Positions 1-64,000 of a DNA stretch of 64,000 nucleotides are shown one piece after another. Both the position numbers and the translations under genes were made by a program. This DNA is from a bacterium. Lineage in GTDB: Bacteria > Patescibacteriota > Minisyncoccia > Phycocordibacterales > UBA9973. The notes under the pieces are model-generated. The model was not told the origin of the DNA, made no database searches, and was given only the letters and a program-made list of their open reading frames with translations. Position 1 is the stretch's first letter. The number at the start of each line of letters is the position of its first letter. The DNA is taken from assembly GCA_021824345.1 (NCBI GenBank), contig JAKAKW010000002.1, forward strand, positions 86,552-150,551, given 5' to 3'.

Positions 1-3
1 GAC

Positions 4-390
4 TTGCCGGACGATATTGAAGCTGTACAAGACGATATGTCCGGGAAAGTTATTGCTTGCGCGCACGGAGGAAAATGTAACCAATTATGCACAGAAGCGT
101 TTCGTATAATCGAAGACGAACTTGCCTTTTACCGCAAGATGAACTTGCCCTTGCCTCGTTTATGCCCGAATTGCCGTACCTTTGAGCGTCTAAAGCAAAG
201 AACTGGCATAGATTTGTACAAGAGTAAATGTCAGTGTGCAGGAGAGTATTCCAAAAACAGTGCATACAAAAACACAGTAGCTCATTCTCACGGCAACGAC
301 TCATGCTTGAATGAATTTGAGACCTGCTACGCCCCGGATCGCCCGGAAATCGTATATTGCGAATCTTGTTATCAGAAGGAAGTTTATTAA
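4..390 (+). CDS. C-terminal fragment (5' end outside window) of a Cys-rich zinc-ribbon repeat protein, paralogous to the next two genes
   Basis: Shares the C-terminal motif CxxC...F.I...E..FY.K..LPLPR.CP.CR ... EFETxYAPDRPEIVYCESCYQKEVY with ORFs 393..2156 and 2283..4010. Ends 3 nt before the next paralog starts. Confidence 0.5.
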   Translation: MPDDIEAVQDDMSGKVIACAHGGKCNQLCTEAFRIIEDELAFYRKMNLPLPRLCPNCRTFERLKQRTGIDLYKSKCQCAGEYSKNSAYKNTVAHSHGNDSCLNEFETCYAPDRPEIVYCESCYQKEVY

Positions 391-392
391 CC

Positions 393-2156
393 ATGCAAAA
401 CGAAACCAAAAATTGCCAGAATTGCAAAAATGATTTCATAATTGAGCCGAATGATTTCGGGTTTTACGAGAAGATTAAAGTTCCTCCGCCGACTTGGTGC
501 CCGGAGTGTCGGATGAAGCGCAGAATCATGTGGAGAAACGAAAAGACAATGCATCGCAACAAATGCGCCGCTACCGGAAAAACAGTTTTTTCTTCAATAA
601 GCCCTGAGTCTCCATACAAGATATATGACCGAGATTATTGGTGGAGCGACAAATGGGACCCTTTGGAATACGGCAGGGAAGTTGATTTTTCCAGGCCTTT
701 TCTGGAACAACTCAATGAGCTGATGCATGACGTTCCATGGTATAGCCGGTCGGTAATCAATAATGTAAAAAGCGATTATTGTATGAACGCCAGCTATTTA
801 AAGGATTGCTATCTTCTTTTTCACAGTTCAAAAAACGAGTCTTGCTATTACGGAGTGGGAATAAGCTTATCCAAAGACTGTTTTGACAATTCCTTTCTTG
901 AAAAATGCGAACTTTGCCATCAGTGCTTTTTTTGCACTAACTGCTATCAAGCATATTATTCCGTAGATTGTGAAAATTCCCAAGAATTGTTTCTTTGCCG
1001 AGACTGTATAAACTGCCATGACTGCTTCGGGTGTGCTGGTCTGAGAAATAAGCAATATCATATTTTCAATAAGCCGTTTTCTAAAGATGAGTACGAGGAA
1101 GAAAGGAAAAGGCTGTTAGGATCTTATAAAAGTTTTTTTAGCGTGCGCGAAAAAGCAATTGAAACGTGGCTCAAAGCGCCGGTCAAGTACGCGCACGAGA
1201 CACACAACCAAAATATTTCCGGAGATTATATAAATAATTCAAAAAACCTTTCAAAGTCGTATATTATGATCGACTCGGAAGACTGCAAGTATTGCCAAAA
1301 TGTTTTTCAGTCGCCCGGAGCGAAAAACTCATACGATTACAGTTTTTTCGGCCAGGGTGCTGAGCTGATTTACGAAGCGTGTTCCACCGGCATTCAGGTC
1401 TCCGAGATAAAATTTTCTTCTTTTATATATCCTGACGCCCAAAGGATAACATATTCGGTAATGTGCCCTTCGTCGAGAGATCTTTTCGGCTGTGTTAGTT
1501 TACGAAGCAAGCAGTACTGCATTTTAAATCGCCAATATTCCAAGGAAGAATATCTTGCGCTTGTTCCAAAAGTGATTGAGCACATGAATAATATGCCCTA
1601 CACAGACAAAAAAGGCAGGATATACCGTTATGGCGAATTCTTTCCGCCGGAGTTCTGTCCATTCGGATACAATGAAACGGTAGCCCAAGAGTATTTTCCC
1701 AAAACCAAGAAAGAGGCCGAAGAGGGAGGATGGCCTTGGATTGAACCAGACATGAAAGAATATGAGCCCGATCTTTCCTGGAAAAATATTCCCGACAAGG
1801 TTTCAGATAGCGGAATAGACATAACAGAAAAAGTAATTCTTTGCCAGTCTTGGGACGAGGAAGGTTCGGAAAAAGCTTTGGAACGAAATTGTTCTAAAGC
1901 ATTTAGGATAGTTTCGCGAGAATTTGAATTTTACAAAAAATACGATCTTCCCTTGCCGAGAAAATGTTTTTTCTGCAGACACTATGACAGGGGTAAGTTC
2001 CGAAATCCTCTGAAGCTCTGGCATAGACAATGTATGTGCACTCAAACCAGCCACGGGCACGCAGGCGATTGTAAAAACGAATTTGAAACAAGCTACGCCC
2101 CGGACCGTCCGGAAATCGTATATTGCGAATCCTGTTATCAGAAAGAAGTGTATTAA
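393..2156 (+). CDS. Large Cys-rich protein (~588 aa) with N- and C-terminal zinc-ribbon modules and two internal Cys-rich repeat modules. Function unknown.
   Basis: ATG at 393 avoids overlap with the upstream paralog. N-term is CQNCKNDFIIEPNDFGFYEKIKVPPPTWCPECRMKRR. Two internal modules each end in GCxxLRxKQYxIxNxxxSKxEY. C-term is ...RPEIVYCESCYQKEVY, identical in style to neighbours. About 10% Cys. Confidence 0.6.
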   Translation: MQNETKNCQNCKNDFIIEPNDFGFYEKIKVPPPTWCPECRMKRRIMWRNEKTMHRNKCAATGKTVFSSISPESPYKIYDRDYWWSDKWDPLEYGREVDFSRPFLEQLNELMHDVPWYSRSVINNVKSDYCMNASYLKDCYLLFHSSKNESCYYGVGISLSKDCFDNSFLEKCELCHQCFFCTNCYQAYYSVDCENSQELFLCRDCINCHDCFGCAGLRNKQYHIFNKPFSKDEYEEERKRLLGSYKSFFSVREKAIETWLKAPVKYAHETHNQNISGDYINNSKNLSKSYIMIDSEDCKYCQNVFQSPGAKNSYDYSFFGQGAELIYEACSTGIQVSEIKFSSFIYPDAQRITYSVMCPSSRDLFGCVSLRSKQYCILNRQYSKEEYLALVPKVIEHMNNMPYTDKKGRIYRYGEFFPPEFCPFGYNETVAQEYFPKTKKEAEEGGWPWIEPDMKEYEPDLSWKNIPDKVSDSGIDITEKVILCQSWDEEGSEKALERNCSKAFRIVSREFEFYKKYDLPLPRKCFFCRHYDRGKFRNPLKLWHRQCMCTQTSHGHAGDCKNEFETSYAPDRPEIVYCESCYQKEVY

Positions 2157-2225
2157 GATGAGCAAGCTAGGGCAGAGGGTAAACATCCGCCCTCTCCACC
2201 CTAGAGAAAATAACCTTGCAGGAGT

Positions 2226-2255
2226 TGCCTTTTTCTTCGAAACTATGGTATAATA
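2226..2255 (+). promoter_or_regulatory. Sigma70-like promoter (TTGCCT -35, 18-bp spacer, extended -10 TGGTATAAT) upstream of the third paralog
   Basis: Direct sequence reading. The -10 TATAAT is at 2250..2255 with TGG immediately upstream. Confidence 0.45.
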
Positions 2256-2282
2256 TAGCGTTAATAAGGGTATTGGCGCGCC

Positions 2283-4010
2283 ATGAATACTCAAGGAAAA
2301 AATTCCTCCCGAGGCGGGCCGCAAGTCTGCCGCAACTGCCGAAGAGAGTTCGTAATAGAACCTCCTGACTTGAAATTTTACCAAAATATAAAAGTTCCTC
2401 CGCCGACCTGGTGTCCGGAGTGCCGGATGGCCAGGCGTTTTTCATTTCAAAATACCTGGAGCTTATACTGGCGTAATTGCGACAAATGCGGAAAGAAAGC
2501 GCTGTCAACTTATCCGCCGGAAAAGAAAATAATCGCTTACTGTTCCGAGTGCTGGTGGGCGGACGATTGGGACGGCACGGAATACGGCATGGATTACGAT
2601 CCTAAAAAAACGTTTTTCGCGCAACTGACAGAATTGAAAGAGCGCACTCCTTTTATGATGTTGCAAAATGATCATGTCACTATCAAAAATTCCGAATATT
2701 CTTCCTATATTGGCTGGAGCCGCGATTGTTACTTGGTATTTTGGGCCGATTACTGCGACAACGTGTGTTATTCTTCCATTTTAAATGGCTTGCGCTTCAG
2801 TTCCGATTGCCTGCGGGGATTTGATTCAGAGCTCTGCTATGAATCCATCGGCTTTTCCGGCAATTACCGCACTTTCTTTTCCGACGAATGCGACAATTGC
2901 GTGGACGTATGGTTTTCCCGCAATTGTTATGGATGTACCAACTGTATTGCCTGTGTCAATCTGCGCGGGGCCTCCTATTGCATCTTCAATAAGAAATATT
3001 CAAAAAATGAATACGTGGAGGAGGTAAGGAAATTGGGATTAAACTCATGGAAAGCCTTGCGCGAATTGGAGAATAGAGCGCACGCCTTCTGGTTGGAAAG
3101 ACCGTACAGAGAATACAACGGGAACAGCTTGAATACTAATGTTTCGGGAGATTACGTGTACGAATCCAGAAATGCGAAGGATATGTACATAGTAAACGGC
3201 GCGGAAAATTGCCGATGGTGCCAGTTCATCACCGTGAAGCCGGCCAAAGATTGCCGCGACTACTCCGGATGGGGGAATAACACTTCTCTCATATATGAAA
3301 GCATTAATGTGGGAGAGGACAGTTACGGCGTACGTTTTTCCGGCATTTGCTGGGCGGACTGCTTAAACCTTGATTACTGCTACTTTTGCATATCCGCGAA
3401 GAACGCTTTCGGATGCGTGAATCTGAAAAGGAAAAATTACTGCATCCTAAACAAACAGTATCCGAAGGAGGAATTTTTCAAACTGCGCGAAAAAATAATT
3501 GAGGACATGAAGAAAAATCCATATACGGACAATATCGGACGCGAATTTCGATATGGAGAATTCTTTCCGCCGGAATTCAGTCCATATCCGTACAACAAAT
3601 CCAATGCCATGCGCTTTCTGCCAAAAACAAAGAGCCAGGCGCTACGGGAAGGGTACTCCTGGGAAGAAGAGGAAATACATAAATATGACACCACTATCGG
3701 ATCGGCGGATCTGCCGGACAGCTTGGAGAAAACGGATGAATCGGTGCTGGAAGAGGTGATAAAATGTCCGAATTGTCCGCGAGGGTACAAGATCGCCAAA
3801 CTCGAATTAGACCTATTGCGCAAGATGGGCCTGCCTCTTCCGCACGAATGCCCTCGTTGCCGGGAAGAGAAGCGCTTCGCCCGGCTGAACAAGCCGAAAT
3901 TCTTTGAGCGCAAATGCGCAAAGTGCGGGGAAAAGATCAGCACCGCCTTTTCTCCCGACCGTCCGGAGATCGTGTACTGCGAAAAGTGCTACCAAGCCGA
4001 ATTTCTTTAG
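2283..4010 (+). CDS. Third paralog of the Cys-rich zinc-ribbon repeat protein family (575 aa)
   Basis: Same N-terminal motif (CRNCRREFVIEPPDLKFYQNIKVPPPTWCPECRMARR), internal duplicated Cys-rich modules, and C-terminal CPNCPRGYKIAKLELDLLRKMGLPLPHECPRCR ... DRPEIVYCEKCYQAEFL. Own promoter TTGCCT-18-TGGTATAAT at about 2226..2255. Confidence 0.6.
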   Translation: MNTQGKNSSRGGPQVCRNCRREFVIEPPDLKFYQNIKVPPPTWCPECRMARRFSFQNTWSLYWRNCDKCGKKALSTYPPEKKIIAYCSECWWADDWDGTEYGMDYDPKKTFFAQLTELKERTPFMMLQNDHVTIKNSEYSSYIGWSRDCYLVFWADYCDNVCYSSILNGLRFSSDCLRGFDSELCYESIGFSGNYRTFFSDECDNCVDVWFSRNCYGCTNCIACVNLRGASYCIFNKKYSKNEYVEEVRKLGLNSWKALRELENRAHAFWLERPYREYNGNSLNTNVSGDYVYESRNAKDMYIVNGAENCRWCQFITVKPAKDCRDYSGWGNNTSLIYESINVGEDSYGVRFSGICWADCLNLDYCYFCISAKNAFGCVNLKRKNYCILNKQYPKEEFFKLREKIIEDMKKNPYTDNIGREFRYGEFFPPEFSPYPYNKSNAMRFLPKTKSQALREGYSWEEEEIHKYDTTIGSADLPDSLEKTDESVLEEVIKCPNCPRGYKIAKLELDLLRKMGLPLPHECPRCREEKRFARLNKPKFFERKCAKCGEKISTAFSPDRPEIVYCEKCYQAEFL

Positions 4011-4054
4011 AAAATTGCAAAAACAAGGCCTTTATGTTAGATTAGGGCATTGAT

Positions 4055-4570
4055 ATGGCAAAAACGAACATAAAATTCAGTCCGGTTAATATTGACGCGC
4101 GAAGGAAAATGGATTTCCATTCCGGAGATACCGTAAAAGTGTGGTCAAAGATCAAGGATGAAAAAGGGAAATTCCGCCTTCAAGCTTTTGAAGGAACGGT
4201 TTTGGCGCGAAAGCACGGCACTGAAGCGGGCGCCACTTTTACCGTGCGGAGGGTTGCTTCAGGGGTGGGAGTGGAAAGAATCTTTCCTCTTTTTTCTCCG
4301 CTGATAGACAAGATAGAGATTACGAAGAAGTCTCGTTCCCGCAAATCAAAGTTGTACTATGTGCGCACCAAGGCGGTAAAAGACGTGCGCAAGAAACTTC
4401 GCTCTACCACGTACCAGGCGGAAGAAGGAGAGTTTAACGAAGAGAAAGTTTCCGCTGAAGCCGAGAGCAAAAACGGAGAAGCGGAAACGAAAGGCGGAGA
4501 TTCAGCCGAAGATAAGAAAGAAAATACTAAGGACGCAGGCGCCGAAAAGAAGGAAAAAGCGGAAGCGTAA
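4055..4570 (+). CDS. rplS: Ribosomal protein L19 with a Lys/Glu-rich C-terminal extension
   Basis: FHSGDTVKVWSKIKDEKGKFRLQAFEGTVLARKHG...FTVRRVASGVGVERIFPLFSPLIDKIEI matches the L19 core. An extra ~55 aa acidic/basic tail is present. Promoter-like TTGCAA-17-TAGATT at about 4015..4043. Confidence 0.85.
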   Translation: MAKTNIKFSPVNIDARRKMDFHSGDTVKVWSKIKDEKGKFRLQAFEGTVLARKHGTEAGATFTVRRVASGVGVERIFPLFSPLIDKIEITKKSRSRKSKLYYVRTKAVKDVRKKLRSTTYQAEEGEFNEEKVSAEAESKNGEAETKGGDSAEDKKENTKDAGAEKKEKAEA

Positions 4571-4574
4571 AAAT

Positions 4575-4690
4575 GTGCTAAACTAGGTGCAAATGCGCGA
4601 GTGCTGAAACTTAGTAGACAGGCACGCTTGAGGTGCGTGTGTCGCAAGACGTGGGAGTGCAAGTCTCCCCTCGCGCACCGTAAAACAACA
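4575..4690 (+). ncRNA. Candidate structured RNA element (3' UTR of rplS or leader/sRNA) with nested stem-loops
   Basis: Long-range pairing gcgcgag (about 4604) with ctcgcgc (about 4670) encloses hairpins cacgc-ttgaggt-gcgtg and gggag-tgcaagt-ctccc. Followed immediately by an intrinsic terminator. Confidence 0.25.
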
Positions 4691-4693
4691 GAC

Positions 4694-4732
4694 CCCCGGC
4701 TTTCTTAAGAAAGCCGGGGGTTCTGGTATAAT
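4694..4732 (+). terminator. Intrinsic terminator hairpin (cccccggcttt/aaagccggggg, 11-bp stem) immediately followed by an extended -10 promoter (TGGTATAAT 4724..4732) for the ATPase gene
   Basis: Perfect inverted repeat 4694..4720 with loop cttaag. TATAAT at 4727..4732 sits 9 nt before the ATG at 4742. Confidence 0.6.
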
Positions 4733-4741
4733 ACACGTAAT

Positions 4742-7462
4742 ATGCAAAATGCTCCCGACAAGCGCGAGCCGGTAGAGCCATGGGCAATAACTGCCGAAGA
4801 GGCCGTTACGACCCTCGGTACTTCGGTCCAGAAAGGCCTTTCGGAAGAAGAGGCCCGAAGGCGCTTGTCCGTATACGGCGCAAACGTTTTTCTGGAGAAA
4901 GAAAAAATCGGGGTTTTTTCCATTTTCTTCAAGCAATTTTTGAGCCCGTTGATTTTTCTTTTGATCGGCGCCGCTTTTATCACCGGGTTTTTGAATGAAT
5001 GGGTGAACACTGCGGTAATATCTCTGGCGGTGCTTTTAAATGTGAGCTTGGGTTTCTGGAACGAATATCAAGCCGAACACACTTTGGAAAAACTCTCCGG
5101 CTATATCAAAGACCGCTCCAGAGTGATTCGCGGAGGAAAGGAGGAAGAGACGGATTCTTCGCTTCTGGTTCCGGGCGATATTGTGAAGCTTTCCTACGGC
5201 TCAAGAGTGCCGGCCGATATCCGCCTTCTTTCCGTGAATAATTTCCAGGCGGACGAGGCAGTGCTTACGGGAGAGTCTATACCCGTTTCTAAGTCTGAAG
5301 ATCCGGTGGATATTTCCGCGGAAGTGGCCGAACAGAAAAACATGGCCCATTCCGGCACTCTTTCAGTGCAAGGATTCGCCACGGGGGTAGTCTGCGCAAC
5401 CGGCAGCAATACCGAGATAGGAAAGATTGCCGGAATAGTTTCAAAAATTAACAGAGTGGAAACCCCGCTATCCCGCGGTGTGAGCCGGCTGGCTTGGCTT
5501 ATTTTCGGACTGGTGCTCGTTATCATGGGCGCGCTCATCGTCCTCGGCATTTCTAGGGGCGAGCCCTTGCTCACCATGCTGGTATTGTCCGCCGCCATCG
5601 CGGTGGGAGCCGTTCCGGAATCTCTGCCGATCGTGCTGACGGTCATTCTTTCCATCGGCTCCGCCCGCATAGCGGAAAAGAAAGGGGTGGTGCGGAAACT
5701 TTCCGCCGCCGAAACTCTCGGAAGCGCCACTCTCATTATGACGGACAAAACAGGCACTCTTACCCAGGCGGATATGCAGCTGACGGGGGTATATTCCGCG
5801 GAGGATATATTGTCGGAGAAAGCTTCCGGCAAGAGTTCGGGGCCTGACGCCGGGAAAGACGTAGAAGAAGCGAAGAGCAGGCGTTTTTCTCCGGCAGAAA
5901 TCAATCTTCTCCGCCAGTCGATTTTAAATCTGGACGTGCGGGTGGAAAACCCCGAGGAAGAAAAAAGCAAATGGAAGTTCCTCGGCCGGCCTTTTGAAGT
6001 AAATATCGCCAGGGCGTGCCTGGAACGGGGCATATCCCTTTCCGACATAGTTTCTTCGTCTTCTTCGCTCGTTCTGCCTTTCAATTCCACCAATAAATTT
6101 TCCGTTTCCGCCAAGGACGGCAGTTATGCGGTCATGGGCGCGCCGGACATACTGCTCAAACGCTCCAAAATATCCAAAGAAGATTATTTGAAACTGGAAT
6201 CATGGATAGAAAAGACCAGCGCCGAAGGGAAAAGGCTTATAGGCTTGGCAACCTTTCCCAAAAAAGAGGGACAGAAGCGGTTTTCTCCAGACGAAGCGAA
6301 AGACATGAAGTTTTTGGGCTGTTTCGTGTTTTTTGACCCGCCTCGTCCCGAAGTGGCCGAATCCATAAAAAATATCGAATCGCACGGAGTGAAAATGGTG
6401 CTGGTTACCGGCGACCTGAAGGGCACGGCTGTTTCTCTTGCCCGGGACATCGGCTGGAAAGTCGGCGAAGAGGAAGTGATTACCGGCGCAGACCTGCGCG
6501 CCCTGAAGGACGAAGAATTGCTTCCGGTGCTGCCGAAATTAAAGATCTTCGCCAGAGTAACCCCCGAAGACAAATTCCGCATAGGAGTGCTGTATCGGAA
6601 GCTTGGAGAAGTGGTGGCAATGACGGGGGACGGAGTGAATGACGCGCCGGCCTTAAAAGCGATGGACATAGGCATTTCTCTCGGTTCTGGATCGGATGTA
6701 GCAAAAAGCGCGGCCGACTTGGTGCTTCTGGATGATAATTTCCATACAGTGAGCATGGCTATAGAAGAGGGGAGGAAAATTTTGGCGAACATCCGCAAAG
6801 CTGTCATATATCTTATGTCCGGAGCCTTGGATGAAATATTCATCGTGGGAGGGAGTCTTCTCTTTTCCTTGCCATTGCCTTTGACGGCCATGCAAATAAT
6901 CTGGGTGAATCTTTTTACCGAGAGTTTGCCCGCTCTCGCTTTCGCTTTTGACGAAAACATGGATCATGAAAAATATGCAGGCAAGGATTTGAAGCTGATT
7001 TTTTCCAACGAAGTGAAGCTTCTGTGTTTTGGAGTGGGAATTTTCACTTCCACTTTGCTTTTCGTGCTGTACGACCTCTTGGATACGTATTGGCGCTTGC
7101 CTCTGCCCCAGGCTCGCAGCGTCTTCTTTGTGTGCTTTTCCTCTTATATCCTGTTTATCGCTTTTTCCTTTCGATCTCTTCACAAGCCGATCTTTTCTTA
7201 CAATCCTTTCTCCAACAAAAGATTGAATTGGAGCATCGGCATCGCGGTGGCCATACTTATCGCCACCATGACTGTTCCGTTTTTGAGGAATGCATTCGGA
7301 CTGGTGCCTCTGCCTGTTGCCTGGATTCCGCTGGTGCTTGTTTGGATATTGCTTAATGTGCTCTTGATGGAGGGCGCCAAATTCCTTTTTCGCCGCGGAT
7401 TCTTCGGCGGAAAGAAAAAGCGCGCAGCGGAAACTGTAAAAGCCTCATCAGTAAAAGTGTAA
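4742..7462 (+). CDS. P-type cation-transporting ATPase (P2-type, Ca2+/Mg2+-like)
   Basis: DKTGTLT phosphorylation motif, TGDGVNDAPALK hinge motif, and about 10 TM segments across 906 aa. Confidence 0.85.
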   Translation: MQNAPDKREPVEPWAITAEEAVTTLGTSVQKGLSEEEARRRLSVYGANVFLEKEKIGVFSIFFKQFLSPLIFLLIGAAFITGFLNEWVNTAVISLAVLLNVSLGFWNEYQAEHTLEKLSGYIKDRSRVIRGGKEEETDSSLLVPGDIVKLSYGSRVPADIRLLSVNNFQADEAVLTGESIPVSKSEDPVDISAEVAEQKNMAHSGTLSVQGFATGVVCATGSNTEIGKIAGIVSKINRVETPLSRGVSRLAWLIFGLVLVIMGALIVLGISRGEPLLTMLVLSAAIAVGAVPESLPIVLTVILSIGSARIAEKKGVVRKLSAAETLGSATLIMTDKTGTLTQADMQLTGVYSAEDILSEKASGKSSGPDAGKDVEEAKSRRFSPAEINLLRQSILNLDVRVENPEEEKSKWKFLGRPFEVNIARACLERGISLSDIVSSSSSLVLPFNSTNKFSVSAKDGSYAVMGAPDILLKRSKISKEDYLKLESWIEKTSAEGKRLIGLATFPKKEGQKRFSPDEAKDMKFLGCFVFFDPPRPEVAESIKNIESHGVKMVLVTGDLKGTAVSLARDIGWKVGEEEVITGADLRALKDEELLPVLPKLKIFARVTPEDKFRIGVLYRKLGEVVAMTGDGVNDAPALKAMDIGISLGSGSDVAKSAADLVLLDDNFHTVSMAIEEGRKILANIRKAVIYLMSGALDEIFIVGGSLLFSLPLPLTAMQIIWVNLFTESLPALAFAFDENMDHEKYAGKDLKLIFSNEVKLLCFGVGIFTSTLLFVLYDLLDTYWRLPLPQARSVFFVCFSSYILFIAFSFRSLHKPIFSYNPFSNKRLNWSIGIAVAILIATMTVPFLRNAFGLVPLPVAWIPLVLVWILLNVLLMEGAKFLFRRGFFGGKKKRAAETVKASSVKV

Positions 7463-7506
7463 TAGTGTGTAACATGTTTCTTGATAAATTACCACAGGGT
7501 AGAGTG

Positions 7507-7541
7507 TTTGCATTTTAAAATTTGCGGATTATAATATCCGC
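7507..7541 (+). promoter_or_regulatory. Promoter TTGCAT-16-TATAAT with a palindrome (gcggat TATAAT atccgc) centred on the -10
   Basis: ttgcat at 7507..7512, tataat at 7529..7534. The inverted repeat gcggat/atccgc flanks the -10 element. Confidence 0.4.
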
Positions 7542-8057
7542 ATGAATGAGATCAAATGCGCGATTTGCGGAAAAAAATTCATGAGAAAGAGATCCCAGAT
7601 ACTTCTGGCGAAGAAGCACTATTGCTCCACGGCCTGCCAGCGCATAGGACGGAGAACCGGGAAGACTATTGGATGCTTTGCTTGCGGCAAGGAGGTTTAT
7701 AAAAAAAGAGAATATTTATTAAGATCAAAAAGCGGCAAGAGTTTCTGCGGAAGAGCTTGCAGCAACGCTTACATAGGGTTGAATCAAAGAGCCAGCAATC
7801 ATCCAAATTGGACAACGGGCATATATTCTTATAGGGAAATAATGAAAAGGGAAAGCATTCGTCCGGGATGTATATTGTGCGGTAAAACAGACCCGAGGAT
7901 ATTATCCGTGCACCATATTGATAAAAATAGGAGTAACAACAAAAAGAGCAATTTGTCCTGGTTATGCAACAATTGCCATTTCCTGGTGCATCATTACAAA
8001 GAAGAGCGGAAAAAGTTTTTTGATTTAATAAAAAAACATGCCTACAGCACAGTGTAA
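7542..8057 (+). CDS. HNH endonuclease-family protein with two N-terminal CxxC...C...C zinc-ribbon repeats
   Basis: Repeated CxxCGKxF...KKHYCSxxC units. C-terminal HNH signature SVHHIDKNRSNNKKSNLSWLCNNCHFLVHH. Confidence 0.7.
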   Translation: MNEIKCAICGKKFMRKRSQILLAKKHYCSTACQRIGRRTGKTIGCFACGKEVYKKREYLLRSKSGKSFCGRACSNAYIGLNQRASNHPNWTTGIYSYREIMKRESIRPGCILCGKTDPRILSVHHIDKNRSNNKKSNLSWLCNNCHFLVHHYKEERKKFFDLIKKHAYSTV

Positions 8058-8544
8058 ATTTTGCAAAAAGAATTTTCATGTCAGTCCGTGGCGGATAAAA
8101 AGCGGATGGGGCATTTATTGCTCATTGGAGTGCAAATACCTTGGAAGCGCCTTCCAGAAAAAATTCTCCTGCTTCACTTGCGGGCAGGATGTTTTCAAAA
8201 CTCCTTCAAAAATAAGAAATTCAAAAAGCGGGAAATTTTTCTGCAGCAAGTCATGCCAGACAAAGTGGCGGAATGTTGTCTTTTCCGGAGAAAAGCACTC
8301 CGGTTACAAAGACGGGAAGCACACATACCGGAGGTTGCTAAAAAAAGCGGACAGAGCCCCAGAGTGCGAAATGTGCGGCACTCGCGACAGGCGCGTTTTA
8401 GCGGCCCATCATATTGACGAAAACCGGGCGCATAACGGTGTAAAGAACCTATCCTGGCTTTGTCACAATTGCCATAAATTGGTACATTATGATAATGTAG
8501 AGAAACAGAGATTTCTAAAAGAGCATAAAAAGAAATTCTCTTGA
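8038..8544 (+). CDS. Second HNH endonuclease-family paralog with the same zinc-ribbon + HNH architecture
   Basis: CKFCKKNF...YCSLEC, CFTCGQDV...FCSKSC, and AAHHIDENRAHNGVKNLSWLCHNCHKLVH. Overlaps the first paralog by 20 nt. Confidence 0.7.
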   Translation: MPTAQCKFCKKNFHVSPWRIKSGWGIYCSLECKYLGSAFQKKFSCFTCGQDVFKTPSKIRNSKSGKFFCSKSCQTKWRNVVFSGEKHSGYKDGKHTYRRLLKKADRAPECEMCGTRDRRVLAAHHIDENRAHNGVKNLSWLCHNCHKLVHYDNVEKQRFLKEHKKKFS

Positions 8545-8552
8545 CATAATAT

Positions 8553-8626
8553 GGTGGCCATGGTGTAGTGGTAACACAATAGCTTGTGGAGCTATTTTCT
8601 CCGGTTCGAGCCCGGATGGCCACCCA
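8553..8626 (+). tRNA. tRNA-His (anticodon GTG) with encoded G-1
   Basis: Manual fold. G-1 plus acceptor gtggcca/tggccac. D-arm gtgtagtggtaacac. Anticodon stem atagc/gctat with loop ttGTGga. T-arm tccgg-ttcgagc-ccgga. Discriminator C. Confidence 0.8.
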
Positions 8627-8694
8627 TTTTAAATTTTATCAATCTATTGGGGCAATATTATTCCACCCGGCGCTATTTCCTGTATAATTAATCC

Positions 8695-9162
8695 ATGCCG
8701 CCCGCAACCTCAATCAACACCCTGGATTTTATAGGGCTATTTATATTTCTCGCCGGATTTATCATCGGTCTCGGCGCGGTGACCGTCATAGACATTCACG
8801 GGTTTCTCGGCCGAAAATCATCCTACTGGACTGAAGCGACCACTCGAGCGCATAAAGTGACCAAGCCATTGATCTGGGCGGGGACAATTCTCGCCATTCT
8901 CGGCGGACTGATTTTCTACCGTAATGTTGCCTTCGCCGGCATCCCGCTCATTCATGCGCTCATCGCTCTCGTCCTAATCTTAAACGGCTGTTTCCTTTCA
9001 TTCAAAGTAAGCCCGTTTCTCCTCAAGCGGGAAAGGGAGGGAAAATCCGGAGAATTGCTTCCGAAGGAGTGGCAGAAAAAAATCATGGCAAGCCTTATAG
9101 TGTCCGACATCGGCTGGTGGGGAGGGCTGATCCTGCTTGTTTTCTATCTGCTTAATCGCTAA
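8695..9162 (+). CDS. Hypothetical 4-TM membrane protein
   Basis: Four hydrophobic helices. TATAAT at about 8681 precedes the ORF. No recognisable catalytic motif. Confidence 0.4.
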   Translation: MPPATSINTLDFIGLFIFLAGFIIGLGAVTVIDIHGFLGRKSSYWTEATTRAHKVTKPLIWAGTILAILGGLIFYRNVAFAGIPLIHALIALVLILNGCFLSFKVSPFLLKREREGKSGELLPKEWQKKIMASLIVSDIGWWGGLILLVFYLLNR

Positions 9163-9167
9163 AGCGC

Positions 9168-9680
9168 ATGAAAAAGAAAACCGTAAAAGTGAACGACAAA
9201 ATGCAGAAAGGGTATCGGTATGAATTGACCGAGCCGGCAGGACGGAATTTCCATCCGGATTTCAAGCCCGACCTTACCCCGAAGCAAATGCTCGCGCTCG
9301 GAGTTTTCGGCGGGAAGTACATGACGGACTGCAAAAAAGAATTTCCGAAGTCGTGGTTTACCCGCGCCAAGCTTTCTCCGAAACATCACGACGATACTTT
9401 GAACTACTTCCACAAACACGCCAGCCAACCGCTTAAGGTGTGGAAAGAGAAGGGGTGGATAAACAAGAAGCACGATCCGCGCGGATGGTTTCAGTGGTAT
9501 TGCCGGTATTACATGGGCCGGCGACTGCCAGAAGAAGACGCCCGGCAGATAAAACGCTGGAAAGCGATTCGGCGGCACATGGCTCAAATCACCAAGAATT
9601 GTCGGCCAGGCGACACGTCCTGCCGTCCCGGCCAGCGCCAAGCGCTTTTACACTGGGCATACGACAGTAGGAAAATATAA
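9168..9680 (+). CDS. Conserved hypothetical protein (motif DPRGWFQWYCRYYMGRR...DARQIKRWK)
   Basis: Intact 170-aa ORF with a Trp/Tyr/Arg-rich conserved-looking block. No domain I can name with confidence. Confidence 0.45.
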   Translation: MKKKTVKVNDKMQKGYRYELTEPAGRNFHPDFKPDLTPKQMLALGVFGGKYMTDCKKEFPKSWFTRAKLSPKHHDDTLNYFHKHASQPLKVWKEKGWINKKHDPRGWFQWYCRYYMGRRLPEEDARQIKRWKAIRRHMAQITKNCRPGDTSCRPGQRQALLHWAYDSRKI

Positions 9681-9696
9681 GCGCTGCGGCTGGACG

Positions 9697-10185
9697 CTAG
9701 GAAGCATGTTCCGCGAAGCGCGGATGTTTCTTATAGAAGTTATACTCGTGCCAAGTGAGCCAGATGATCAGGAGATCAAACAAAGAAAGAAGAATCAAGA
9801 AAGCTGAATGAGTGTAGCTATAGCGGTAAATTTGATATGCAATGAAAAGGAAGAGGACGACGATGGCTGTGGGGTATACCCACAGCTTTTTCTTTAAGAG
9901 GCCTGCGACAAGAAAAATTTTTACTACTCCGTGGATTAACAGATATGCCGCCCAGAAAAGCTGGGTGTGTCCGGAAAAGTAGGGGATAAGATTCCGCATG
10001 CCGTTGGCCACCATATCCGTAGGATTTTCCAGAAGCTCTCCGCGAGTGAGGGAAATGATGAGGGAAGTTACGCTTCCGGTAAAGAGGAACATTATTCCGC
10101 CCGCAATTTCCAAAAGAGAGTCCAAGCCTTTTATAAGAAGGCTGATTACGAATACTCGATGGATATTTTTTTCCCGCATCTTCAC
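9697..10185 (-). CDS. Hypothetical integral membrane protein (DUF2127-like, 4-5 TM)
   Basis: Hydrophobic helices throughout, with a GELLENPTD motif. Family assignment is tentative. Confidence 0.45.
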   Translation of the reverse strand: MKMREKNIHRVFVISLLIKGLDSLLEIAGGIMFLFTGSVTSLIISLTRGELLENPTDMVANGMRNLIPYFSGHTQLFWAAYLLIHGVVKIFLVAGLLKKKLWVYPTAIVVLFLFIAYQIYRYSYTHSAFLILLSLFDLLIIWLTWHEYNFYKKHPRFAEHAS

Positions 10186-10231
10186 TATTCTCCCATTTTA
10201 CACTTTTTCAAGCCGGATCCAAGCAATGAGC

Positions 10232-10261
10232 TTGACAGTATATACCCCCTGGGGGTATATT
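10232..10261 (+). promoter_or_regulatory. csoR promoter with embedded CsoR-type operator palindrome TATACCCCCTGGGGGTATA
   Basis: -35 TTGACA at 10232..10237, 18-bp spacer, -10 TATATT at 10256..10261. A perfect 19-bp GC-cored inverted repeat at 10241..10259 resembles known CsoR operators (ATACCC..GGGGTAT). Confidence 0.6.
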
Positions 10262-10267
10262 GGAAAC

Positions 10268-10564
10268 ATGAAATCGCATAAACACACGCATTCAACGGGT
10301 TCTGATTATGAAAAGAAAGCGATTCGCCGCCTGCGCATTGCCGAAGGACAGGTGCGGGGATTGGAAAAGATGCTCCTAGACGGCAAATATTGCATCGATA
10401 TTATTAATCAGTCCCAAGCCGTCAAAGAGGCTCTTGCAGGTTTTGAAAATTTAGTACTGGAGCATCACCTAAAAACTCATGTTGCCGAACAAATGAAAAA
10501 AGGAGAACAAGCGAAAGCGGCCAAAGAGATCCTGTCGGTCTACAAAATTTCAAGAAAAAAGTAA
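10268..10564 (+). CDS. csoR: CsoR/RcnR-family metal-sensing transcriptional repressor
   Basis: Matches the CsoR core RLRIAEGQVRGLEKMLLDGKYCIDIINQSQAVKEALAGFENLVLEHHLKTHV (Cys/His ligands). The true start is the internal ATG at 10268. The upstream part of ORF 9998.. overlaps the opposite-strand gene. Confidence 0.75.
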   Translation: MKSHKHTHSTGSDYEKKAIRRLRIAEGQVRGLEKMLLDGKYCIDIINQSQAVKEALAGFENLVLEHHLKTHVAEQMKKGEQAKAAKEILSVYKISRKK

Positions 10565-10567
10565 ACA

Positions 10568-12745
10568 ATGGATTGTTGCGAGCATAAAAAATCTGACAGT
10601 GAAGAACACGGCAACATGAGAGCAGTTTCCGGCGGGGCTATGTACGCCTGCCCGATGGATCCGGATGTGGTAAGCGACACGCCGGGTAAATGCCCGAAGT
10701 GCGGAATGGATTTAGTTTCCGTGGGGATGGAGCAGGCAGGAGGCATCGGCGGCCACGGCAAACAGGACGGCCATGCGGGGAATTCCATGCGCCCCCGGGG
10801 GGCGGAGCAGGATTTTAGGCTCAGATTTTTTATCACGCTGCCCTTCGTGCTTCTGGCGATGGCGCTATCGCTGAATATTCAGAAATGGCTGGGCTTCCAT
10901 TTTAATTTTTCCGGCCGGGATATCGTTCTTTTTCTAGACGGCGCCATTGTCTTCTTCTATGGAGGCTGGCCGTTTTTCAAAGCGTCAAAGGGGGAACTTT
11001 CCCAAAAGAATCCGGCCATGATGACGTTAGTGGCTTTTGGTATTACCGTCGCCTTCTTTTTTTCCATAGCCGCCACTTTTATGTTTTCCGGCGAATCCCT
11101 GTATTGGGAAATGGCCACTTTGATTTCGGTGTTTCTTCTTGGCCACTGGCTGGAAATGCGGGCGGTACGGGGAGCCACCGGCGCCCTCACCGAACTTGCC
11201 AAGCTCATACCTCCTTCCGCGCATCTTCTTAAAGGCGGAAGCACTTCCGAAGTGGAAACCGGACAGCTCTCCATCGGCGACAATATTTTGATTAAACCGG
11301 GAGAAAAAATTCCGATTGACGGAAAAGTGGCGGAAGGAGAAAGTTCCGTGAACGAAGCCATGATTACCGGGGAATCGCGCCCCGTCGCAAAAAAGGCGGG
11401 CGACGCGGTCATCGGGGGATCCATCAATCAGGACGGATCGCTCACGGTGCAAGTTTCAAAAACCGGGACCGACACCGCCGTCGCGCAGATAATGAAACTT
11501 GTGAGAGAAGCGCAGGGTTCCAAGCCGAATGTACAGCATTTGGCCGATAAAGCGGCGGCCGTATTGTTTTACGTAGCAGTTGCCGCAGGAGTTCTGGCCT
11601 TTGTTTTCTGGTTCTTTATTTTTCCGCAAGGAGCGATTTTTGCCGTTACGGTTGCCGTCGCGGCTGTTGTAGTTGCCTGCCCGCACGCGCTCGGCTTGGC
11701 AATTCCGACCGTTACTTCTATCACCGCCGCTCTTGGAGCGAGGAACGGCGTTTTAATAAAAGATATGAAAGGGCTGGAAATAGCCAGGAAATTGGACTAT
11801 GTTATTTTAGACAAAACGGGAACTTTAACTGAGGGAGAATTCGGAATTTCCGATATTGTTCTTGCGGATAATTCCACTGTCGGGGGTAAAAACGAACTCC
11901 TGCGGATGGCCGCCGCGGTTGAGGCGCCGTCAGAGCATTCAATAGCGAAGGCGATTGTCCGCAGAGCAAAAGAAAGAAATTTGCCAATTCCGGAAATCAA
12001 GGGATTCAAATCATTCCCCGGCAAAGGCGCAAAAGGAGAAACGGAAGGAAGAAATATTCTAGTCGGCAGTAAGGCGTTCTTGCTTGATCAAAAAATAGAG
12101 ATTACCGGGAATTTAAATTTCAATGAGACAGATACCCCGGCATATGTTGCGATAGGCAATGCGTTTGCCGGAACGATACTTCTATCGGATGCGGTTAGGG
12201 ATGAATCCAAAGAGGCGATTCAAAAACTGCATGCCTTGGGAATCAAAACCGCCATGCTTACCGGGGATACGCAAGAAGCGGCGGAGAAGGTTGGAAAAGA
12301 ACTGGGGATCGATAAGGTATTTGCCCATGTCCTGCCGGAAGACAAAGTAAATAAGGTAAAAGAATTGCAGGACGAAGGCAATATAGTGGCCATGGTGGGC
12401 GACGGAGTGAACGACGCGGCGGCGCTTGCCCAATCCCATGTCGGCATCGCCATCGGCGCCGGCACGGATGTGGCTATAGAATCGGCGGAGATTGTTCTCA
12501 TGAAGAGCAATCCGTTAGATATAGTCAAAGCCATAAAGCTCAGCCGGAAAACGAACCGTAAAATGCTGCAGAACCTCGCCTGGGCGGCGGGCTATAACGT
12601 ATTTGCTATTCCCATCGCCGCCGGAGCGCTTTATCCGTCTCTCGGCATTCTGCTTCGGCCAGAGTGGGCGGCGCTTTTAATGAGCGCTTCTTCGGTCATT
12701 GTGGTAATTAATGCGCTGTTTTTGCGCCGAGAGAAGCTGAGTTGA
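10568..12745 (+). CDS. copB: Heavy-metal (copper) P1B-type ATPase, CPH-motif (CopB-like)
   Basis: N-terminal CPMDPDVVSDTPGKCPKCGMDL metal-binding zinc-ribbon, His-rich stretch, TM motif ACPHALGLA (CPH), DKTGTLT, GDGVNDAAAL. Sits immediately downstream of csoR. Confidence 0.8.
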   Translation: MDCCEHKKSDSEEHGNMRAVSGGAMYACPMDPDVVSDTPGKCPKCGMDLVSVGMEQAGGIGGHGKQDGHAGNSMRPRGAEQDFRLRFFITLPFVLLAMALSLNIQKWLGFHFNFSGRDIVLFLDGAIVFFYGGWPFFKASKGELSQKNPAMMTLVAFGITVAFFFSIAATFMFSGESLYWEMATLISVFLLGHWLEMRAVRGATGALTELAKLIPPSAHLLKGGSTSEVETGQLSIGDNILIKPGEKIPIDGKVAEGESSVNEAMITGESRPVAKKAGDAVIGGSINQDGSLTVQVSKTGTDTAVAQIMKLVREAQGSKPNVQHLADKAAAVLFYVAVAAGVLAFVFWFFIFPQGAIFAVTVAVAAVVVACPHALGLAIPTVTSITAALGARNGVLIKDMKGLEIARKLDYVILDKTGTLTEGEFGISDIVLADNSTVGGKNELLRMAAAVEAPSEHSIAKAIVRRAKERNLPIPEIKGFKSFPGKGAKGETEGRNILVGSKAFLLDQKIEITGNLNFNETDTPAYVAIGNAFAGTILLSDAVRDESKEAIQKLHALGIKTAMLTGDTQEAAEKVGKELGIDKVFAHVLPEDKVNKVKELQDEGNIVAMVGDGVNDAAALAQSHVGIAIGAGTDVAIESAEIVLMKSNPLDIVKAIKLSRKTNRKMLQNLAWAAGYNVFAIPIAAGALYPSLGILLRPEWAALLMSASSVIVVINALFLRREKLS

Positions 12746-12746
12746 T

Positions 12747-13085
12747 ATGCATCTGAAAAATAAATTTAAAAAAATGACGGCGTTTCTGATTCTGGCAGTA
12801 TTTATAGCCGTCATTTTTTCTTCGGCTGTTTTCATGGCGCACAGCTCGTCGGCCAACTGTCCATTGTCGGCCACAGGCACCTCTCTGTGTCCTCTTGAGC
12901 CCGCCTTCTTGATTTTACACGAAGCTTTTTTGCAAAATGATTTTTTTAATCCAATAGCCGTTTGTCTGGTTTTCCTTCCTTTTTTGGTTTTTCCATTGCG
13001 TTTTCTGATTTCATTTGATTTTTCCGTCCGCCGGAGAACAATGCGTTGGCTTTCCCTTTTTGAGAACAGTCCCTCTTTCGTGTAG
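12747..13085 (+). CDS. Small hypothetical membrane protein, translationally coupled to the Cu-ATPase
   Basis: Starts 2 nt after the copB stop. Two hydrophobic segments and two Cys pairs. No known domain recognised. Confidence 0.3.
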   Translation: MHLKNKFKKMTAFLILAVFIAVIFSSAVFMAHSSSANCPLSATGTSLCPLEPAFLILHEAFLQNDFFNPIAVCLVFLPFLVFPLRFLISFDFSVRRRTMRWLSLFENSPSFV

Positions 13086-13177
13086 CGCAAAAAGGAAGCA
13101 ATTTCTTTTTTGCGTGTTTTAAATCCGCGCTGTCGAAGGTCGGATTTCTTTTAATTCATTCAAAACATATAAAAAAA

Positions 13178-13699
13178 ATGAAACCAAAAAAAATTATTAT
13201 TTCCCTCGGGATAGCTTTTATTCTTTTCGGGCTTGTCGTTTGGGGCAGGGTGGCAAGCAAGAGAGATACTGTGCCTTCAACCGGTCCTCTTCTCGGACAG
13301 GTTCTGCCCAATGAGGCCAGAAATCACGTGCCGGACGGAACTCAAGTAACTTATGATTCCAATCCTCCGGCAGGAGGCCCGCATTATGCGGAAACTGCGC
13401 ATGTCGGGATTTACGGCCGGGCTCCATCAGACGGATATCTTGTTCACAGCCTGGAACACGGGGCAGTCATAATATGGTATCAGCCCGGCCTGTCCGAAGC
13501 CGAGATTAAACAACTGAAAAATATATATGATTCCGTGCCGGTAAACAAAAAGATCATGGTGCCGAGGGAAAGCCTTAATGTTCCCGTAGCCCTGTCTTCA
13601 TGGGGAAGAGTTCTTAAGCTCTCTTCCATTAACGAATCCGAAATTAAAGAATTCATGGAGACCAATTACGATCGCGCCCCGGAGCAGGAATCAATATAA
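13178..13699 (+). CDS. DUF3105-family protein with N-terminal membrane anchor
   Basis: N-terminal TM helix. PPAGGPHY and LEHGAVIIWYQPG motifs resemble DUF3105. Confidence 0.45.
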   Translation: MKPKKIIISLGIAFILFGLVVWGRVASKRDTVPSTGPLLGQVLPNEARNHVPDGTQVTYDSNPPAGGPHYAETAHVGIYGRAPSDGYLVHSLEHGAVIIWYQPGLSEAEIKQLKNIYDSVPVNKKIMVPRESLNVPVALSSWGRVLKLSSINESEIKEFMETNYDRAPEQESI

Positions 13700-13757
13700 C
13701 CCGCAAAGTTTTTCTTTCCCGAACGGTTCGGGATGCATATTCGGTTCCGGAAACAAC

Positions 13758-13790
13758 CCGGAAGGAAGCAAAGCTTCCTTCCGGGTTTTC
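13758..13790 (+). terminator. Intrinsic terminator (cccggaaggaagc aaa gcttccttccggg + T-run)
   Basis: Perfect 13-bp inverted repeat followed by ttttcgtgtt. Confidence 0.6.
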
Positions 13791-13798
13791 GTGTTAGA

Positions 13799-14266
13799 AT
13801 GCCTTCTGTGAAGCATTTTGTTTCAAAAAACGAAAAAGACACTCGGACGGTTGCGAAGGAAATTCTGGATGAAATAATGAAGGACGGAAAGGAACGTTCC
13901 CGGGCCCTGGTAGTGGCCCTCTCCGGGAATCTTGGATCGGGTAAAACCGCTTTTACCAAGGCGGCTGCCCGCAATTTGGGAATAAAAAGCCGGATAACCA
14001 GCCCCACTTTCGTGATTATGAAGAGGCATTCCTTTTCTGCCGGAAAGGGATCAAAAGAATTCAAATTTTTTTTCCATATAGATGCCTATCGTCTAAGGAA
14101 TGAAAAGGAAATACTTAGCTTGGGATGGAAAGAAATTTCGGATGACAAAAACAACCTCATTTTCATTGAATGGCCGGAAAACATTCAAAAAGTTTTACCT
14201 CGCGGAGCGCGGCGCATAAGCGTCTCGGCAGACAAAACCGGCGCAAGGCATTTTAAATTTAAATGA
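13799..14266 (+). CDS. tsaE: tRNA t6A37 biosynthesis ATPase TsaE (YjeE)
   Basis: LSGNLGSGKTAFTK Walker A, SPTFVIM, HIDAYRL, and IEWPE motifs. Start set at the ATG after the terminator. Confidence 0.75.
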   Translation: MPSVKHFVSKNEKDTRTVAKEILDEIMKDGKERSRALVVALSGNLGSGKTAFTKAAARNLGIKSRITSPTFVIMKRHSFSAGKGSKEFKFFFHIDAYRLRNEKEILSLGWKEISDDKNNLIFIEWPENIQKVLPRGARRISVSADKTGARHFKFK

Positions 14267-14826
14267 ACAGAAAAAACGCGTGGAAAAATGAAAAATTGGC
14301 GGAAACGCTCTTGCAAGGAAAAATAGCGGTGATGCCCACCGATACTATTTACGGTATCGTGGCCAAAGCGGAAAATCGGGAAGCGGTGGAGCGCGTTTAT
14401 GCGGCAAGGGGAAGGGATAGCCGGAAGCCTTGCATAATTTTAATCGGCGAAGAAGAACAACTGGAAAAATTTTCGATAGCGCTGTCCGAAAAACAGAAAG
14501 CTGAATTGGGTAAATATTGGCCCGGACCGATCAGTATTGTTTTTAACTGCCCGGCGGAAAACCTGGAATACCTGCATCGGGGAACGAAAAGCCTGGCCTT
14601 CCGCCTACCGGCAAATTTAATGCTTCGCGAACTGCTTTTGAAAGCCGGTCCTCTTGTTGCGCCTTCGGCCAATACTGAAGGCGCGGCCCCCGCCCGCACC
14701 ATAGCGGAAGCCGAAAAATATTTCGGCGACTCGGTTGACTTTTATGCTGACGGCGGAACCTTGGAAGGCGCTCCGTCCCGGGTCGTAAAGTTGAACGCCG
14801 ACGGAAGAGCGGATATAATTAGATGA
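14263..14826 (+). CDS. tsaC: L-threonylcarbamoyladenylate synthase TsaC/YrdC
   Basis: PTDTIYGIVAKA, KPCIIL, WPGPISIVF, APSAN and YADGG motifs of the YrdC/Sua5 family. Confidence 0.75.
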   Translation: MNRKNAWKNEKLAETLLQGKIAVMPTDTIYGIVAKAENREAVERVYAARGRDSRKPCIILIGEEEQLEKFSIALSEKQKAELGKYWPGPISIVFNCPAENLEYLHRGTKSLAFRLPANLMLRELLLKAGPLVAPSANTEGAAPARTIAEAEKYFGDSVDFYADGGTLEGAPSRVVKLNADGRADIIR

Positions 14827-16154
14827 TGAATCAAGAGACTCCTTCTTCTTCCGTTTCCGAGGACGCTCCAAAAAATTCCGGCGGCCCGCTGGTGAAATTC
14901 CGCAAACATTATTGGAAGATACTTGGACCGGGGCTTACCACCGGCGCGGCGGACGATGATCCATCCGGCATTGCCACTTATTCGCAGATGGGAGCGCAGA
15001 ACGGTTTCGGCCTTGCCTGGCTGTCGGTCTTCCTTCTCCCGTTCATGGCCACGGTGCAGGAAATGTGCGCCCGCATAGGCTTGGCCACCGGAGCGGGGCT
15101 TGCTTACAATATCAAGCGCCATTATTCCCGGAAAGTTCTGATGTTCTCCACTTTCCTTCTTTTGTTCGCCAACGTGTTCAACATAGGCGCGGACCTGGGC
15201 GCCATGGCCAAGGCGACGGAACTTCTGGCGCCGGGCGCCAATTTCGTGCTTCTGATTTTTTTCTTCGCGATATTGTCTTTGGCCCTGCAGGTGTTCATAC
15301 CTTACAAAAAATATTCCAAATATCTCAAATATCTTTCTTTTGTGCTGATTGCTTATGTTTTATCCGCGGTATCCATCCGCATGGATTGGCCTTCCGTACT
15401 GCGCCACTTGGTAATACCGACCATAAGCTTTTCCAAGAGTGAAATAATTATCATTGCCGCCGCCTTCGGCACCACCATATCTCCTTATCTTTTTTTCTGG
15501 CAAACGGATCAGGAGATAGAAGAACAGATTGAACGGGGGGAAACGAGCGTTAAGTCCAGAAAGGCAGGGAACACTCCGGAGAAGATCAAAGATATGCGGG
15601 AAGACGTATGGTCCGGAATGGCTTTTTCAAATTTGATAATGTTTTTTATCATTGCCGCCTGCGCCGCCACCTTGTTTCCGAACGGCATTACAAACATAAA
15701 CACTGCGGCCGAAGCGGCCCTGGCCCTGCGGCCGTTTGCCGGCGATTTTGCGTATTTTCTCTTTGCTCTCGGCATTATAGGGACCGGTCTTCTGGCTATC
15801 CCGGTTCTGGCCGGGTCCGCCTCTTATGCCATTTCCGAATCAATGGGCTGGAAGTTCGGCCTATACCGCAAATTCAAACAGGCCGCTTCTTTTTACGGAG
15901 TAATAATCCTCGCCGTGGCGCTTGGCATTGCCATGAATTTTATCGGCCTTGATTCAATTAAAGCTCTCATATACTCAGCAGTGTTGAACGCCGTTGTTTC
16001 TCCCTTGGCGATTTTCTTCATTCTGCGCATCAGCGGCAATGGGAAAATAATGGGTCAATTCAAGAACAAGCCGATTGGAAACATCTTCGGCTGGATAACT
16101 TTTTTCGGAGCGGCTATACTAAGCGCTCTTTCAATATATTTTTTGATATGGTAA
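14823..16154 (+). CDS. NRAMP-family divalent metal transporter (MntH-like)
   Basis: GPGLTTGAADDDPSGIATYSQMGAQ motif (NRAMP DPGN-like), 11-12 TM segments, 443 aa. Confidence 0.65.
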   Translation: MMNQETPSSSVSEDAPKNSGGPLVKFRKHYWKILGPGLTTGAADDDPSGIATYSQMGAQNGFGLAWLSVFLLPFMATVQEMCARIGLATGAGLAYNIKRHYSRKVLMFSTFLLLFANVFNIGADLGAMAKATELLAPGANFVLLIFFFAILSLALQVFIPYKKYSKYLKYLSFVLIAYVLSAVSIRMDWPSVLRHLVIPTISFSKSEIIIIAAAFGTTISPYLFFWQTDQEIEEQIERGETSVKSRKAGNTPEKIKDMREDVWSGMAFSNLIMFFIIAACAATLFPNGITNINTAAEAALALRPFAGDFAYFLFALGIIGTGLLAIPVLAGSASYAISESMGWKFGLYRKFKQAASFYGVIILAVALGIAMNFIGLDSIKALIYSAVLNAVVSPLAIFFILRISGNGKIMGQFKNKPIGNIFGWITFFGAAILSALSIYFLIW

Positions 16155-16209
16155 ACAGTTAGTGCGGATGTCAAGGACGGAGGGCGACCCTCCTTCCTAA
16201 ACGAAAAAT

Positions 16210-17229
16210 ATGATGGTAAAAATTATTGAAAATTACGATTTGTCCAAGCTGAATACTTTCGGAGCGCCGGCGAAAGCGCGGTATTTCGCCGAAGTATCTT
16301 CGGAAGAGGAAGCGCGGGAACTATTTGGGAGCGAAATCTTCAAAAAAGAGAAAAAGCTTTTTATTGGCGGAGGCAGCAACATACTCTTTACTGAAGATTT
16401 TCCCGGCATCGTGGTCCGCGACAATTTGCGCGGAATTGAAATTATAAGTGAAAGCGAAGGAACTGCGAGAATAAAGGCGATGGGGGGAGAACCGTGGGCA
16501 GCCCTTGTTGATTTTTGCGCCGGACGAGGATGGTGGGGCGTGGAAAATCTATCCTTAATTCCCGGCACAGTCGGGGCGGCGCCCATGCAAAATATCGGCG
16601 CTTATGGAGCGGAGTTGAAAAATTCCCTTTACATGGTTGAAGCGCTTGACGTGCAAACGGGGGAGAAAAAAACTTTCCATAGAGACGAATGCGATCTCGG
16701 ATACCGCACCAGCATATTCAAAAGTTCGCTGAAAGGAAAATATTTCATCACCTCTGTCATCTTGGATTTGAAAAAGCATGGAGAAGCGAATACAAGCTAT
16801 CGCGTTCTTTCGGATTATTTGGAGGAAAAGAAAATAACCGTGCGCGGACCCAAAGACGTGAGCGACGCGGTGGCTGAGATACGGCGAAGCAAACTGCCCG
16901 ATCCGGCAAAGATCGGAAACGCCGGAAGCTTTTTCAAGAATATTTTTGTTTCCGAAGAAAAGCTCGCGGAGCTTCTTTCCCGCTTTCCGGACATGCGCTA
17001 TTTCCGGGAGGACGGAACGGCCAAGATACCCGCCGGCTGGCTGATTGAACAGTGCGGTTGGAAAGGGAAGAAGGTCGGCAGGGCGGGGGTGCACGACAAG
17101 CAAGCGCTGGTTTTGGTGAACCTTGGCGGGGCCGATGGAAAAGAAATAAAGCGCCTTGCGGAGATGATTATCCGCTCGGTGGAAGAAAAGTTCGGACTTC
17201 GGCTGGAAACGGAAGTGAATATCTGCTAA
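16210..17229 (+). CDS. murB: UDP-N-acetylenolpyruvoylglucosamine reductase MurB
   Basis: FAD-binding GGGSNILF and the C-terminal MurB domain. Confidence 0.8.
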   Translation: MMVKIIENYDLSKLNTFGAPAKARYFAEVSSEEEARELFGSEIFKKEKKLFIGGGSNILFTEDFPGIVVRDNLRGIEIISESEGTARIKAMGGEPWAALVDFCAGRGWWGVENLSLIPGTVGAAPMQNIGAYGAELKNSLYMVEALDVQTGEKKTFHRDECDLGYRTSIFKSSLKGKYFITSVILDLKKHGEANTSYRVLSDYLEEKKITVRGPKDVSDAVAEIRRSKLPDPAKIGNAGSFFKNIFVSEEKLAELLSRFPDMRYFREDGTAKIPAGWLIEQCGWKGKKVGRAGVHDKQALVLVNLGGADGKEIKRLAEMIIRSVEEKFGLRLETEVNIC

Positions 17230-17261
17230 TATTCAAATATTAGGAATAATTTTTCAAACTA

Positions 17262-17813
17262 ATGAGTGCCAAAACAACCATTATCACGGCCCTAGCGGTA
17301 ATAGCGGTGGTCGTCATCGCAGTGTGGGCTTTTGTAGCCATTAATAAGGACAACAAGGAAGGGCCTGCCATTGCAGCCGACATGTCCGGAAATGCTTCCG
17401 GATCAAACGACAATTCCGGAACTTCCTCCCAATCGTTCGTACCTCATATTGATGGAGTGGATATAACCGTGCTGAAAGAAGGGACCGGCTCTTCGGCTCA
17501 AGCCGGCGACACCGTTTCGGTGAACTATACGGGGAGACTTTCCGACGGAACAGTTTTTGATTCCAACACCGATCCGAAATTCAGCCATGTGGAGCCTTTT
17601 ACCTTCACTCTCGGCGAAGGCCAAGTTATAAGAGGATGGGATGAGGGAGTTGTCGGAATGAAAGTCGGCGAAGAAAGAAAACTGGTTATCAGCCCCAATT
17701 ACGCCTATGGATCCGGCGGAATAAAAGGAATCATTCCGCCGAATTCCACTCTGACTTTTGATGTCACTATGTTATCAGTAAACAGCGGATCCTCCGCAAA
17801 AAGTTCGCAATAA
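17262..17813 (+). CDS. FKBP-type peptidyl-prolyl isomerase, membrane-anchored/secreted
   Basis: N-terminal TM helix. FKBP core GDTVSVNYTGRLSDGTVFDS...FTLGEGQVIRGWDEGVVGMKVGE. Confidence 0.8.
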   Translation: MSAKTTIITALAVIAVVVIAVWAFVAINKDNKEGPAIAADMSGNASGSNDNSGTSSQSFVPHIDGVDITVLKEGTGSSAQAGDTVSVNYTGRLSDGTVFDSNTDPKFSHVEPFTFTLGEGQVIRGWDEGVVGMKVGEERKLVISPNYAYGSGGIKGIIPPNSTLTFDVTMLSVNSGSSAKSSQ

Positions 17814-17817
17814 GAAT

Positions 17818-18630
17818 ATGGAAATACCAAACACACATAAAAAAATTCTCTTTTATGTTTTTACCGCTTTTTTGGCGGTGTTGACCGTTTATTTCGCGGC
17901 GCAGGCGGTTTTTGCCATTAAATATTCCGGATCCTCGGACAAGTCGGTCGAACACACGATCACCGTTTCCGGGCACGGAGAGGTGGATGCTTCTCCCGAC
18001 ATCGCCAATATAAGCTTTACCATCATGAAGGACGCAAAGACGGTTAAAGATGCCCAGGATCAGGTTGCTCAAATTGAAAAGAAGGCGCTGGAACTGTTGA
18101 AAGCGGACGGGGTGGAAGAAAAGGATATAAAGACTTCAAGCGCTTCATTTAGTCCCAAATATGAGTATGTGTATTCTTCCCTCGCTCTTCCTTGCGGACA
18201 GTACGGCTGTCCTCCCAGGCCCGGTAAAAATGTCATTACAGGTTATGAGGCGTATGAGACAATCAGCGTAAAAGTTCGAAACATAGACAGTACCGGAAAG
18301 ATCATCCAAGATCTCGGAGGAACGGGAGTATCCGATTTGAACGGGCCCAACTTCGCGATTGACAAAGAAGATGCGATCAAAGCCGAAGCCAGAAGCAAGG
18401 CTATCGCCGATGCCCAATCAAAAGCGAAAGAACTTGCGAAGGAACTGGGAGTGAGCTTGTCCGGCGTGGCTAATTTCAGCGAGTCGGGCAACAATGTTTA
18501 TCCGGTGATGTACAAGAGCGCAGCGATCGGCGCCGGAGCCATGGATTCCGCGTCGCCCGTTCCCGCCCAGCTTCCCAGGGGCCAAAATACGGTCACTTCC
18601 GACGTAACAATCACTTACGACTTCAAATAG
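17818..18630 (+). CDS. SIMPL-domain (DUF541) secreted protein
   Basis: N-terminal signal/TM. TITVSGHGEV...SFTI fold signature of SIMPL/26-kDa periplasmic immunogenic protein family. Confidence 0.6.
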   Translation: MEIPNTHKKILFYVFTAFLAVLTVYFAAQAVFAIKYSGSSDKSVEHTITVSGHGEVDASPDIANISFTIMKDAKTVKDAQDQVAQIEKKALELLKADGVEEKDIKTSSASFSPKYEYVYSSLALPCGQYGCPPRPGKNVITGYEAYETISVKVRNIDSTGKIIQDLGGTGVSDLNGPNFAIDKEDAIKAEARSKAIADAQSKAKELAKELGVSLSGVANFSESGNNVYPVMYKSAAIGAGAMDSASPVPAQLPRGQNTVTSDVTITYDFK

Positions 18631-18640
18631 CTTCTCGCTC

Positions 18641-18668
18641 AAGGGCGGAGGATTACCCTCCGCCCTTG
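18641..18668 (+). terminator. Terminator hairpin gggcggagg-attac-cctccgccc
   Basis: 9-bp GC stem. The same motif recurs after rpsG at 27626. Confidence 0.45.
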
Positions 18669-18705
18669 GTGTTTGACTTTTTGCCTGAAAAGAGTATATT
18701 CAAAA

Positions 18706-18730
18706 AAGCCCCCTGCGGGGGCTTTTTTGA
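18706..18730 (+). terminator. Intrinsic terminator (aaaaaagccccc-tgc-gggggcttttttg)
   Basis: GC stem flanked by A-run and T-run. Confidence 0.6.
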
Positions 18731-18736
18731 AGAGGA

Positions 18737-18916
18737 ATGTCGAAAATAAAAAATTATTTGAAGGAAATAAAGGCGGAGCTGGTCCATGTGGTATGGCCGA
18801 GCAGGAAACAGACGGTTTATTACACCATTTTGGTGATCGTCCTTTCCATCGTGGTGGCGTACTTTTTGGGCCTCTTTGATTTTATTTTCCTCCGAGGATT
18901 GCAGCTGCTGGTATAG
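18737..18916 (+). CDS. secE: Preprotein translocase subunit SecE (59 aa, absent from ORF track because <60 aa)
   Basis: Manual translation MSKIKNYLKEIKAELVHVVWPSRKQTVYYTILVIVLSIVVAYFLGLFDFIFLRGLQLLV. Classic KEVxxELxKVxWPxRKE signature plus single TM. Located directly upstream of nusG. Confidence 0.8.
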   Translation: MSKIKNYLKEIKAELVHVVWPSRKQTVYYTILVIVLSIVVAYFLGLFDFIFLRGLQLLV

Positions 18917-18929
18917 CGGCCATTGAAAT

Positions 18930-19478
18930 ATGTCCAAACAAGAGGCACAAGGCGTCAGAAATTGGTACGCCATTCATACTTACTCCGGATACGAAAACGT
19001 GGTCCTGCGAAATTTGAAACAGCGCATAGATTCTTTGATGATGCATGACAAGATTTTCAATGTGATCGTGCCGGTGGAAAAGAAGATCAAGATTAAAGGA
19101 GGCAAAAGGGTGGAAGTGGAGGAAAAAATATACCCCGGCTATGTTTTGGTGGACATGATAGTAACCGACGATTCATGGTACGTGGTAAGAAATACTCCGA
19201 GAGTGACCGGCTTCGTGGGAGCGGGAGTGAATCCTGTTCCGTTGAAGAAAGAGGAAGTGGATTATTTGTTCAAGAAAATGGAAGGAGGCGGATCCGTCAA
19301 GCACAAGATTGACCTGGCGGAAGGGGAACTGGTGACCATTACGGACGGCCCCTTCAGGGATTTGGAAGGCCGGGTGGAGTCGGTGGACCAGGAACGCGGA
19401 AAAGTAAAAGTGCTGGTTTCCATGTTCGGCCGGGAAACTCCGGTAGAGCTGGATTTCTTGCAAGTTAAGAAGACATAG
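18930..19478 (+). CDS. nusG: Transcription antitermination factor NusG
   Basis: NGN domain (WYAIHTYSGYEN) and KOW domain (GELVTITDGPFRDLEGRV). Confidence 0.9.
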   Translation: MSKQEAQGVRNWYAIHTYSGYENVVLRNLKQRIDSLMMHDKIFNVIVPVEKKIKIKGGKRVEVEEKIYPGYVLVDMIVTDDSWYVVRNTPRVTGFVGAGVNPVPLKKEEVDYLFKKMEGGGSVKHKIDLAEGELVTITDGPFRDLEGRVESVDQERGKVKVLVSMFGRETPVELDFLQVKKT

Positions 19479-19506
19479 GTTAATCTATGGCTAATCACAT
19501 AAAATT

Positions 19507-19932
19507 ATGGCAAAGAAAATAATCAAAAAAATAAAGCTTCAGATTCCGGCCGGAAAAGCGACCCCCGCTCCTCCGCTTGGACCCGCTCTCGGACAGGCCG
19601 GCATAAACATCGGCGATTTCGTGACCAAGTTTAATGCGGCTTCCCAAAAGATGGCCGGAGACATAGTTTCCGTTTCAGTCTCGGTATTTGAAGATCGAAC
19701 GTATGATTTTATAATCAAAACACCGCCCGTTTCCGGATTGATCTTGAAAGCGGCGGGTATCGAGAAAGGTTCGGGCAAGAACGCCCTCAGTAAAGCCGGA
19801 AAGATTACCAGAAAGCAGGCGGAAGATATTGCGGAAAAGAAAATGCCGGATTTGAATGCCAAAGATATGGACGGCGCCGTGCGCATCGTTGCCGGATCCG
19901 CCCGCTCAATGGGAGTGGAAGTTGAAAATTAA
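19507..19932 (+). CDS. rplK: Ribosomal protein L11
   Basis: PAGKATPAPPLGPALGQAGINIGDFVTKFN L11 signature. Confidence 0.9.
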   Translation: MAKKIIKKIKLQIPAGKATPAPPLGPALGQAGINIGDFVTKFNAASQKMAGDIVSVSVSVFEDRTYDFIIKTPPVSGLILKAAGIEKGSGKNALSKAGKITRKQAEDIAEKKMPDLNAKDMDGAVRIVAGSARSMGVEVEN

Positions 19933-19941
19933 AAGTTTATC

Positions 19942-19975
19942 AAAGAAGGAAGCTCTGCTTCCTTCTTTCTTTTTA
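19942..19975 (+). terminator. Intrinsic terminator after rplK (12-bp stem aaagaaggaagc/gcttccttcttt + T-run)
   Basis: Perfect inverted repeat followed by ctttttaaaaag. Confidence 0.65.
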
Positions 19976-19980
19976 AAAAG

Positions 19981-20697
19981 ATGAAAAAATATTTTACCAA
20001 GCGAAATGTTTTGTTTGTCATAATCTTCGCGGTTCTCGGGTTTCTCGCTCTGCAGATTCCGTTTACGGAGCTGGCCGGCTCCGGAGCGAAGTTTACCATT
20101 TACGACGCTTTTGCTCCGATTGCCGGATCTTTCATAGGGGCGGTGCCGGGGCTTATCGCCGTGCTTCTGATGGAACTGGCGAATTTCTTCATGCACGGGG
20201 CGGTAGTTTCGGATGCGGGAACCATTATCCGTTTCCTTCCCATGCTTTTTGCCGTAGCCTATTTCGCCCGCAAAGGAAAATTTAATATCATCATTCCGAT
20301 CATCGCCATAATCGCCTGGAACCTTAACCCGGTCGGCCGAAGCGTTTGGTACTATTCCATGTTTTGGACCATTCCGATTTTTGCATATTTCCTGAGAGAC
20401 AAGTTTCTTCTGGCCCGGTCTTTCGGAGCCACTTTCACCGCTCACGCCGTAGGCGGGGCTCTCTGGATATGGTTCTTCAATCTGCCGGCGGCTGTTTGGA
20501 TTGCTCTCATTCCGGTGACGGCCATAGAGCGCACCATTTTCGCTCTCGGCATATCGGCATCTTTCGTGGTGGTGGGCAATGCTCTTGCGTACCTGGAAAA
20601 GAAGCATATCGTGAATCTCGGATTTCTGGCAGAAAAGAAATATATCCTGCCGTCTCTGCGCTATGAATCAAACGCGCAAAACACAAATAACGCCTAA
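19981..20697 (+). CDS. Hypothetical polytopic membrane protein (possibly ECF-transporter S-component-like)
   Basis: Six predicted TM helices across 238 aa. Functional call is speculative. Confidence 0.35.
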   Translation: MKKYFTKRNVLFVIIFAVLGFLALQIPFTELAGSGAKFTIYDAFAPIAGSFIGAVPGLIAVLLMELANFFMHGAVVSDAGTIIRFLPMLFAVAYFARKGKFNIIIPIIAIIAWNLNPVGRSVWYYSMFWTIPIFAYFLRDKFLLARSFGATFTAHAVGGALWIWFFNLPAAVWIALIPVTAIERTIFALGISASFVVVGNALAYLEKKHIVNLGFLAEKKYILPSLRYESNAQNTNNA

Positions 20698-20710
20698 ATT
20701 CACGGCTTAC

Positions 20711-21208
20711 ATGGCCGTGAGTATTGACGGCGTTTTGGCCGAAAACGGGAAAAGCGGGAACCGTTGGACCAGCCGGGAAGACCAGGCTTTTTTTCAAAAA
20801 GCGCTTTCCAAACACGACGGTTTTGCGACCGGATACAATACATTTAAAATCGCCGAAAAGAAGGTGAAGAAAAGGAGGAACGTATTGGTCTTCACTTCCA
20901 AGAAAAGAAATAAAGGAGTTCCGGAATCGGTGACTTTTGCCGACCCGAAGCGTTTCAGTCCGCGCAAATTCTTTACCGGCCGGGGATGCAAAAATGTGGC
21001 CGTGCTCGGAGGGCCCGGGGTGTACGCGTATTTTTTGGAACATGGTCTTTTGGATGAATTGTTCATTACCGTCGAGCCCTATGTATTCACCAAGGGGGTG
21101 CCGATGTTTTTCGGCTCGAAATTCAAAGCGCATTCATTTGTTTTGAAATCCGCCAGACGGTTGAATAAAAACGGGACTTTGCTTTTAAAGTACAAACATG
21201 CAAGTTAA
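20711..21208 (+). CDS. Dihydrofolate reductase-like protein (RibD C-terminal/DHFR family)
   Basis: MAVSIDGVLA...NVLVFTS...VAVLGGPGVYAYFLEHGLLDELFITVEPYVFTKGVPMF matches the DHFR/RibD_C fold signature. Start moved to the internal ATG to avoid overlap. Confidence 0.55.
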   Translation: MAVSIDGVLAENGKSGNRWTSREDQAFFQKALSKHDGFATGYNTFKIAEKKVKKRRNVLVFTSKKRNKGVPESVTFADPKRFSPRKFFTGRGCKNVAVLGGPGVYAYFLEHGLLDELFITVEPYVFTKGVPMFFGSKFKAHSFVLKSARRLNKNGTLLLKYKHAS

Positions 21209-21902
21209 AGCCATTAAAACCGCGGTTTTTCGGGAAAATGAGGATTTGATCCGATTTATTTTGCGCTATGTGAAAAAGCTTCCGGAAAAATCCATTTTGG
21301 TTGTGACGTCCAAAATAATCGCTTTGTCCGAAGGCCGGACAGTGGAGCTTAAAGATGAAAAACAAAAGGCCAGGATAATCAAAAAAGAAAGCGAATTTGC
21401 AATAAAAACAAAGAGGGCCTGGCTGACAATCAAAGACGGGGCGGTTATGGCCTCCGCCGGCGTGGATGAATCCAACGCGGCTGGCAAATTGATTCTTCTG
21501 CCGAGGAACAGCTTTGTTTCCGCGGAAATGATCCGCAACGAGCTCATGAAAAAATTCAAAGTGCAAAAGCTCGGAGTGCTTGTGACCGACAGCCGGACTT
21601 TTCCATTGCGCGCCGGCATTGTGGGCATGGCCCTGGGCTACGCGGGGTTCAAAGGAATCCGCGATTACCGCGGAACTGGGGACATCTTCGGCAGGAAATT
21701 AAAAATGTCCAGAACCAACGTTGCCGATTCTCTTGCCGCTGCCGCAGTGCTTTGCATGGGAGAGGGGAAAGAGAGGCAGCCGCTTGCGATACTAGAAGAC
21801 GCTCCGGCGGTTTTCTCTCAAACAATAAATCCGAAAGAAATACTCATAAATCCGAAGATAGATTTGTATTTGCCATTTTTTAGGCGTATATTAAGGAAAT
21901 GA
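21198..21902 (+). CDS. CofE-like F420-0:gamma-glutamyl ligase-family protein
   Basis: VVTSKIIALSEGR...ASAGVDESNA...LLP...VLVTDSRTFPLRAGIVGMALGYAGF is typical of the CofE/F420_ligase family. The organism is unlikely to make F420. Confidence 0.5.
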   Translation: MQVKAIKTAVFRENEDLIRFILRYVKKLPEKSILVVTSKIIALSEGRTVELKDEKQKARIIKKESEFAIKTKRAWLTIKDGAVMASAGVDESNAAGKLILLPRNSFVSAEMIRNELMKKFKVQKLGVLVTDSRTFPLRAGIVGMALGYAGFKGIRDYRGTGDIFGRKLKMSRTNVADSLAAAAVLCMGEGKERQPLAILEDAPAVFSQTINPKEILINPKIDLYLPFFRRILRK

Positions 21903-22381
21903 AAAATGCTAGGCCGTCTTGGGACGAATATTTCTTGGGCATGGCGGATTATGTCGGCAGCCGGGGCACCTGCGATCGCGGGCGGAACGGATGCGTGATC
22001 GTTCGCGACAAAAGAGTGATTTCCACCGGATATGTTGGTTCTCCTCCCGGACTGCCGCATTGCGATGACGTCGGGCATGAAATGCATAAAGTGACAAACG
22101 AGGACGGCACCGATTCCATGCATTGCGTTCGCACGGCGCACGCGGAAATGAACGCCATTGCCCAGGCTGCGCGGTTCGGAGTTTCCGTCGGCGGGGGAAC
22201 CTTATATACCAAGATGACGCCCTGTTACACTTGCGCCAAAGCGATTATCACCGCCGGCATCAAGCGGGTGGTAAGCGAAAAAGATTATCATGCGAGTAAA
22301 AGAAGCAAGGAAATTTTAAAGGAAGCCGGAGTAGAGCTGGACATTATCAATAACGAAGTCGAGAAATACGACAATCAATAA
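21899..22381 (+). CDS. dCMP deaminase (cytidine/deoxycytidylate deaminase zinc-binding family)
   Basis: HAEMNAI and PCYTCAKAI zinc-ligand motifs, in a ComEB/dCMP deaminase-like arrangement. Confidence 0.75.
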   Translation: MKNARPSWDEYFLGMADYVGSRGTCDRGRNGCVIVRDKRVISTGYVGSPPGLPHCDDVGHEMHKVTNEDGTDSMHCVRTAHAEMNAIAQAARFGVSVGGGTLYTKMTPCYTCAKAIITAGIKRVVSEKDYHASKRSKEILKEAGVELDIINNEVEKYDNQ

Positions 22382-22382
22382 C

Positions 22383-22712
22383 ATGGTTGACCTGAAAAAA
22401 ATGCAGAAGGAAGCGATGGAAAACAAGGTGAAGCATGGCTTCAATACCACGGACATCGCCCTGGAATTCTGCCATGCCCACGAAGAGCTTTCAGAGGCTT
22501 TCCATAAGTTCAACAAAAACGAGGAAGGAGTGGCGGAAGAGCTGGCGGACGTAATGATTTTCCTCCTCGGACTGTGCGAAATACTCGGTTTTGATCTTGA
22601 GAAGGAGGTGGTGGGCAAGATGGAAAAGAACAAAAACAGAGAATACGAAAAGAAGAAATCTCCCGATGGTAAAGATGTGTTTATCCGGATCAGGACGCCG
22701 GAAGATCCTTAG
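22383..22712 (+). CDS. MazG-like nucleotide pyrophosphohydrolase
   Basis: EELSEAF...EELADVMIFLLGLCEILGFDLE MazG/NTP-PPase helix signature. Confidence 0.65.
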   Translation: MVDLKKMQKEAMENKVKHGFNTTDIALEFCHAHEELSEAFHKFNKNEEGVAEELADVMIFLLGLCEILGFDLEKEVVGKMEKNKNREYEKKKSPDGKDVFIRIRTPEDP

Positions 22713-22749
22713 CACGAAAAAAGGAAGCCTGGCTTCCTTTTTTCGTGCT
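22711..22749. terminator. Bidirectional terminator (19-bp perfect inverted repeat agcacgaaaaaaggaagcc/ggcttccttttttcgtgct) between convergent MazG and folA
   Basis: Perfect palindrome with internal A-run/T-run. The folA stop codon overlaps the stem end. Confidence 0.65.
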
Positions 22750-23230
22750 AGCTCCTTTCATATAAGACAAAAGAATACGGATGCGGATTTTCTTCGTCGG
22801 CCGGAAAATCTTCCCGGCTTTTTTCTTTCCATTCGGGGCCGATTTCCGGGAAGTATGTATCCGCGTCCGGAAACTCCGCTTCCACGCGGGTGATGTAAAG
22901 CCTTTCTGCCTTCGGCAGAAACAGCCTATATATCTGTCCTCCGCCGATTACGAAGTTTTCTTCTTTTTTATCCAGTTTTTCCAGCGCTTCTTCGGGAGAG
23001 TAAACAATTTCCGTTCCCGAAGCTTCAAAATTTTTGTCGCGGGTAAGGATGATGTTCCGCCTGTTCGGCAGGGGGCGGCCGAGCGACTCATATGTCTTCT
23101 GTCCCATGATTACCGGGTGTCCGGAAGTGGTTTTGCGGAAATGCTTCATGTCCGCGCTCATATGCCAAAGCAGGGCATTATTCTTCCCAAGCTCGTTATT
23201 CTTCCCAATTGCCGCAATAATTGAAAGCAT
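22748..23230 (-). CDS. folA: Dihydrofolate reductase FolA
   Basis: MLSIIAAIGKNNELGKNNALLWH...IMGQKTYESLGRPLPNRRNIILTR...VIGGGQIY is a classic DHFR. Start at the internal ATG 5 nt after the thyA stop. Confidence 0.85.
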   Translation of the reverse strand: MLSIIAAIGKNNELGKNNALLWHMSADMKHFRKTTSGHPVIMGQKTYESLGRPLPNRRNIILTRDKNFEASGTEIVYSPEEALEKLDKKEENFVIGGGQIYRLFLPKAERLYITRVEAEFPDADTYFPEIGPEWKEKSREDFPADEENPHPYSFVLYERS

Positions 23231-23234
23231 GATT

Positions 23235-24116
23235 TTATACCGCAATCTCAAACGGAATGCGGGGATAGCTTTCATAGCCGATCACTTTTGAATCTTCCGC
23301 ATGCCAGTCAAAGATTGATTTCCAGTTTTCAGTTTCAAGCTTTGGCAGGGGATATTTCTTCGGGTCTCGGGAGAGCTGTTCCTTGGCTCCTTCCATGTGG
23401 TTTTCATAAATGTGCACATCTCCAAGAAACCCGACGAGTTTTCCTTCCTTGAATCCTGATTCTTTGGCGAGAAGGTGCAGAAGAAGGGCATAGCTTGCTA
23501 TGTTAAAAGGCAGCCCAAGCATGGTATCCACCGAGCGCTGGTTCCACATAAGGTTCAGCTTGTCGCCTATGGTGGTTACCTGGAAAGAATAGTGGCAGGG
23601 CGGCAGAGCCATCTCGCCAAATTGCTGGGGATTCCAGGCGGAAACTATCATCCTCCGATCTCGCGGATTGGTCTTCAAGGTTTCCACAATTTTTTTCAAC
23701 TGATCCACTCCCTTACCCGTGTAATCTGTATCGTAGCTTTCATACGGAGCGTTGAAATGCCTCCACTGGAATCCGTAAATGGGCCCCAGGTCGCGTTCTT
23801 CCATCATTTTTTTCTTGGACGCTTCGTCGTGCCCGTAGGGCGCTTTCTGCGGTTTGGCCCATTCATCCCAGATGTGATTATTTCGATCACGGAGCCAGTT
23901 CTTGTCCGTGACTCCATTTATAAAAAATTCAAGTTCTGAAGCAATCAGCCGAAACGGCATTTTTTTTGTAGTCAGGAGGGGGTACCCATCCGACATGTCA
24001 TGTTCAAATATCGCCCCGGCCATGGTGTATGCTCGTTCTCCGGTTCTTGTTTCCACTAATTCGCCTTTGTTCAAAACCGTCTTTACTATATCCAAATATG
24101 CTTTCATGTCCTCCAT
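23235..24116 (-). CDS. thyA: Thymidylate synthase ThyA
   Basis: RTGERAYTMAGAIFEHDMSDGYPLLTTKK, the LPPCH equivalent, and a C-terminal ThyA core. Confidence 0.9.
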   Translation of the reverse strand: MEDMKAYLDIVKTVLNKGELVETRTGERAYTMAGAIFEHDMSDGYPLLTTKKMPFRLIASELEFFINGVTDKNWLRDRNNHIWDEWAKPQKAPYGHDEASKKKMMEERDLGPIYGFQWRHFNAPYESYDTDYTGKGVDQLKKIVETLKTNPRDRRMIVSAWNPQQFGEMALPPCHYSFQVTTIGDKLNLMWNQRSVDTMLGLPFNIASYALLLHLLAKESGFKEGKLVGFLGDVHIYENHMEGAKEQLSRDPKKYPLPKLETENWKSIFDWHAEDSKVIGYESYPRIPFEIAV

Positions 24117-24309
24117 TATAACAGAATCGGAAAAGGCTCTGCTATATTTTTATGTTGACAATATATCATATGTATGATATGCTCTAAGCATCATTCTCAC
24201 GGGCGCCGCGGAAGTGCGGCGCCCGCTATTATTTAACGAGACTGACGCTTGTGGAAATCAACTAAGACTTTCGTGTCGGGTGATTGATATCCATGACACA
24301 AAAGAAAGT

Positions 24310-25632
24310 ATGATAAACAAACGTGGGTTTTCGCGCCCCGCCAGGGCGGGGCGCGGTTCATCTTCCCGTTTTTCAAGGGGAAGCGCCGGGAGCAATGCCG
24401 GCAAGACAGCAGGCGGAGGCAAGCCCTTTCGCCGCTTTGGCAATTCAAATTTTAAGAGAGGAGGCAGGCGCGCTCCGGCCGGAGGCAGGAGGGGATCCGG
24501 AAAACGTTTCGGCGCCGAGCGCATAGACTTTTCCCGTTTCGTAAAAAAGGCCGAATATGCGGAAGAAAAGGCTTATATTCCCGAACATTCGTTCGCTGAT
24601 TTTAATTTTTATGATCAGGTGGAAAAAAATCTGGCAAAAAAAGGATTTTCAGGCCCGAGACCCATACAGGATCAGGCGATACCGAAAGTGCTTGAGGGCA
24701 GAGACGTTTTCGGCTTGGCCAATACAGGCACCGGGAAAACCGCCGCCTTCCTCCTTCCTTTGATAGATAAAATTTTAAAGGGCAAATCCGATGGCCGAAT
24801 GGGATTGAACAAAGTGCTCATAATGGCCCCCACCCGAGAGCTTGCCATGCAGATAGAATCCGATTTCCGCGAGCTGGCCTACGGGCTTGGAATTTTTTCC
24901 GCCGTATGCGTGGGAGGTTTGCCGATAACCAGGCAGATAAGGGAAATAGGCAGAGGGGTTACTTTCATTATAGGAACTCCGGGCCGGCTGAAGGATTTGA
25001 TAAAAAGAAAAAAACTCGATCTATCCAAATGCCAATATGTCGTCTTGGATGAAGCCGACAGGATGCTGGATATGGGATTCCGCCCGGACATGGTTTCCAT
25101 TTTGGGAGGAGTTCCGAAAGAGCGCCAAACTCTTTTCTTTTCCGCCACTCTTTCGCCGGAAATAAAAAAACTGACCGTCGAATTTCTAAGAGATCCGGTT
25201 TCAATTTCAGTGCTTTCCGGCGAAACTGCGAAGAACATAGATCAGGATATAATCCGCGCCAAGACGAAGGAAGAAAAACTGGAGAAGCTCCATGATGTGC
25301 TGAACAAGAAGGGGGCCGACAAGGTACTTATTTTCCGCGAGATGAAGCATAGCGTGGATTCTCTCACCAGAGAGCTGTCGGAAAGAGGGTTCAAAGTCGG
25401 CTGCATTCACGGCAACAAACGGAGCAGGGAACGCATACGCACCCTGGATTTATTCAAGCAGGATCATATTAAAATTCTGATAGCCACGGACGTTGCCGCC
25501 CGGGGTCTGGATATTCCGGACGTCACACATGTCATAAACTACGACATACCGCAGAATTACGAAACGTACATCCACCGTATCGGCCGTACCGGCCGGAGCG
25601 GCAAAAAAGGCATCGCTTTGACATTCATATAA
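24310..25632 (+). CDS. DEAD-box ATP-dependent RNA helicase with N-terminal Arg/Gly-rich region
   Basis: Q-motif (FADFNF, GFSGPRPIQ), GLANTGTGKT, PTRELA, VLDEADRMLDMGF (DEAD), SAT, HRIGRTGR. The RG-rich segment precedes the core. Start chosen at the ATG with RBS aaagaaag downstream of a GC hairpin (24200..24225). Confidence 0.85.
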   Translation: MINKRGFSRPARAGRGSSSRFSRGSAGSNAGKTAGGGKPFRRFGNSNFKRGGRRAPAGGRRGSGKRFGAERIDFSRFVKKAEYAEEKAYIPEHSFADFNFYDQVEKNLAKKGFSGPRPIQDQAIPKVLEGRDVFGLANTGTGKTAAFLLPLIDKILKGKSDGRMGLNKVLIMAPTRELAMQIESDFRELAYGLGIFSAVCVGGLPITRQIREIGRGVTFIIGTPGRLKDLIKRKKLDLSKCQYVVLDEADRMLDMGFRPDMVSILGGVPKERQTLFFSATLSPEIKKLTVEFLRDPVSISVLSGETAKNIDQDIIRAKTKEEKLEKLHDVLNKKGADKVLIFREMKHSVDSLTRELSERGFKVGCIHGNKRSRERIRTLDLFKQDHIKILIATDVAARGLDIPDVTHVINYDIPQNYETYIHRIGRTGRSGKKGIALTFI

Positions 25633-25633
25633 C

Positions 25634-25666
25634 AAAAAAGCGGGAGGCAAGGCCTCCCGCTTTTTT
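25634..25666. terminator. Bidirectional intrinsic terminator (aaaaaagcgggaggc aag gcctcccgctttttt)
   Basis: 9-bp GC stem with A-run upstream and T-run downstream. Serves the convergent helicase and rpmB. Confidence 0.65.
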
Positions 25667-25680
25667 GTTATATATTTTAT

Positions 25681-25926
25681 TTATTTCACTACTCCCGCCT
25701 TTTTCAGGGTGGAATAGACTCCGTTTTTCTTGATGGTGCGCAGGCCGCGGGCGGAAACGGTGATAATTACCGATTTTTTCAGTTCCGGGACATAAACTTT
25801 CTTTTTTTGCAGATTCAAGTACTTCCTGGCCTTTCCGGTCGGATTGAATTTGGTGGCGCGGGTGCGGTTGGAATATCCGCCGCCCACGAAAGAATTTTTC
25901 TTTGTTATCGCGCAGCTTTTCGCCAT
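25681..25926 (-). CDS. rpmB: Ribosomal protein L28
   Basis: MAKSCAITKK...FNPTGKARKYLNLQKKKVYVPELKKSVIITVSARGLRTIKKNG L28 signature. Start at the internal ATG with GGAAA RBS. Confidence 0.8.
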   Translation of the reverse strand: MAKSCAITKKNSFVGGGYSNRTRATKFNPTGKARKYLNLQKKKVYVPELKKSVIITVSARGLRTIKKNGVYSTLKKAGVVK

Positions 25927-26009
25927 AGCGGTTTCCATGCTATCATGAAAGAGCGAGGAATGCAATGCGGATCGATTTTCCGCGCTTTTCCGGCAGATTT
26001 TTTAAATCC

Positions 26010-26630
26010 ATGCAAGCAGCCGATACTATATTTTTCATAATCATCCTGATAGTCTCCGTAGTGATTCACGAGATCTCGCACGGCTATGTGGCCGAGCTTT
26101 TCGGCGACGATACGGCCAGGCGGGCCGGCCGGCTTACTCTCAATCCTCTGAAGCACCTGGATATGTTCGGATCAATAATACTGCCATTGCTTCTGGTAAT
26201 TTTACAGTCCCCGTTTCTTCTGGGGTGGGCAAAGCCCGTGCCGTATAATCCGCTGAACTTGTCCAATCGAAAGTGGGGGACCTTCTGGGTATCGGCTGCC
26301 GGAGTGTTGGCGAATTTTTTCATAGCGATATTTTTCGGGATATTGCTCCGGTTTTTGGTGTCGGGCGGAGCGCCGGCTCAAGCTATTTTTATTCTTTCTT
26401 CCATCGTTCTCATGAACCTCGGACTTGGAATTTTCAATCTCATTCCGATTCCGCCCCTGGACGGGTCCAAACTGCTTTTCTCCGTTTTGCCGGACTCCGC
26501 ATATCCGACCTTGGTGTTCTTGGAAAGATATTCGCTGATAATCTTAGTGGCCTTCGTATTTTTGCTGTCCAGCTATCTGTTCCCCGTAATGTCCTATCTT
26601 TACACCCTGATTACCGGCATCGTCCTGTAA
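26010..26630 (+). CDS. Site-2 protease (M50 family) integral membrane zinc metalloprotease
   Basis: HEISHG (HExxH) in TM1 and NLIPIPPLDGSK (LDG motif). Start could also be 25965. Confidence 0.7.
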   Translation: MQAADTIFFIIILIVSVVIHEISHGYVAELFGDDTARRAGRLTLNPLKHLDMFGSIILPLLLVILQSPFLLGWAKPVPYNPLNLSNRKWGTFWVSAAGVLANFFIAIFFGILLRFLVSGGAPAQAIFILSSIVLMNLGLGIFNLIPIPPLDGSKLLFSVLPDSAYPTLVFLERYSLIILVAFVFLLSSYLFPVMSYLYTLITGIVL

Positions 26631-26698
26631 TATTTGCATTTTCCGCACTGTTATAGTATATTCTAGCGAAGAGTCGTAGGACTCTTTTGTTTTAATTT

Positions 26699-27121
26699 AT
26701 GCCTACCATAAACCAACTGGTAAAAAGAAAAAGAAAGAAAGTGGCAAGCAAGCCCAAAACTGTCGCTTTAGAGCGCGGCTTCAATTTCTTGAAGAACAAG
26801 CCCGTTTTTTATCCTTCTCCGTTCAAGCGGGGAGTCTGCACCAAGGTGACCACTACCACTCCCAAAAAGCCGAACTCCGCCCTGCGAAAGATCGCCAGGG
26901 TTCGCCTGACCAACGGCATGGAAGTGACCGCATATATTCCCGGCGAAGGGCATAACCTGCAGGAACACTCCGTAGTACAGCTCCGCGGAGGGCGCGTAAA
27001 GGACTTGATCGGCGTGCGATATCATATCGTCCGCGGCGTTTTGGACACCCAGGGCGTGGAAAAGCGCCGGCAGAGCCGTTCCCTTTACGGCAACAAGAAG
27101 CCGAAAGAAGCGAAGAAATAA
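26699..27121 (+). CDS. rpsL: Ribosomal protein S12
   Basis: PTINQLVK...[10 protein letters not shown]...[38 protein letters not shown]. Promoter TTGCAT ... TATAGTAT at about 26634..26661. Confidence 0.95.
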
Positions 27122-27136
27122 TTTTCAAAGAATATC

Positions 27137-27607
27137 ATGCGCAGAGCAATCAAGAACAAAAATATCACCCCTCCCGATTTCGTATACAATTCTCCCAAGC
27201 TGGAGAAATTCATAAACTACGTCATGTGGTCCGGGAAGAAAGAAACCGCCCGCGGAGTGGTTTATGACGCTTTTGACATAATCAAAGAAAAAACCGGCAA
27301 TCCGAATCCTCTGGAAGTGTTTGATTTGGCCTTGAAGAACGCCGGTCCCGCTTTGGAAGTGCGTTCCAAGCGAATCGGCGGAGCGAACTACCAGGTGCCG
27401 AGGGAAGTGCGGCCGGAGAGAAAGCTTGCTCTGGCTATGCGCTGGATTCGGGACGCCGCCCGCGGAGGAAAGGGAAAGCCCATGCGGGAAAAGCTGGCGG
27501 AAGAACTGATCGCCGCAAGCAAGAACGAAGGAGCCGCCATCAAGAAGAAAGACGATACTCACCGCATGGCAGAAGCGAACAAAGCTTTCGCCCACTTCGG
27601 CTGGTAA
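27137..27607 (+). CDS. rpsG: Ribosomal protein S7
   Basis: S7 core [26 protein letters not shown]...[18 protein letters not shown]. Confidence 0.95.
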
Positions 27608-27625
27608 TATAGACAACAGAACAGC

Positions 27626-27693
27626 GGAGGGTTACCCTCCGCCCTGCCTCCGCCCTGTAATGCCAGAGATCCCCGGTTGGGGATTTTTTCGTT
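27626..27693 (+). terminator. Two tandem hairpins after rpsG: gcggaggg-ttac-cctccgc, then atcccc-ggtt-ggggat + T-run
   Basis: The first hairpin repeats the GGCGGAGG..CCTCCGCC motif seen at 18641. The second is followed by ttttttcg. Confidence 0.5.
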
Positions 27694-27745
27694 TGACAGG
27701 AAAAGAAAAAAGAGTAAGGTGAAAGCGAATAAGCTTGGAGGAAAT

Positions 27746-27985
27746 ATGTTTGTAATAGTTGAAAGCAAAATTCCCGAAGAATTGTTAAATTTTTTACTGC
27801 ATCATCTTGCAAATTTAACAAAAGGGATGACAGCCGTAGATGAAGAAGAGGCTGTCAAAAAAAATATTCCTGGTCTCATTAAGAAATTTGATGAGGAAAA
27901 TGGCACAAATTATTCGAATGATTCTTTGAATCTGCATGCTATCAAAAATGCAGTTTTGAAGAATTTTCACGGGGATCGATTTTGA
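27746..27985 (+). CDS. Small AT-rich hypothetical protein inserted between rpsG and fusA
   Basis: Strong RBS ggagga 7 nt before the ATG at 27746. 79 aa, no known motif. Local AT content is higher than the flanks. Confidence 0.4.
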   Translation: MFVIVESKIPEELLNFLLHHLANLTKGMTAVDEEEAVKKNIPGLIKKFDEENGTNYSNDSLNLHAIKNAVLKNFHGDRF

Positions 27986-28137
27986 GTTTACCGAGGCATA
28001 CAAATAAGTCCTCGGTTTTAATTTGCAAAAAAGAGCCATATAATATATATTATAGCCGGCGCACAAGGCGCTTTTTTACTTATAAATTAGATAAGCGCGG
28101 CGAGAGGTAAGGCTTCCCGCCGGCAAAAAGTTTTCAT

Positions 28138-30285
28138 ATGGAAAGAGACTATCCTCTGGAAAAAGTAAGGAATATTGGAATAATCGCGCATATCGACGCG
28201 GGAAAGACCACCACCACGGAGCGGGTGCTTTTCTATACGGGCGTTTCCCATAAAATCGGAGAAGTGCACGAAGGGGACACCGTCACCGACTGGATGGAAC
28301 AGGAGCGCGAGCGCGGAATCACCATTACTTCCGCCGCGGTTACCTGCTTCTGGGTTCCCACTTACACGGGAGGAGATGTTTCCAAAAAGCATCGTTTTAA
28401 TATCATTGACACACCAGGGCACATTGACTTTACCGTGGAGGTGAAGCGGTCTCTGCGCGTTTTGGACGGCGCAGTGGTGGTTTTCGACGGAGTGGCCGGA
28501 GTGGAACCGCAGTCCGAGACCAACTGGCGCTACGCGGACGAGGCCAAAGTTCCGCGCATCTGCTTCATAAACAAACTGGACCGCACCGGCGCTTCTTTTG
28601 AACATTCTTTCTCCACTATTTTGAATCGCCTAACCAAGAAAGCGGTGCGCATGCAGATTCCCATCGGCCTGGAAGACAAGCATGAAGGGGTGGTGGACCT
28701 GCTTAACATGAAGGCATATTACTTTGAGGGGGAAATGGGAAGCGTGGTGCGTGAAGCGGAAATTCCCGAAGAGCTCAAGGCTGAAGCGGAAAAATATCGC
28801 AACGAATTGATTGAGAAAATAGTGGAACAGGACGACACGATAATGAATGAATATCTGGAAGGCATGATGCCGGAAATGCCGACCTTGAAGAAGCTTTTGC
28901 GCAAGGGAGTGATCGCCAATGAAATTTTCCCGGTTTACGCAGGGTCCGCTTTAAAGAACAAAGGCGTACAGCTGGTATTGGATGCAGTCGTAGACTATCT
29001 GCCTTCTCCCTTGGATGTTCCGCCGATTGACGGAGTAAATCCGGAAACCGACGAGCCTGACGTTCGCCATGCTTCCGATTCAGAACCTTTCTCCGCCCTG
29101 GCTTTCAAGGTGGCCACCGACCCGTTCGTGGGCCAGCTCATATTTTTCCGGGTATATTCCGGAACTCTTGCCGCGGGATCGTACGTGTATAATCCGCGCA
29201 CCCGCAACAAAGAACGCATCGGCCGAATCGTACGAATGCACGCCAATGACCGCGAAGAGGTGAAGAAGGTTTACGCCGGAGAAATTGCGGCCGCGGTAGG
29301 CTTGAAAGATACCATCACTTCCGACACTCTTTGCGATGAAGAGCGCCCGATTGCTCTGGACCGAATAGTCTTCCCCGAGCCTGTCATTTCCATGCGCATT
29401 GAACCCAAGACTAAGGCTGACCAGGAAAAAATGGGATTGGCTTTGAACCGATTGGCGCAAGAGGACCCGACTTTCCGGGTGTCCAGCGACAACGAGGCGG
29501 GGGAGACCATTATTTCCGGCATGGGAGAATTGCATTTGGAAATTATCGTAGACCGTTTGAAGCGGGAATTTTCAGTGGAAGCAAATGTGGGCAAGCCGCA
29601 GGTGGCTTACCGCGAGACCATTACCGGGAATTCCGAAGCGGAAGGCAAATACATCAAGCAGTCCGGCGGACGCGGAAACTACGGCCACGTAAGGATAAAG
29701 ATTGCTCCGATGAAGGCGATGACCAAGGAAGAAGAGGAAGACTTACCCAAGAACACCAAGCGCTCAGCCGGATTTGAATTTATAAACAGCATCAAGGGAG
29801 GAGTGATTCCGCAGGAATATATTCCCGCTTGCGAAAAGGGGTTTAGAGAAGGCTTGGACCGCGGAGTATTGGCGGGATTCAAAATGGTAAATGTATCCGT
29901 AGATCTTTGGGACGGATCGTATCACGAAGTGGACTCCAACGAAATGGCATTCAAAATCGCCGCTTCCATGGCTGTGCAAGACGCCTGCAAGCGCGCCAAG
30001 CCTGTGATTCTTGAACCGATGATGAAAGTGGAAGTGGTTACTCCCGACAAGTTCATGGGAGACGTTACCGGCAACCTTTCTTCCAAACGCGGGATCATAG
30101 AAGGCATGGAAGACCGCGGAATGAACAAGGTAATAAACGCGGTAGTGCCTCTTTCCGAAATGTTCGGCTATATGACCAATCTGCGTTCCATGACCGAAGG
30201 ACGCGCTTCCTTTACTATGGAATTCTTGCGCTACGACATCGTGCCCCAGAACGTGGCGGACACTATCATTGCGGACAGAAAATAA
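28138..30285 (+). CDS. fusA: Elongation factor G
   Basis: [24 protein letters not shown] and the full 5-domain EF-G. Confidence 0.95.
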
Positions 30286-30300
30286 TAAATATGAAAGAGA

Positions 30301-30330
30301 AACCCCGGAGTGTTCCTCCGGGGTTTTTTG
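30301..30330 (+). terminator. Intrinsic terminator after fusA (aaccccggag-tgttc-ctccggggtt + T-run)
   Basis: 10-bp stem followed by tttttg. Confidence 0.65.
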
Positions 30331-30346
30331 ATGTATACTGCAATAT

Positions 30347-30994
30347 ATGAGCCTAGAAAAGCCGGAAAAACAAACTCCAGAAGAGCAAAATAAAAGGCTG
30401 GAAGAACACAAGGCAAAAATAGTGGAAGAACTGTCTTCCTTTGCGGTAAAGCATGGCAATCCTTTGTATTTTGAGGACTTCGGATCCAGCTCCCTATTTG
30501 CAAATAATCAAGAAATAAAAATCAAAGATGGAGCCCTAAAGGGTCTTGATGAAAATGAAAGGAAAACAGTTGAAAATTTTACGAATATACTCAGTTACTT
30601 CATAGCTTGTCCTATTTTTACAGATGAATTTCATGAGAAGCATAGAAATCTTCAAGATTTATCCGTTTATTGGCGATATAATTGGGAACAAGATAATCTA
30701 TCTGAGTTGGGTAAGGAAGCGAAAACATATTATCATTCCAATCGTCTTTCCGGAGGCAAATGCGTTGGGGCAATAGGCGCGATTTTTATATTAAAGGAAT
30801 TGATATCTGATCCGGAAATAAAAAATAAAATCCCTGATATTTCTGAAAATGTATACAATGCTTTCCTAAAAAGGGACAATGGAGACGAAACAAAAGAATA
30901 TGATAGTTACTCCGATCAAAAGAAAATACAGATTGTACGAGAATTGACAGCCCTGGCTAAAGAGACTCTGGACTCGCTGGTAGAAAAGGATTAA
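30347..30994 (+). CDS. AT-rich hypothetical protein (215 aa) inserted in the str operon
   Basis: Intact ORF with no recognisable domain. Sits between fusA and tuf, where these are normally adjacent. Low GC relative to neighbours. Confidence 0.45.
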   Translation: MSLEKPEKQTPEEQNKRLEEHKAKIVEELSSFAVKHGNPLYFEDFGSSSLFANNQEIKIKDGALKGLDENERKTVENFTNILSYFIACPIFTDEFHEKHRNLQDLSVYWRYNWEQDNLSELGKEAKTYYHSNRLSGGKCVGAIGAIFILKELISDPEIKNKIPDISENVYNAFLKRDNGDETKEYDSYSDQKKIQIVRELTALAKETLDSLVEKD

Positions 30995-30996
30995 AT

Positions 30997-32061
30997 ATGC
31001 TTTATATTCCTTTCTACGATCCGGAAAAATCCTACGAAGAGAACTTCATCGACGGTCCCTTCGGCGCATTCGCGGACGGAAAAAAATATGAGAACGAGGG
31101 AAAGCCGAAGTACGATTTTTTCGGGGCTCCGGTATATGCGCCCTTCGGCATCCCGGCGGGCCCGCTCATAAACACTAAGTTTGCCAAAGCTGCCCTGGAT
31201 AAAGGTTTTGATATCGTTACATATAAGACAGTGCGCAGCGGAAAATACCCCACTCATCCGTGGCCCAATGTGCTTTCGGTGAAGGTGGACGGCGATTTGA
31301 CCATTGAAAAAGCGGGTGAAAAGCTTGTTGCGGGCCGTGACTATTCTGAGCCGCTTTCAATCACCAACTCCTTCGGGGTGCCGTCGTTTGAGCCCGAATT
31401 CTGGCAGAAAGATATTGCCGAGCTTATAAAATATGCAAAACCGGGACAGGCGGTAGTGGGAGCTTTCCAGGGGACCAAGAAAGAAAGACAGGGAAAGGAT
31501 GCTTACATTCAAGATTTTCGGGACGTCGCTCTTCTCATGAAAGAGACTGGGGTGAAAGTAATGGAAGTGAATCTCAGCTGTCCGAATGAAGGAACCGCGA
31601 ACCTGCTTTGTTACGACATCTCGCGGAGCGCGGAGGTGGCAAGGGCGATAAAGGAAGAAATAGGGGATATCCCGCTCATTGTGAAAACAGGATATTTCAG
31701 AGATGATACCGAACTTGAGAATTTTGCGAAGGAAGTAGGCGGAATCGCGGATGGAATTTCCGCCATCAATACCATTCCCGCAGAAATTGTGGATGAAAAC
31801 GGCGGGCAGGCCCTGCCCGGAGAGGGGAGACAGAAAAGCGGTGTATGCGGGCATGCCATAAAATGGGCGGGCCTGGATATGGCGCGCCGGCTTGCCGGAC
31901 TGCGCGAAAAGCTCGGGTACCGATTCAAGATAATAGGGGTAGGCGGAGTATCTTCCCCCGCGGATTTTCAGGAATACAGGCAAGCCGGCGCCGATTACGT
32001 CATGTCCGCCACCGGCGCCATGTGGAATCCGCATTTAGCTCAGGAAATAAAAGAATCTTAG
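30997..32061 (+). CDS. Dihydroorotate dehydrogenase-family (PyrD/DHPD-like) flavoprotein
   Basis: TIM-barrel signatures: VNLSCPN, IVKTGYF, DGISAINT, IGVGGVSSPADFQEYRQAGADYVMSATG. Confidence 0.65.
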   Translation: MLYIPFYDPEKSYEENFIDGPFGAFADGKKYENEGKPKYDFFGAPVYAPFGIPAGPLINTKFAKAALDKGFDIVTYKTVRSGKYPTHPWPNVLSVKVDGDLTIEKAGEKLVAGRDYSEPLSITNSFGVPSFEPEFWQKDIAELIKYAKPGQAVVGAFQGTKKERQGKDAYIQDFRDVALLMKETGVKVMEVNLSCPNEGTANLLCYDISRSAEVARAIKEEIGDIPLIVKTGYFRDDTELENFAKEVGGIADGISAINTIPAEIVDENGGQALPGEGRQKSGVCGHAIKWAGLDMARRLAGLREKLGYRFKIIGVGGVSSPADFQEYRQAGADYVMSATGAMWNPHLAQEIKES

Positions 32062-32085
32062 TTTCTTATTGCTTGATAATTTGGG

Positions 32086-32225
32086 CCGGGTAAATATTTG
32101 TCTTTGAGCGGGTTGTGTGGCCGAGCGGGCACGGTTCGAGCGTAGGCGAAAGAGCGAGGCCGAGCCCTCGAGCCGGCTCGCTGGGCCGGCGAGAAAAGCG
32201 AAGAGGCAGAATATTTACCCGGCTC
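32086..32225. repeat. Intergenic element bounded by 14-bp perfect inverted repeats (gccgggtaaatatt / aatatttacccggc) enclosing about 105 bp of GC-rich sequence
   Basis: Direct inspection. The interior carries gccgagc/ttcgagcg motifs shared with other IR-flanked elements in this window. Confidence 0.5.
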
Positions 32226-32235
32226 TCTCATCCGT

Positions 32236-32263
32236 TTGACAATATTCCTCAATCTGCTAATAT
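32236..32263 (+). promoter_or_regulatory. tuf promoter TTGACA-16-TAATAT followed by a ~165-nt leader
   Basis: ttgaca at 32236..32241, taatat at 32258..32263. The leader contains the hairpin ggcaac...gttgcc with a T-run. Confidence 0.5.
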
Positions 32264-32430
32264 GGTGGCAACTGCACTTTCGCGGTTTTTTTGTTGCCAA
32301 TTTTACAAACTGGCGTAAAAAGCTCCCGAAAATGCTTTAAATTATCAATTATTATTAATCACATAGTTAGTGGCCCGGACTTAGCGACTGGTTCTCGTAC
32401 GTTAAGTCAGAGCTGTTAGCTAAAAAAGCT

Positions 32431-33624
32431 ATGGCAGAAGAATTTAAAAGAGACAAGCCCCACATTAACGTGGGCACCATCGGACACGTGGACCACGGGA
32501 AAACCACGCTGACCGCGGCCATTCTCCATGTTTTGGACATGGCCGGAAAGCAAGTCCGCCTGAAAGGAGTGGACCAGATCGACAACGCGCCGGAGGAAAA
32601 GGCGCGCGGGATCACCATTAATATTTCCCACAACGAATATTCCACTGATACCCGGCACTATGCTCACATTGACGCCCCGGGACACGCGGACTATATCAAA
32701 AACATGATAACCGGCGCGGCCCAGATGGACGGCGCTATCCTGGTAGTGGCCGCCACCGACGGAGCCATGCCTCAGACTCGCGAACACGTGCTTCTGGCCC
32801 GCCAAGTGGGAGTGCCGAAGATCATAGTGTTCATGAACAAGTGCGACATGGTTGACGATAATGACATGTTGGACATGGTGGAAGAGGAAATACGCGATTT
32901 GCTCACCAAGCAGAATTTTGACGGCGCAAACGCTCCGGTCATCCGCGGTTCCGCTCTGAAAGCTCTGGAGGCGAAGGATGTAAACGATCCTTGGGCTCAG
33001 AAAGTGCTTGAGCTGGTAAACGCTCTTGATACTTACATTCCTGTTCCTGAACGAGACACTTCCAAACCGTTTCTTATGCCCGTGGAGGACATTTTCTCCA
33101 TTGAAGGCCGGGGAACCGTGGTTACCGGAAAGATTGAACGCGGAGTTGTGAAAGTGGGTGAAGAAGTGGAAATCGTAGGTATTCGCCCCACCCAGAAGGC
33201 TACCATTACCGGGATTGAAATGTTCAACAAGAACCTGCAAGAAGGCATGGCTGGCGACAACGCCGGAGTGCTTTTGCGCGGATTAAAGAAAGAGGATGTC
33301 GCTCGCGGACAGGTTCTGTCCAAGCCGGGTACCGTTACTCCGCATGATAATTTCACCGCTGAAGTGTATGTTCTGAAGAAAGAGGAAGGCGGACGCCACA
33401 CTCCGTTCTTTAACGGTTACAAGCCTCAGTTCTACATTCGTACTACGGACGTGACCGGAGAAGTGACCCTGGCAGAGGGCACGGAAATGGTAATGCCCGG
33501 CGATACCGTGAATGTGACCGTGAAGCTGGTAACCCCTGTCGCTCTTGAGGAACAGCAAAGGTTTGCCATCCGCGAAGGAGGCAAGACTGTAGGCGCCGGA
33601 GTAGTCACCAAGATTCTGGGATAG
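32431..33624 (+). CDS. tuf: Elongation factor Tu
   Basis: [25 protein letters not shown] and the full EF-Tu. Confidence 0.95.
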
Positions 33625-33644
33625 GAATCTGAATAAAGAAAAGA

Positions 33645-34091
33645 ATGCCAACATCGGATACAAAAAGCAAAAAGCCGGCCAAGCCGGCGGACGGTTCCGC
33701 TCGCAGCGCTTCTCAAAATGAAGGAGAAGGAAGCAAGCGCTCAAAAGGCGCTAAGGGCTCCAAAGAGGCGAAGAAAGCGGACGGTCATGTCATATTGCGC
33801 ATCAGGGTACGCGCTTACGAGAGCAAGATCCTGGATGCGTCCGTAAAGCAGATCATAGACACTGCGGCCCGCTATGATGCGGAAATCGTAGGTCCGGTGC
33901 CCCTGCCTACAGAAATAAAAAAGTACACGGTGAACCGCGCTTCTTTCGTATATAAAAATTCCCGGGAACAGTTTGAAATTCGGGTGCACAAACGGTTGAT
34001 AGACATAGTGAATCCAAATCCGAATACGGTAGAGGCTCTGACCAATATGTCCCTGCCTTCCGGAGTGGATATTGACGTGAAAATGCTATAG
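33645..34091 (+). CDS. rpsJ: Ribosomal protein S10 with ~45-aa Lys/Ser-rich N-terminal extension
   Basis: Core IRIRVRAYESKILDASVKQIIDTAARYDAEIVGPVPLPT...RLIDIVNP. Confidence 0.9.
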   Translation: MPTSDTKSKKPAKPADGSARSASQNEGEGSKRSKGAKGSKEAKKADGHVILRIRVRAYESKILDASVKQIIDTAARYDAEIVGPVPLPTEIKKYTVNRASFVYKNSREQFEIRVHKRLIDIVNPNPNTVEALTNMSLPSGVDIDVKML

Positions 34092-34093
34092 AC

Positions 34094-34720
34094 ATGAAAT
34101 TCATACTTGGCACAAAAGAAGAGATGACCGAGTATTTCGCCGAAGACGGAAAAGTGTTTCCGGCTACCGTGATCTCTGCCGGCCCCATTACCGTCACCAA
34201 GGTGAAAACCGCGGAGTCTGACGGGTACGACGCCGTGCAAGTCGGATTCGGAAAGAAAAATCAAGGAAAGACAGGCAAAGCCGAAAAGGGACGCGCGAAG
34301 GACGGCGTAAATTTCCGCTATGTTCGGGAATTTAGGATAAAGGGAAGCGGGGAGCCCGCTTTAAAAGCCGGAGATGTCATCACCGCAGGCGATATATTTA
34401 AAGCGGGGGATAAAGTGCGGGTGTCCGGAACTTCCAAAGGAAAAGGATTTCAAGGAGTGGTGAAGCGCCACGGTTTCCATGGCGGTCCCCGTTCCCATGG
34501 ACAGAAGCATTCCGAAAGAGAGCCGGGTTCTATCGGCGGAGGGTTGAGAAACAAAGTGCCGAAGGGAAAAAGAATGGCCGGCCGAATGGGAGGAGACAGA
34601 ATCACTCAAAAGAATCTTGAGGTGGTGCTGGTGGAAAAAGACAGCAATCTTCTTCTGGTAAAAGGAGCGGTTCCCGGAGTTCGCGGAAGCTTGATTGAAA
34701 TAGTTGATACGGGCAAATAA
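34094..34720 (+). CDS. rplC: Ribosomal protein L3
   Basis: L3 signature including FKAGDKVRVSGTSKGKGFQGVVKRHGF. Confidence 0.95.
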   Translation: MKFILGTKEEMTEYFAEDGKVFPATVISAGPITVTKVKTAESDGYDAVQVGFGKKNQGKTGKAEKGRAKDGVNFRYVREFRIKGSGEPALKAGDVITAGDIFKAGDKVRVSGTSKGKGFQGVVKRHGFHGGPRSHGQKHSEREPGSIGGGLRNKVPKGKRMAGRMGGDRITQKNLEVVLVEKDSNLLLVKGAVPGVRGSLIEIVDTGK

Positions 34721-34730
34721 TTTTAAAATC

Positions 34731-35390
34731 ATGGAAGCGAAAGTTTACAACAAAGAAGGAAAGGAAAGCGGAACGGTCTCTCTGCCCGAGAAGGTTTTCG
34801 GCGCAAAGTGGCGCCCCGATCTGGTGCATCAAGCGGTCATGGGAATGAAAAGCAATGAGCGCGCCGGAACCGCCGATGCAAAAGGGCGCGGAGAAGTTTC
34901 CGGCGGAGGCAAAAAGCCCTGGCGGCAGAAAGGAACCGGACGGGCGCGGCACGGCTCCATTCGGAGTCCCATCTGGGTCGGGGGAGGAGTGACTCATGGT
35001 CCATTGTCGGAAAAAAATTACAATCGGAAAGTTTCCAAAAAGATGCGCGTTGAAGCCTTGTATTCGGTACTCTCAAAGAAGCTCAAGGAAGGGGAAATCT
35101 TTTTCATAGATTCCCTGGCAATTTCTTCCGGCAAGACAAAAGATGCCGACAAGACGGTGCTTAACCTATCTAAAATCTCCGGGTTGGAACCGCTGCATTC
35201 TTCCAAGAAAAAGCGCGCTCTTGCCACATTGTTTGAAAGCGACGAGAAAACAAAAAAAAGCTTCCGCAATCTCGCCCAGCTGCAAGTATCTTCTCTGAAA
35301 AATCTTAATCCGAAGGAGGCTCTTGATTACAAATTCATTCTGATAGAGAAGCCGGAAGACAGCGCCAAGTTTTTGGCGTCGAGGAAGTAA
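34731..35390 (+). CDS. rplD: Ribosomal protein L4
   Basis: L4 core KPWRQKGTGRARHGSIRSPIWVGGGVTHGP. Start at ATG 34731. Confidence 0.9.
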   Translation: MEAKVYNKEGKESGTVSLPEKVFGAKWRPDLVHQAVMGMKSNERAGTADAKGRGEVSGGGKKPWRQKGTGRARHGSIRSPIWVGGGVTHGPLSEKNYNRKVSKKMRVEALYSVLSKKLKEGEIFFIDSLAISSGKTKDADKTVLNLSKISGLEPLHSSKKKRALATLFESDEKTKKSFRNLAQLQVSSLKNLNPKEALDYKFILIEKPEDSAKFLASRK

Positions 35391-35399
35391 TTAAATTTT

Positions 35400-35678
35400 A
35401 TGATTGAAGCTATAAAAATAATAAAAAATCCGAGAATCACCGAAAAAGCGTCCGCAGGCTACGCGGCCGGCGCGTACTCTTTTGAGGTTGCCCCTTCCGC
35501 CGGGAAAAAAGAAGTGATGAAGGCGATTTTTGAAATATACAAAATCCGGCCGGTGCGGGTGAACATTTTGCGGATTCCGAAGAAAAAAGTTTTTTCAAAG
35601 GGCAAGCGCGGGGTTAAAAGCGGAGGAAAAAAAGCCATAGTTTATCTTAAGGAAGGGGATAAGATAGATTTGATATAA
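35400..35678 (+). CDS. rplW: Ribosomal protein L23
   Basis: L23 fold, conserved position and size. Confidence 0.85.
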   Translation: MIEAIKIIKNPRITEKASAGYAAGAYSFEVAPSAGKKEVMKAIFEIYKIRPVRVNILRIPKKKVFSKGKRGVKSGGKKAIVYLKEGDKIDLI

Positions 35679-35682
35679 AAAG

Positions 35683-36528
35683 ATGAAAAAGTACAGACCG
35701 ACAACCAAATCAAGAAGACAGGCTACCAACGTCACTTATCGGGGCGTGCTTACAAAGGCTGCGCCGGAGAAGTCGCTGACCCGCGGATTCCGCCGGGCGG
35801 TGGGCCGAAACAGCCAGGGACGCATTACCGTCCGGCACAAAGGTTCCGGGCACAAGCGCCTGTACCGGGAAGTGGATTTTAAATATGACAAGATTGATGT
35901 TCCGGCCAAGATCAAAAGCGTGGAATATGATCCGAATCGTTCCGCTTTTATAGGGTTGGCCGTATATAAAGACGGAGAAAAGAGATATGTGGTCCTGCCG
36001 AAGTCGGTGAAGCCCGGAGACTCTTTTGTTGTTTCCCCGAAGGCGGAGCTTTCTTTCGGCAATCGTCTTCCGCTTCGAAACATTCCGGTCGGCACCTTTG
36101 TGCACAACGTTGAGCTAAAACCCGGAGGCGGAGCGAAAATCGCCCGCGGGGCGGGAGTTTTTGCCCAAGTGGTGGCAAATGCGGACGGCTACACCAACTT
36201 GAAGATGCCTTCTTCTGAAGTGCGAAAAGTGAAAGAAGAATGCTACGCCTCAATCGGCACTGTCTCCAATGAAGAGCATCATCTGGAAAATTACGGCAAA
36301 GCCGGACGTTCCCGCTGGAAAGGCATTCGCCCTACGGTGCGCGGAACGGCCATGAACCCGGTAGACCATCCATACGGAGGGGGAGAAGGCCGGCAAGGAC
36401 GAGGCATAAAGCGCCCGAAGACCCTTTGGGGTAAAGTTACCGGCGGCCGGAAGACCCGACACCCTAAAAAGTATTCAGACTCATTTATCGTTTCTCGGCG
36501 GGTGAAAAAGGGAAGGAAGAAGTCTTAA
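35683..36528 (+). CDS. rplB: Ribosomal protein L2
   Basis: L2 signatures GRNSQGRITVRHKGSGHKR and NPVDHPYGGGEGR. Confidence 0.95.
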   Translation: MKKYRPTTKSRRQATNVTYRGVLTKAAPEKSLTRGFRRAVGRNSQGRITVRHKGSGHKRLYREVDFKYDKIDVPAKIKSVEYDPNRSAFIGLAVYKDGEKRYVVLPKSVKPGDSFVVSPKAELSFGNRLPLRNIPVGTFVHNVELKPGGGAKIARGAGVFAQVVANADGYTNLKMPSSEVRKVKEECYASIGTVSNEEHHLENYGKAGRSRWKGIRPTVRGTAMNPVDHPYGGGEGRQGRGIKRPKTLWGKVTGGRKTRHPKKYSDSFIVSRRVKKGRKKS

Positions 36529-36600
36529 AAGTTGACTTTATCCGCCGTTCTGCTATTATGGAACAAGCTCGGAAACGAGCTTGTTTTCGTATGTACTCAA

Positions 36601-36951
36601 ATGACTAGATCAATCAAGAAAGGAATATATGTGGATGAAAAGCTCTTGGCAAAAATCAAGGGTAAAAATCCCCTCTCTACTCCGGTTATCAAGACCTGGA
36701 AAAGAGCAAGCCAGATTTCACCGGAAATGGTGGGATTTACTTTCGGGGTGCACAATGGAAAAACCCATATAGAAGTGCTGGTAAGCGAAGATATGGTTGG
36801 TCACCGCCTCGGGGAATTTTCTCCCACCAGGAAGTTTATAAAGCACGGCGGAAAGATGCAGAAGGAATTGGAACAGAAGAAGAAAGAGGCGGAAATAGCC
36901 CAGGCAAAGGCGGCCACGGCGGCATCGGACGCGGCGGGCAGTAAGAAATAA
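36601..36951 (+). CDS. rpsS: Ribosomal protein S19 with Lys/Glu/Ala-rich C-terminal extension
   Basis: MTRSIKKG...[28 protein letters not shown]...[18 protein letters not shown]. Confidence 0.9.
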
Positions 36952-36959
36952 ACACAAAG

Positions 36960-37361
36960 ATGAAAGCATCTCTCAAAAATTACAGGCATTCTCCCCGCAA
37001 GGTCCGCAAAGTGACGGATTTGGTAAAGGGCAAGGCATTTAACGCGGCAGTCGCGGAACTTGACCGCCTTCCAAAGCGCGCAGCTTTCCCGGTAAGGAAG
37101 CTCATAATGTCCGCGGCGGCCAACGCGGCCGAGAAGGGGACGGAAAAGGAAAATCTTTTCATAAAAGACATTCGAGTTGATGAAGGAACGGTTTTGAAAC
37201 GCATGGTGCCCAGAGCCATGGGCCGGGGAGTGATAATCAAAAAGCGTTCCAGCAGGATTTCCGTCCTTCTGGGAGAAAAATCGCCCGCTCGTTCCGAAGG
37301 AAAGAACAATAAAAAGAAAATGACGGATAAGATAAAAAAAATAGGAAAAAAACATGAGTAA
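36960..37361 (+). CDS. rplV: Ribosomal protein L22
   Basis: L22 core with basic C-terminal tail. Confidence 0.9.
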   Translation: MKASLKNYRHSPRKVRKVTDLVKGKAFNAAVAELDRLPKRAAFPVRKLIMSAAANAAEKGTEKENLFIKDIRVDEGTVLKRMVPRAMGRGVIIKKRSSRISVLLGEKSPARSEGKNNKKKMTDKIKKIGKKHE

Positions 37362-38031
37362 AATAGTGCATCCATACGCCCATAGGTTGACCATATTGAG
37401 AGACTGGAAGTCCCACTGGTTTGCCGATCGTGGAAAATATCGGGAATATTTGAAAGGCGACGTTCTTCTTCGGGAGTATCTTGAAAAGAGGCTGCGCGGG
37501 ATGTATGTGTCTTCGATAGAAATTGAAAGAAATCAGAAAACCACTCGCTTCATTCTGAGAACTTCCCGTCCCGGGCTTATTATCGGCAGAAGCGGAGAAG
37601 GAGCGGCCAAGCTCAAAGCGGACATCGTAAAAAAAATGGAGAAGCTGAATCTTCCCAAAACAGAAGATTTTAAACTGGAAATCGTGGAAGTGGCCAATCC
37701 GGAAGCGGATGCCTCCATAGTCGCGTACATGGTCGCGGAGGGTTTGGAAAAAAGAATGCCGTATAGAAGGGTGGTCAAGCAGACTCTTGAGAAAGTGATG
37801 GCCACCCAAGGAGTGGAAGGAGCCAAGATAGTGGTTTCCGGACGCCTTGGCGGAGCGGAAATCTCCCGTACGGAAGAGCTGAAGCGCGGTTCCATACCGC
37901 TTCAGACTTTCCGCGCGGACATAGATTTCAAAAGAGAGCGCGCGGTTTTGCCTTATGGCACCATCGGCATAAAGGTTTGGATTTACCGCGGAAAAGTTTT
38001 TGCAGACAAGAAAAAAGAAGTGAAGATTTAA
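37354..38031 (+). CDS. rpsC: Ribosomal protein S3
   Basis: KH domain and S3 C-terminal domain (VSGRLGGAEISRTE). Confidence 0.95.
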   Translation: MSKIVHPYAHRLTILRDWKSHWFADRGKYREYLKGDVLLREYLEKRLRGMYVSSIEIERNQKTTRFILRTSRPGLIIGRSGEGAAKLKADIVKKMEKLNLPKTEDFKLEIVEVANPEADASIVAYMVAEGLEKRMPYRRVVKQTLEKVMATQGVEGAKIVVSGRLGGAEISRTEELKRGSIPLQTFRADIDFKRERAVLPYGTIGIKVWIYRGKVFADKKKEVKI

Positions 38032-38044
38032 TAAATATAAAGCC

Positions 38045-38473
38045 ATGTTATTGCCCAAAAAAGTAAAATACAGGAAATGGCAGACGGGACGCCTGAATCC
38101 TAAGAAAATTTCCCCTGAGACTCGCGGCACCAGTCTTTCTTTCGGATCCTTCGGGCTGAAAGCGGAAACCGCTTCCCGCGTGCGCTCCAACCAGATAGAG
38201 TCGGCGAGAAAAGTAGTGGCAAGAACGCTTACCAAGACGGGCAAGTACTGGATTCGCATATTTCCAGATCGTCCCTATACCGCCAAAGCGGCGGAGGTGG
38301 GAATGGGCAAGGGAAAAGGGGATCCTCAAGGATACTGCGCCGAAGTTATGCCCGGGCGGATAATATTTGAAGTGGATGGAGTGGAAGAGCCGGTGGCAAA
38401 GGAAGCCCTGCGCAAAGCCGGTTCCAAACTTCCCATGAAGACAAGAATAGTTTCCAGAATCGAAAACAAGTAA
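38045..38473 (+). CDS. rplP: Ribosomal protein L16
   Basis: LLPKKVKYRKWQTGR ... L16 signature. Confidence 0.95.
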   Translation: MLLPKKVKYRKWQTGRLNPKKISPETRGTSLSFGSFGLKAETASRVRSNQIESARKVVARTLTKTGKYWIRIFPDRPYTAKAAEVGMGKGKGDPQGYCAEVMPGRIIFEVDGVEEPVAKEALRKAGSKLPMKTRIVSRIENK

Positions 38474-38474
38474 T

Positions 38475-38693
38475 ATGAAAAAGAAAGAGGAAAATTTAAA
38501 ATCATTCAGCGCGGAGGAATTGAAAAAGCGCCTGAGCGAGCTCGAGGAAAAAATGCGCTCCCTGAAGTTCAAAGCGGAAGGCGCTAAATCCAAGAACGTA
38601 AAAGAGGGAAGGAATCTGCGAAAGGAAATCGCCCGCACCCTTACCGAAATGAGTGATCCGAAGCGCAAACAAAACAGCCATGGAAAAAAATAA
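38475..38693 (+). CDS. rpmC: Ribosomal protein L29
   Basis: [19 protein letters not shown]29 helix signature. Confidence 0.85.
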
Positions 38694-38910
38694 ACAAACC
38701 TTAAAAGGCACGGTGGTAGGCGACAAGATGGATAAAACCGTCGTGGTTTCAGTGTCGCGCTTCGTGAAGCACCCGAAATACGGAAAATATTACAAGATAA
38801 GCAAAAAGTATAAGGCGCACGATCCGGAAAACAAATGCAAAGTCGGAGACAAAGTGGAAATATCTCCCTGCCGTCCGATTTCAAAGGACAAGAGATTCCG
38901 GGTAGTTTAA
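38680..38910 (+). CDS. rpsQ: Ribosomal protein S17
   Basis: [68 protein letters not shown]. Start coordinate approximate (plus or minus 1-3 nt). Confidence 0.9.
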
Positions 38911-38925
38911 TCTAATAGAAAAATC

Positions 38926-39297
38926 ATGATACAGACGGAAACATTGGTAAAAATAACGGATAACGCCGGAGGCACGGTGGGCAAGGTTTTTAAAATTCTC
39001 GGCAGTTCCAAGAAGCGCTACGCTTCCATAGGAGAGAAGGTTATAATCTCGGTCAAATCAGCCAGTCCGCGCAAGTTGGTGAAAAAGAAAGACGTGCACC
39101 AGGCGGTGGTGGTGCGCACCCGCGAAGCGTATCGGAGAAAAGACGGTTCTTACATTCGCTTTGACGACAACGCGGTAGTGCTTTTGGAAAAGGGGAAAAT
39201 GGACCCGAAAGCCGGGCGCATTTTCGGTCCCATTCCCAGAGAATTGGCGGAAAAAGGATATCAGAAAATAGTATCTCTGGCGCCGGAAGTAATTTAA
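38926..39297 (+). CDS. rplN: Ribosomal protein L14
   Basis: MIQTETLVKITDNAGG L14 signature. Confidence 0.95.
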   Translation: MIQTETLVKITDNAGGTVGKVFKILGSSKKRYASIGEKVIISVKSASPRKLVKKKDVHQAVVVRTREAYRRKDGSYIRFDDNAVVLLEKGKMDPKAGRIFGPIPRELAEKGYQKIVSLAPEVI

Positions 39298-39304
39298 TAC
39301 ATAA

Positions 39305-39523
39305 ATGAACATAAAAAAAGGAGACAATATAATAATTATCGCAGGCAAAGACCGGGGCAAAAAAGGAAAAGTGGCCCGGGCGCTTCCAAAGGAAAACAAG
39401 GTGATAGTGGAAGGCGTAAATTTGTATAAGAAGCACCGCCGAGCGAAAACAACCAACGATAAAGGATCGGTGAGCGAGATTCCCATGCCCATGCACGTTT
39501 CAAACGTGAAGAAAGTAGATTAA
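39305..39523 (+). CDS. rplX: Ribosomal protein L24
   Basis: KOW motif IKKGDNIIIIAGKDRGKKGKV. Confidence 0.9.
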   Translation: MNIKKGDNIIIIAGKDRGKKGKVARALPKENKVIVEGVNLYKKHRRAKTTNDKGSVSEIPMPMHVSNVKKVD

Positions 39524-40083
39524 TGCAAAAAGACATGAAACATTTATCTGTAAAAGAAAAAGAAGCGGAAGCCTTTGAAAAACTGAAGGGTGTTTTCCAT
39601 TACAAAGCGAAAATGTCCGCGCCAAAGGTGGTTAAAGTGGTGGTAAGCGTCGGAACCGGAACAAGACAGAAAGCGAACAAGGACACGAATGAATTTGTCA
39701 TCGGGCGGCTGGCCAAAATCACCGGCCAGCGCGGGGCATTGCGCGGAGCCAAAAAATCAGTGTCTTCTTTCAAAATAAGGCAGGGAGATTCCATCGGAGC
39801 GGTGGTCACTTTGCGCGGAAAAAGAATGTACTCTTTTCTGGAGAAGCTTCTGAATGTGGCTTTGCCCAGAACCAAGGACTTTCGCGGAATCAGCCGCAAG
39901 GCGGTGGATGACGTAGGCAACCTTACCATCGGAATTCGCGAACATACCATTTTTCCGGAAACCGCCGATGAAGATATCCGAGACGTATTCGGGCTGTCCG
40001 TAACTTTGGTCTCTACCGCTAAGGATAAAAAAGAGGGCCTGGCCTTCTTTGAACTTTTGGGCGTGCCATTCAAAAAAGAATAA
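39523..40083 (+). CDS. rplE: Ribosomal protein L5
   Basis: L5 core LAKITGQRGALRGAKKSVSSFKIRQGDSIGAVVTLRG. Confidence 0.95.
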   Translation: MQKDMKHLSVKEKEAEAFEKLKGVFHYKAKMSAPKVVKVVVSVGTGTRQKANKDTNEFVIGRLAKITGQRGALRGAKKSVSSFKIRQGDSIGAVVTLRGKRMYSFLEKLLNVALPRTKDFRGISRKAVDDVGNLTIGIREHTIFPETADEDIRDVFGLSVTLVSTAKDKKEGLAFFELLGVPFKKE

Positions 40084-40116
40084 TTTATTAAATGGTTTGA
40101 TTGAGGTATAATAGCT

Positions 40117-40542
40117 GTGTATACAGCGACCATGGATCCCAAACCATCTTTTGATCAAGAAATAAGCGAAGCTGTACAGCAGTTTGAGACAGAATCAACG
40201 GAAAAACCGGCGCCTTTCGGCAATGAAGGAGCAGAGGCTTCTTCATTGTACCCGCCTCATGCCTCTGTTTCTCAGTCTTCCATTGAAAAGCCTTCGGGCA
40301 TGATCGGGATGGTGATGAAACTCTCCAGCGGAACGGTGAAAACAAGAAAGCAGGCGAATGCGGCGATGTTGATATTCGTAGTTTTGTCGGCGGTTATAAC
40401 TTTGTTTTTACTAACCGGAGGCTTTGCGGGCAAGGCTCCAAACACGACGCCGATATATCAAGAAGATTTGACCCCTACAGCCAGGGCAACTATACCTGGA
40501 AGCGTGCTCAAAACAATACCTTACAAAAATGGGAATAAATGA
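40117..40542 (+). CDS. Hypothetical single-pass membrane protein (acidic/Ser-rich N-domain) preceding a pilin gene
   Basis: One TM helix (AAMLIFVVLSAVITLFLL). No known domain. Overlaps the pilin ORF by 14 nt. Confidence 0.35.
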   Translation: MYTATMDPKPSFDQEISEAVQQFETESTEKPAPFGNEGAEASSLYPPHASVSQSSIEKPSGMIGMVMKLSSGTVKTRKQANAAMLIFVVLSAVITLFLLTGGFAGKAPNTTPIYQEDLTPTARATIPGSVLKTIPYKNGNK

Positions 40543-41026
40543 TTCACAACTGGAAAGAGGTTTCACTCTAATAGAGCTTTTGGTTGTTATAGCAATAATA
40601 GGCGTTTTGGCTTCCGTGGTTCTTGCGAGTCTTACTTCTGCGAGGGAAAAGGCAAAAATAGCAAAGGCTCAATCTGAAATGCGGCAAGTAGTGCAAGCCA
40701 TTATCATAGCCCAAGGGGAACAAGGCAAGCCTCTTCTCGTATTTGCGCCGAATTCAAACTGCGGCCAATGTTATTGCGCTGACATAAATTCCACTTCGTG
40801 TAAAAATAATTGGGTGACCGCCTTGCAACAAATTCAGGACGCAACCAACGGACTGGTTACGGGGTTGACGGCAATGAAGTATGATCCATGGGGACATCCC
40901 TATCTTATTGACGCAAACCAATATGAAGGCGGGTCCAGCGCTTGTTTGAACGCCGATGGTTTTGGGGTATATGGCCAAGGCATACCCAATGCCCCTTCAA
41001 TTCCGCTCAGCCCGGTGTGTCCTTAA
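40529..41026 (+). CDS. Type IV pilin / pseudopilin with class-III (prepilin) signal peptide
   Basis: Leader MGINDSQLERG then FTLIELLVVIAIIGVLASVV (G-1, F+1, E+5 N-methylation motif). The C-terminal domain has Cys pairs. Confidence 0.75.
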   Translation: MGINDSQLERGFTLIELLVVIAIIGVLASVVLASLTSAREKAKIAKAQSEMRQVVQAIIIAQGEQGKPLLVFAPNSNCGQCYCADINSTSCKNNWVTALQQIQDATNGLVTGLTAMKYDPWGHPYLIDANQYEGGSSACLNADGFGVYGQGIPNAPSIPLSPVCP

Positions 41027-41172
41027 CAGCAAATTATCAAGAATCAATAAGAAGCGCCAACGCATCAGATACAGGCAAGTATCAGGTCGGCTACGGTTGG
41101 AGCCGCTCCGGCCGGGATTAGCAGGACGAATTAGCTGGGTGACCGGGGCGAGTTTGAACAATAGCCGTATTT

Positions 41173-41320
41173 GACTTTGCGGCATATTTTGCTAATATGG
41201 CATCCAAGGGAGCGATGCTCCGTTTAATCCGCTTTTCTCCTTTAATTTTCGCTTTCCGGGAGGGTTAAAGGAAAAAAGCGAGATATTGCGGAGCAAGCTT
41301 TCCTCTTTTTATCACGTACC
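41173..41320 (+). promoter_or_regulatory. Promoter TTGACT-16-TAATAT plus ~120-nt structured leader upstream of rpsZ
   Basis: The leader contains a 16-bp stem with one mismatch (cgcttttCtcctttaa / ttaaaggaaaaaagcg) and a smaller ggagcgatgctcc hairpin. Confidence 0.4.
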
Positions 41321-41321
41321 C

Positions 41322-41507
41322 ATGGCAAAAACATCGGTTATAGCCAGATCAAAAAAGAAGCCTAAATTTTCAACCCGGGCGAAAAACCGGTGTTTTCGCT
41401 GCGGCCGAGGCAAGGGATATATGCGGGATTTCGGACTGTGCCGAATATGTTTCCGGGAATATGCCAATGAGGGAAAGCTTCCCGGAGTAAGAAAGTCTTC
41501 GTGGTAA
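41322..41507 (+). CDS. rpsZ: Ribosomal protein S14 type Z (zinc-binding, 61 aa)
   Basis: [46 protein letters not shown] with the CxxC...CxxC zinc motif. Start at the internal ATG 41322. Confidence 0.85.
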
Positions 41508-41520
41508 CAAGAACAAAAAG

Positions 41521-41907
41521 ATGGATCCGATAGCAAACATGATAATAATGATAAAGAATGGGAACGCCGCCGGACAGGAGTCTGTGTTTTTGCCGTATTC
41601 AAAAATGAAAGCGGCCATAGCCGAATGCTTGAAGAAAGAGGGATACGTGGGCGAGGTTGCCAAAAAGACGAAAAAGAATCGTTCGGTGCTGGAAGTGAAG
41701 CTCGTGTATGAAGGCAAGATCCCCAAGATAACTCACGCGGAAAGAATTTCCAAACAGTCCAAGCGGGTGTATTTCGGCGTGAAGGAGCTTTATCCGGTAC
41801 GGGGAGGCAATGGCCTTCTGGTGCTTTCCACCCCCAAAGGAATTCTCGGAGGAAAAGATGCGCGCAAAGAGCATGTCGGAGGCGAAGCTCTTTTCAAGTT
41901 GTGGTAA
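41521..41907 (+). CDS. rpsH: Ribosomal protein S8
   Basis: MDPIANMIIMIKNGNAA S8 signature. Confidence 0.95.
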   Translation: MDPIANMIIMIKNGNAAGQESVFLPYSKMKAAIAECLKKEGYVGEVAKKTKKNRSVLEVKLVYEGKIPKITHAERISKQSKRVYFGVKELYPVRGGNGLLVLSTPKGILGGKDARKEHVGGEALFKLW

Positions 41908-41929
41908 GAAAAAACCAAAGCAAAAAAAT

Positions 41930-42463
41930 ATGTCAAGAATAGGAAAAAGAGAAATACCGATACCGACAGGAATAAAAATTTCCCAAGAGGGGACTTTCTT
42001 TACCGTGACCGGGCCGAAGGGATCCTTGAAAAAGTCTTTTCGCGACGATATAACCATAACCATTGGAGAAAAGGCCGTCTCTTTGAAAGCGAAGCGAAAT
42101 GACAAATTTTCCAAATCGCTGTGGGGAACGTATGCCGCCCATATCAAAAATATGATCAAGGGCGTGCAGGAGCCATATCAAAAGAAACTTATTTTGGAAG
42201 GAGTGGGATTCAAGTCGGAAGTGGCGGGAAAGGAAATGAAATTCGCTCTCGGGTTCTCTCATCCGGTAATCGTACCCATTCCCGAAGGCATTACCGCAGC
42301 CGCGGAAAAAAACAACATCACCATTACCGGCATTGACAAGGAGCTGGTGGGAAGCTTTGCCGCCGGCATCAGAGCTCTTAAAAAAGCTGAACCGTATAAA
42401 GGCAAAGGCATGAGGTATGAGGGTGAGGTCGTGAGAAGGAAGCAAGGCAAGAAGACGGCATAA
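41930..42463 (+). CDS. rplF: Ribosomal protein L6
   Basis: MSRIGKREIPIPTGIKI... two L6 repeats. Start at the internal ATG 41930. Confidence 0.9.
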   Translation: MSRIGKREIPIPTGIKISQEGTFFTVTGPKGSLKKSFRDDITITIGEKAVSLKAKRNDKFSKSLWGTYAAHIKNMIKGVQEPYQKKLILEGVGFKSEVAGKEMKFALGFSHPVIVPIPEGITAAAEKNNITITGIDKELVGSFAAGIRALKKAEPYKGKGMRYEGEVVRRKQGKKTA

Positions 42464-42467
42464 AATT

Positions 42468-42809
42468 ATGCAGAAAAAAGACGAAAAAAGAATACGCTTG
42501 AAAAGGAAGATTCGGTCCAAAATCCAGGGTACCGCGGGACATCCGCGCTTGTCCGTTTTTCGTTCCAACAAATTTATTTACGCTCAGGTAATAGACGATA
42601 CGGCCGGCAAAACCATTGCCGAAGCGAGCGACATAAAAATAAATGAGGGTACAAAGGTGGAGCGAGCGAAGAAGGTGGGCGCCATGATAGCGGAAAAATG
42701 CGTAAAGGCCGGAATAACCAAAGTGGTATTTGACCGGAACGGCTTCAAGTATGCCGGAAGGATTAAATTGGTAGCTGACTCGGCCAGAGGCGCCGGGCTT
42801 AAGTTTTAA
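42468..42809 (+). CDS. rplR: Ribosomal protein L18
   Basis: HPRLSVFRSNKFIYAQVIDD L18 signature. Confidence 0.9.
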   Translation: MQKKDEKRIRLKRKIRSKIQGTAGHPRLSVFRSNKFIYAQVIDDTAGKTIAEASDIKINEGTKVERAKKVGAMIAEKCVKAGITKVVFDRNGFKYAGRIKLVADSARGAGLKF

Positions 42810-42817
42810 TAAAAAAA

Positions 42818-43402
42818 ATGGAAGAGAAAGAAGAAAAAAAAGAAGAACGGGGAGAAAGAGGCAGGAGGAACGGCGGAAGATCCGATCGGGGCAGAATGGG
42901 CCGGCCGAAGCCGGAATTTGACCAGAAGATCCTGGATATACGCCGGGTTACCCGCGTGGTGGCCGGAGGCCGGAGGTTTTCTTTCAGCGTATACCTTGCC
43001 GCCGGAGACAGGCGCGGATCGGTCGGAGTCGGGCTTGGAAAGGCCGGAGACACGTCTCTTGCCATCAACAAAGCTCTTCGCAACGCGAAAAAGAACATGG
43101 TAACCTTGAAGCTCACCAAAACAATGTCTCTTCCTTACGAAATGAAAGCCAAATTCGGCAGCGCCAAAGTTGTGCTTATGCCGAACAAAGGGCGCGGTTT
43201 GGTGGCCGGCACGGTGGTGCGCGACATTGTAAATTTGGCCGGCATGAAGGACGTGACCAGCAAAGTGATTTCCAATTCAAAGAACAAGCTGAACAACGCC
43301 AAGGCGGTGATGAAAGCTCTCGCCCCCGTTTCCGTAAAATATGAGAAAAAATCTGCTCGTCCCGCCTCAAGGAGCGCGGAAAAGGAACAGGAAAGAAAAT
43401 AA
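42818..43402 (+). CDS. rpsE: Ribosomal protein S5 with Glu/Arg/Gly-rich N-terminal extension
   Basis: RRVTRVVAGGRRFSFSVYLAAGDRRGSVGVGLGKAGDTSLAINKA S5 core. Confidence 0.9.
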   Translation: MEEKEEKKEERGERGRRNGGRSDRGRMGRPKPEFDQKILDIRRVTRVVAGGRRFSFSVYLAAGDRRGSVGVGLGKAGDTSLAINKALRNAKKNMVTLKLTKTMSLPYEMKAKFGSAKVVLMPNKGRGLVAGTVVRDIVNLAGMKDVTSKVISNSKNKLNNAKAVMKALAPVSVKYEKKSARPASRSAEKEQERK

Positions 43403-43414
43403 TTTTTAACGATC

Positions 43415-43726
43415 ATGCAGATACACGAACTAAAAAGACAGCATAAAAACAAAAAGGACCGCATAGTGGGCCGGGGAGGCAAGCACGCCAAGCAATCCGG
43501 CCGCGGAGGCAAGGGCCAGACCGCCCGAGCCGGCAATAAACGCCGGCCGGAGCTGCGCGACATCATCAAGCGCTTGCCCAAGCGCCGAGGGTACAGGTTT
43601 CATTCCCGCCGGAAAGAAGTGATTATTAAAAAAGACGGTACGGGAACCGGAACGAGCAAGGCCGATTCTTTCTCCGCCATTCGCAAGCAAACCGGCCAGA
43701 AAGGGGGTAAAATAAAGTTTAAGTAA
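43415..43726 (+). CDS. rplO: Ribosomal protein L15 (short form, 103 aa). No L30 gene between rpsE and rplO.
   Basis: GRGGKHAKQSGRGGKGQTARAGNKRRP...KRLPKRRGYRF matches the L15 N-terminal core. The rpsE-rplO gap of 12 nt leaves no room for rpmD. Confidence 0.75.
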   Translation: MQIHELKRQHKNKKDRIVGRGGKHAKQSGRGGKGQTARAGNKRRPELRDIIKRLPKRRGYRFHSRRKEVIIKKDGTGTGTSKADSFSAIRKQTGQKGGKIKFK

Positions 43727-43730
43727 GCCA

Positions 43731-44999
43731 ATGACTTTCTGGGAAAAAGTAAAATTGATTTGGACAGACAAGGCTTTGCGCAAAAAAGTTCTTTTTGTGC
43801 TTTTTTCCCTGATTATTTTTCGCCTTTTGGCCACCATACCGATTCCGGGCATTGATACGGTGGCCCTTTCCAGATTTCTTTCAAACAATCAGTTCTTCGG
43901 CATACTGAACATTTTTGCCGGAGGCGGGCTTTCCAATCTTTCCATTATCATGCTGGGGGTGGGGCCGTACATTACAAGCTCCATTATCATGCAGCTTCTG
44001 ACAATCATGGTGCCTTCGCTAAAGAGGTTGTATGAAGAGGAAGGAGAAGCCGGAAGGCGCAGATTCACCCAATACTCCCGCCTTCTCACCGTTCCCTTGG
44101 CAATCATCCAGGGTTACAGCCTTTTGGCCATTTTGCAGAAGCAGAATATTTTGGTAAATCTCACCGCTTTTGAACAGTTCATGAACATAGTAATCGTGGT
44201 GGCCGGAGCGATGCTGGTTACCTGGATAGGAGAGTTGATGTCCGAGTTCGGCGTCGGCAACGGCGTGTCCTTGCTCATTTTCGCCGGTATCGTGGCCCGC
44301 ATTCCTGCGGATGTGAGCCAGCTCGCATTTTCCTTTGATCCTTCGCAGGTACCTCTTTTGATAATGTTTATAGTGGCGGGCGTTCTGATCACGGCCGGGG
44401 TGGTGGTGGCTACCGAAGCGGAACGTCCCGTGCCCGTAACTTACGCCAAACAAGTGCGCGGAATGAAAATGTACGGGGGCGGTTCCACTTATCTTCCGTT
44501 GCGGGTAAACCAGGCCGGAGTTATTCCAATCATTTTTGCCTTGTCCATCTTGCTTTTTCCTCAGATGATAGGCAACTTCCTGGCCGGTTCTTCCAATGCC
44601 ACGGTCGCGGCAATCGCCGCTTGGCTTTCCAATTTCTCCCAGACTTCTCTTTCGTACGCCGTCCTATACTTCATTCTCGTGTTTCTGTTTACTTACTTTT
44701 ACACCGCTGTCACTTTTGATCCTGAATCTCTTTCCAAAAATTTACAGAAAAACGGAGCCTTTATCCCCGGCATCCGTCCCGGGCATTCCACCCAGGAGTA
44801 TATTTCCAGGGTGCTTAGCCGGGTAACATTCCTCGGCGCAATATTTCTCGGTGTTGTCGCTATTCTGCCTTTGGCCATGCAGGCTATTACCGGCATTACC
44901 GCTCTGGCTCTCGGAGGCACGGCGCTCTTGATCGTGGTGGCGGTATTAATAGATCTGATCAAGAAAATTGATGCTCAGATCTCCATGAGGGAGTACTAA
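43731..44999 (+). CDS. secY: Preprotein translocase subunit SecY
   Basis: 10 TM helices and SecY signatures (GIMPYITASIIMQLL-like IIMQLLT). Confidence 0.95.
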   Translation: MTFWEKVKLIWTDKALRKKVLFVLFSLIIFRLLATIPIPGIDTVALSRFLSNNQFFGILNIFAGGGLSNLSIIMLGVGPYITSSIIMQLLTIMVPSLKRLYEEEGEAGRRRFTQYSRLLTVPLAIIQGYSLLAILQKQNILVNLTAFEQFMNIVIVVAGAMLVTWIGELMSEFGVGNGVSLLIFAGIVARIPADVSQLAFSFDPSQVPLLIMFIVAGVLITAGVVVATEAERPVPVTYAKQVRGMKMYGGGSTYLPLRVNQAGVIPIIFALSILLFPQMIGNFLAGSSNATVAAIAAWLSNFSQTSLSYAVLYFILVFLFTYFYTAVTFDPESLSKNLQKNGAFIPGIRPGHSTQEYISRVLSRVTFLGAIFLGVVAILPLAMQAITGITALALGGTALLIVVAVLIDLIKKIDAQISMREY

Positions 45000-45088
45000 A
45001 TAGTTTTATTTGACTGGTAAAGCTATTATATGTTATAATCACAGCAAAAGTGATATCATTAATAGTTCTAAAAACTGAAAGGAAAATT

Positions 45089-45367
45089 ATGAAGACTTTC
45101 TTTTATGCCTTGCCGTTATCGGAACATATATTTAGGGGCAATGTTCCCAATATGAATGTTTTATTGGCAAAATTTATGGGGTGGGCAGAGCAATTTGGTA
45201 TTAATTCTGACGAATCCATTGCGGTGTGGTTTGATGGTCGTTTTGACGACCATATCCCGCTTGAGGGATTTGGTTCGGGAATGAAAAATAATATCAACAA
45301 ATTTGCTCAATCTGCCAGAGAAAAGCTTCCGAAAGAGGCTAATATGATTGATTTAACTGATTATTAA
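45089..45367 (+). CDS. AT-rich hypothetical protein (92 aa)
   Basis: RBS aaaggaaaa then ATG at 45089. Followed by the intrinsic terminator at 45397..45426. No known domain. Confidence 0.4.
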   Translation: MKTFFYALPLSEHIFRGNVPNMNVLLAKFMGWAEQFGINSDESIAVWFDGRFDDHIPLEGFGSGMKNNINKFAQSAREKLPKEANMIDLTDY

Positions 45368-45396
45368 AAATATGGTTAATAGCCATATTTTGTCTT

Positions 45397-45426
45397 AAAC
45401 CCATAGTTTATTCTATGGGTTTTTTA
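45397..45426 (+). terminator. Intrinsic terminator (aaacccatag-tttattc-ctatgggttt + T-run)
   Basis: 10-bp stem followed by ttttt. Confidence 0.6.
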
Positions 45427-45611
45427 ATGGCATTCAACGTTTTAGACAGGTTGCAAAAGCTTGTGATAATGCTAATCTTTATATATGCGAAAACGGCTCA
45501 AAAAGAAGCTTCACAGTTGTGCGCTATGCAAACCTCACAAAATGAAATGGAGTTTGCGCTGGGAAGCAAAGGAATTTGGCCTATTAAAAGAATTTTAAAA
45601 ATATAAAAAAT

Positions 45612-46139
45612 ATGCGAGAGTATAAACAGTCTACTATTGAAGTAATTATCACCGGCGGTACTATTGATTCTTATTACGAAGGAGCGAAAGATACCGCTGT
45701 ACCGTTGAAATTATCTTCCATTCCTCTCTTTTTCAAACTTATTAAACCAGAGGATAATGTATTTTTTAAAAAGGTTTGCATGAAAGACAGCCGGCAGTTG
45801 AATGGCAATGATTTAAAGAAAATACGTGAGGTTATTAATAAATCCAAATCAAAACTGTTTATTGTCACCCATGGAACGTATACCATGCCTGACACAGCCC
45901 GTTTTTTGGCAACAAACCTAAAAAGAAAAGATTGCACGGTTATTCTTACCGGCTCAATGATTCCGCTTACGGGATTTGCGCCCTCCGATGCTCCGTTTAA
46001 TTTAGGATATTCTTTTGCGATGGTCAAAACGCTTAAACCTGGGATATATGTGTGCATGAATGGAAGAATATTCGATCCAATGGAAGTAGCAAAAAGAATT
46101 TCTGCTGGAAAGTTTGTCTCGGTACTTGGTGAAAATTAG
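45612..46139 (+). CDS. Asparaginase-family protein, N-terminal catalytic domain only (175 aa)
   Basis: ITGGTIDS, FIVTHGTYTMPDTARFL, and LTGSMIPLTGFAPSDAPFNL resemble type I L-asparaginase / GatD N-domain motifs (TGGTIA, HGTDTM, GSMRP..SDGP). Confidence 0.55.
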   Translation: MREYKQSTIEVIITGGTIDSYYEGAKDTAVPLKLSSIPLFFKLIKPEDNVFFKKVCMKDSRQLNGNDLKKIREVINKSKSKLFIVTHGTYTMPDTARFLATNLKRKDCTVILTGSMIPLTGFAPSDAPFNLGYSFAMVKTLKPGIYVCMNGRIFDPMEVAKRISAGKFVSVLGEN

Positions 46140-46747
46140 CTTTTATCTTTTCGGTATTTCTCGATAACTTTCTCGATATCTTTTGTCACCTTAGGAATCG
46201 GCTGATTGCCGTTTATTTTTTTCATTTTACCGAGGCTTTCAAAATACTTTACAGTTTTGCTGACTTGTTTTTTGTGGTAGTCAATCCTGGCCTTTATTAT
46301 TTTGTCGTCATCCAACACTTTGTATATCGCTTTCATATTGCCGGCCTTCCGGGCTCGCGACCTGCGGTATACCTCCCTGTCCGGCAGGGTAATGTAAAAA
46401 GCAAAGAAGTCTTCCTTCTTAGACTCCATGATTTTCTTCAAAAGCTGGGCTTCCGGCTTGAGCCGGGGGTTGCCGATAAAAATCAAGTCTTTCCCTTTCG
46501 GTTTTTTGCCTATTTCATGCACTAAAAATTTTTTCATAAGTGCTACCGGCGCCGGTTTCCCTTGCCCGGTGGTTCTACGCACCCATGCTCCGTCTTGGCT
46601 TTTTTCTTTCATTAACTTGCGCCAATGTACCCCCGATTCTACCGGCCTAAGAGAATATTTTTTCATCAAAATATTTGCCTGGGTCTCCTTGCCAGAAGTA
46701 ATCATCCCCAGAAGCACGATATTGAACCCCAATCTCTCTTTTTTCAT
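46136..46747 (-). CDS. Divergent nucleoside-monophosphate (adenylate) kinase-family paralog
   Basis: P-loop variant GMITSGKETQ. NMP-kinase-like core with basic C-terminal tail. Start at internal ATG (MKKERLGFNIVLLG). Confidence 0.45.
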   Translation of the reverse strand: MKKERLGFNIVLLGMITSGKETQANILMKKYSLRPVESGVHWRKLMKEKSQDGAWVRRTTGQGKPAPVALMKKFLVHEIGKKPKGKDLIFIGNPRLKPEAQLLKKIMESKKEDFFAFYITLPDREVYRRSRARKAGNMKAIYKVLDDDKIIKARIDYHKKQVSKTVKYFESLGKMKKINGNQPIPKVTKDIEKVIEKYRKDKS

Positions 46748-46810
46748 GATGTGCCAATGATATATCAAATACCTTGATTTTTCAAGCTGTTTCTTGTATT
46801 CTAGAACCAT

Positions 46811-47398
46811 ATGCAACCGCAAACTTTCGTGTTTTTCGGCATCGTGGGGTCCGGAAAAGGGACCCAGGTAAAGCTTTTAACCGAATATCTTAAAAAGGAA
46901 GACAATAAAGAAACGGTCTACGCTTATCCCGGGGCTGAATACAGAAAGCTTATGGAAAGCGGAAGCTTTACCGCCACATTAATAAAAGATTCGATCAATC
47001 GCGGAGAACTCCAGCCAGACTTTTTGACCGATGCAATTTTCACCAACATTCTCACTGCCGAGCTTTCTCCCGAAAAGCACCTTATCGCCGACGGATATCC
47101 GCGGACAGTGAAGCAATCCGAAGTTTTTGAAAAGGCGATGAAGTTTTTCAAACGGGAAAATATTAAAATTATTTACATTGAATTGAGCAAGGATGAAGCG
47201 ATGAAACGGAACCTCTTGCGCGGCAGGGAAGACGATACCAAGGAGGGGCTGGAGAAGCGTTTTGACGAATACGTTAACAATGTGGTCCCGGCCATGGAAT
47301 ATTTGAAGGGCAAGCCCGGATATGAAGCTTTTTCCATAAACGGGGAGCAGAGCATAGAAAACGTGCATAAGGATATAGTCAAAGCCCTGGGATTTTAA
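46811..47398 (+). CDS. adk: Adenylate kinase
   Basis: GIVGSGKGTQ P-loop, ADGYPRT, and LID region RGREDD. Confidence 0.85.
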   Translation: MQPQTFVFFGIVGSGKGTQVKLLTEYLKKEDNKETVYAYPGAEYRKLMESGSFTATLIKDSINRGELQPDFLTDAIFTNILTAELSPEKHLIADGYPRTVKQSEVFEKAMKFFKRENIKIIYIELSKDEAMKRNLLRGREDDTKEGLEKRFDEYVNNVVPAMEYLKGKPGYEAFSINGEQSIENVHKDIVKALGF

Positions 47399-47413
47399 AG
47401 AAGACTCCAAAAG

Positions 47414-48094
47414 ATGCAGGATACAATCATAATTTCATTGGGCGGATCCCTCATAGTGCCCGACGCAATTGATGAGGGATTTCTGAGGGAATTTAGAGAC
47501 CTGATTCTTGCGCAAACCAAGCTTGGAAAAAAATTCGTGATAACCACCGGCGGGGGAAAGGTGTGCCGGCGGTATCAGGAAGCGGCCGCGGAAATCTCCG
47601 GGGCTTCGGATGTGGATAAGGATTGGATAGGCATAGCGTCTCTTAAACTGAACGCCGAGCTGGTGCGGGTGGTTTTCGGAGAGCATGCATATGAAAATGT
47701 AGTTTTCAATTTATCCGAAAAACCCGAAACTGAGAAGCCGATAATAATCGGAGCGGCATATGAGCCCGGGCACAGCACGGATTGGGATATGGTTCTGGCC
47801 GCCAAGACATTCGGAGCAAAAAAGGCGGTGAATCTTTCCAACGTGGATTACGTCTATGATTCCGATCCCCGAAATAATCCCGATGCCAAAAAATTTGAAA
47901 GTATTTCCTGGTCTGAGTACCGAAAGCTGATTCCTGAAGATTGGAATCCCGGCCTTTCCACTCCCTTTGACCCCATAGCCGCCAAGGAAGCGGAATCATC
48001 CGGCATCGAGGTGTCCATCATGAATGGCAAGCCGCTGGACAATTTCGCTGAATATCTTAGAGGAGGAAAATTTAAAGGGACTGTAATAAAATAA
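47414..48094 (+). CDS. pyrH: Uridylate (UMP) kinase, archaeal-like amino-acid-kinase-family form
   Basis: IIISLGGSLIVP and TTGGGKVCR motifs, typical of the short archaeal-type PyrH. Confidence 0.7.
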   Translation: MQDTIIISLGGSLIVPDAIDEGFLREFRDLILAQTKLGKKFVITTGGGKVCRRYQEAAAEISGASDVDKDWIGIASLKLNAELVRVVFGEHAYENVVFNLSEKPETEKPIIIGAAYEPGHSTDWDMVLAAKTFGAKKAVNLSNVDYVYDSDPRNNPDAKKFESISWSEYRKLIPEDWNPGLSTPFDPIAAKEAESSGIEVSIMNGKPLDNFAEYLRGGKFKGTVIK

Positions 48095-48096
48095 AG

Positions 48097-48216
48097 TGGA
48101 ACCATGAGAACAATTTTTGTAGGGGGTTTCGAGCGCGGCGGCGCGAGAATTTCAGGGATTTTTTCAGCAGAAAAAATCCCGTACCCGGAAAAAATTTGTT
48201 CTCATGGTTCCACGTA
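48097..48216. repeat. Intergenic element exactly filling the pyrH-map gap. 18-bp perfect terminal inverted repeats (gtggaaccatgagaacaa / ttgttctcatggttccac) around a GC palindrome and the hairpin gggattttttcagcagaaaaaatccc.
   Basis: Direct inspection. The 33-nt core gggattttttcagcagaaaaaatcccgtacccg is identical to the reverse complement of 58213..58245. Confidence 0.6.
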
Positions 48217-48222
48217 TTCATA

Positions 48223-48990
48223 ATGATTATTATCAAAACACCCGAGGAAATAGAAATAATGCGTGAAGGCGGGAAGCGCCTTGCGGAAGTGCTCAACAAG
48301 GTAAAAGCTAAAGTAAGGCCCGGAATTTCCACCAAAGAACTGGATGATTATGCCTTTAGGCTGGTAAAGGAGATGGGCGACCGGCCGGCATTTTTAAATT
48401 ATCAGGCCGATGGCGCGGGCAGACCGTATCCGGCCAGCTTGTGCGTTTCAGTGGAAGACGAGGTGGTGCACGGCATTCCAAAGACAGGCAGAATATTGAA
48501 AGAGGGGGACATAGTGTCTCTCGATTTCGGCATTGTGCACCGAGGTCTTTTCACCGATTCGGCGATTACTGTTCCAGTGGGTTCTATCAGTCCGGCCAAG
48601 GAAAAGCTTCTCCGGGCCACTGAAGAAGCCTTGTATGTTGGCATTGACGCTGCTCGTGGAGGAAAGAAAGTGGGAGATATAGGCTACGCCATTGAAAGCT
48701 TTGTGAAAACTTACAAATACGGAATTGTGGACATTCTTTCCGGCCACGGGGTGGGCAGGGAGCTGCATGAAGATCCGTATGTGCCCAATTTCGGCAGAAA
48801 AGGCACCGGCGAGCTTTTAAAACCCGGACAGACTCTAGCCATCGAGCCGATGCTGAATATGGGGGTAAAGGAAGTGATTTTTGACGATGACGGATGGACC
48901 TTTCGCACCGCGGACGGGAAACCATCCGCCCATTTTGAACATACTATTCTCATCACCGACGGCGATCCGGAAATTTTAACAAAAGCGTAG
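48223..48990 (+). CDS. map: Methionine aminopeptidase type I
   Basis: Pita-bread fold motifs: VHGIP, DIVSLDFG, GHGVGRELHEDP. Start at the ATG after the repeat element. Confidence 0.9.
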   Translation: MIIIKTPEEIEIMREGGKRLAEVLNKVKAKVRPGISTKELDDYAFRLVKEMGDRPAFLNYQADGAGRPYPASLCVSVEDEVVHGIPKTGRILKEGDIVSLDFGIVHRGLFTDSAITVPVGSISPAKEKLLRATEEALYVGIDAARGGKKVGDIGYAIESFVKTYKYGIVDILSGHGVGRELHEDPYVPNFGRKGTGELLKPGQTLAIEPMLNMGVKEVIFDDDGWTFRTADGKPSAHFEHTILITDGDPEILTKA

Positions 48991-49059
48991 GCATGCGGGG
49001 CCGTTGCCGTCAGAGCCTTTCCTTGTAGGCAGTCGTAACGTGTTATAATAAATCCAATC

Positions 49060-51831
49060 ATGGAAGAACTGTCCCTGAAAGAAATGCCTAAATTCAAGAC
49101 TCCGGAAGAGGAGCTCTCGTATCTGCGCGCTCAAGTGGCGAACAGAGAGAAAGCGCTAATAAATAGCGGGCACTTTGAACACGCAAACGAAAATGCCGCC
49201 CAAGACGTGCTTTCCGAATACAAGAAAATTCCGCTTGAAAAGGCGGTGCACAAAGACAGCGCCATTTCCAAGGAAGAAAAAGAAAACATCGTACTTTCGC
49301 TCAAGCCTGAAGCGCACGACTCCGTGATGGAGGAATTGCTCGGAGTAGTTTTGGAGAAAGGCATAAAAAACGCGCTTTCCGTGGTGGAAGCCATGAACAA
49401 TCCGCACATAGACGATGATTTTCATCGCGTGCTGATCCAATATTTAAAGACCGGCAATATTCCTTTTCCTTTCAAAGAGGGGGCTCCGCTGTACAAAGCT
49501 CTGCATATGACCTTATTTGAAATCACCTTGCCTCCTCCGGAAGATGAAGGCGGAAAAGAAAAGGGATTCAAGGAATTCATCGGCGCCATGGAGCAATTTT
49601 ATGCGGGTATGGCTTCCATTTCTCAGGGAAAAAACAACGAGTTTGGAAACTATTTCGTTCTGGAGGTGGCGCTCTCCGGCGACAGCGACGAGGTGGTGGT
49701 ATATGCCGCCGTACCGGACCAATTTCTTTCACTTTTTGAAAAACAGATTCTCGCTTACTATCACGCCGCCAAAGTGCGCGAAGTGAAAGACGATTACAAT
49801 ATTTTCAACGAGAAAGGAGTGGCGGTCGGCGCTTACGCGGAGCTTACCGAGAAAGCGGTCATGCCGCTTAAGACCTACGACAACATTGAACACGATCCCA
49901 TGAACACCATTCTGAACGTTTTTTCCAAGCTGGCCACTGTAGGCGAAGGCGCGGCTATCCAGATCGCGGTGGCTCCGGCCGGAGAGAAATACATAAACGA
50001 GTTCCATAAAATTTTAGACGACGTTAAAGGGGGCATGTCCGTGAAGCATGCCAACGACAATTTGTACAAATTCAACAAAGCTTTCCTTCGCATCTCGAAG
50101 GAAATTGTTTTTGGAACAAAGAATAATGAAAATGCCGGCGAAAACAAGGAATTGAGCGCTCCGGGCAGGAGAGCGGTAGACGAAGGAGCTGCGGAAAAGA
50201 TCGGGAACAAAATGAAATCCAGCATCATGAAGGCGAACATAAGAGTGCTGGCTTCCGCCCCCACCGAAATGCGCGCCAACTCCATCCTGCAGGAAATAGA
50301 ATCATCCTTTAACCAGTTCGCCGAGCCGGCCAGTAATTCCTTGTATTTCCGAAAATGTTCCGGCGGAAAGCTCAAACAGCTTTTTCATGATTTTTCCTAC
50401 CGCACGTTTTCAAAGGATGAGGCCCTTCCGTTAAACCTCAAAGAACTTTCTTCCATTTTTCATTTTCCGGTGGGTGTTGGGGCCATGCCCCAGCTTCGAG
50501 AGGCCAGATCCGGCATCGCTCCCGCTCCGATCCAAATGGGCAAGGAGGGCATACTGCTTGGCATAAACAGCTATCGGGGCAAAGACACGGAAGTGCGCAT
50601 GGGCAAGGAAGACCGCATGCGGCATTTCTATGTGATCGGACAAACCGGCACCGGAAAAACGAACGTGATGCTGAATATGATTACCCAAGATATAAAGAAC
50701 GGAGACGGAGTGTGCTATATAGACCCGCATGGCACGGACATCCAGACTATTCTCTCGCGCATTCCGAAGGAGCGGGTGGACGACGTGATCTACTTTGATC
50801 CTAGCTATATTGCCCGGCCCATGGGCTTGAACATGCTTGAGTATGATCCGAAATATCCCGAGCAGAAAACTTTCGTGGTGAACGAAATGATGAACATCTT
50901 TAACAAGCTTTTTGACATGAAAGTGGGAGGAGGACCTATGTTCGAGCAGTATTTCCGAAACTCGGCGTTTCTGGTGATGGAAGACCCCGATTCTGGTTCC
51001 ACTTTGCTTGAAATTACCCGTGTCTTGGCGGATAAGGATTTTCGGGATATGAAACTGGAACGCTGCAAGAATCCGATCATCAAGCAGTTCTGGGTTTCCG
51101 CTGAGCAGACCACCGGAGACCAATCTTTGGCCAACTTTGTTCCATATATTTCATCTAAGTTTGACAACTTCATTTCCAACGACATCATGCGTCCGGTGGT
51201 GCTTCAGCAAAATTCCGTTTTTAACTTTCGTAAAATAATGGACGAAAAAAAGATTCTCCTGGTGAATCTTTCAAAAGGGCGCTTGGGAGAGATAAACTCA
51301 AATTTGATCGGGCTGGTGCTGGCCGGCAAAATCCAGATGGCGGCCCTGTCCCGGGTGGACATGTTCGGCCAGAAGATGAACGACTTCTATCTTTATATTG
51401 ACGAATTCCAGAATGTTACCACCGATTCCATTTCCTCTATCCTTTCAGAGGCGCGGAAATACCGCCTGTCTCTTAATATCGCCCACCAGTACATAAATCA
51501 GCTGGAAGAGGGGATAAAGAACGCGGTATTTGGAAACGTCGGATCTATGGCGGTATTCCGAGTAGGCGCCGAGGATGCCCAATTCCTTGAACCGAAGTTC
51601 AAGCCGACTTTCAGCGCCCGCGACATCACCCGGTTGGAAAACTACAACGCTTACATGAATATGTTGATAAACGGAGAGCCTTCCAAGCCATTCAATATGA
51701 AGACTCTTCCGCCGGAAAAGGGCAATTCGGAGATAGTGCAGAGCCTAAAGGAGCTTTCGTACATGAAATACGGCCGGGATAGGGAAGAAGTGGAAAAAGA
51801 AATTATGGCCCGATACGAGTCAGCTCAGTAA
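49060..51831 (+). CDS. VirD4/TraG/TraD-like type IV coupling-protein ATPase fused to a ~500-aa N-terminal region of unknown function
   Basis: C-terminal half has Walker A GQTGTGKT, a CYIDPHGTD (DPKG-like) motif, and Walker B LYIDEFQN, typical of the TraG-D_C/T4SS-DNA-transfer family. The N-terminal half has no recognisable motif. Confidence 0.6.
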   Translation: MEELSLKEMPKFKTPEEELSYLRAQVANREKALINSGHFEHANENAAQDVLSEYKKIPLEKAVHKDSAISKEEKENIVLSLKPEAHDSVMEELLGVVLEKGIKNALSVVEAMNNPHIDDDFHRVLIQYLKTGNIPFPFKEGAPLYKALHMTLFEITLPPPEDEGGKEKGFKEFIGAMEQFYAGMASISQGKNNEFGNYFVLEVALSGDSDEVVVYAAVPDQFLSLFEKQILAYYHAAKVREVKDDYNIFNEKGVAVGAYAELTEKAVMPLKTYDNIEHDPMNTILNVFSKLATVGEGAAIQIAVAPAGEKYINEFHKILDDVKGGMSVKHANDNLYKFNKAFLRISKEIVFGTKNNENAGENKELSAPGRRAVDEGAAEKIGNKMKSSIMKANIRVLASAPTEMRANSILQEIESSFNQFAEPASNSLYFRKCSGGKLKQLFHDFSYRTFSKDEALPLNLKELSSIFHFPVGVGAMPQLREARSGIAPAPIQMGKEGILLGINSYRGKDTEVRMGKEDRMRHFYVIGQTGTGKTNVMLNMITQDIKNGDGVCYIDPHGTDIQTILSRIPKERVDDVIYFDPSYIARPMGLNMLEYDPKYPEQKTFVVNEMMNIFNKLFDMKVGGGPMFEQYFRNSAFLVMEDPDSGSTLLEITRVLADKDFRDMKLERCKNPIIKQFWVSAEQTTGDQSLANFVPYISSKFDNFISNDIMRPVVLQQNSVFNFRKIMDEKKILLVNLSKGRLGEINSNLIGLVLAGKIQMAALSRVDMFGQKMNDFYLYIDEFQNVTTDSISSILSEARKYRLSLNIAHQYINQLEEGIKNAVFGNVGSMAVFRVGAEDAQFLEPKFKPTFSARDITRLENYNAYMNMLINGEPSKPFNMKTLPPEKGNSEIVQSLKELSYMKYGRDREEVEKEIMARYESAQ

Positions 51832-51911
51832 ATTGCAAAAATGCTGTTTTTTTGGTAATATGTCTGTATTACAACCACAGCATCAGCTGTTTTTTATTTA
51901 TGAATTAAGAT

Positions 51912-52496
51912 ATGAAACACCCGAAAGAAGAAAAAACGTTTGTAATGGTTAAGCCGGACGGAGTACGCAAAGGCTTGATAGGCCAGGTAATCAGCCGTTT
52001 TGAACAGCGAGATCTGAAGATTGTGGCGCTTGAAATGTTCCAGCCCACCCATGAGCAGATTCATGATCATTATCCCAAGGACGAAGCTTGGATTACTCGC
52101 CTCGGAGAGAAAACCAAATCGACCTATGAAAAATACGGATATGACCTGATCGCCGATTTCAACACGGAAGACGCGGCCCAAATCGGCCCGGAAGTTAGAA
52201 CCTGGCTGGTTGACTACATGAAATCCGCGCCTTTAGTCAAAATGGTGGTGCAGGGCGTTCATGCAGTGGATATCGTGCGCAAGCTTGCGGGCGATACCCT
52301 TCCGTATCGTGCGGCCGTAGGTACTATTAGAGGGGATTTTTCCATTGATTCTCCGGTGCTTGCCAACAAAGAAAAAAGAGCGGTGGCGAATATAATCCAT
52401 TGTTCGGAAACTCCCGAAGAAGCGGAACACGAAATCCAACATTGGTTCGGGAAGGCAGTTTTGCACGAATACAAGCGCTTCGGAGTGGACGAATAG
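51912..52496 (+). CDS. ndk: Nucleoside diphosphate kinase with ~40-aa insertion
   Basis: KTFVMVKPDGVRKGLIGQVISRFEQRDLKIVALEM and GTIRGDF signatures with active-site His. Insertion between residues about 55 and 95. Confidence 0.8.
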   Translation: MKHPKEEKTFVMVKPDGVRKGLIGQVISRFEQRDLKIVALEMFQPTHEQIHDHYPKDEAWITRLGEKTKSTYEKYGYDLIADFNTEDAAQIGPEVRTWLVDYMKSAPLVKMVVQGVHAVDIVRKLAGDTLPYRAAVGTIRGDFSIDSPVLANKEKRAVANIIHCSETPEEAEHEIQHWFGKAVLHEYKRFGVDE

Positions 52497-52516
52497 TCTC
52501 AAATTTTGCGTAATAT

Positions 52517-52556
52517 GGCGGGCTGTGGAAAATTATTTCCACAGCCCGCCTTTTTT
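52517..52556 (+). terminator. Intrinsic terminator after ndk (15-bp stem ggcgggctgtggaaa/tttccacagcccgcc + T-run)
   Basis: Perfect inverted repeat followed by ttttttat. Confidence 0.7.
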
Positions 52557-52654
52557 ATCTTGTATTTTAAGTTCAGCCCGGGTTGGGAATATTCAGAAAC
52601 AAAAAAACTTGCTCGTCCAGTTGCAAGTTCTTGCAGTTTGTCTATACTGAAAGT

Positions 52655-52822
52655 AGGGTTATTTTCAATTATTACCTAGTACACAATCTATAGGGAGCCT
52701 CGATCGCCCCTTGCTGTGGCATAGGGCGTCTGACACCCACGTGGCTATCAGGCTACGGTAATACATTGGAAATAACCCTAAGAAAGAATCCGCATTTTAT
52801 CCCGCCCCGCGGGATTTTTTCT
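52655..52822 (+). ncRNA. Candidate stand-alone structured ncRNA (~170 nt; 6S-RNA-like architecture) with own promoter and terminator
   Basis: Promoter TTGCAA (52621) -16- TATACT (52643). 5' agggttattttcaattattacc pairs with 3' ggtaatacattggaaataaccct (52655.. with ..52779) around an internal structured region. Ends with terminator atcccgc-ccc-gcgggat + tttttt (52799..52820). No ORF. Confidence 0.4.
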
Positions 52823-52887
52823 TTTTCCGGGAGTTTTTCCCTTTTTCCGTTATATATTTTCTCAAAATCGTTTATAATAATCTTAAT

Positions 52888-54252
52888 ATGCAAAATAAGG
52901 CAAAAATAACGTTCTGCGGGGGAGTAGGCGCCGTCACCGGCGCCAATTTCCTGCTTGAGGCGGACGGGAAAAAAATTCTTGTGGATTGCGGGCTGACGCA
53001 GTCGGAAAAGCTGGCAGACGAAACGAACTGGGCCCCTTTTCCTTATGACCCGAAAGAGATAGACATTCTTTTTGTCACTCATGCTCATATAGACCACGTG
53101 GGCCGGATTCCCAAGCTCATGAACGAGGGATTTCGCGGGCAGATTTTTTCCACTCCGCCCACCATGGATCTGGCCAAGCCCATGCTGGACGATACGGCCG
53201 GTATTCTGGACAAAAGCGACAAGTACGGCTTGGACAAAATATATTCCGAGGAAAACATAAAAAAATCTTTTTCCTTTTGGAAAGGAGCGGACTATCACGA
53301 AAAAATTCCGATTACGGACAATCTGGAAGCCGCCTTTTACAATGCCGGACACATTCTCGGTTCGGCTATGGTTCTTTTCACATACAATGGGAAAAAAATA
53401 ATGTTCACAGGGGATTTGGGCAACAGCCCGTCTCCTCTTTTGCCCGACACCGACAACGTGAAAGGCGTGGATTATCTGGTAATGGAAAGCGTATACGGCG
53501 ATCGGAATCATGAATCTCGGGAAGACCGCCGAAGGATGCTGGAGGAGGTGATTGAAGACAATTATCACCGCAAGGGTACTCTGGTCATACCGACTTTTTC
53601 CCTGGAACGCTCCCAAGAACTCCTGTTTGAGATGAACAATCTGGTGGAAGAAAACCACATACCCGAGATGCCCGTATTTTTGGACTCTCCGCTGGCCATA
53701 CGCTTGACGGAGGTTTTCCAGAAGTATAAGGGATATTTCAACGAGAATGCGCAGAAATTCATGATAGAAGACCCGAACCTTTTCAAATTCCCCGGATTGC
53801 GCTTCACTTTGAACGCGGAAGAGTCAAAAATGATAGACGAAACTTCCGGTCCGAAAATAATCATCGCGGGCAGCGGCATGTCAAGCGGAGGGCGAGTAGT
53901 GTACCACGAGCAGAAGTATCTTCCCGATCCGAACAACACTCTGTTGCTCATCGGCTATCAATCCGTGGGCACCCCGGGCAGGCTGATCCAGGAGGGCGTA
54001 AAAACGGTAAAAATAGCGGGGGAATACGTGCACATGCGGGCGCATTTGGCTTACATATACGGGTATTCCGGCCATAAGGATTCAGACCACCTGCTGGGCT
54101 TCATCCAGGATATGCGCGAATCGCTTAGAAAAGTGTTCGTGGTGATGGGGGAGCCGAAATCTTCCATGTTTCTGGTGCAAAAAATGCGGGATAATTTGGG
54201 AATTGAAGCATACGCGCCCGAACAAGGGGACAGCGCGACCTTGGATTGCTGA
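52888..54252 (+). CDS. Metallo-beta-lactamase/beta-CASP ribonuclease (RNase J-like)
   Basis: HAHIDHVG MBL motif, beta-CASP motifs, 454 aa. Confidence 0.75.
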   Translation: MQNKAKITFCGGVGAVTGANFLLEADGKKILVDCGLTQSEKLADETNWAPFPYDPKEIDILFVTHAHIDHVGRIPKLMNEGFRGQIFSTPPTMDLAKPMLDDTAGILDKSDKYGLDKIYSEENIKKSFSFWKGADYHEKIPITDNLEAAFYNAGHILGSAMVLFTYNGKKIMFTGDLGNSPSPLLPDTDNVKGVDYLVMESVYGDRNHESREDRRRMLEEVIEDNYHRKGTLVIPTFSLERSQELLFEMNNLVEENHIPEMPVFLDSPLAIRLTEVFQKYKGYFNENAQKFMIEDPNLFKFPGLRFTLNAEESKMIDETSGPKIIIAGSGMSSGGRVVYHEQKYLPDPNNTLLLIGYQSVGTPGRLIQEGVKTVKIAGEYVHMRAHLAYIYGYSGHKDSDHLLGFIQDMRESLRKVFVVMGEPKSSMFLVQKMRDNLGIEAYAPEQGDSATLDC

Positions 54253-54255
54253 GCA

Positions 54256-54411
54256 AAGCGGCGGTCATGGCAGCGCTTCTCAAAAGCACGCATAAAACTC
54301 TGCTGAGTTTTTGCTCTGCTCGTCGCTCAAGGGAATCATAGCCGGAGTACCGGCTTGATTCCCTAAGCTCCTGCGCAAGGCTTTTCTCAAAGTCTGCCAT
54401 GACCGCCACTT
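54256..54411. repeat. Intergenic element bounded by 13-bp inverted repeats (gcggtcatggcag / ctgccatgaccgc) with internal hairpin gggaatca-tagccggagtaccggct-tgattccc
   Basis: Direct inspection. The internal ttctcaaaag motif is duplicated. Confidence 0.45.
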
Positions 54412-54444
54412 TTAGAAAACATTCATATTGTGTATAATTAGCGC

Positions 54445-55056
54445 ATGCAAAACAATCCGGAAGAGAATTTATTCCAGAAACACGGGCATGACCAGATAAA
54501 AATCTGCGTTTCGGGCGCGGCGGAGACGGGGCATTGCGGAATGGGAGCGCTGGAAAAGGCCAAAGAGCTTGGCAAAGAGATAGTGCGGCAAGGGGCGATA
54601 TTGGTCACCGGCGCCACCACCGGCTTTCCTTTCTGGTCTGCCATGGGCGCCAAAGAGGCGGGCGGAATATCCGTCGGATTTTCTCCGGCTTCCACGGAAA
54701 GAGAGCATGCCGAAGTTTATAAGCTTCCGCTGGATTACATGGATATGATCGTATATACCGGCTTCGGCTATCCCGGGCGGGACCTCCTTCTTACCCGATC
54801 CGTGGACGCTGTGATCTGTGGCTGCGGACGCATCGGCACCATCCACGAATTCACCGTGGCTTTTGAAGACGGCAAGGTGATAGGAATTTACGAAGGGCCC
54901 TGGGACATGGGAGACGAACTTAAAGAGATTTTGGAAAAAAGCCACCGGCCGAACGCGAAAGTAGTGGCCGGAAGCGACCCCAAAAAACTGGTGGCGGACG
55001 TAATCGCCCTGGTAAAGGAAATGAAGCTCAAGGAGTACAACGTGGTGAACGTCTAG
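54445..55056 (+). CDS. LOG/TIGR00725-like Rossmann-fold nucleotide-binding protein
   Basis: ICVSGAAETGH...LVTGATTGFP...VICGCGRIGTIHEF pattern resembles the LOG family (lysine-decarboxylase-like). Tentative. Confidence 0.4.
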   Translation: MQNNPEENLFQKHGHDQIKICVSGAAETGHCGMGALEKAKELGKEIVRQGAILVTGATTGFPFWSAMGAKEAGGISVGFSPASTEREHAEVYKLPLDYMDMIVYTGFGYPGRDLLLTRSVDAVICGCGRIGTIHEFTVAFEDGKVIGIYEGPWDMGDELKEILEKSHRPNAKVVAGSDPKKLVADVIALVKEMKLKEYNVVNV

Positions 55057-55583
55057 CCTCTTCCATATAAAACAGTCTTAAGCTCAGGGTATTTTTTAAA
55101 GTTAAGATCGGCGAAAAATTCTTCCCTGTTATCGTAAAAAAATATTTCCTCGCCGGGGTTCTTCTCGCATATCTCCTCGACGGCCTTTTTTTTACTGTTC
55201 GGCACTATTATTATTTCTTTAAATAAAGGAGCGACGCAGCTCAGGTTTATCTTGTCTTCCTGAAACTTCTTATCTCCGTTCGTCACCAGATAGCAGTTTT
55301 CTTTTCCCGCCCGGCGCGCTTTTTCCGCCATTTCCTCGTTTATCAATTCCGGACATTTTTCCATTATTTCTTCATAAAGCCGTTCAATCGAGCCGGGTTC
55401 TCCGCCGCGGAAAATTTTTCGTAAAAAATTTTTCAAGGAAAATTCGCTTGCTCTATCGCCTTTATATAAATCTTCCGCTTCGGGACGAGGAATCCCGGCT
55501 TCTTCTATGCGTGAAAACATCCAGTCTTTGAACTCGGGGGTATTTTTGAAAAGCACGTCGTCAAAATCCAAAATCAATTTCAT
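55053..55583 (-). CDS. HAD-superfamily hydrolase
   Basis: Motif I LILDFDDVLF (DxDxV). Start at the internal ATG. Confidence 0.5.
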   Translation of the reverse strand: MKLILDFDDVLFKNTPEFKDWMFSRIEEAGIPRPEAEDLYKGDRASEFSLKNFLRKIFRGGEPGSIERLYEEIMEKCPELINEEMAEKARRAGKENCYLVTNGDKKFQEDKINLSCVAPLFKEIIIVPNSKKKAVEEICEKNPGEEIFFYDNREEFFADLNFKKYPELKTVLYGRG

Positions 55584-56575
55584 CTTTTCTTCTTGATTAT
55601 TTCCTCCACGCACTTGGCGATCTTTTGCGAATCATGGCGGATGAAGCTTCTAAATTTCTGCCGCGAATCATTTTTGTCGTATTTTACCAGTACATGGGAA
55701 ATCAAAGGTCTGCGAACGGCTCGGGAATCTGAAAGATCATCCTTCACCAGAACACCGTCTCCTTCCTTGAGCTTATATCGGCGGACCTGCGCCGGAGAAG
55801 GGGACTGGCTGTTAATTAATATTATGTCTATGGGACGGCCGAGATACTTTTCGGTGTTTTTAACGTAGTCGCTCGCTTTCCAATGAAGAGTATGCCCCTT
55901 CTTGTTTGTCAGGTTTACCGGCAAAATAATTTTTGCCTTGGTCCTGCCAATGGCTTCCTTGAAGCCGGGAACGATCAGATTGGGCACCAGAGATTCAAAA
56001 TAAGTGCCCGGGCCTATGATGATGTAATCAGCGCGCAAAATGGCTTTCTTTGCGTTCGGATTCAATTGAACCCTGGAAGAAAAATAAATTTTTTTCAATC
56101 CTCTCTTTTGAAAATTCGCTTTGTCTACTTCTATCTGCCCGCAGATGGAATGGCCGTCGCCGAGCTGAGCGCATAAATCAGTCTTGTTCTTGGTGACTGG
56201 CACGACCATGCCTTTTACTTTCAGTATTTCCGAGGCCACTTCAACCCCTTTGCCGAAATCGCCGGTGACCTTTTCCAGAGTTGCCAAGAGAATATTGCCG
56301 AAACTGTGGCTTTTCAGCTTTCCGTCGTCAAAACGGTAGTTCATCATTTTGCGCACCGTGTCCGTGTGCTCGGAAAGGGCCACCAAGCATTGGCGCACAT
56401 CCCCCGGCGGCAGCACGCCCAATTCGTCCCGAAGGATGCGGGTGGACCCTCCATTGTCCGCCATGGATACAACAGCCGTGAGGGAAACATCCTTCAGGTT
56501 TTTCAGCCCCGAAAGGACGGTATAGCTTCCCGTTCCGCCCCCTACGGTCACTATGTTTTTTATTTTTAGCGGCAT
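55580..56575 (-). CDS. YvcK/CofD-family (UPF0052) gluconeogenesis-factor-like protein
   Basis: VTVGGGTGSYTVLSGL and VVSMADNGGSTRILRDELGVLPPGDVRQCLVAL signatures. Confidence 0.7.
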   Translation of the reverse strand: MPLKIKNIVTVGGGTGSYTVLSGLKNLKDVSLTAVVSMADNGGSTRILRDELGVLPPGDVRQCLVALSEHTDTVRKMMNYRFDDGKLKSHSFGNILLATLEKVTGDFGKGVEVASEILKVKGMVVPVTKNKTDLCAQLGDGHSICGQIEVDKANFQKRGLKKIYFSSRVQLNPNAKKAILRADYIIIGPGTYFESLVPNLIVPGFKEAIGRTKAKIILPVNLTNKKGHTLHWKASDYVKNTEKYLGRPIDIILINSQSPSPAQVRRYKLKEGDGVLVKDDLSDSRAVRRPLISHVLVKYDKNDSRQKFRSFIRHDSQKIAKCVEEIIKKKR

Positions 56576-56623
56576 GTCAAATGAATCAGCCGCTCCGGCC
56601 TTATGGCCGGAGCGGCTGACCGA

Positions 56624-56968
56624 TTACTTTACGCTCTTGAGAATTCTGGCGAAAGTCTCCGGATTGTTTTCCGAAAGATCCGCGAGAATTTTTCTATCCA
56701 GCATTATTTTCTTCTTTGAGAGAGCACCGATCAGCTTGGAATAGCTCATTCCGCTTTGTCTGGAACCGGCGTTTATCTTGATATTCCAAAGCTTCCGATT
56801 AAAAGATTTCTTGTCTTTTCGGTGAGCGAAAGCATAAGCCCCGGCGTGCAAAAGCGCGTCCTTGGCCATTCTTTCTTTCTTGCTGCGGCCGTGGCGGAAG
56901 CCTTTGGCCTGTTTAAGCACGCTTCTCCTTCTTTTTAGGGCGTGCACTCCTTTTTTTACTCTGGTCAT
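56624..56968 (-). CDS. rplT: Ribosomal protein L20
   Basis: MTRVKKGVHALKRRRSVLKQAKGFRHGRSK L20 signature. Confidence 0.9.
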   Translation of the reverse strand: MTRVKKGVHALKRRRSVLKQAKGFRHGRSKKERMAKDALLHAGAYAFAHRKDKKSFNRKLWNIKINAGSRQSGMSYSKLIGALSKKKIMLDRKILADLSENNPETFARILKSVK

Positions 56969-57003
56969 GCTTGTTTATTAAAAAATTATGTTCGGCCGTC
57001 TAT

Positions 57004-57189
57004 CTAATTGAAGGGCAGGAGGTGGCTCTTGTCCTTGTTTTTAATTTTGAATTCACTGCCTTTCCGTCCCGAAAGTTGTACAGTGCGGGATTGCTTTGCA
57101 TTGAAATGATTGAAGCCGGGCTTTCGAGCGATTATCTTGCCCTTTTTTGTCAGTTTCAATCTCTTTGTGTACGATTTATTGGTTTTCAT
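57004..57189 (-). CDS. rpmI: Ribosomal protein L35
   Basis: MKTNKSYTKRLKLTKKGKIIARKPG L35 signature. Confidence 0.85.
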   Translation of the reverse strand: MKTNKSYTKRLKLTKKGKIIARKPGFNHFNAKQSRTVQLSGRKGSEFKIKNKDKSHLLPFN

Positions 57190-57699
57190 TTATTTTGCCT
57201 TTTCTATGGTAACGGCCAAACCCTTTGGACCCTTTTTATACGGATCCGATATCTTGTAATTTTCAGTAATAAGGTGCAGAACTCGGTCTAGACGTTCTCG
57301 GAGGAATCCTTCCTCCATATATTTAGATCTGCCCGTCAAGAACAGTTCTATTTTTATCCTATGCCCTTCCGCAAGCCACTTGGAAGCGGTTTTCGCTTTA
57401 AGGGCAAGGTCGTGTTCGCCGGTGCCTATCTTTACCTGTATTGACTTCGTTTCGCTGGGCTTTCCACCGCCCTGCTTCATCTTTTTCTGCTTCTTGCTGG
57501 CTTCGTATTGATACCTGCCGTAGTCCATTATTTTGGCTACCGGCGGTACCGCATTGGGTGATATTTCAATCAAATCCAGGCCTTTTTCCTCGGCTGCCTT
57601 CAGGGCGTCTTTAAAGCTCAAAACGCCTAGATTGCCGCCCTGGTCGTCTATTACCCGGAGCTCTTTGGCCCTTATTTGATTGTTTATTCTTTCCCGCAA
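57190..57699 (-). CDS. infC: Translation initiation factor IF-3
   Basis: INNQIRAKELRVIDDQGGNLGVLSFKDALKAAEEKGLDLIEISPNAVPPVAKIMDYGRYQYE. Confidence 0.9.
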   Translation of the reverse strand: MRERINNQIRAKELRVIDDQGGNLGVLSFKDALKAAEEKGLDLIEISPNAVPPVAKIMDYGRYQYEASKKQKKMKQGGGKPSETKSIQVKIGTGEHDLALKAKTASKWLAEGHRIKIELFLTGRSKYMEEGFLRERLDRVLHLITENYKISDPYKKGPKGLAVTIEKAK

Positions 57700-57786
57700 G
57701 AGCTGTACATTAAAATTCCCTCAAAGGGGAATTAGTATTGCCAAGTCTAGCGTATTTGGGAAGGAAAGTCAATTGTAATAAAATCA

Positions 57787-58184
57787 TGTGGAGATGGGGG
57801 AAATCGAATCCCCGTGCAAGAGGCTGCGGAAGGAAGGTCTACATGCTTAGCGCGCTTTTTGATTTGAGCCGGCGGATTCTTAAGCGAGCCAAATATCCGC
57901 GAGCCGATTCCTTAAGGTTTGGAGAGAGACCAGGAAAAATCTCTTCCTATCCCGATAATGTTACACCTCGCCCAATCTATCGGAAGTTGAAAGGGGAGAC
58001 GCCGGCGTTCTTAAGCGAAAGCCGGAGCGAAAGCGAAGTCCTTCGCACCGAAGTACGGAGAGACCATTGCCATCACCTTGGAAGTCAATTTTGCAATTAA
58101 CTGTTTGGGCGAAGTTTTGCGAGTTTACGCCCATTCTCGGCATGCATTCGGGCCGCCGGCCTATTGTCTATGCCTGGCATCCCC
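57787..58184 (-). ncRNA. ssrA: tmRNA (SsrA), ~398 nt, adjacent to smpB
   Basis: 5' end GGGGAUG and 3' end GGGGAUUCGAUUUCCCCCAUCUCC-A-CA form a tRNA-Ala-like acceptor stem with G3:U wobble and T-arm. An internal reading frame reads GCG AAG GAC UUC GCU UUC GCU CCG GCU UUC GCU UAA (tag (A)KDFAFAPAFA), stop near plus coordinate 58008. Confidence 0.7.
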
Positions 58185-58185
58185 A

Positions 58186-58340
58186 TGCTTGTGGCGTCGA
58201 GGGTTTTGGTATGTTCTTTTACGGGTACGGGATTTTTTCTGCTGAAAAAATCCCCGAAGTTGGCTCGCCGCCGCCTGCCTGCCGGCAGGCAGGCTCGCCA
58301 AACCTCCTCCAAAAACATACCAAAACCCTCGCCTGCCAAC
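58186..58340. repeat. Intergenic element between ssrA and smpB. 17-bp inverted repeats (gagggttttggtatgtt / aacataccaaaaccctc) around the hairpin gggattttttctgctgaaaaaatcccc and GC palindrome gcctgcctgccggcaggcaggc.
   Basis: Shares a 33-nt identical core in reverse orientation with the element at 48097..48216. Confidence 0.6.
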
Positions 58341-58362
58341 TTTATATGTGACGAGTTTTGCG

Positions 58363-58809
58363 TCAATAATCTTTCAAGGTTCTGCGAAGCTCCCGCTCGG
58401 TTTCCCGCTTCTTTATAGTCTCGCGCTTGTCGCGCTTCTTTTTTCCGCGCACCACGGCCATCCCGAGTTTGATCTTCTTGCCTTTATTATACACTGCCAA
58501 AGGCACTATTGTCAAACTTTTGTCCTTTTCGCCGGAGGCCAATTCCATAATCTCTTTCCTGGTGAGAAGAAGCTTTCGGTTGCGCAGAGGATCATAATCG
58601 GCCCCGGCGTTTTTCGGCTGGAAAGGAGTAATGTTCGCGTTTATCAGAAACGCCTCGCCTCCGCGGACAATGACGAAAGAGCCGTCCAGGGACATTTTGC
58701 CCTCGCGGACAGATTTCGCTTCCATGCCTGAGAGCTCAATACCCGCCTCGTATTTATCAAGCATCTCGTATTCAAAGCGCGCTTTTCTGTTTTCCGCATA
58801 ATTTGCCAT
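58363..58809 (-). CDS. smpB: SsrA-binding protein SmpB
   Basis: MANYAENRKARFEYEMLDKYEAGIELSGMEAKSVREGKMSLDGSFV SmpB signature. Confidence 0.9.
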   Translation of the reverse strand: MANYAENRKARFEYEMLDKYEAGIELSGMEAKSVREGKMSLDGSFVIVRGGEAFLINANITPFQPKNAGADYDPLRNRKLLLTRKEIMELASGEKDKSLTIVPLAVYNKGKKIKLGMAVVRGKKKRDKRETIKKRETERELRRTLKDY

Positions 58810-58832
58810 ACGTCAATTCTAGCACATAGTAA

Positions 58833-58948
58833 AGCCGGAGAAGATATAAATTTATGCGATGGTTTGGCCGAGCTTCCAGCTCCGCAGGAGCAAAATTTTG
58901 GCGAGGAGAGCCGAGGACCTCGCGGAAATTTATATCTTTTCCGGCTTC
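58833..58948. repeat. Intergenic element upstream of ftsH bounded by ~21-bp inverted repeats (agccggagaagatataaattt / aaatttatatcttttccggct, 1 mismatch) with GC-rich interior (ggccgagc motif)
   Basis: Direct inspection. Same architecture as the other IR-flanked elements. Confidence 0.45.
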
Positions 58949-58988
58949 TTTAATTTCATTCGGGGCGTTTTCATGCTATACTCGCAGA

Positions 58989-61900
58989 ATGGATTTCAAT
59001 CTTAGAAACAGCCAGGAGCCGAAAATGAAAGGAAAAAAACCTCCGGAAAGAGGTCCTGGTTTTGCTGGCAGCATCGCCTCGGTGATTCTTATCTTTATGA
59101 TAATCACCGCCATATATCTTTTGATTTCGGACGCTTCCCAGCCGGTTCCCGCCATTCCCATTTCCCAGGTTGCGGAAGATGTTTCTTCCGGCGCGGTGCA
59201 AAAGATAGAAGTGCAGGGGAACGATCTTACGGTCACTTACAAGGACAAGGAAGTGAAAAAATCAAAGAAAGAGACGGAAACTTCCTTAACCGACACTCTG
59301 TCAAACTACGGAGTGAGCAAGCAGGTGCTTGACGCCACCGAGATAGACATTCAAGAACCGGACGGATTCGGGTACTGGGCGATAAACATTCTGCCGTATC
59401 TTCTGCCCATTATCTTCATCGTGATTTTCTTCTGGTACATTTCCCGGCAGGTTAAAGGGGCCGGCATGCAGGCGTTCACCTTCGGCCAGTCCAAGGCGCG
59501 CATTACCGATCCTTCCGACAAGAACAATCGCATCACTTTCAAAGACGTGGCCGGATGCAAAGAAGCGAAAGAAGAACTGAAGGAAATTGTGGATTTTTTG
59601 AAAAACCCCAAAAAGTTCCTGGATATCGGAGCGCGCATACCCAAAGGAGTGATTCTTACGGGAGCGCCCGGAACCGGCAAGTGCGTCAATGGCGATACAT
59701 TGATACAAACATCCAAAGGCCTTGTTGCAATAGAAGATGTGCCGAAATACTTTTCAGTAAATTCAGATAATACAGTGGAAGGGTTAAGAGTGATAACTAT
59801 TGACCCGAAGAACGGGACTTTAAAAACCACGGATGCTTCGCATTGGTATTCTTTAGGGGAGCAAGAAACTGTTGCCATAAAGACGGAATCGGGAATGTTT
59901 TTGGAAGGTACGCCGGAACACCCTATCATCGTAGTTGATAAAGATACAGGCCATTTTGTTTTCAAAAAATTAGCTGATATAACAACCGACGACTGGTGCG
60001 TGGTGGGCTCCCGGACGGAGGTATTCGGAACGCATACAAAAATTCCAGGCCCGGAAACCGCTTATATACTTGGTGTTTTGACGGGTGACGGATGCATGAC
60101 CATTAAAGGCAGAATAGTTCTTTCCACTATTGATAAAGAGATTTTGAGCCGGGTGCAAGATAATGTTAAGAGATTGTTCGGCGAGGAGTTTTCAAAAATT
60201 TCCGCCCATAAATGCGATTATCAGCTTTCAAATAGCAAGGCAAAGAATGCGTTATTGTCTTTTGGACTTTCAGAAACATACGCGAAAAATAAGAGGATTC
60301 TTGAGTGGGTTCGTTTTGCTCCCAAAGAGCACATAAGCAATTTCCTGCAAGGATTGTTTGATACCGATGGCACGGTTGAAAAGAGCGGAAGCGTAAGTTT
60401 GTCCAGCGCCAGCGAACACTTAATAAGAGAAGTGCAATTTATGCTTCTTAATCTCGGCATAGTGACCAGAAGGTATGAGCGCCAGAAGAAATACAACAAT
60501 CAACTCCAATACTACATTGTTATTTATGGAGATTTTGTGCAGTCTTTTCAGAACCAAATAGGGTTTTCAGTTGTCAGGAAAAAAGAAAGATTGGAAAAAA
60601 TTTGCCTCAAACAGCGAAATACAAATGTAAATGTCATACCTTCGCAAGGCAAGTCTATTCACATGGTCTGGAAACAGGCGGTAGCCACCTCAGGAATGGT
60701 TTTTAATAGGGAATTTTATAATCAATCTATTTATAAAAATTTCAAACGATACGTTTCGGGAGAACGGATGCCTTCCCTTAAAGGGATGTCAATATTTCTC
60801 GAAGGAACATCTCGCATTTCACCGTATATAAACGAAATGCCCGAGGTGGCGCATTTGAAAAGCTTGTCTTCCGGTAATTTTTTCTTTAGTAAAATTGATT
60901 CCATTAGCCGAGGCAGGAACAAAGTATATGATCTTACTGTACCGGTAACCCATAATTTTTTGGCCAATGGATTTTTTAATCATAACACCATGCTGGCCAG
61001 GGCCATCGCGGGCGAAGCGAGCGTGCCCTTCTACCATCTTTCCGGTTCGGAATTCGTGGAAATGTTCGTGGGCGTGGGCGCCAGCCGGGTGCGGGATCTT
61101 TTCCGGGTGGCCAAGAAATCCGCTCCGGCCATAATATTCATTGATGAAATTGACGCCATCGGCAGAACCCGCGGAGGGGGATTCGGAGGAAGCAATGACG
61201 AACGCGAGCAGACCTTGAACCAAATTCTGGTGGAAATGGACGGCTTCGAGCCGAACGAGAAGCTGATCGTGATTGCGGCCACCAACCGGCCGGATGTTCT
61301 TGACCCTGCCTTAATACGTCCCGGACGCTTTGACCGCAAAGTGGTGCTGGATCTTCCGGATCGCAACGACCGCGAAGAAATTCTGAAAATTCACGCCCAG
61401 AAAAAGCCCTTGGCGGAAGATGTGAATCTGCATCTTGTCGCCGAGCGTACCCCGGGCTTTTCCGGCGCCGATCTTTACTCTTTAATGAATGAAGGCGCCA
61501 TTCTGGCCGCCCGGGAAAACCGCAAAAAAGTGTTCCAATTTGACCTGATCCGGGCGATTGAAAAAGTAATGCTGGGTCCGGAACGCAAAAGCCACCTGCT
61601 TTCCAAGAAAGAAAAAGAAATTACCGCCTATCATGAAGCCGGGCACGCTATCGTGGCCTCGGTATTGCCTCACGCGGATCCGGTGCACAAAGTTTCCATA
61701 ATCGCCCGCGGACGCGCCGGGGGATATACGCTTAAGCTTCCTCTGGAAGAACGTCGATTGCAATCTCGGAAAGAATTCATTGACGATATCGCCATGTCGC
61801 TCGGAGGATATGCCGCGGAAAAAATGATGTTTGGGGATATTACTACCGGACCGTCCAGCGATCTGCAGATGGCCACGAACCTAGCCCGGGCCATGGTCAC

Positions 61901-62219
61901 TCGCTTCGGCATGTCCGACAGCATCGGCCCGGTCACCTGGGCGGAAGGAGAAGGAAAGCCGGGCTGGGGAGAACTTCGGGAAGATTCCCGTTCGGAAAGC
62001 GTGGCCGCGAAGATTGACGATGAAGTTTCCAGAATCGTGAATGATGGCATAAAAACGGCGCAAAAAGTGCTGAAGGATCACAAGAAAGCCTTCACTGCCA
62101 TTGCCAAGAAGCTTATCGAAGTGGAAACTTTGGAACGGGACGAATATGAAAAAATTCTCATCGCCCACGGCATAGAGCTGAAAAAGAAGGACGAGCCGGA
62201 GGTGGTCATAGAAGGCTAA
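58989..62219 (+). CDS. ftsH: ATP-dependent zinc metalloprotease FtsH, interrupted in-frame by a 435-aa intein within the Walker A motif
   Basis: Two TM helices and periplasmic domain. [12 protein letters not shown] then intein then [18 protein letters not shown]+ second region of homology. HEAGHAIV zinc motif. Start at ATG 58989 (the ORF track begins upstream in the leader). Confidence 0.85.
59682..60986 (+). mobile_element. Intein with LAGLIDADG homing-endonuclease domain inserted between Lys and Thr of the FtsH P-loop (GPPGTGK | T)
   Basis: Begins CVNGDTLI (block A, Cys1). TPEH (block B). Two LAGLIDADG motifs ([24 protein letters not shown]). Ends [21 protein letters not shown] followed by +1 Thr. 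Insert is AT-richer than flanking ftsH. Confidence 0.8.
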
Positions 62220-62351
62220 AAATATCATGGCAAAGCGTGAACTAAAAAAATTGCGATAGAGCTGAGACTTGCCGGACATAGCTACAGCCAGATCAGAGGA
62301 CAAGTAAAAGTAAGTAAAAGCACTTTAAGCTATTGGCTTGCGGATTATCCG

Positions 62352-62888
62352 TTGTCGGAAGAAAGAATAAGAAAACTCAGAGATAATAGTCCCATTAGAA
62401 TTGAGCACTACATAAATACCATGCGGGCAAAACGTGAAGCAAGGTTTGCTTCCGCCTATTCTGAAATTTCAAAAGTTTTAAAAAAGTTTTCTAAGAGAGA
62501 AATAATCATAGCAGGATTCTTTTTGTACTGGGCTGAAGGCAATAAGACAAGAAATGCTTCTTTCGGCCTTACTAATACCGATCCAAATATGTTGAAATTC
62601 TATATTAGATGGATGGAACTTTTAGGCGTAAAGAAAAGCCAGATGAAAGTGCACTTGCATCTTTATTCAGATATGAACATAGAAAAACAGAAAAAATTTT
62701 GGTCCGACACGCTTTCCATTCCTCTTTCTCAATTTCGAAAACCTTATATAAAAAATACCTGTTCTAGCTCCATAACTTATAAAAATGGATTTGGCCAAGG
62801 AACTTGTTCTGTCCTTGTGGAAGGCGCAAGGCTATCCGAAAAAATACTGATGGGAGTAAAATATGTGCAAGAAAATTCATTAATTTAA
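62352..62888 (+). CDS. AT-rich hypothetical protein, probably the downstream part of a frameshifted HTH-domain gene beginning at ATG 62227
   Basis: ORF starts at TTG. The same frame upstream reads IAIELRLAGHSYSQIRGQVKVSKSTLSYWL (helix-turn-helix) but has no ATG. An ATG at 62227 (MAKRELKK) joins this frame by a -1 shift in an A7 run at 62244..62250. Confidence 0.4.
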   Translation: MSEERIRKLRDNSPIRIEHYINTMRAKREARFASAYSEISKVLKKFSKREIIIAGFFLYWAEGNKTRNASFGLTNTDPNMLKFYIRWMELLGVKKSQMKVHLHLYSDMNIEKQKKFWSDTLSIPLSQFRKPYIKNTCSSSITYKNGFGQGTCSVLVEGARLSEKILMGVKYVQENSLI

Positions 62889-62949
62889 AGCTTAAAGAAA
62901 AATTATACGGTTGCGATAAATAAATAAAAGAGTTAGGATAGGGCATATT

Positions 62950-63023
62950 CCGCCCGTAGCTCAGTTGGTAGAGCAAGCGACTTATACTCGCTGTTAGCCT
63001 TGGTTCGAGTCCAAGCGGGCGGA
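62950..63023 (+). tRNA. tRNA with anticodon TAT (UAU; isoleucine-AUA-decoding type), C1:G72 acceptor, 3' A-CA
   Basis: Manual fold. Acceptor ccgcccg/cgggcgg. U8 A9. D-arm gctc-agttggta-gagc. Anticodon stem agcga/tcgct with loop cTTATAc (U33, A37). T-arm cttgg-ttcgagt-ccaag. 6-nt variable region. Confidence 0.6.
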
Positions 63024-63026
63024 CAA

Positions 63027-64000
63027 TCATTCAAAATGAAACTCCTTGGTTTTTTCTTCGGCGATTTTGCGGAGCAGGGGATGGCTTGAAAGCCCTTGAT
63101 CTTCGCCGATCAGCCGGACTGCTTCGGTTCTGGCCGCTTCCACCATCTTTAGATTTTTGATCGCTTCCATAGCAAGGTCCGAAACGCCCCATTGCTTTCC
63201 GCCGGAAAGTTCTCCGGCTCCGCGCAGGGACAGGTCCATTTCCGCCAGTTCGAATCCGCTTTTCGCGCTTTTTAGGGCGCGCAACCGGCTCATTGTCTTG
63301 TCCGATTTCGCTTCCGCGAATACGTAGCAGTACGCCTGATGGGTACTGCGCAAAACCCTTCCGCGCAATTGGTGCAATTGAGCCAGCCCGAAGCGTTCCG
63401 CTCCCTCAATGATTATCACCGTGGCGTTCGGAACGTTTACGCCCACTTCCACCACTGAAGTGGCGCAAAGAATGCGCAGTCGGCCTTCGGCAAAATCTTT
63501 CATCACTTCCTCTTTCTTCTGCTTGCCCATCTTGCTGTGCAATACTCCGATTTCATATTCCGGAAAGACTTCTTTTTTCAAACGCTTCGCTTCGGCTACG
63601 GCCGATTTCGCTTGCAAAGCCAGCTCCTTCGCCGGATCAGGCTCGAATATGCGCGGGCAGATGACGTAGGCTTGCCGGCCGGCCGAGAGTTCCTTGCGCA
63701 CTTTTTCATAGATGTTCTCCCGCTTGTCCGGCGATACGATTTCGGTGATGATTTCCTTCCGGCCGGCCGGCATCTCATCCAAGAGCGTCAGATCCAAATC
63801 TCCGTAAATGGTGAGGGCCAGGGTCCGGGGAATGGGAGTGGCGGTCATGGAAAGCAAGTGCGGAGCGGTTCCGTCTTTGCGCACCAGCTTGCGGCGCTGG
63901 GCCGTGCCGAAACGGTGCTGCTCGTCTATCACCGCAAAGGCCAGATTTTTAAACTTTACCGATTTTTGAATGAGGGCGTGAGTGCCGATGAGTATGGGAA
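63027..64000 (-). CDS. recG: ATP-dependent DNA helicase RecG, C-terminal portion (gene continues past window end)
   Basis: IIDEQHRFG (DExH box), SMTATPIPRTL, and helicase C-terminal motifs HQLRGRVLR. The reading frame stays open to coordinate 64000. Confidence 0.8.
   Translation of the reverse strand, partial: PILIGTHALIQKSVKFKNLAFAVIDEQHRFGTAQRRKLVRKDGTAPHLLSMTATPIPRTLALTIYGDLDLTLLDEMPAGRKEIITEIVSPDKRENIYEKVRKELSAGRQAYVICPRIFEPDPAKELALQAKSAVAEAKRLKKEVFPEYEIGVLHSKMGKQKKEEVMKDFAEGRLRILCATSVVEVGVNVPNATVIIIEGAERFGLAQLHQLRGRVLRSTHQAYCYVFAEAKSDKTMSRLRALKSAKSGFELAEMDLSLRGAGELSGGKQWGVSDLAMEAIKNLKMVEAARTEAVRLIGEDQGLSSHPLLRKIAEEKTKEFHFE

Follow-up and report, generated by a model that had tools for sequence, protein, structure and literature searches.

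A probable class 1 intein with a nested LAGLIDADG endonuclease splits the Walker A loop of FtsH in a member of Patescibacteria

FtsH is an essential membrane AAA protease. PI-PfuI (Pyrococcus furiosus RNR intein, 1dq3) and PI-SceI (yeast VMA1 intein) are the prototypes of inteins carrying an endonuclease. Some described inteins interrupt the P-loop of ATPases. The TliVMA intein (Thermococcus litoralis V-ATPase subunit A, VMA-b site, 7qss) is treated as the active-endonuclease member of a pair, and its active-site residues restored cleavage to PhoVMA (7qst), a P-loop intein with a degenerate endonuclease and an intact fold (PMC8966425). Conditional splicing is reported for the Pho RadA intein (PMC4513877) and for mycobacterial DnaB inteins. 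Bacterial P-loop inteins were surveyed by Novikova et al. 2016 (PMC4760082), whose main text does not name FtsH among the hosts, and our literature search found neither a description of an FtsH intein nor a paper on inteins in Patescibacteria.

The window analysed here, a 64-kb stretch of DNA from a member of Patescibacteria (CPR), contains one intein and a single ftsH, no second copy being found within it. The host open reading frame spans 58854..62219 on the + strand. Its likely true start is the ATG at 58989, which agrees with the N-termini of homologues and gives a protein of 1076 aa plus stop, equal in length to the database protein P0079. Twelve assembled contigs encode an identical 1076-aa protein. 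The host protein matched the FtsH family model (TIGR01241, FtsH_fam) with 750 bits, for a cut-off of 600, and carried the Pfam domains FtsH_ext (PF06480), AAA (PF00004), AAA_lid_3 (PF17862), and Peptidase_M41 (PF01434). It thus has the N-terminal membrane/extracytoplasmic region, the AAA module, and the M41 zinc protease with its HExxH motif (HEAGHA). Between the lysine and the threonine of its Walker A motif lies what is very probably a genuine class 1 intein, in which a two-motif LAGLIDADG homing endonuclease is nested. The features of the locus are as follows.

58989..62219, + strand: ftsH precursor gene, 1076 aa plus stop, 641 aa once the intein is removed (TIGR01241, Pfam)
58989..59681, + strand: N-extein, with the FtsH N-terminus, the transmembrane/extracytoplasmic part and the AAA start; its end region, from 59661, encodes GAPGTGK (Walker A to Lys)
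59661..59681, + strand: left half of the presumed homing site, GGAGCGCCCGGAACCGGCAAG, encoding GAPGTGK (from the L006 empty site; endonuclease recognition presumed)
59682..60986, + strand: probable class 1 intein, 1305 nt, 435 aa, Cys1 to His434-Asn435 (Pfam/NCBIfam, gap relative to L006, AF2 model)
59682..60041, + strand: N-terminal half of the HINT domain, residues 1-120, blocks A and B (TIGR01445, conserved residues, sequence match to Pho RadA and Mxe GyrA)
60042..60572, + strand: predicted LAGLIDADG homing-endonuclease core, residues 121-297 (PF14528 in two stretches, PF05204, model)
60573..60866, + strand: helical stretch, residues 298-395, that separates the endonuclease core from the C-terminal splicing segment (helices in the model)
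60867..60986, + strand: C-terminal splicing segment, residues 396-435, blocks F and G (TIGR01443, conserved residues)
60987..61004, + strand: right half of the presumed homing site, ACCATGCTGGCCAGGGCC, encoding TMLARA (from the L006 empty site; endonuclease recognition presumed)
60987..62219, + strand: C-extein, starting at Thr+1 (60987-60989, the Walker A Thr), followed by the remaining AAA sequence, the lid and the HEAGHA-containing M41 protease

The insert opens with TGC (Cys) and closes with CAT AAC (His-Asn); ACC (Thr) follows, giving the junction GAPGTGK/C...HN/T. The insertion separates the invariant Lys of GxxxxGK from the Thr/Ser next to it. A preliminary description of this DNA had delimited the 435-aa in-frame insert exactly to the base and had placed it correctly between Lys and Thr, but had spelled the loop GPPGTGK, where the sequence encodes GAPGTGK. 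It had also listed splicing blocks A, B, F, and G and two LAGLIDADG motifs, and all of their catalytic residues were found: Cys1 in block A (59682-59684), Thr77-Pro-Glu-His80 in block B (59910-59921), Asp417 (60930-60932) and His424 (60951-60953) in block F, and NGFFNHN in block G, with the penultimate His and the terminal Asn435 at 60984-60986. Each of the two LAGLIDADG helices has its catalytic acidic residue at its end, directly before a Gly, the first at 60057-60095 (...LTGD136G; Asp136 codon at 60087-60089) and the second at 60336-60374 (...FDTD229G; Asp229 codon at 60366-60368). Residues 298-395 lie where endonuclease-associated inteins have their "accessory domain" and may have a role in DNA binding.

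The profile comparison that had been proposed as a check bore out the assignment. Among Pfam models, Intein_splicing matched the insert with E 6e-17, and LAGLIDADG_3 matched two stretches of it with E 3.5e-26; the insert also exceeded the cut-offs of NCBIfam intein_Nterm (TIGR01445, residues 1-84) and intein_Cterm (TIGR01443), and the intein parts of the NCBIfam models for intein-containing DnaB and GyrA matched it over their full length. The positions C1, T77, H80, D136, D229, D417, H424, H434, and N435 are kept in 41 to 45 of 46 relatives (C1, T77, and H80 in 44 to 45, D136 in 41, and D229 in 43), and Thr occupies the +1 position in 56 of 72. As a +1 nucleophile, Thr is less reactive than Cys or Ser.

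Comparison with ftsH genes lacking the intein, also proposed earlier, defined the insertion site to the base. The nearest FtsH relatives without the insert are P0080 (87% identical) and P0081 (82%), and the closest of them (87%) has the same gene neighbourhood. Among the 120 best-matching FtsH proteins, all more than 77% identical, only 2 carry the insert. Its absence from the other 118 indicates that the intein is dispensable for FtsH function. The intein-less locus L006 is syntenic (rpmI/rplT, infC, smpB, ftsH, tRNA-Ile, recG), and its DNA alignment with the window showed one clean gap of 1305 bp, exactly 59682..60986, whose removal restores contiguous conserved host sequence. The protein spliced in silico likewise showed no gap at the junction when aligned to FtsH of Thermotoga (7tdo, E 9.5e-182). 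The empty site in L006 reads GGAGCGCCCGGTACCGGCAAG followed directly by ACTATGCTGGCTCGGGCG, and the candidate cleavage target of the intein endonuclease would be the intein-less P-loop-coding sequence GGAGCGCCCGGTACCGGCAAGACTATGCTGGCTCGGGCG.

Both splicing and homing activity are predicted from sequence, and the proposed mechanism is the following. FtsH would be translated as a 1076-aa precursor with a broken ATP-binding loop, which must be inactive as an ATPase since the insertion disrupts Walker A. Cys1 would attack the Lys-Cys peptide bond to form a thioester, the hydroxyl of Thr+1 would take over the N-extein, Asn435 would cyclise with the help of His434 to release the intein, and an O-to-N shift would restore GAPGTGKT and a normal 641-aa FtsH. 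The freed 435-aa intein, of 49.6 kDa, would then act as a monomeric LAGLIDADG endonuclease, cutting intein-less ftsH at the P-loop-coding sequence, and recombinational repair from the intein-bearing copy would copy the element into the cut allele.

This intein is not alone in its site. At least 15 other sequences in Patescibacteria carry an FtsH intein at the same position (about 11 clusters at 50% identity), which is a lower bound, as are the counts of the initial homology search with the intein as query: the window protein and P0082 were recovered only by the extein search. Same-site inteins are present in five GTDB species of Patescibacteria, and one carrier, KKP41937.1, is a 2015-era NCBI record named "hypothetical protein." The earlier suggestion of a new FtsH P-loop intein allele holds in that no characterisation was found in the literature searched, but the allele is not unique. 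Complete FtsH-site copies all retain the full length of 427-436 aa, and none is a mini-intein. In some Patescibacteria, ftsH holds two or three inteins, located at Walker A, GVGA/S, and sensor-1, and intein-bearing FtsH proteins exceed 1000 aa, reaching 1943 aa with three inteins. In one family member, L003, an in-frame TGA lies inside the intein, showing that decay does occur in the family. A neighbor-joining tree placed all 15 of 15 FtsH inteins, together with three inteins of other PF00004 AAA proteins, in one clade (bootstrap 83/100) and grouped the window intein with those of P0082 and L001 (98/100). By sequence, the AAA/FtsH clade is nested in a far broader family of Walker-A inteins. 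Of the 79 best representatives of this family, 71 directly follow the G-K/R of Walker A, a position that the preliminary description had called characteristic of homing inteins.

The insert had been described as richer in AT than the host gene, and it is: its GC content is 40.2%, against 49.0% in the N-extein, 54.2% in the C-extein, and 47.7% in the whole window. We considered and rejected this as a sign of recent import, because in every host examined intein GC tracks host GC and is at or below that of the C-extein (intein versus locus in other hosts, 36/41, 37/42, 51/55, and 50/51). Within the intein, identity to the closest intein-bearing relatives is only 64-69%, and the divergence of the intein roughly follows that of the exteins (L001, 64% in the intein and 66% in the N-extein; P0082, 69%). 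When the window was compared with the two closest intein-bearing genes, synonymous sites were saturated (pS 0.75-0.88), so that no dN/dS can be quoted, only pN against saturated pS. This degree of identity, with saturated synonymous sites, gives no support to recent mobility, and the divergence and the tracking of host GC would fit long vertical residence as well as homing. The endonuclease domain is under purifying selection, since in its core pN is 0.20-0.24 and pS, at 0.80-0.81, is saturated; the splicing domain gives the same picture.

These observations bear on whether the element still homes. The intein might splice while its endonuclease no longer drives homing, the whole being a vertical passenger of ftsH with a domain kept for folding or some other role. 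The parallel divergence of intein and exteins and the tracking of host GC are consistent with this, as are the precedent of PhoVMA (PMC8966425) and the fact that the homology searches showed no near-identical copy in a distantly related host. Against it, both catalytic aspartates are intact here and in 41 to 43 of 46 relatives, constraint on the endonuclease core equals that on the splicing domain, every complete FtsH-site copy has kept its full length, and the 2-in-120 pattern among close FtsH proteins requires many precise losses or gains by homing; we regard a purely vertical passenger as possible but rather unlikely. Far less credible, to the point of being nearly dismissed, is a dead remnant, a non-splicing domain, or an assembly artefact, which would make ftsH a pseudogene or a chimera. 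L003 does carry its in-frame stop and metagenome assemblies can be chimeric, but here the 435 codons are open where about 30 stops would be expected at the same composition (chance P about 1e-13), all the catalytic residues are intact, and the exteins are 100% FtsH-like and contiguous without the insert. A dead remnant was accordingly rejected, and so was a chimera, since the same protein occurs on 12 contigs; nor does the window hold another ftsH. The preliminary description had named a conserved non-splicing domain and the loss of Cys1 or the terminal Asn as findings that would speak against an intein. Both residues are present, and a conserved FtsH domain was rejected because 118 of the 120 closest proteins, like nearly all FtsH proteins, lack the segment.

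Co-option of the intein as a conditional switch is also conceivable; splicing, and hence activation of the only FtsH, would then respond to cues such as redox, temperature, or substrate. Insertion into Walker A necessarily inactivates the precursor, the catalytic nucleophile is a Cys accompanied by four further Cys in the intein, and conditional splicing is documented for other ATPase-domain inteins (PMC4513877, PMC6195587, PMC5790916). The sequence data, however, offer nothing in favour of regulation, and the close relatives overwhelmingly do without the intein, which makes such a switch improbable. A more specific form, in which the Walker-A intein would be a post-translational gate of a reduced-genome Patescibacterium, holding FtsH inactive and membrane-anchored until a signal such as the redox state at Cys1 permits splicing, seems to us a similarly long shot. 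Were it true, FtsH would be a multi-gated protease and a hotspot for AAA-specific inteins moving between paralogous ATPase loops.

The preferred reading, a class 1 intein with its homing endonuclease, makes the FtsH intein a real and fairly ordinary case of a well-known kind of selfish genetic element, and it leaves the understanding of inteins unchanged. It adds FtsH to the hosts of Walker-A inteins and reveals the FtsH/AAA inteins as a distinct lineage that retains its endonuclease across several groups of Patescibacteria. The source names examined for the intein-bearing genes are only "FtsH" or "hypothetical protein," with the intein unflagged, and the inflated length of FtsH can cause errors in gene calling, orthology, and domain statistics. 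Possible uses include a predicted new LAGLIDADG enzyme, whose candidate target spans about 40 bp, and a predicted new Cys1/Thr+1 splicing domain. The intein-bearing and the syntenic empty-site loci (ERZ27237563 and ERZ27237538, respectively) come from samples with adjacent ENA accession numbers, a natural pair usable for studying homing in uncultured bacteria.

The AF2 model of the intein (pLDDT 95.1, pTM 0.93) had its best PDB matches in PI-PfuI (E 2e-24), the TliVMA intein (whole-chain TM 0.71), PI-PkoII, and PI-SceI. In this model the insert adopts the HINT fold, with Foldseek matches to the PI-PfuI, VMA, GyrA, DnaB, RecA, and RadA intein structures. It also contains the pseudo-dimeric alpha-beta-beta-alpha-beta-beta-alpha fold, with structural matches to I-DmoI (TMt about 0.7), to I-Tsp061I, and to the PI-PfuI and PI-SceI endonuclease domains. 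By sequence matching, the solved inteins recovered were Pho RadA, Mxe GyrA, and PI-PfuI.

TliVMA resembles the FtsH intein in its insertion in an ATPase Walker A/P-loop, in its size (429 versus 435 aa), and in its three-part build of HINT domain, LAGLIDADG endonuclease, and accessory region (PMC8966425). Its host, however, is an archaeal V-ATPase and not a bacterial AAA protease, the identity is only about 20%, and whereas TliVMA is treated as an active endonuclease, activity of the FtsH intein is predicted. PI-PfuI and PI-SceI share the domain arrangement and both LAGLIDADG helices, but their hosts and sites differ, neither being at the Walker A Lys/Thr, identity is only 12-19%, and the extra DNA-binding regions are different. 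The best sequence match among solved structures, the Pho RadA intein (2lqm/4e2t, E 4.7e-9), has the same block B, TP[ES]HP, and blocks F/G, but it is an archaeal mini-intein without endonuclease and, in contrast to the FtsH intein, one for which conditional splicing is established. The true relatives are the Walker-A inteins of PhoH, DnaB, MutS, DnaX, UvrD-like, ABC, and terminase proteins, 26-37% identical over the full length. These bacterial P-loop inteins have in common with the FtsH intein the junction G-K/C ... H-N/(T or S) and the same endonuclease; they differ in their hosts, and the copies hosted by FtsH/AAA proteins form a clade of their own.

The ftsH gene in this window is interrupted by an in-frame intein that separates the Lys from the Thr of its Walker A motif (host loop GAPGTGK/T). 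The features of the gene and its surroundings are as follows:

58854 to 62219, plus strand, ftsH open reading frame
59682 to 60986, plus strand, intein insert (1305 nt, 435 codons, in frame with ftsH)
Intein residues 1-120 and 396-435, splicing domain
Intein residues 121-297, endonuclease core
Intein residues 298-395, helical region
57786 to 58184, minus strand, tmRNA gene (Rfam, 112.5 bits), in the infC-smpB interval directly upstream of ftsH
62950 to 63024, plus strand, tRNA-Ile with anticodon UAU

We take the Met codon at 58989 as the putative start of ftsH, since homologues begin at that Met and the identical database protein (P0079) has 1,076 aa. The insert opens with TGC (Cys), closes with CAT AAC (His-Asn) and is followed by ACC (Thr), exactly as in the preliminary description; the Lys/Thr split given there also stands, while its loop letters (GPPGTGK) were a trivial slip. 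The higher AT content noted at that stage was borne out: the insert has 40.2% GC, compared with 49.0% in the N-extein (the FtsH part before it), 54.2% in the C-extein and 47.7% in the entire window. Because about 30 stop codons would be expected in a frame of this composition, the probability that it stays open by chance is about 1e-13.

The insert matched the Pfam profiles Intein_splicing (E = 6e-17), LAGLIDADG_3 (E = 3.5e-26, in two stretches) and Hom_end, and, above cut-off, the NCBIfam models intein_Nterm (residues 1-84) and intein_Cterm (residues 414-435), so that both kinds of profile by which it was to be checked recognize it. It also covered the full length of the intein portions of the NCBI models of intein-containing DnaB and GyrA; no NCBIfam model of an intein-containing FtsH was among the profile matches. 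Sequence matches among solved structures were the Pho RadA, Mxe GyrA, PI-PfuI and V-ATPase inteins. Splicing blocks A, B, F and G and two LAGLIDADG motifs had been proposed from a first reading, and their residues are near-invariant in an alignment of the insert with 45 relatives: Cys1, Thr77 and His80 (block B, TPEH), Asp417 and His424 (block F), His434-Asn435 (block G), and Asp136 and Asp229, the acidic ends of the LAGLIDADG helices LTGDG and FDTDG. The catalytic residues (Cys1 and the terminal Asn) have therefore not been lost. The AlphaFold2 model built from the 45-relative alignment was confident (mean pLDDT 95.1, pTM 0.93), and the PDB entries that matched it best were without exception inteins with an endonuclease: PI-PfuI (E = 2e-24), the Thermococcus litoralis VMA intein (TM 0.71), PhoVMA, PI-PkoII and PI-SceI. 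Its central part also aligned with the free-standing I-DmoI and I-Tsp061I, and the helical region lies where endonuclease-carrying inteins are described as having an "accessory domain" (PMC8966425). The insert is very probably an intein that splices.

Following the standard class 1 pathway, Cys1 would form a thioester with Lys-1, the N-extein would be passed to Thr+1, Asn435 would cyclize with the aid of His434, and an O-to-N shift would rebuild GAPGTGKT. The unspliced precursor would not bind ATP properly, because its Walker A motif is split. The released 435-aa protein could then cut an empty ftsH site, and recombinational repair would copy the intein in.

The alternative that the segment is a conserved, nonsplicing FtsH domain can be weighed against the host protein and its relatives. 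The precursor exceeded the cut-off of the FtsH equivalog model (600) with a score of 750 bits, and the FtsH spliced in silico (641 aa) aligned with Thermotoga FtsH (7tdo; E = 9.5e-182) without a gap at the splice junction (Thermotoga segment GPPGTGKTLLARAVAGEA). When the spliced extein was used as a query, only two of the 120 top-ranking FtsH proteins (identity 76% or higher throughout; mostly named, where a name was given, as Paceibacterota, Nomurabacteria, Minisyncoccia or Patescibacteria) carried the segment: the window's own protein (100%) and a relative, P0082. The closest insert-free proteins were P0080 (87%, 635 aa) and P0081 (82%, 641 aa). The P0080 locus (L006) has the gene order of the window (RNase J-like, CofD, L20, L35, IF3, SmpB, ftsH, tRNA-Ile, recG) and its ftsH DNA is 78% identical, with one large gap of 1305 bp that corresponds exactly to window 59682 to 60986; apart from an 18-nt indel at the gene's 5' end, no further gap occurs. 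Uninterrupted, the site has the sequence GGAGCGCCCGGTACCGGCAAG/ACTATGCTGGCTCGGGCG. This distribution and the exact DNA gap rule out a conserved domain and confirm the insertion site of the intein. Neither a second ftsH nor a second intein was found in the 64-kb window.

Both catalytic aspartates of the endonuclease are present, and all complete copies at the FtsH site are full length (427-436 aa). Compared with the two closest intein-bearing relatives (P0082/L010 and L001), pS was saturated (0.75-0.88), while nonsynonymous divergence in the endonuclease core (0.20-0.24) was as low as in the splicing domain (0.18-0.21) and close to that in the variable N-terminal part of FtsH (0.22-0.31); the endonuclease domain is thus under purifying selection and not in decay. 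Three observations speak against present mobility: even the closest copies share only 64-69% identity, the intein has diverged in step with the exteins, and intein GC tracks host GC (36% in a 41% locus, 37/42, 51/55 and 50/51). The latter also rules out lower GC as a mark of recent import; this segment, being less constrained, has it in general. On balance, we lean toward an endonuclease that is active now.

Searches with the intein revealed at least 13 further FtsH fragments that carry an intein at this position (35-77% identity), one of them the "hypothetical protein" KKP41937.1 of a Parcubacteria MAG. Scanning a single genome from each GTDB species gave five loci, labelled Nomurabacteria, Parcubacteria, Sungiibacteriota and Saccharibacteria (two). 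All five have the GAPGTGK/C junction, and HN/T was readable in L001, L002 and L005, the contigs of the other two ending inside the intein. When 1.84 billion cluster representatives were searched exhaustively with HMMER, 9,497 proteins were retrieved at E ≤ 1e-3 (282 at E ≤ 1e-30). Among the 79 best representatives with an aligned N terminus, the first residue was always Cys, 71 followed a Walker A G-K/R, and the +1 residue was Thr in 56 and Ser in 14. Family hosts include PhoH, DnaB, MutS, DnaX, UvrD-like helicases, ABC ATPases and terminases, and FtsH is the host in about 11 of the clusters formed at 50% identity. In a neighbor-joining tree of 82 inteins, all 15 FtsH-hosted inteins fell in one clade with three from other PF00004 AAA proteins, one of them also an M41 protease (bootstrap, 83/100); those of the window, P0082 and L001 clustered together (98/100). 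Most simply, the AAA/FtsH Walker A motif was invaded once, long ago, by a member of the wider Walker A intein family, which then spread within FtsH.

Some related genes carry several inteins. The ftsH of L005 (4465-10293 of CAYNAP010000017.1, a MAG labelled Saccharibacteria) is a single 1,943-aa ORF with three endonuclease-carrying inteins, at Walker A (GK/C...HN/T), at GVGA/S...HN/SRVRDLF and in the sensor-1 region (VIAA/S...HN/TNRPD), the second and third being alike; P0200 and P0207 (1,494-1,499 aa) have two each. The Walker A intein of L003 (JACOZA010000018.1, Sungiibacteriota MAG) has an in-frame TGA at 3245-3247 (KL-stop-EWGL versus KLLEWGL in relatives), which could reflect decay, sequencing error or recoding.

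The tRNA-Ile gene lies just 3' of ftsH in the window, in L006 (7930-8004) and in L001 (4901-4975). AUA is read in most bacteria by a lysidine-modified CAU tRNA, and a UAU tRNA-Ile is uncommon. Between ftsH and this tRNA lies an AT-rich ORF of 178 aa (62227-62888, plus strand; 34-38% GC), absent from this position in L006 and L001. Its family is large and unnamed and consists of proteins of about 220 aa with an N-terminal HTH_23 domain (233 or more matches, Paceibacterota and Nomurabacteria). In the window, the HTH part lies upstream in frame, but the ATG at 62227 is out of frame; the A7 run at 62244-62250 would have to be A8 for a full-length protein. Its AlphaFold2 model (pLDDT 85) had no significant match in the PDB, and a LAGLIDADG enzyme was rejected despite the motif LAGLFLYWAEG. 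In the close relative (L006/L007/L008), the ftsH-recG interval holds three small genes (VKOR and two unknowns) versus this one ORF, so the stretch is variable between otherwise syntenic genomes. Upstream, mechanical ORFs on both strands at 57738-58418 are artefacts of the tmRNA gene, over which the public record calls a 73-aa gene.

The preliminary description knew of no characterized FtsH P-loop intein and proposed a new allele. In agreement, a 2016 intein survey (PMC4760082) does not mention FtsH as a host in its main text, and "FtsH intein" or its variants did not appear in the literature searched, where the texts consulted that name both words concern other genes. The source names encountered were "cell division protease FtsH" or "hypothetical protein." An intein in FtsH is unsurprising to a specialist. 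For tests of homing and splicing in Patescibacteria it nevertheless offers a tidy system, with an intact endonuclease, a partner locus whose site is cleanly empty, and related genomes in which FtsH has several inteins. Walker A loops are a well-documented location of inteins, among others in DnaB (site b), MCM (site a), RFC, VMA-b and PhoH (PMC4760082; PMC8966425), and in Anaeramoeba inteins have been proposed to move between the P-loops of proteins that are unrelated (PMC10710043). The FtsH Walker A intein is thus a new, uncharacterized insertion allele of an already known type of element.

Follow-up and report, generated by a model that had tools for sequence, protein, structure and literature searches.

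The 64,000 nucleotides of DNA that we analysed (the whole stretch, which we call the window) carry a gene for a tRNA-Ile whose UAU anticodon is written in the genome. Our reading, to which we would give a probability of roughly 0.8, is that this is a functional AUA-decoding tRNA-Ile of a Patescibacteria/CPR bacterium, that it belongs to a conserved family, and that, with U34 encoded, AUA is read without the lysidine step. The prevailing view is that reading AUA depends on TilS and lysidine in almost all bacteria, an encoded tRNA-Ile(UAU) being a rare exception. Because almost all bacteria are held to need lysidine, TilS is treated as an essential, near-universal marker and as a possible drug target. 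An earlier reading of this DNA, made from the sequence without database searches (the sequence-only reading), had likewise described UAU tRNA-Ile as rare and as confined to a few lineages. As an account of the literature this stands (PMC3575796; a 2026 preprint, bioRxiv 10.64898/2026.02.03.703510, refers to encoded UAU as "rare cases"), but our genome scan qualifies it: many Patescibacteria/CPR lineages share the conserved tRNA, and phage-borne tRNA(UAU) genes are common.

The gene is 74 nt long and lies at 62950..63023 on the forward (+) strand. The sequence-only reading had placed a canonical cloverleaf there, starting with a C1:G72 pair and with UAU as the anticodon, and all of this held up. 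ARAGORN calls tRNA-Ile(tat) at 62950-63024, in agreement with the anticodon that we read from the sequence. Rfam RF00005 matches 62950-63023 with 63.3 bits (E 2.2e-11; the gathering score is 29) and zero non-standard pairs, and folding the 74 nt by minimum free energy gives this cloverleaf too (-29.8 kcal/mol, z -2.4). Read from the sequence, the acceptor stem is CCGCCCG/CGGGCGG, which includes C1-G72, and is followed by U8 and A9. The D stem is GCUC/GAGC, with A14, G18 and G19 in its loop (AGUUGGUA) and A26 after the arm. The anticodon stem, AGCGA/UCGCU, closes the loop C32 U33 U34 A35 U36 A37 C38 at 62981..62987 (+), with the anticodon at 62983-62985. The T stem is CUUGG/CCAAG, its loop is UUCGAGU, and the discriminator is A73. 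The conserved tRNA positions U8, A14, G18 G19, U33, U54 U55 C56 (encoded as TTC) and A58 are all present. CCA is not encoded, as the bases after A73 are CAATC.

The cloverleaf and the paired 1-72, where bacterial initiators carry a C1xA72 mismatch, mark this as a canonical elongator tRNA. The one odd feature of the window copy is a variable loop of 6 nt (GUUAGC), as compared to 5 nt in all 31 of the other distinct family members. The tRNA is not an assembly artefact, because four independent Logan assemblies and the ENA contig ERZ27237563 k141_888175 all have exactly this sequence. The only other tRNAs that ARAGORN finds within the window are Leu(GAG) and His(GUG). We also looked for the nearest isoacceptor by running blastn against E. 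coli genomes, and we set the results aside as uninformative: the generic D and T arms accounted for the matches (to Phe, Val, and Thr tRNAs).

To see the family, we scanned one genome per species (about 186,000 species) with a pattern made from the D arm and the anticodon arm of the window tRNA. The same tRNA is carried at 45 loci, in as many species genomes, and the true number is at least this high, as a match had to have 31 exact bases. Most of these genomes (38 of 45) have CPR names, namely Paceibacterota, Nomura-, Taylor-, Adler-, Zambryski-, Yanofsky-, and Woesebacteria, "Parcubacteria/Patescibacteria group", and Saccharibacteria; the other 7 share the same gene neighbours. ARAGORN calls tRNA-Ile(tat) at 44 of the 45 loci, and the remaining one is cut by the end of its contig. 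The conservation of UAU across the 45 loci is by construction, since the pattern required TAT, and only a counter-scan with CAT and the synteny, both of which we discuss below, bear on the anticodon.

The 32 distinct sequences of the family align without ambiguity, and their stems are intact: every one of 672 stem cells has a standard pair, and at 13 of the 21 stem pairs both sides have changed in a compensatory way. The covariation score is 0.55, versus 0.137 for shuffled alignments and at most 0.13 for slid controls. The variation all falls in pairs that the search pattern left free, namely those of the acceptor stem, the T stem, and the outer anticodon stem. The structure of the tRNA is under strong selection, and its orthologs keep that structure through compensatory substitutions. 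For example, pair 1-72 is GC in 20 sequences, CG in 9, AU in 2, and GU in 1, and it is never unpaired. The C1-G72 pair that the sequence-only reading had remarked on is simply a flipped G-C pair, which marks a subfamily of 9 of the 32 distinct sequences, including that of the window. Three features are conserved even though the pattern did not impose them: A73 (32/32), C4-G69 (30/32), and C38 (31/32). The pattern itself specified U12-A23 and C29-G41, so the conservation of both within the family is imposed. The near-invariant C38 is a signature of the family.

The position of the gene is conserved as well. In nearly all of the 45 loci, the order is (tmRNA/smpB), ftsH, an optional open reading frame, the tRNA-Ile(UAU) gene in the same direction, and then recG, which converges on it. 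In the window, ftsH is at 58989..62219 (+) and encodes 1,076 amino acids, including an intein (NCBIfam FtsH plus intein; Intein_splicing and LAGLIDADG_3). The 3' part of recG occupies 63027..64000 (-) and runs past the end of the window (NCBIfam RecG, 735 amino acids in full), and its stop codon is 3 nt past the 3' end of the tRNA. The tRNA starts 61 nt past the remnant of an open reading frame that follows ftsH. At loci without an intervening reading frame, the gap from the ftsH stop codon to the tRNA is 28-160 nt. Given this gap, and given that the linkage is conserved in relatives, we think that co-transcription of ftsH and the tRNA is probable. Across the loci, FtsH proteins are 58-86% identical. 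A tRNA that holds one slot between two core genes in lineages that have diverged this far is not a recent mutant, nor was it brought in by a mobile element.

The host appears to be closest to Paceibacterota/"Nomurabacteria". By FtsH identity (84-86%), the nearest loci come from metagenome-assembled genomes of Paceibacterota, Nomurabacteria, and Parcubacteria, and proteins related to those of the window carry the names Candidatus Paceibacterota or Nomurabacteria. The window corresponds to positions 29392-93391 of the ENA metagenome contig mentioned above, which is 103.9 kb long, and it carries chromosomal housekeeping genes: nusG-L11, S12-S7-EF-G, EF-Tu, the S10-spc-secY block, infC-L35-L20, tmRNA, smpB, ftsH, and recG. 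In a tblastn search of PLSDB, the best identity for EF-G was 60%, which shows that this collection contains no CPR replicon. No Pfam match to L30 was found in the spc operon, and a lack of L30 is in line with CPR bacteria.

Several other features of the region are worth recording in their own right. The spc operon (39523-43726, +) is atypical. Between L5 and S8 (40117-41026) it has two non-ribosomal reading frames, one of 141 amino acids and one of 165 amino acids, the latter with a prepilin N_methyl motif; there is no Pfam match for S14; and a reading frame of 103 amino acids that belongs to no family lies between S5 and secY. Two genes of the adenylate kinase family (224 and 195 amino acids, 46136-47398) lie head to head, and their starts overlap. 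A protein of 923 amino acids (49060-51831, +) has a DUF8128 domain and a faint signature of a TraD/VirD4-type coupling-protein ATPase, and it lies among housekeeping genes. The stretch at 357-4010 (+) and some 6 kb of the contig upstream of it (L269, 1-9956) form a tandem array of six codirectional, paralog-sized genes (about 527-595 amino acids) with no Pfam family except for a faint treble-clef zinc finger. The tmRNA (Rfam, 112.5 bits) adjoins smpB (57786-58184, -, and 58363-58809, -), and many relatives keep the two next to ftsH; ARAGORN calls the tmRNA in relatives and not in the window. The FtsH intein is about 435 amino acids long, covers roughly residues 277-713 of the long reading frame, and has a LAGLIDADG_3 endonuclease domain. 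It is absent from most relatives, and one locus (L152) appears to have one too. Finally, a few relatives have other tRNA genes in a small cluster with tRNA-Ile(UAU): L136 (1099-2854) has Val(GAC), Leu(GAG), Val(UAC), Phe, and Gly, L159 (5788-5943) has Val(UAC), and L152 (3711-3871) has Arg(CCU).

The sequence-only reading had pointed to the AUA codon frequency as a way to check its proposal, and AUA turns out to be a major codon. By crude gene calls, there are 23 AUA codons per 1,000 codons in the window, or 34% of the Ile codons, and AUA is common also in the genes for ribosomal proteins and elongation factors. We aligned 20-22 conserved translation proteins with their orthologs from two distant bacteria, E. 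coli and Acetoanaerobium. The aligned codons include 83-93 AUA, 101-111 AUU, and 90-100 AUC. The residues opposite AUA are I, V, or L in 81-86% of cases and M in 2-5%, which is the same as for AUU and AUC; opposite AUG, M accounts for 42-44%. These alignments indicate both that AUA means Ile and that AUA is not avoided in highly expressed genes. Judging by these sequences, AUA is read as an ordinary Ile codon. In the ftsH and recG genes of 44 relatives, the median share of AUA among Ile codons is 29% (range 2-61%). This share is uncorrelated with GC content (r = -0.10) and reaches 30-50% at 55-60% GC. Codon usage is also what suggests that tRNA-Ile(UAU) is the principal decoder of AUA.

How would such a tRNA be charged? 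According to Nureki et al. in 1994, the E. coli IleRS reportedly recognises A73, C4-G69, U12-A23, C29-G41, A35, U36, A37 (as t6A), and A38. The window tRNA has A73, C4-G69, U12-A23, C29-G41, A35, U36, and A37, and it departs from the E. coli set at position 38, which is C. With these Ile identity elements, the covariation, and the alignment of AUA to I, V, or L, the proposal of the sequence-only reading that this is an AUA-decoding variant of tRNA-Ile is supported. As for the modification of A37, t6A37 has an established role in tRNA-Ile, and the window encodes tsaE (13733-14266, +; Pfam TsaE) and, overlapping it, sua5/tsaC (14263-14826, +; Pfam Sua5_yciO_yrdC). TsaE and TsaC would presumably modify A37 of tRNA-Ile(UAU) and of the other tRNAs that read ANN codons. 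In Mycoplasma mobile, tRNA-Ile2(UAU) does carry t6A37 (PMC3575796).

We can sketch the likely life of the tRNA from these elements. It would be transcribed with ftsH or just behind it, RNase P would process it, CCA would be added enzymatically, and TsaE/TsaC would convert A37 to t6A. To judge from the identity elements, IleRS would charge it via A73, C4-G69, U12-A23, C29-G41, A35, U36, and t6A37. Because U34 is encoded, AUA would then be read by a U34:A3 pair without a TilS step. Misreading of AUG by U:G wobble might be limited, by analogy with M. mobile, through discrimination by the ribosome and competition from tRNA-Met. The C32/C38 loop might also help to limit it; this is speculation, and we mention the loop as a candidate tuning element. 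We infer the aminoacylation, the modification state of U34, and the discrimination against AUG alike.

The best precedent is M. mobile, which decodes AUA independently of TilS with a tRNA-Ile2(UAU) (Taniguchi et al. 2013, PMC3575796). As of 2013, nine species in three clades were known to have no tilS, and some other bacteria had both systems (PMC3575796). Like the M. mobile tRNA, ours is a chromosomal elongator tRNA-Ile with a UAU anticodon, with A37 available for t6A, and from a host with a small genome. The differences are that M. mobile is a single species of Tenericutes, whereas the tRNA that we describe is found in many families of Patescibacteria, and that the near-invariant C38 and the fixed position behind ftsH are features of the CPR tRNA and not of the one from M. 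mobile. Also, for M. mobile the state of U34, the adaptation of IleRS (R865-type or type-2), the loss of tilS, and the discrimination against AUG by the ribosome (together with competition from tRNA-Met) have been demonstrated (PMC3575796), whereas here the CPR system is known from sequence. A TilS-independent system of the M. mobile type would be expected to have neither tilS nor a tRNA-Ile2(CAU) gene, an unmodified U34 on a ribosome that rejects AUG, and an IleRS that either has Arg or Lys at the position of E. coli W905 or is of the type-2, "eukaryote-like" kind. Bifidobacterium and Neorickettsia, which lack tilS and have tRNA-Ile(TAT) and a eukaryote-type IleRS (PMC3575796), may offer a parallel for the replacement of lysidine in a whole lineage, with the likeness to CPR being in the tRNA.

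The canonical tRNA-Ile2 (CAU, with C34 converted to lysidine) also reads AUA as Ile and shares A73, C4-G69, U12-A23, C29-G41, and A37 with the window tRNA. In contrast to it, the window tRNA has U34 rather than C34, and thus neither a TilS step nor a switch between Met and Ile identity, and it has C38 rather than A38; AUA is a major codon here and a rare one there. The anticodon arm of E. coli ileX, which we take to be ...GCGA CU.AUA. UCGC..., is like that of the window tRNA. An encoded UAU that is dedicated to AUA also occurs in eukaryotic cytoplasmic tRNA-Ile (UAU, modified to pseudoU-A-pseudoU) and in some archaeal tRNA-Ile(UAU), but those belong to other domains of life and rely on pseudouridine or on other modifications of U34. 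Bacterial tRNA-Ile(UAU) and the M. mobile type of decoding were known, and what stands out here is the conservation across CPR lineages, the fixed locus linked to ftsH, the C38 signature, and the use of AUA regardless of GC content.

The alternative that survives best is that the genome also has tilS and a tRNA-Ile2 with CAU converted to lysidine, and that the UAU tRNA is a second reader of AUA, as in Lactobacillus casei and L. plantarum, Cyanothece, and Ferrimonas. We consider this close to an even bet. Bacteria with both systems certainly exist, L. casei being one of them (PMC3575796), and it is about 79 kb of this genome that has been inspected. TilS (TIGR02432) is treated as a near-universal marker of bacteria. 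On the other side, precomputed Pfam annotation shows neither TilS (PF01171) nor IleRS in those 79 kb of the contig. The tilS gene adjoins ftsH in many other bacteria, and we found no PP-loop reading frame with SGGxDS in the window or within up to 8 kb at the loci of the 45 relatives, including the position beside ftsH. Heavy use of AUA regardless of GC content would also be unusual for a codon that is read by a minor lysidine tRNA. And there is a parallel for decoding without a wobble modification: CPR bacteria are reported to have no tRNA-Arg(ACG), and instead of that modification system they use tRNAs with GCG, UCG, and CCG anticodons (PMC8629427). Our literature search found no paper that links lysidine, TilS, or AUA decoding to CPR, Patescibacteria, Saccharibacteria, or Parcubacteria. 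All in all, we lean slightly against the idea that tilS is absent from the genome.

The counter-scan was aimed at the CAU counterpart itself: in 241 million metagenome records, we looked for this backbone carrying CAT in place of TAT. It returned 87 contigs that fall into a few unrelated families. One family has GGCGGUG... acceptors and A38 or U38, comes mostly from DNA with 50-74% GC, and in some cases lies beside nusG-L11; another consists of typical tRNA-Ile2-like genes (GGCCCUA...CCA). As the scan recovers ordinary CAU tRNAs, it has a positive control. None of the 87 contigs has C38 or an acceptor stem of the family's type, and none has its tRNA between ftsH and recG. A lysidine-type (CAU) version of the CPR tRNA was thus not found in this metagenome collection, and a diverged paralog would escape the scan. 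One of the hits, from an unrelated organism, shows the canonical lysidine arrangement (L191; ERZ778018.38, 295 kb, GC 40%): its tRNA(CAU) has the same anticodon stem, AGCGA/UCGCU, with a tRNA-Ile2-like acceptor, and about 1 kb away is a TilS-like PP-loop reading frame (…LGFSGGVDSLALAYFL…).

The sequence-only reading had held that if tilS and tRNA-Ile2(CAU) were present, then the UAU tRNA might be a pseudo- or suppressor-like tRNA. We think that this argument is unsound: the covariation, the synteny, and the heavy use of AUA imply a functional tRNA either way. A separate observation concerns a 160-amino-acid protein of the cytidine/dCMP deaminase family (21899-22381, +), which could be TadA or a nucleotide deaminase and is of interest given the reports that CPR bacteria have no tRNA-Arg(ACG).

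Could the tRNA have come from a phage or another mobile element, imported with a prophage or with the endonuclease-like gene beside it to supplement the decoding of AUA? Genes for tRNA(UAU) occur in more than 120 viral contigs, where they share the anticodon and the generic sequences of the D and T arms, and a reading frame that resembles a homing endonuclease abuts the tRNA. We nevertheless find this very unlikely. The phage genes sit in tRNA arrays, and of 120 of them 88% have A38 or U38 and 12% have C38, versus C38 in 31 of 32 members of the CPR family. None of the viral contigs has the CPR signature sequence, and the sole one that matched our specific pattern (L174) is a phage tRNA array whose tRNA has A38 and a different acceptor stem. 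The slot of the CPR tRNA is between the core genes ftsH and recG, the surrounding 79 kb contain no phage genes, and the tRNA is present whether or not the endonuclease-like reading frame is.

That reading frame is present at 15 of the 45 loci and absent from the other 30. In the window it is a free-standing remnant at 62227..62888 (+): it begins with ATG at 62227, meets a stop codon after the run of A at 62245-62250, and continues in the frame of 62352-62888. The frameshift at the run of A is identical in five assemblies. The frame 62352-62888 has 233 homologs (at our loci, in L124, L125, L130, L135, L142, L143, L147, L156-L161, and L166), most of which are about 220 amino acids long, and the full-length ones have an N-terminal helix-turn-helix domain (HTH_23). 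A profile of the homologs matches the LAGLIDADG endonuclease I-DmoI weakly (E about 1e-4), and an AF2 model (pLDDT 83) has no significant neighbour in the PDB. In 8 of the 15 loci that have it, its stop codon is the UAG of tRNA positions 8-10. We considered whether it might encode a dedicated partner that modifies the tRNA, and we rejected this idea, as it is sporadic (15/45), is truncated by a frameshift in the window, and has a helix-turn-helix domain and an I-DmoI-like profile. Going by its sequence and distribution, it is probably a selfish element that inserted at the 5' edge of the tRNA, is decaying in the window, and stands outside the decoding function.

Two other explanations can be dismissed. 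The tRNA might be a pseudogene, a decayed tRNA, or a suppressor-like mutant (from a recent C34->U or G34->U change) with no stable function. The 6-nt variable loop of the window copy is odd, and B. subtilis does acquire G34->U in tRNA-Ile1 when TilS fails (PMC3575796, PMC3919564), but compensatory changes throughout the family with zero broken pairs, fixed synteny across lineages as distant as their FtsH proteins imply, and an identical sequence in five independent assemblies make this extremely unlikely. It is just as improbable that AUA has been reassigned to Met (as in many mitochondria) or to another amino acid, with a synthetase other than IleRS: codes have changed in CPR bacteria (UGA in Gracilibacteria and Absconditabacteria, CGA/CGG in Absconditabacteria; PMC8629427) and C38 deviates from the E. 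coli identity set, but AUA aligns with I, V, or L and hardly with Met, indistinguishably from AUU and AUC, and the remaining Ile identity elements are present and conserved.

If tilS is present alongside it, then the functional, AUA-decoding tRNA-Ile(UAU) that we favour would be a well-supported but ordinary redundant isoacceptor. If tilS is absent, then the trend towards modification-poor decoding that the lack of an inosine-type tRNA-Arg shows in CPR bacteria would extend further, estimates of genome completeness from marker genes would be affected, and these bacteria would be a natural model for how U34 avoids AUG. We tentatively propose, although we would sooner bet against it than for it, that much of the Patescibacteria/CPR radiation now uses an encoded tRNA-Ile(UAU) in place of the lysidine system (TilS plus tRNA-Ile2 with CAU), that the C32/C38 loop and possibly changes in the ribosome prevent the misreading of AUG, and that this has freed AUA to become a major codon independently of GC content. 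If so, this would be by far the largest bacterial clade without lysidine. In any case, the conserved tRNA-Ile(UAU) together with the heavy and GC-independent use of AUA suggests that a sizeable branch of the bacteria handles the problem of telling AUA from AUG differently.
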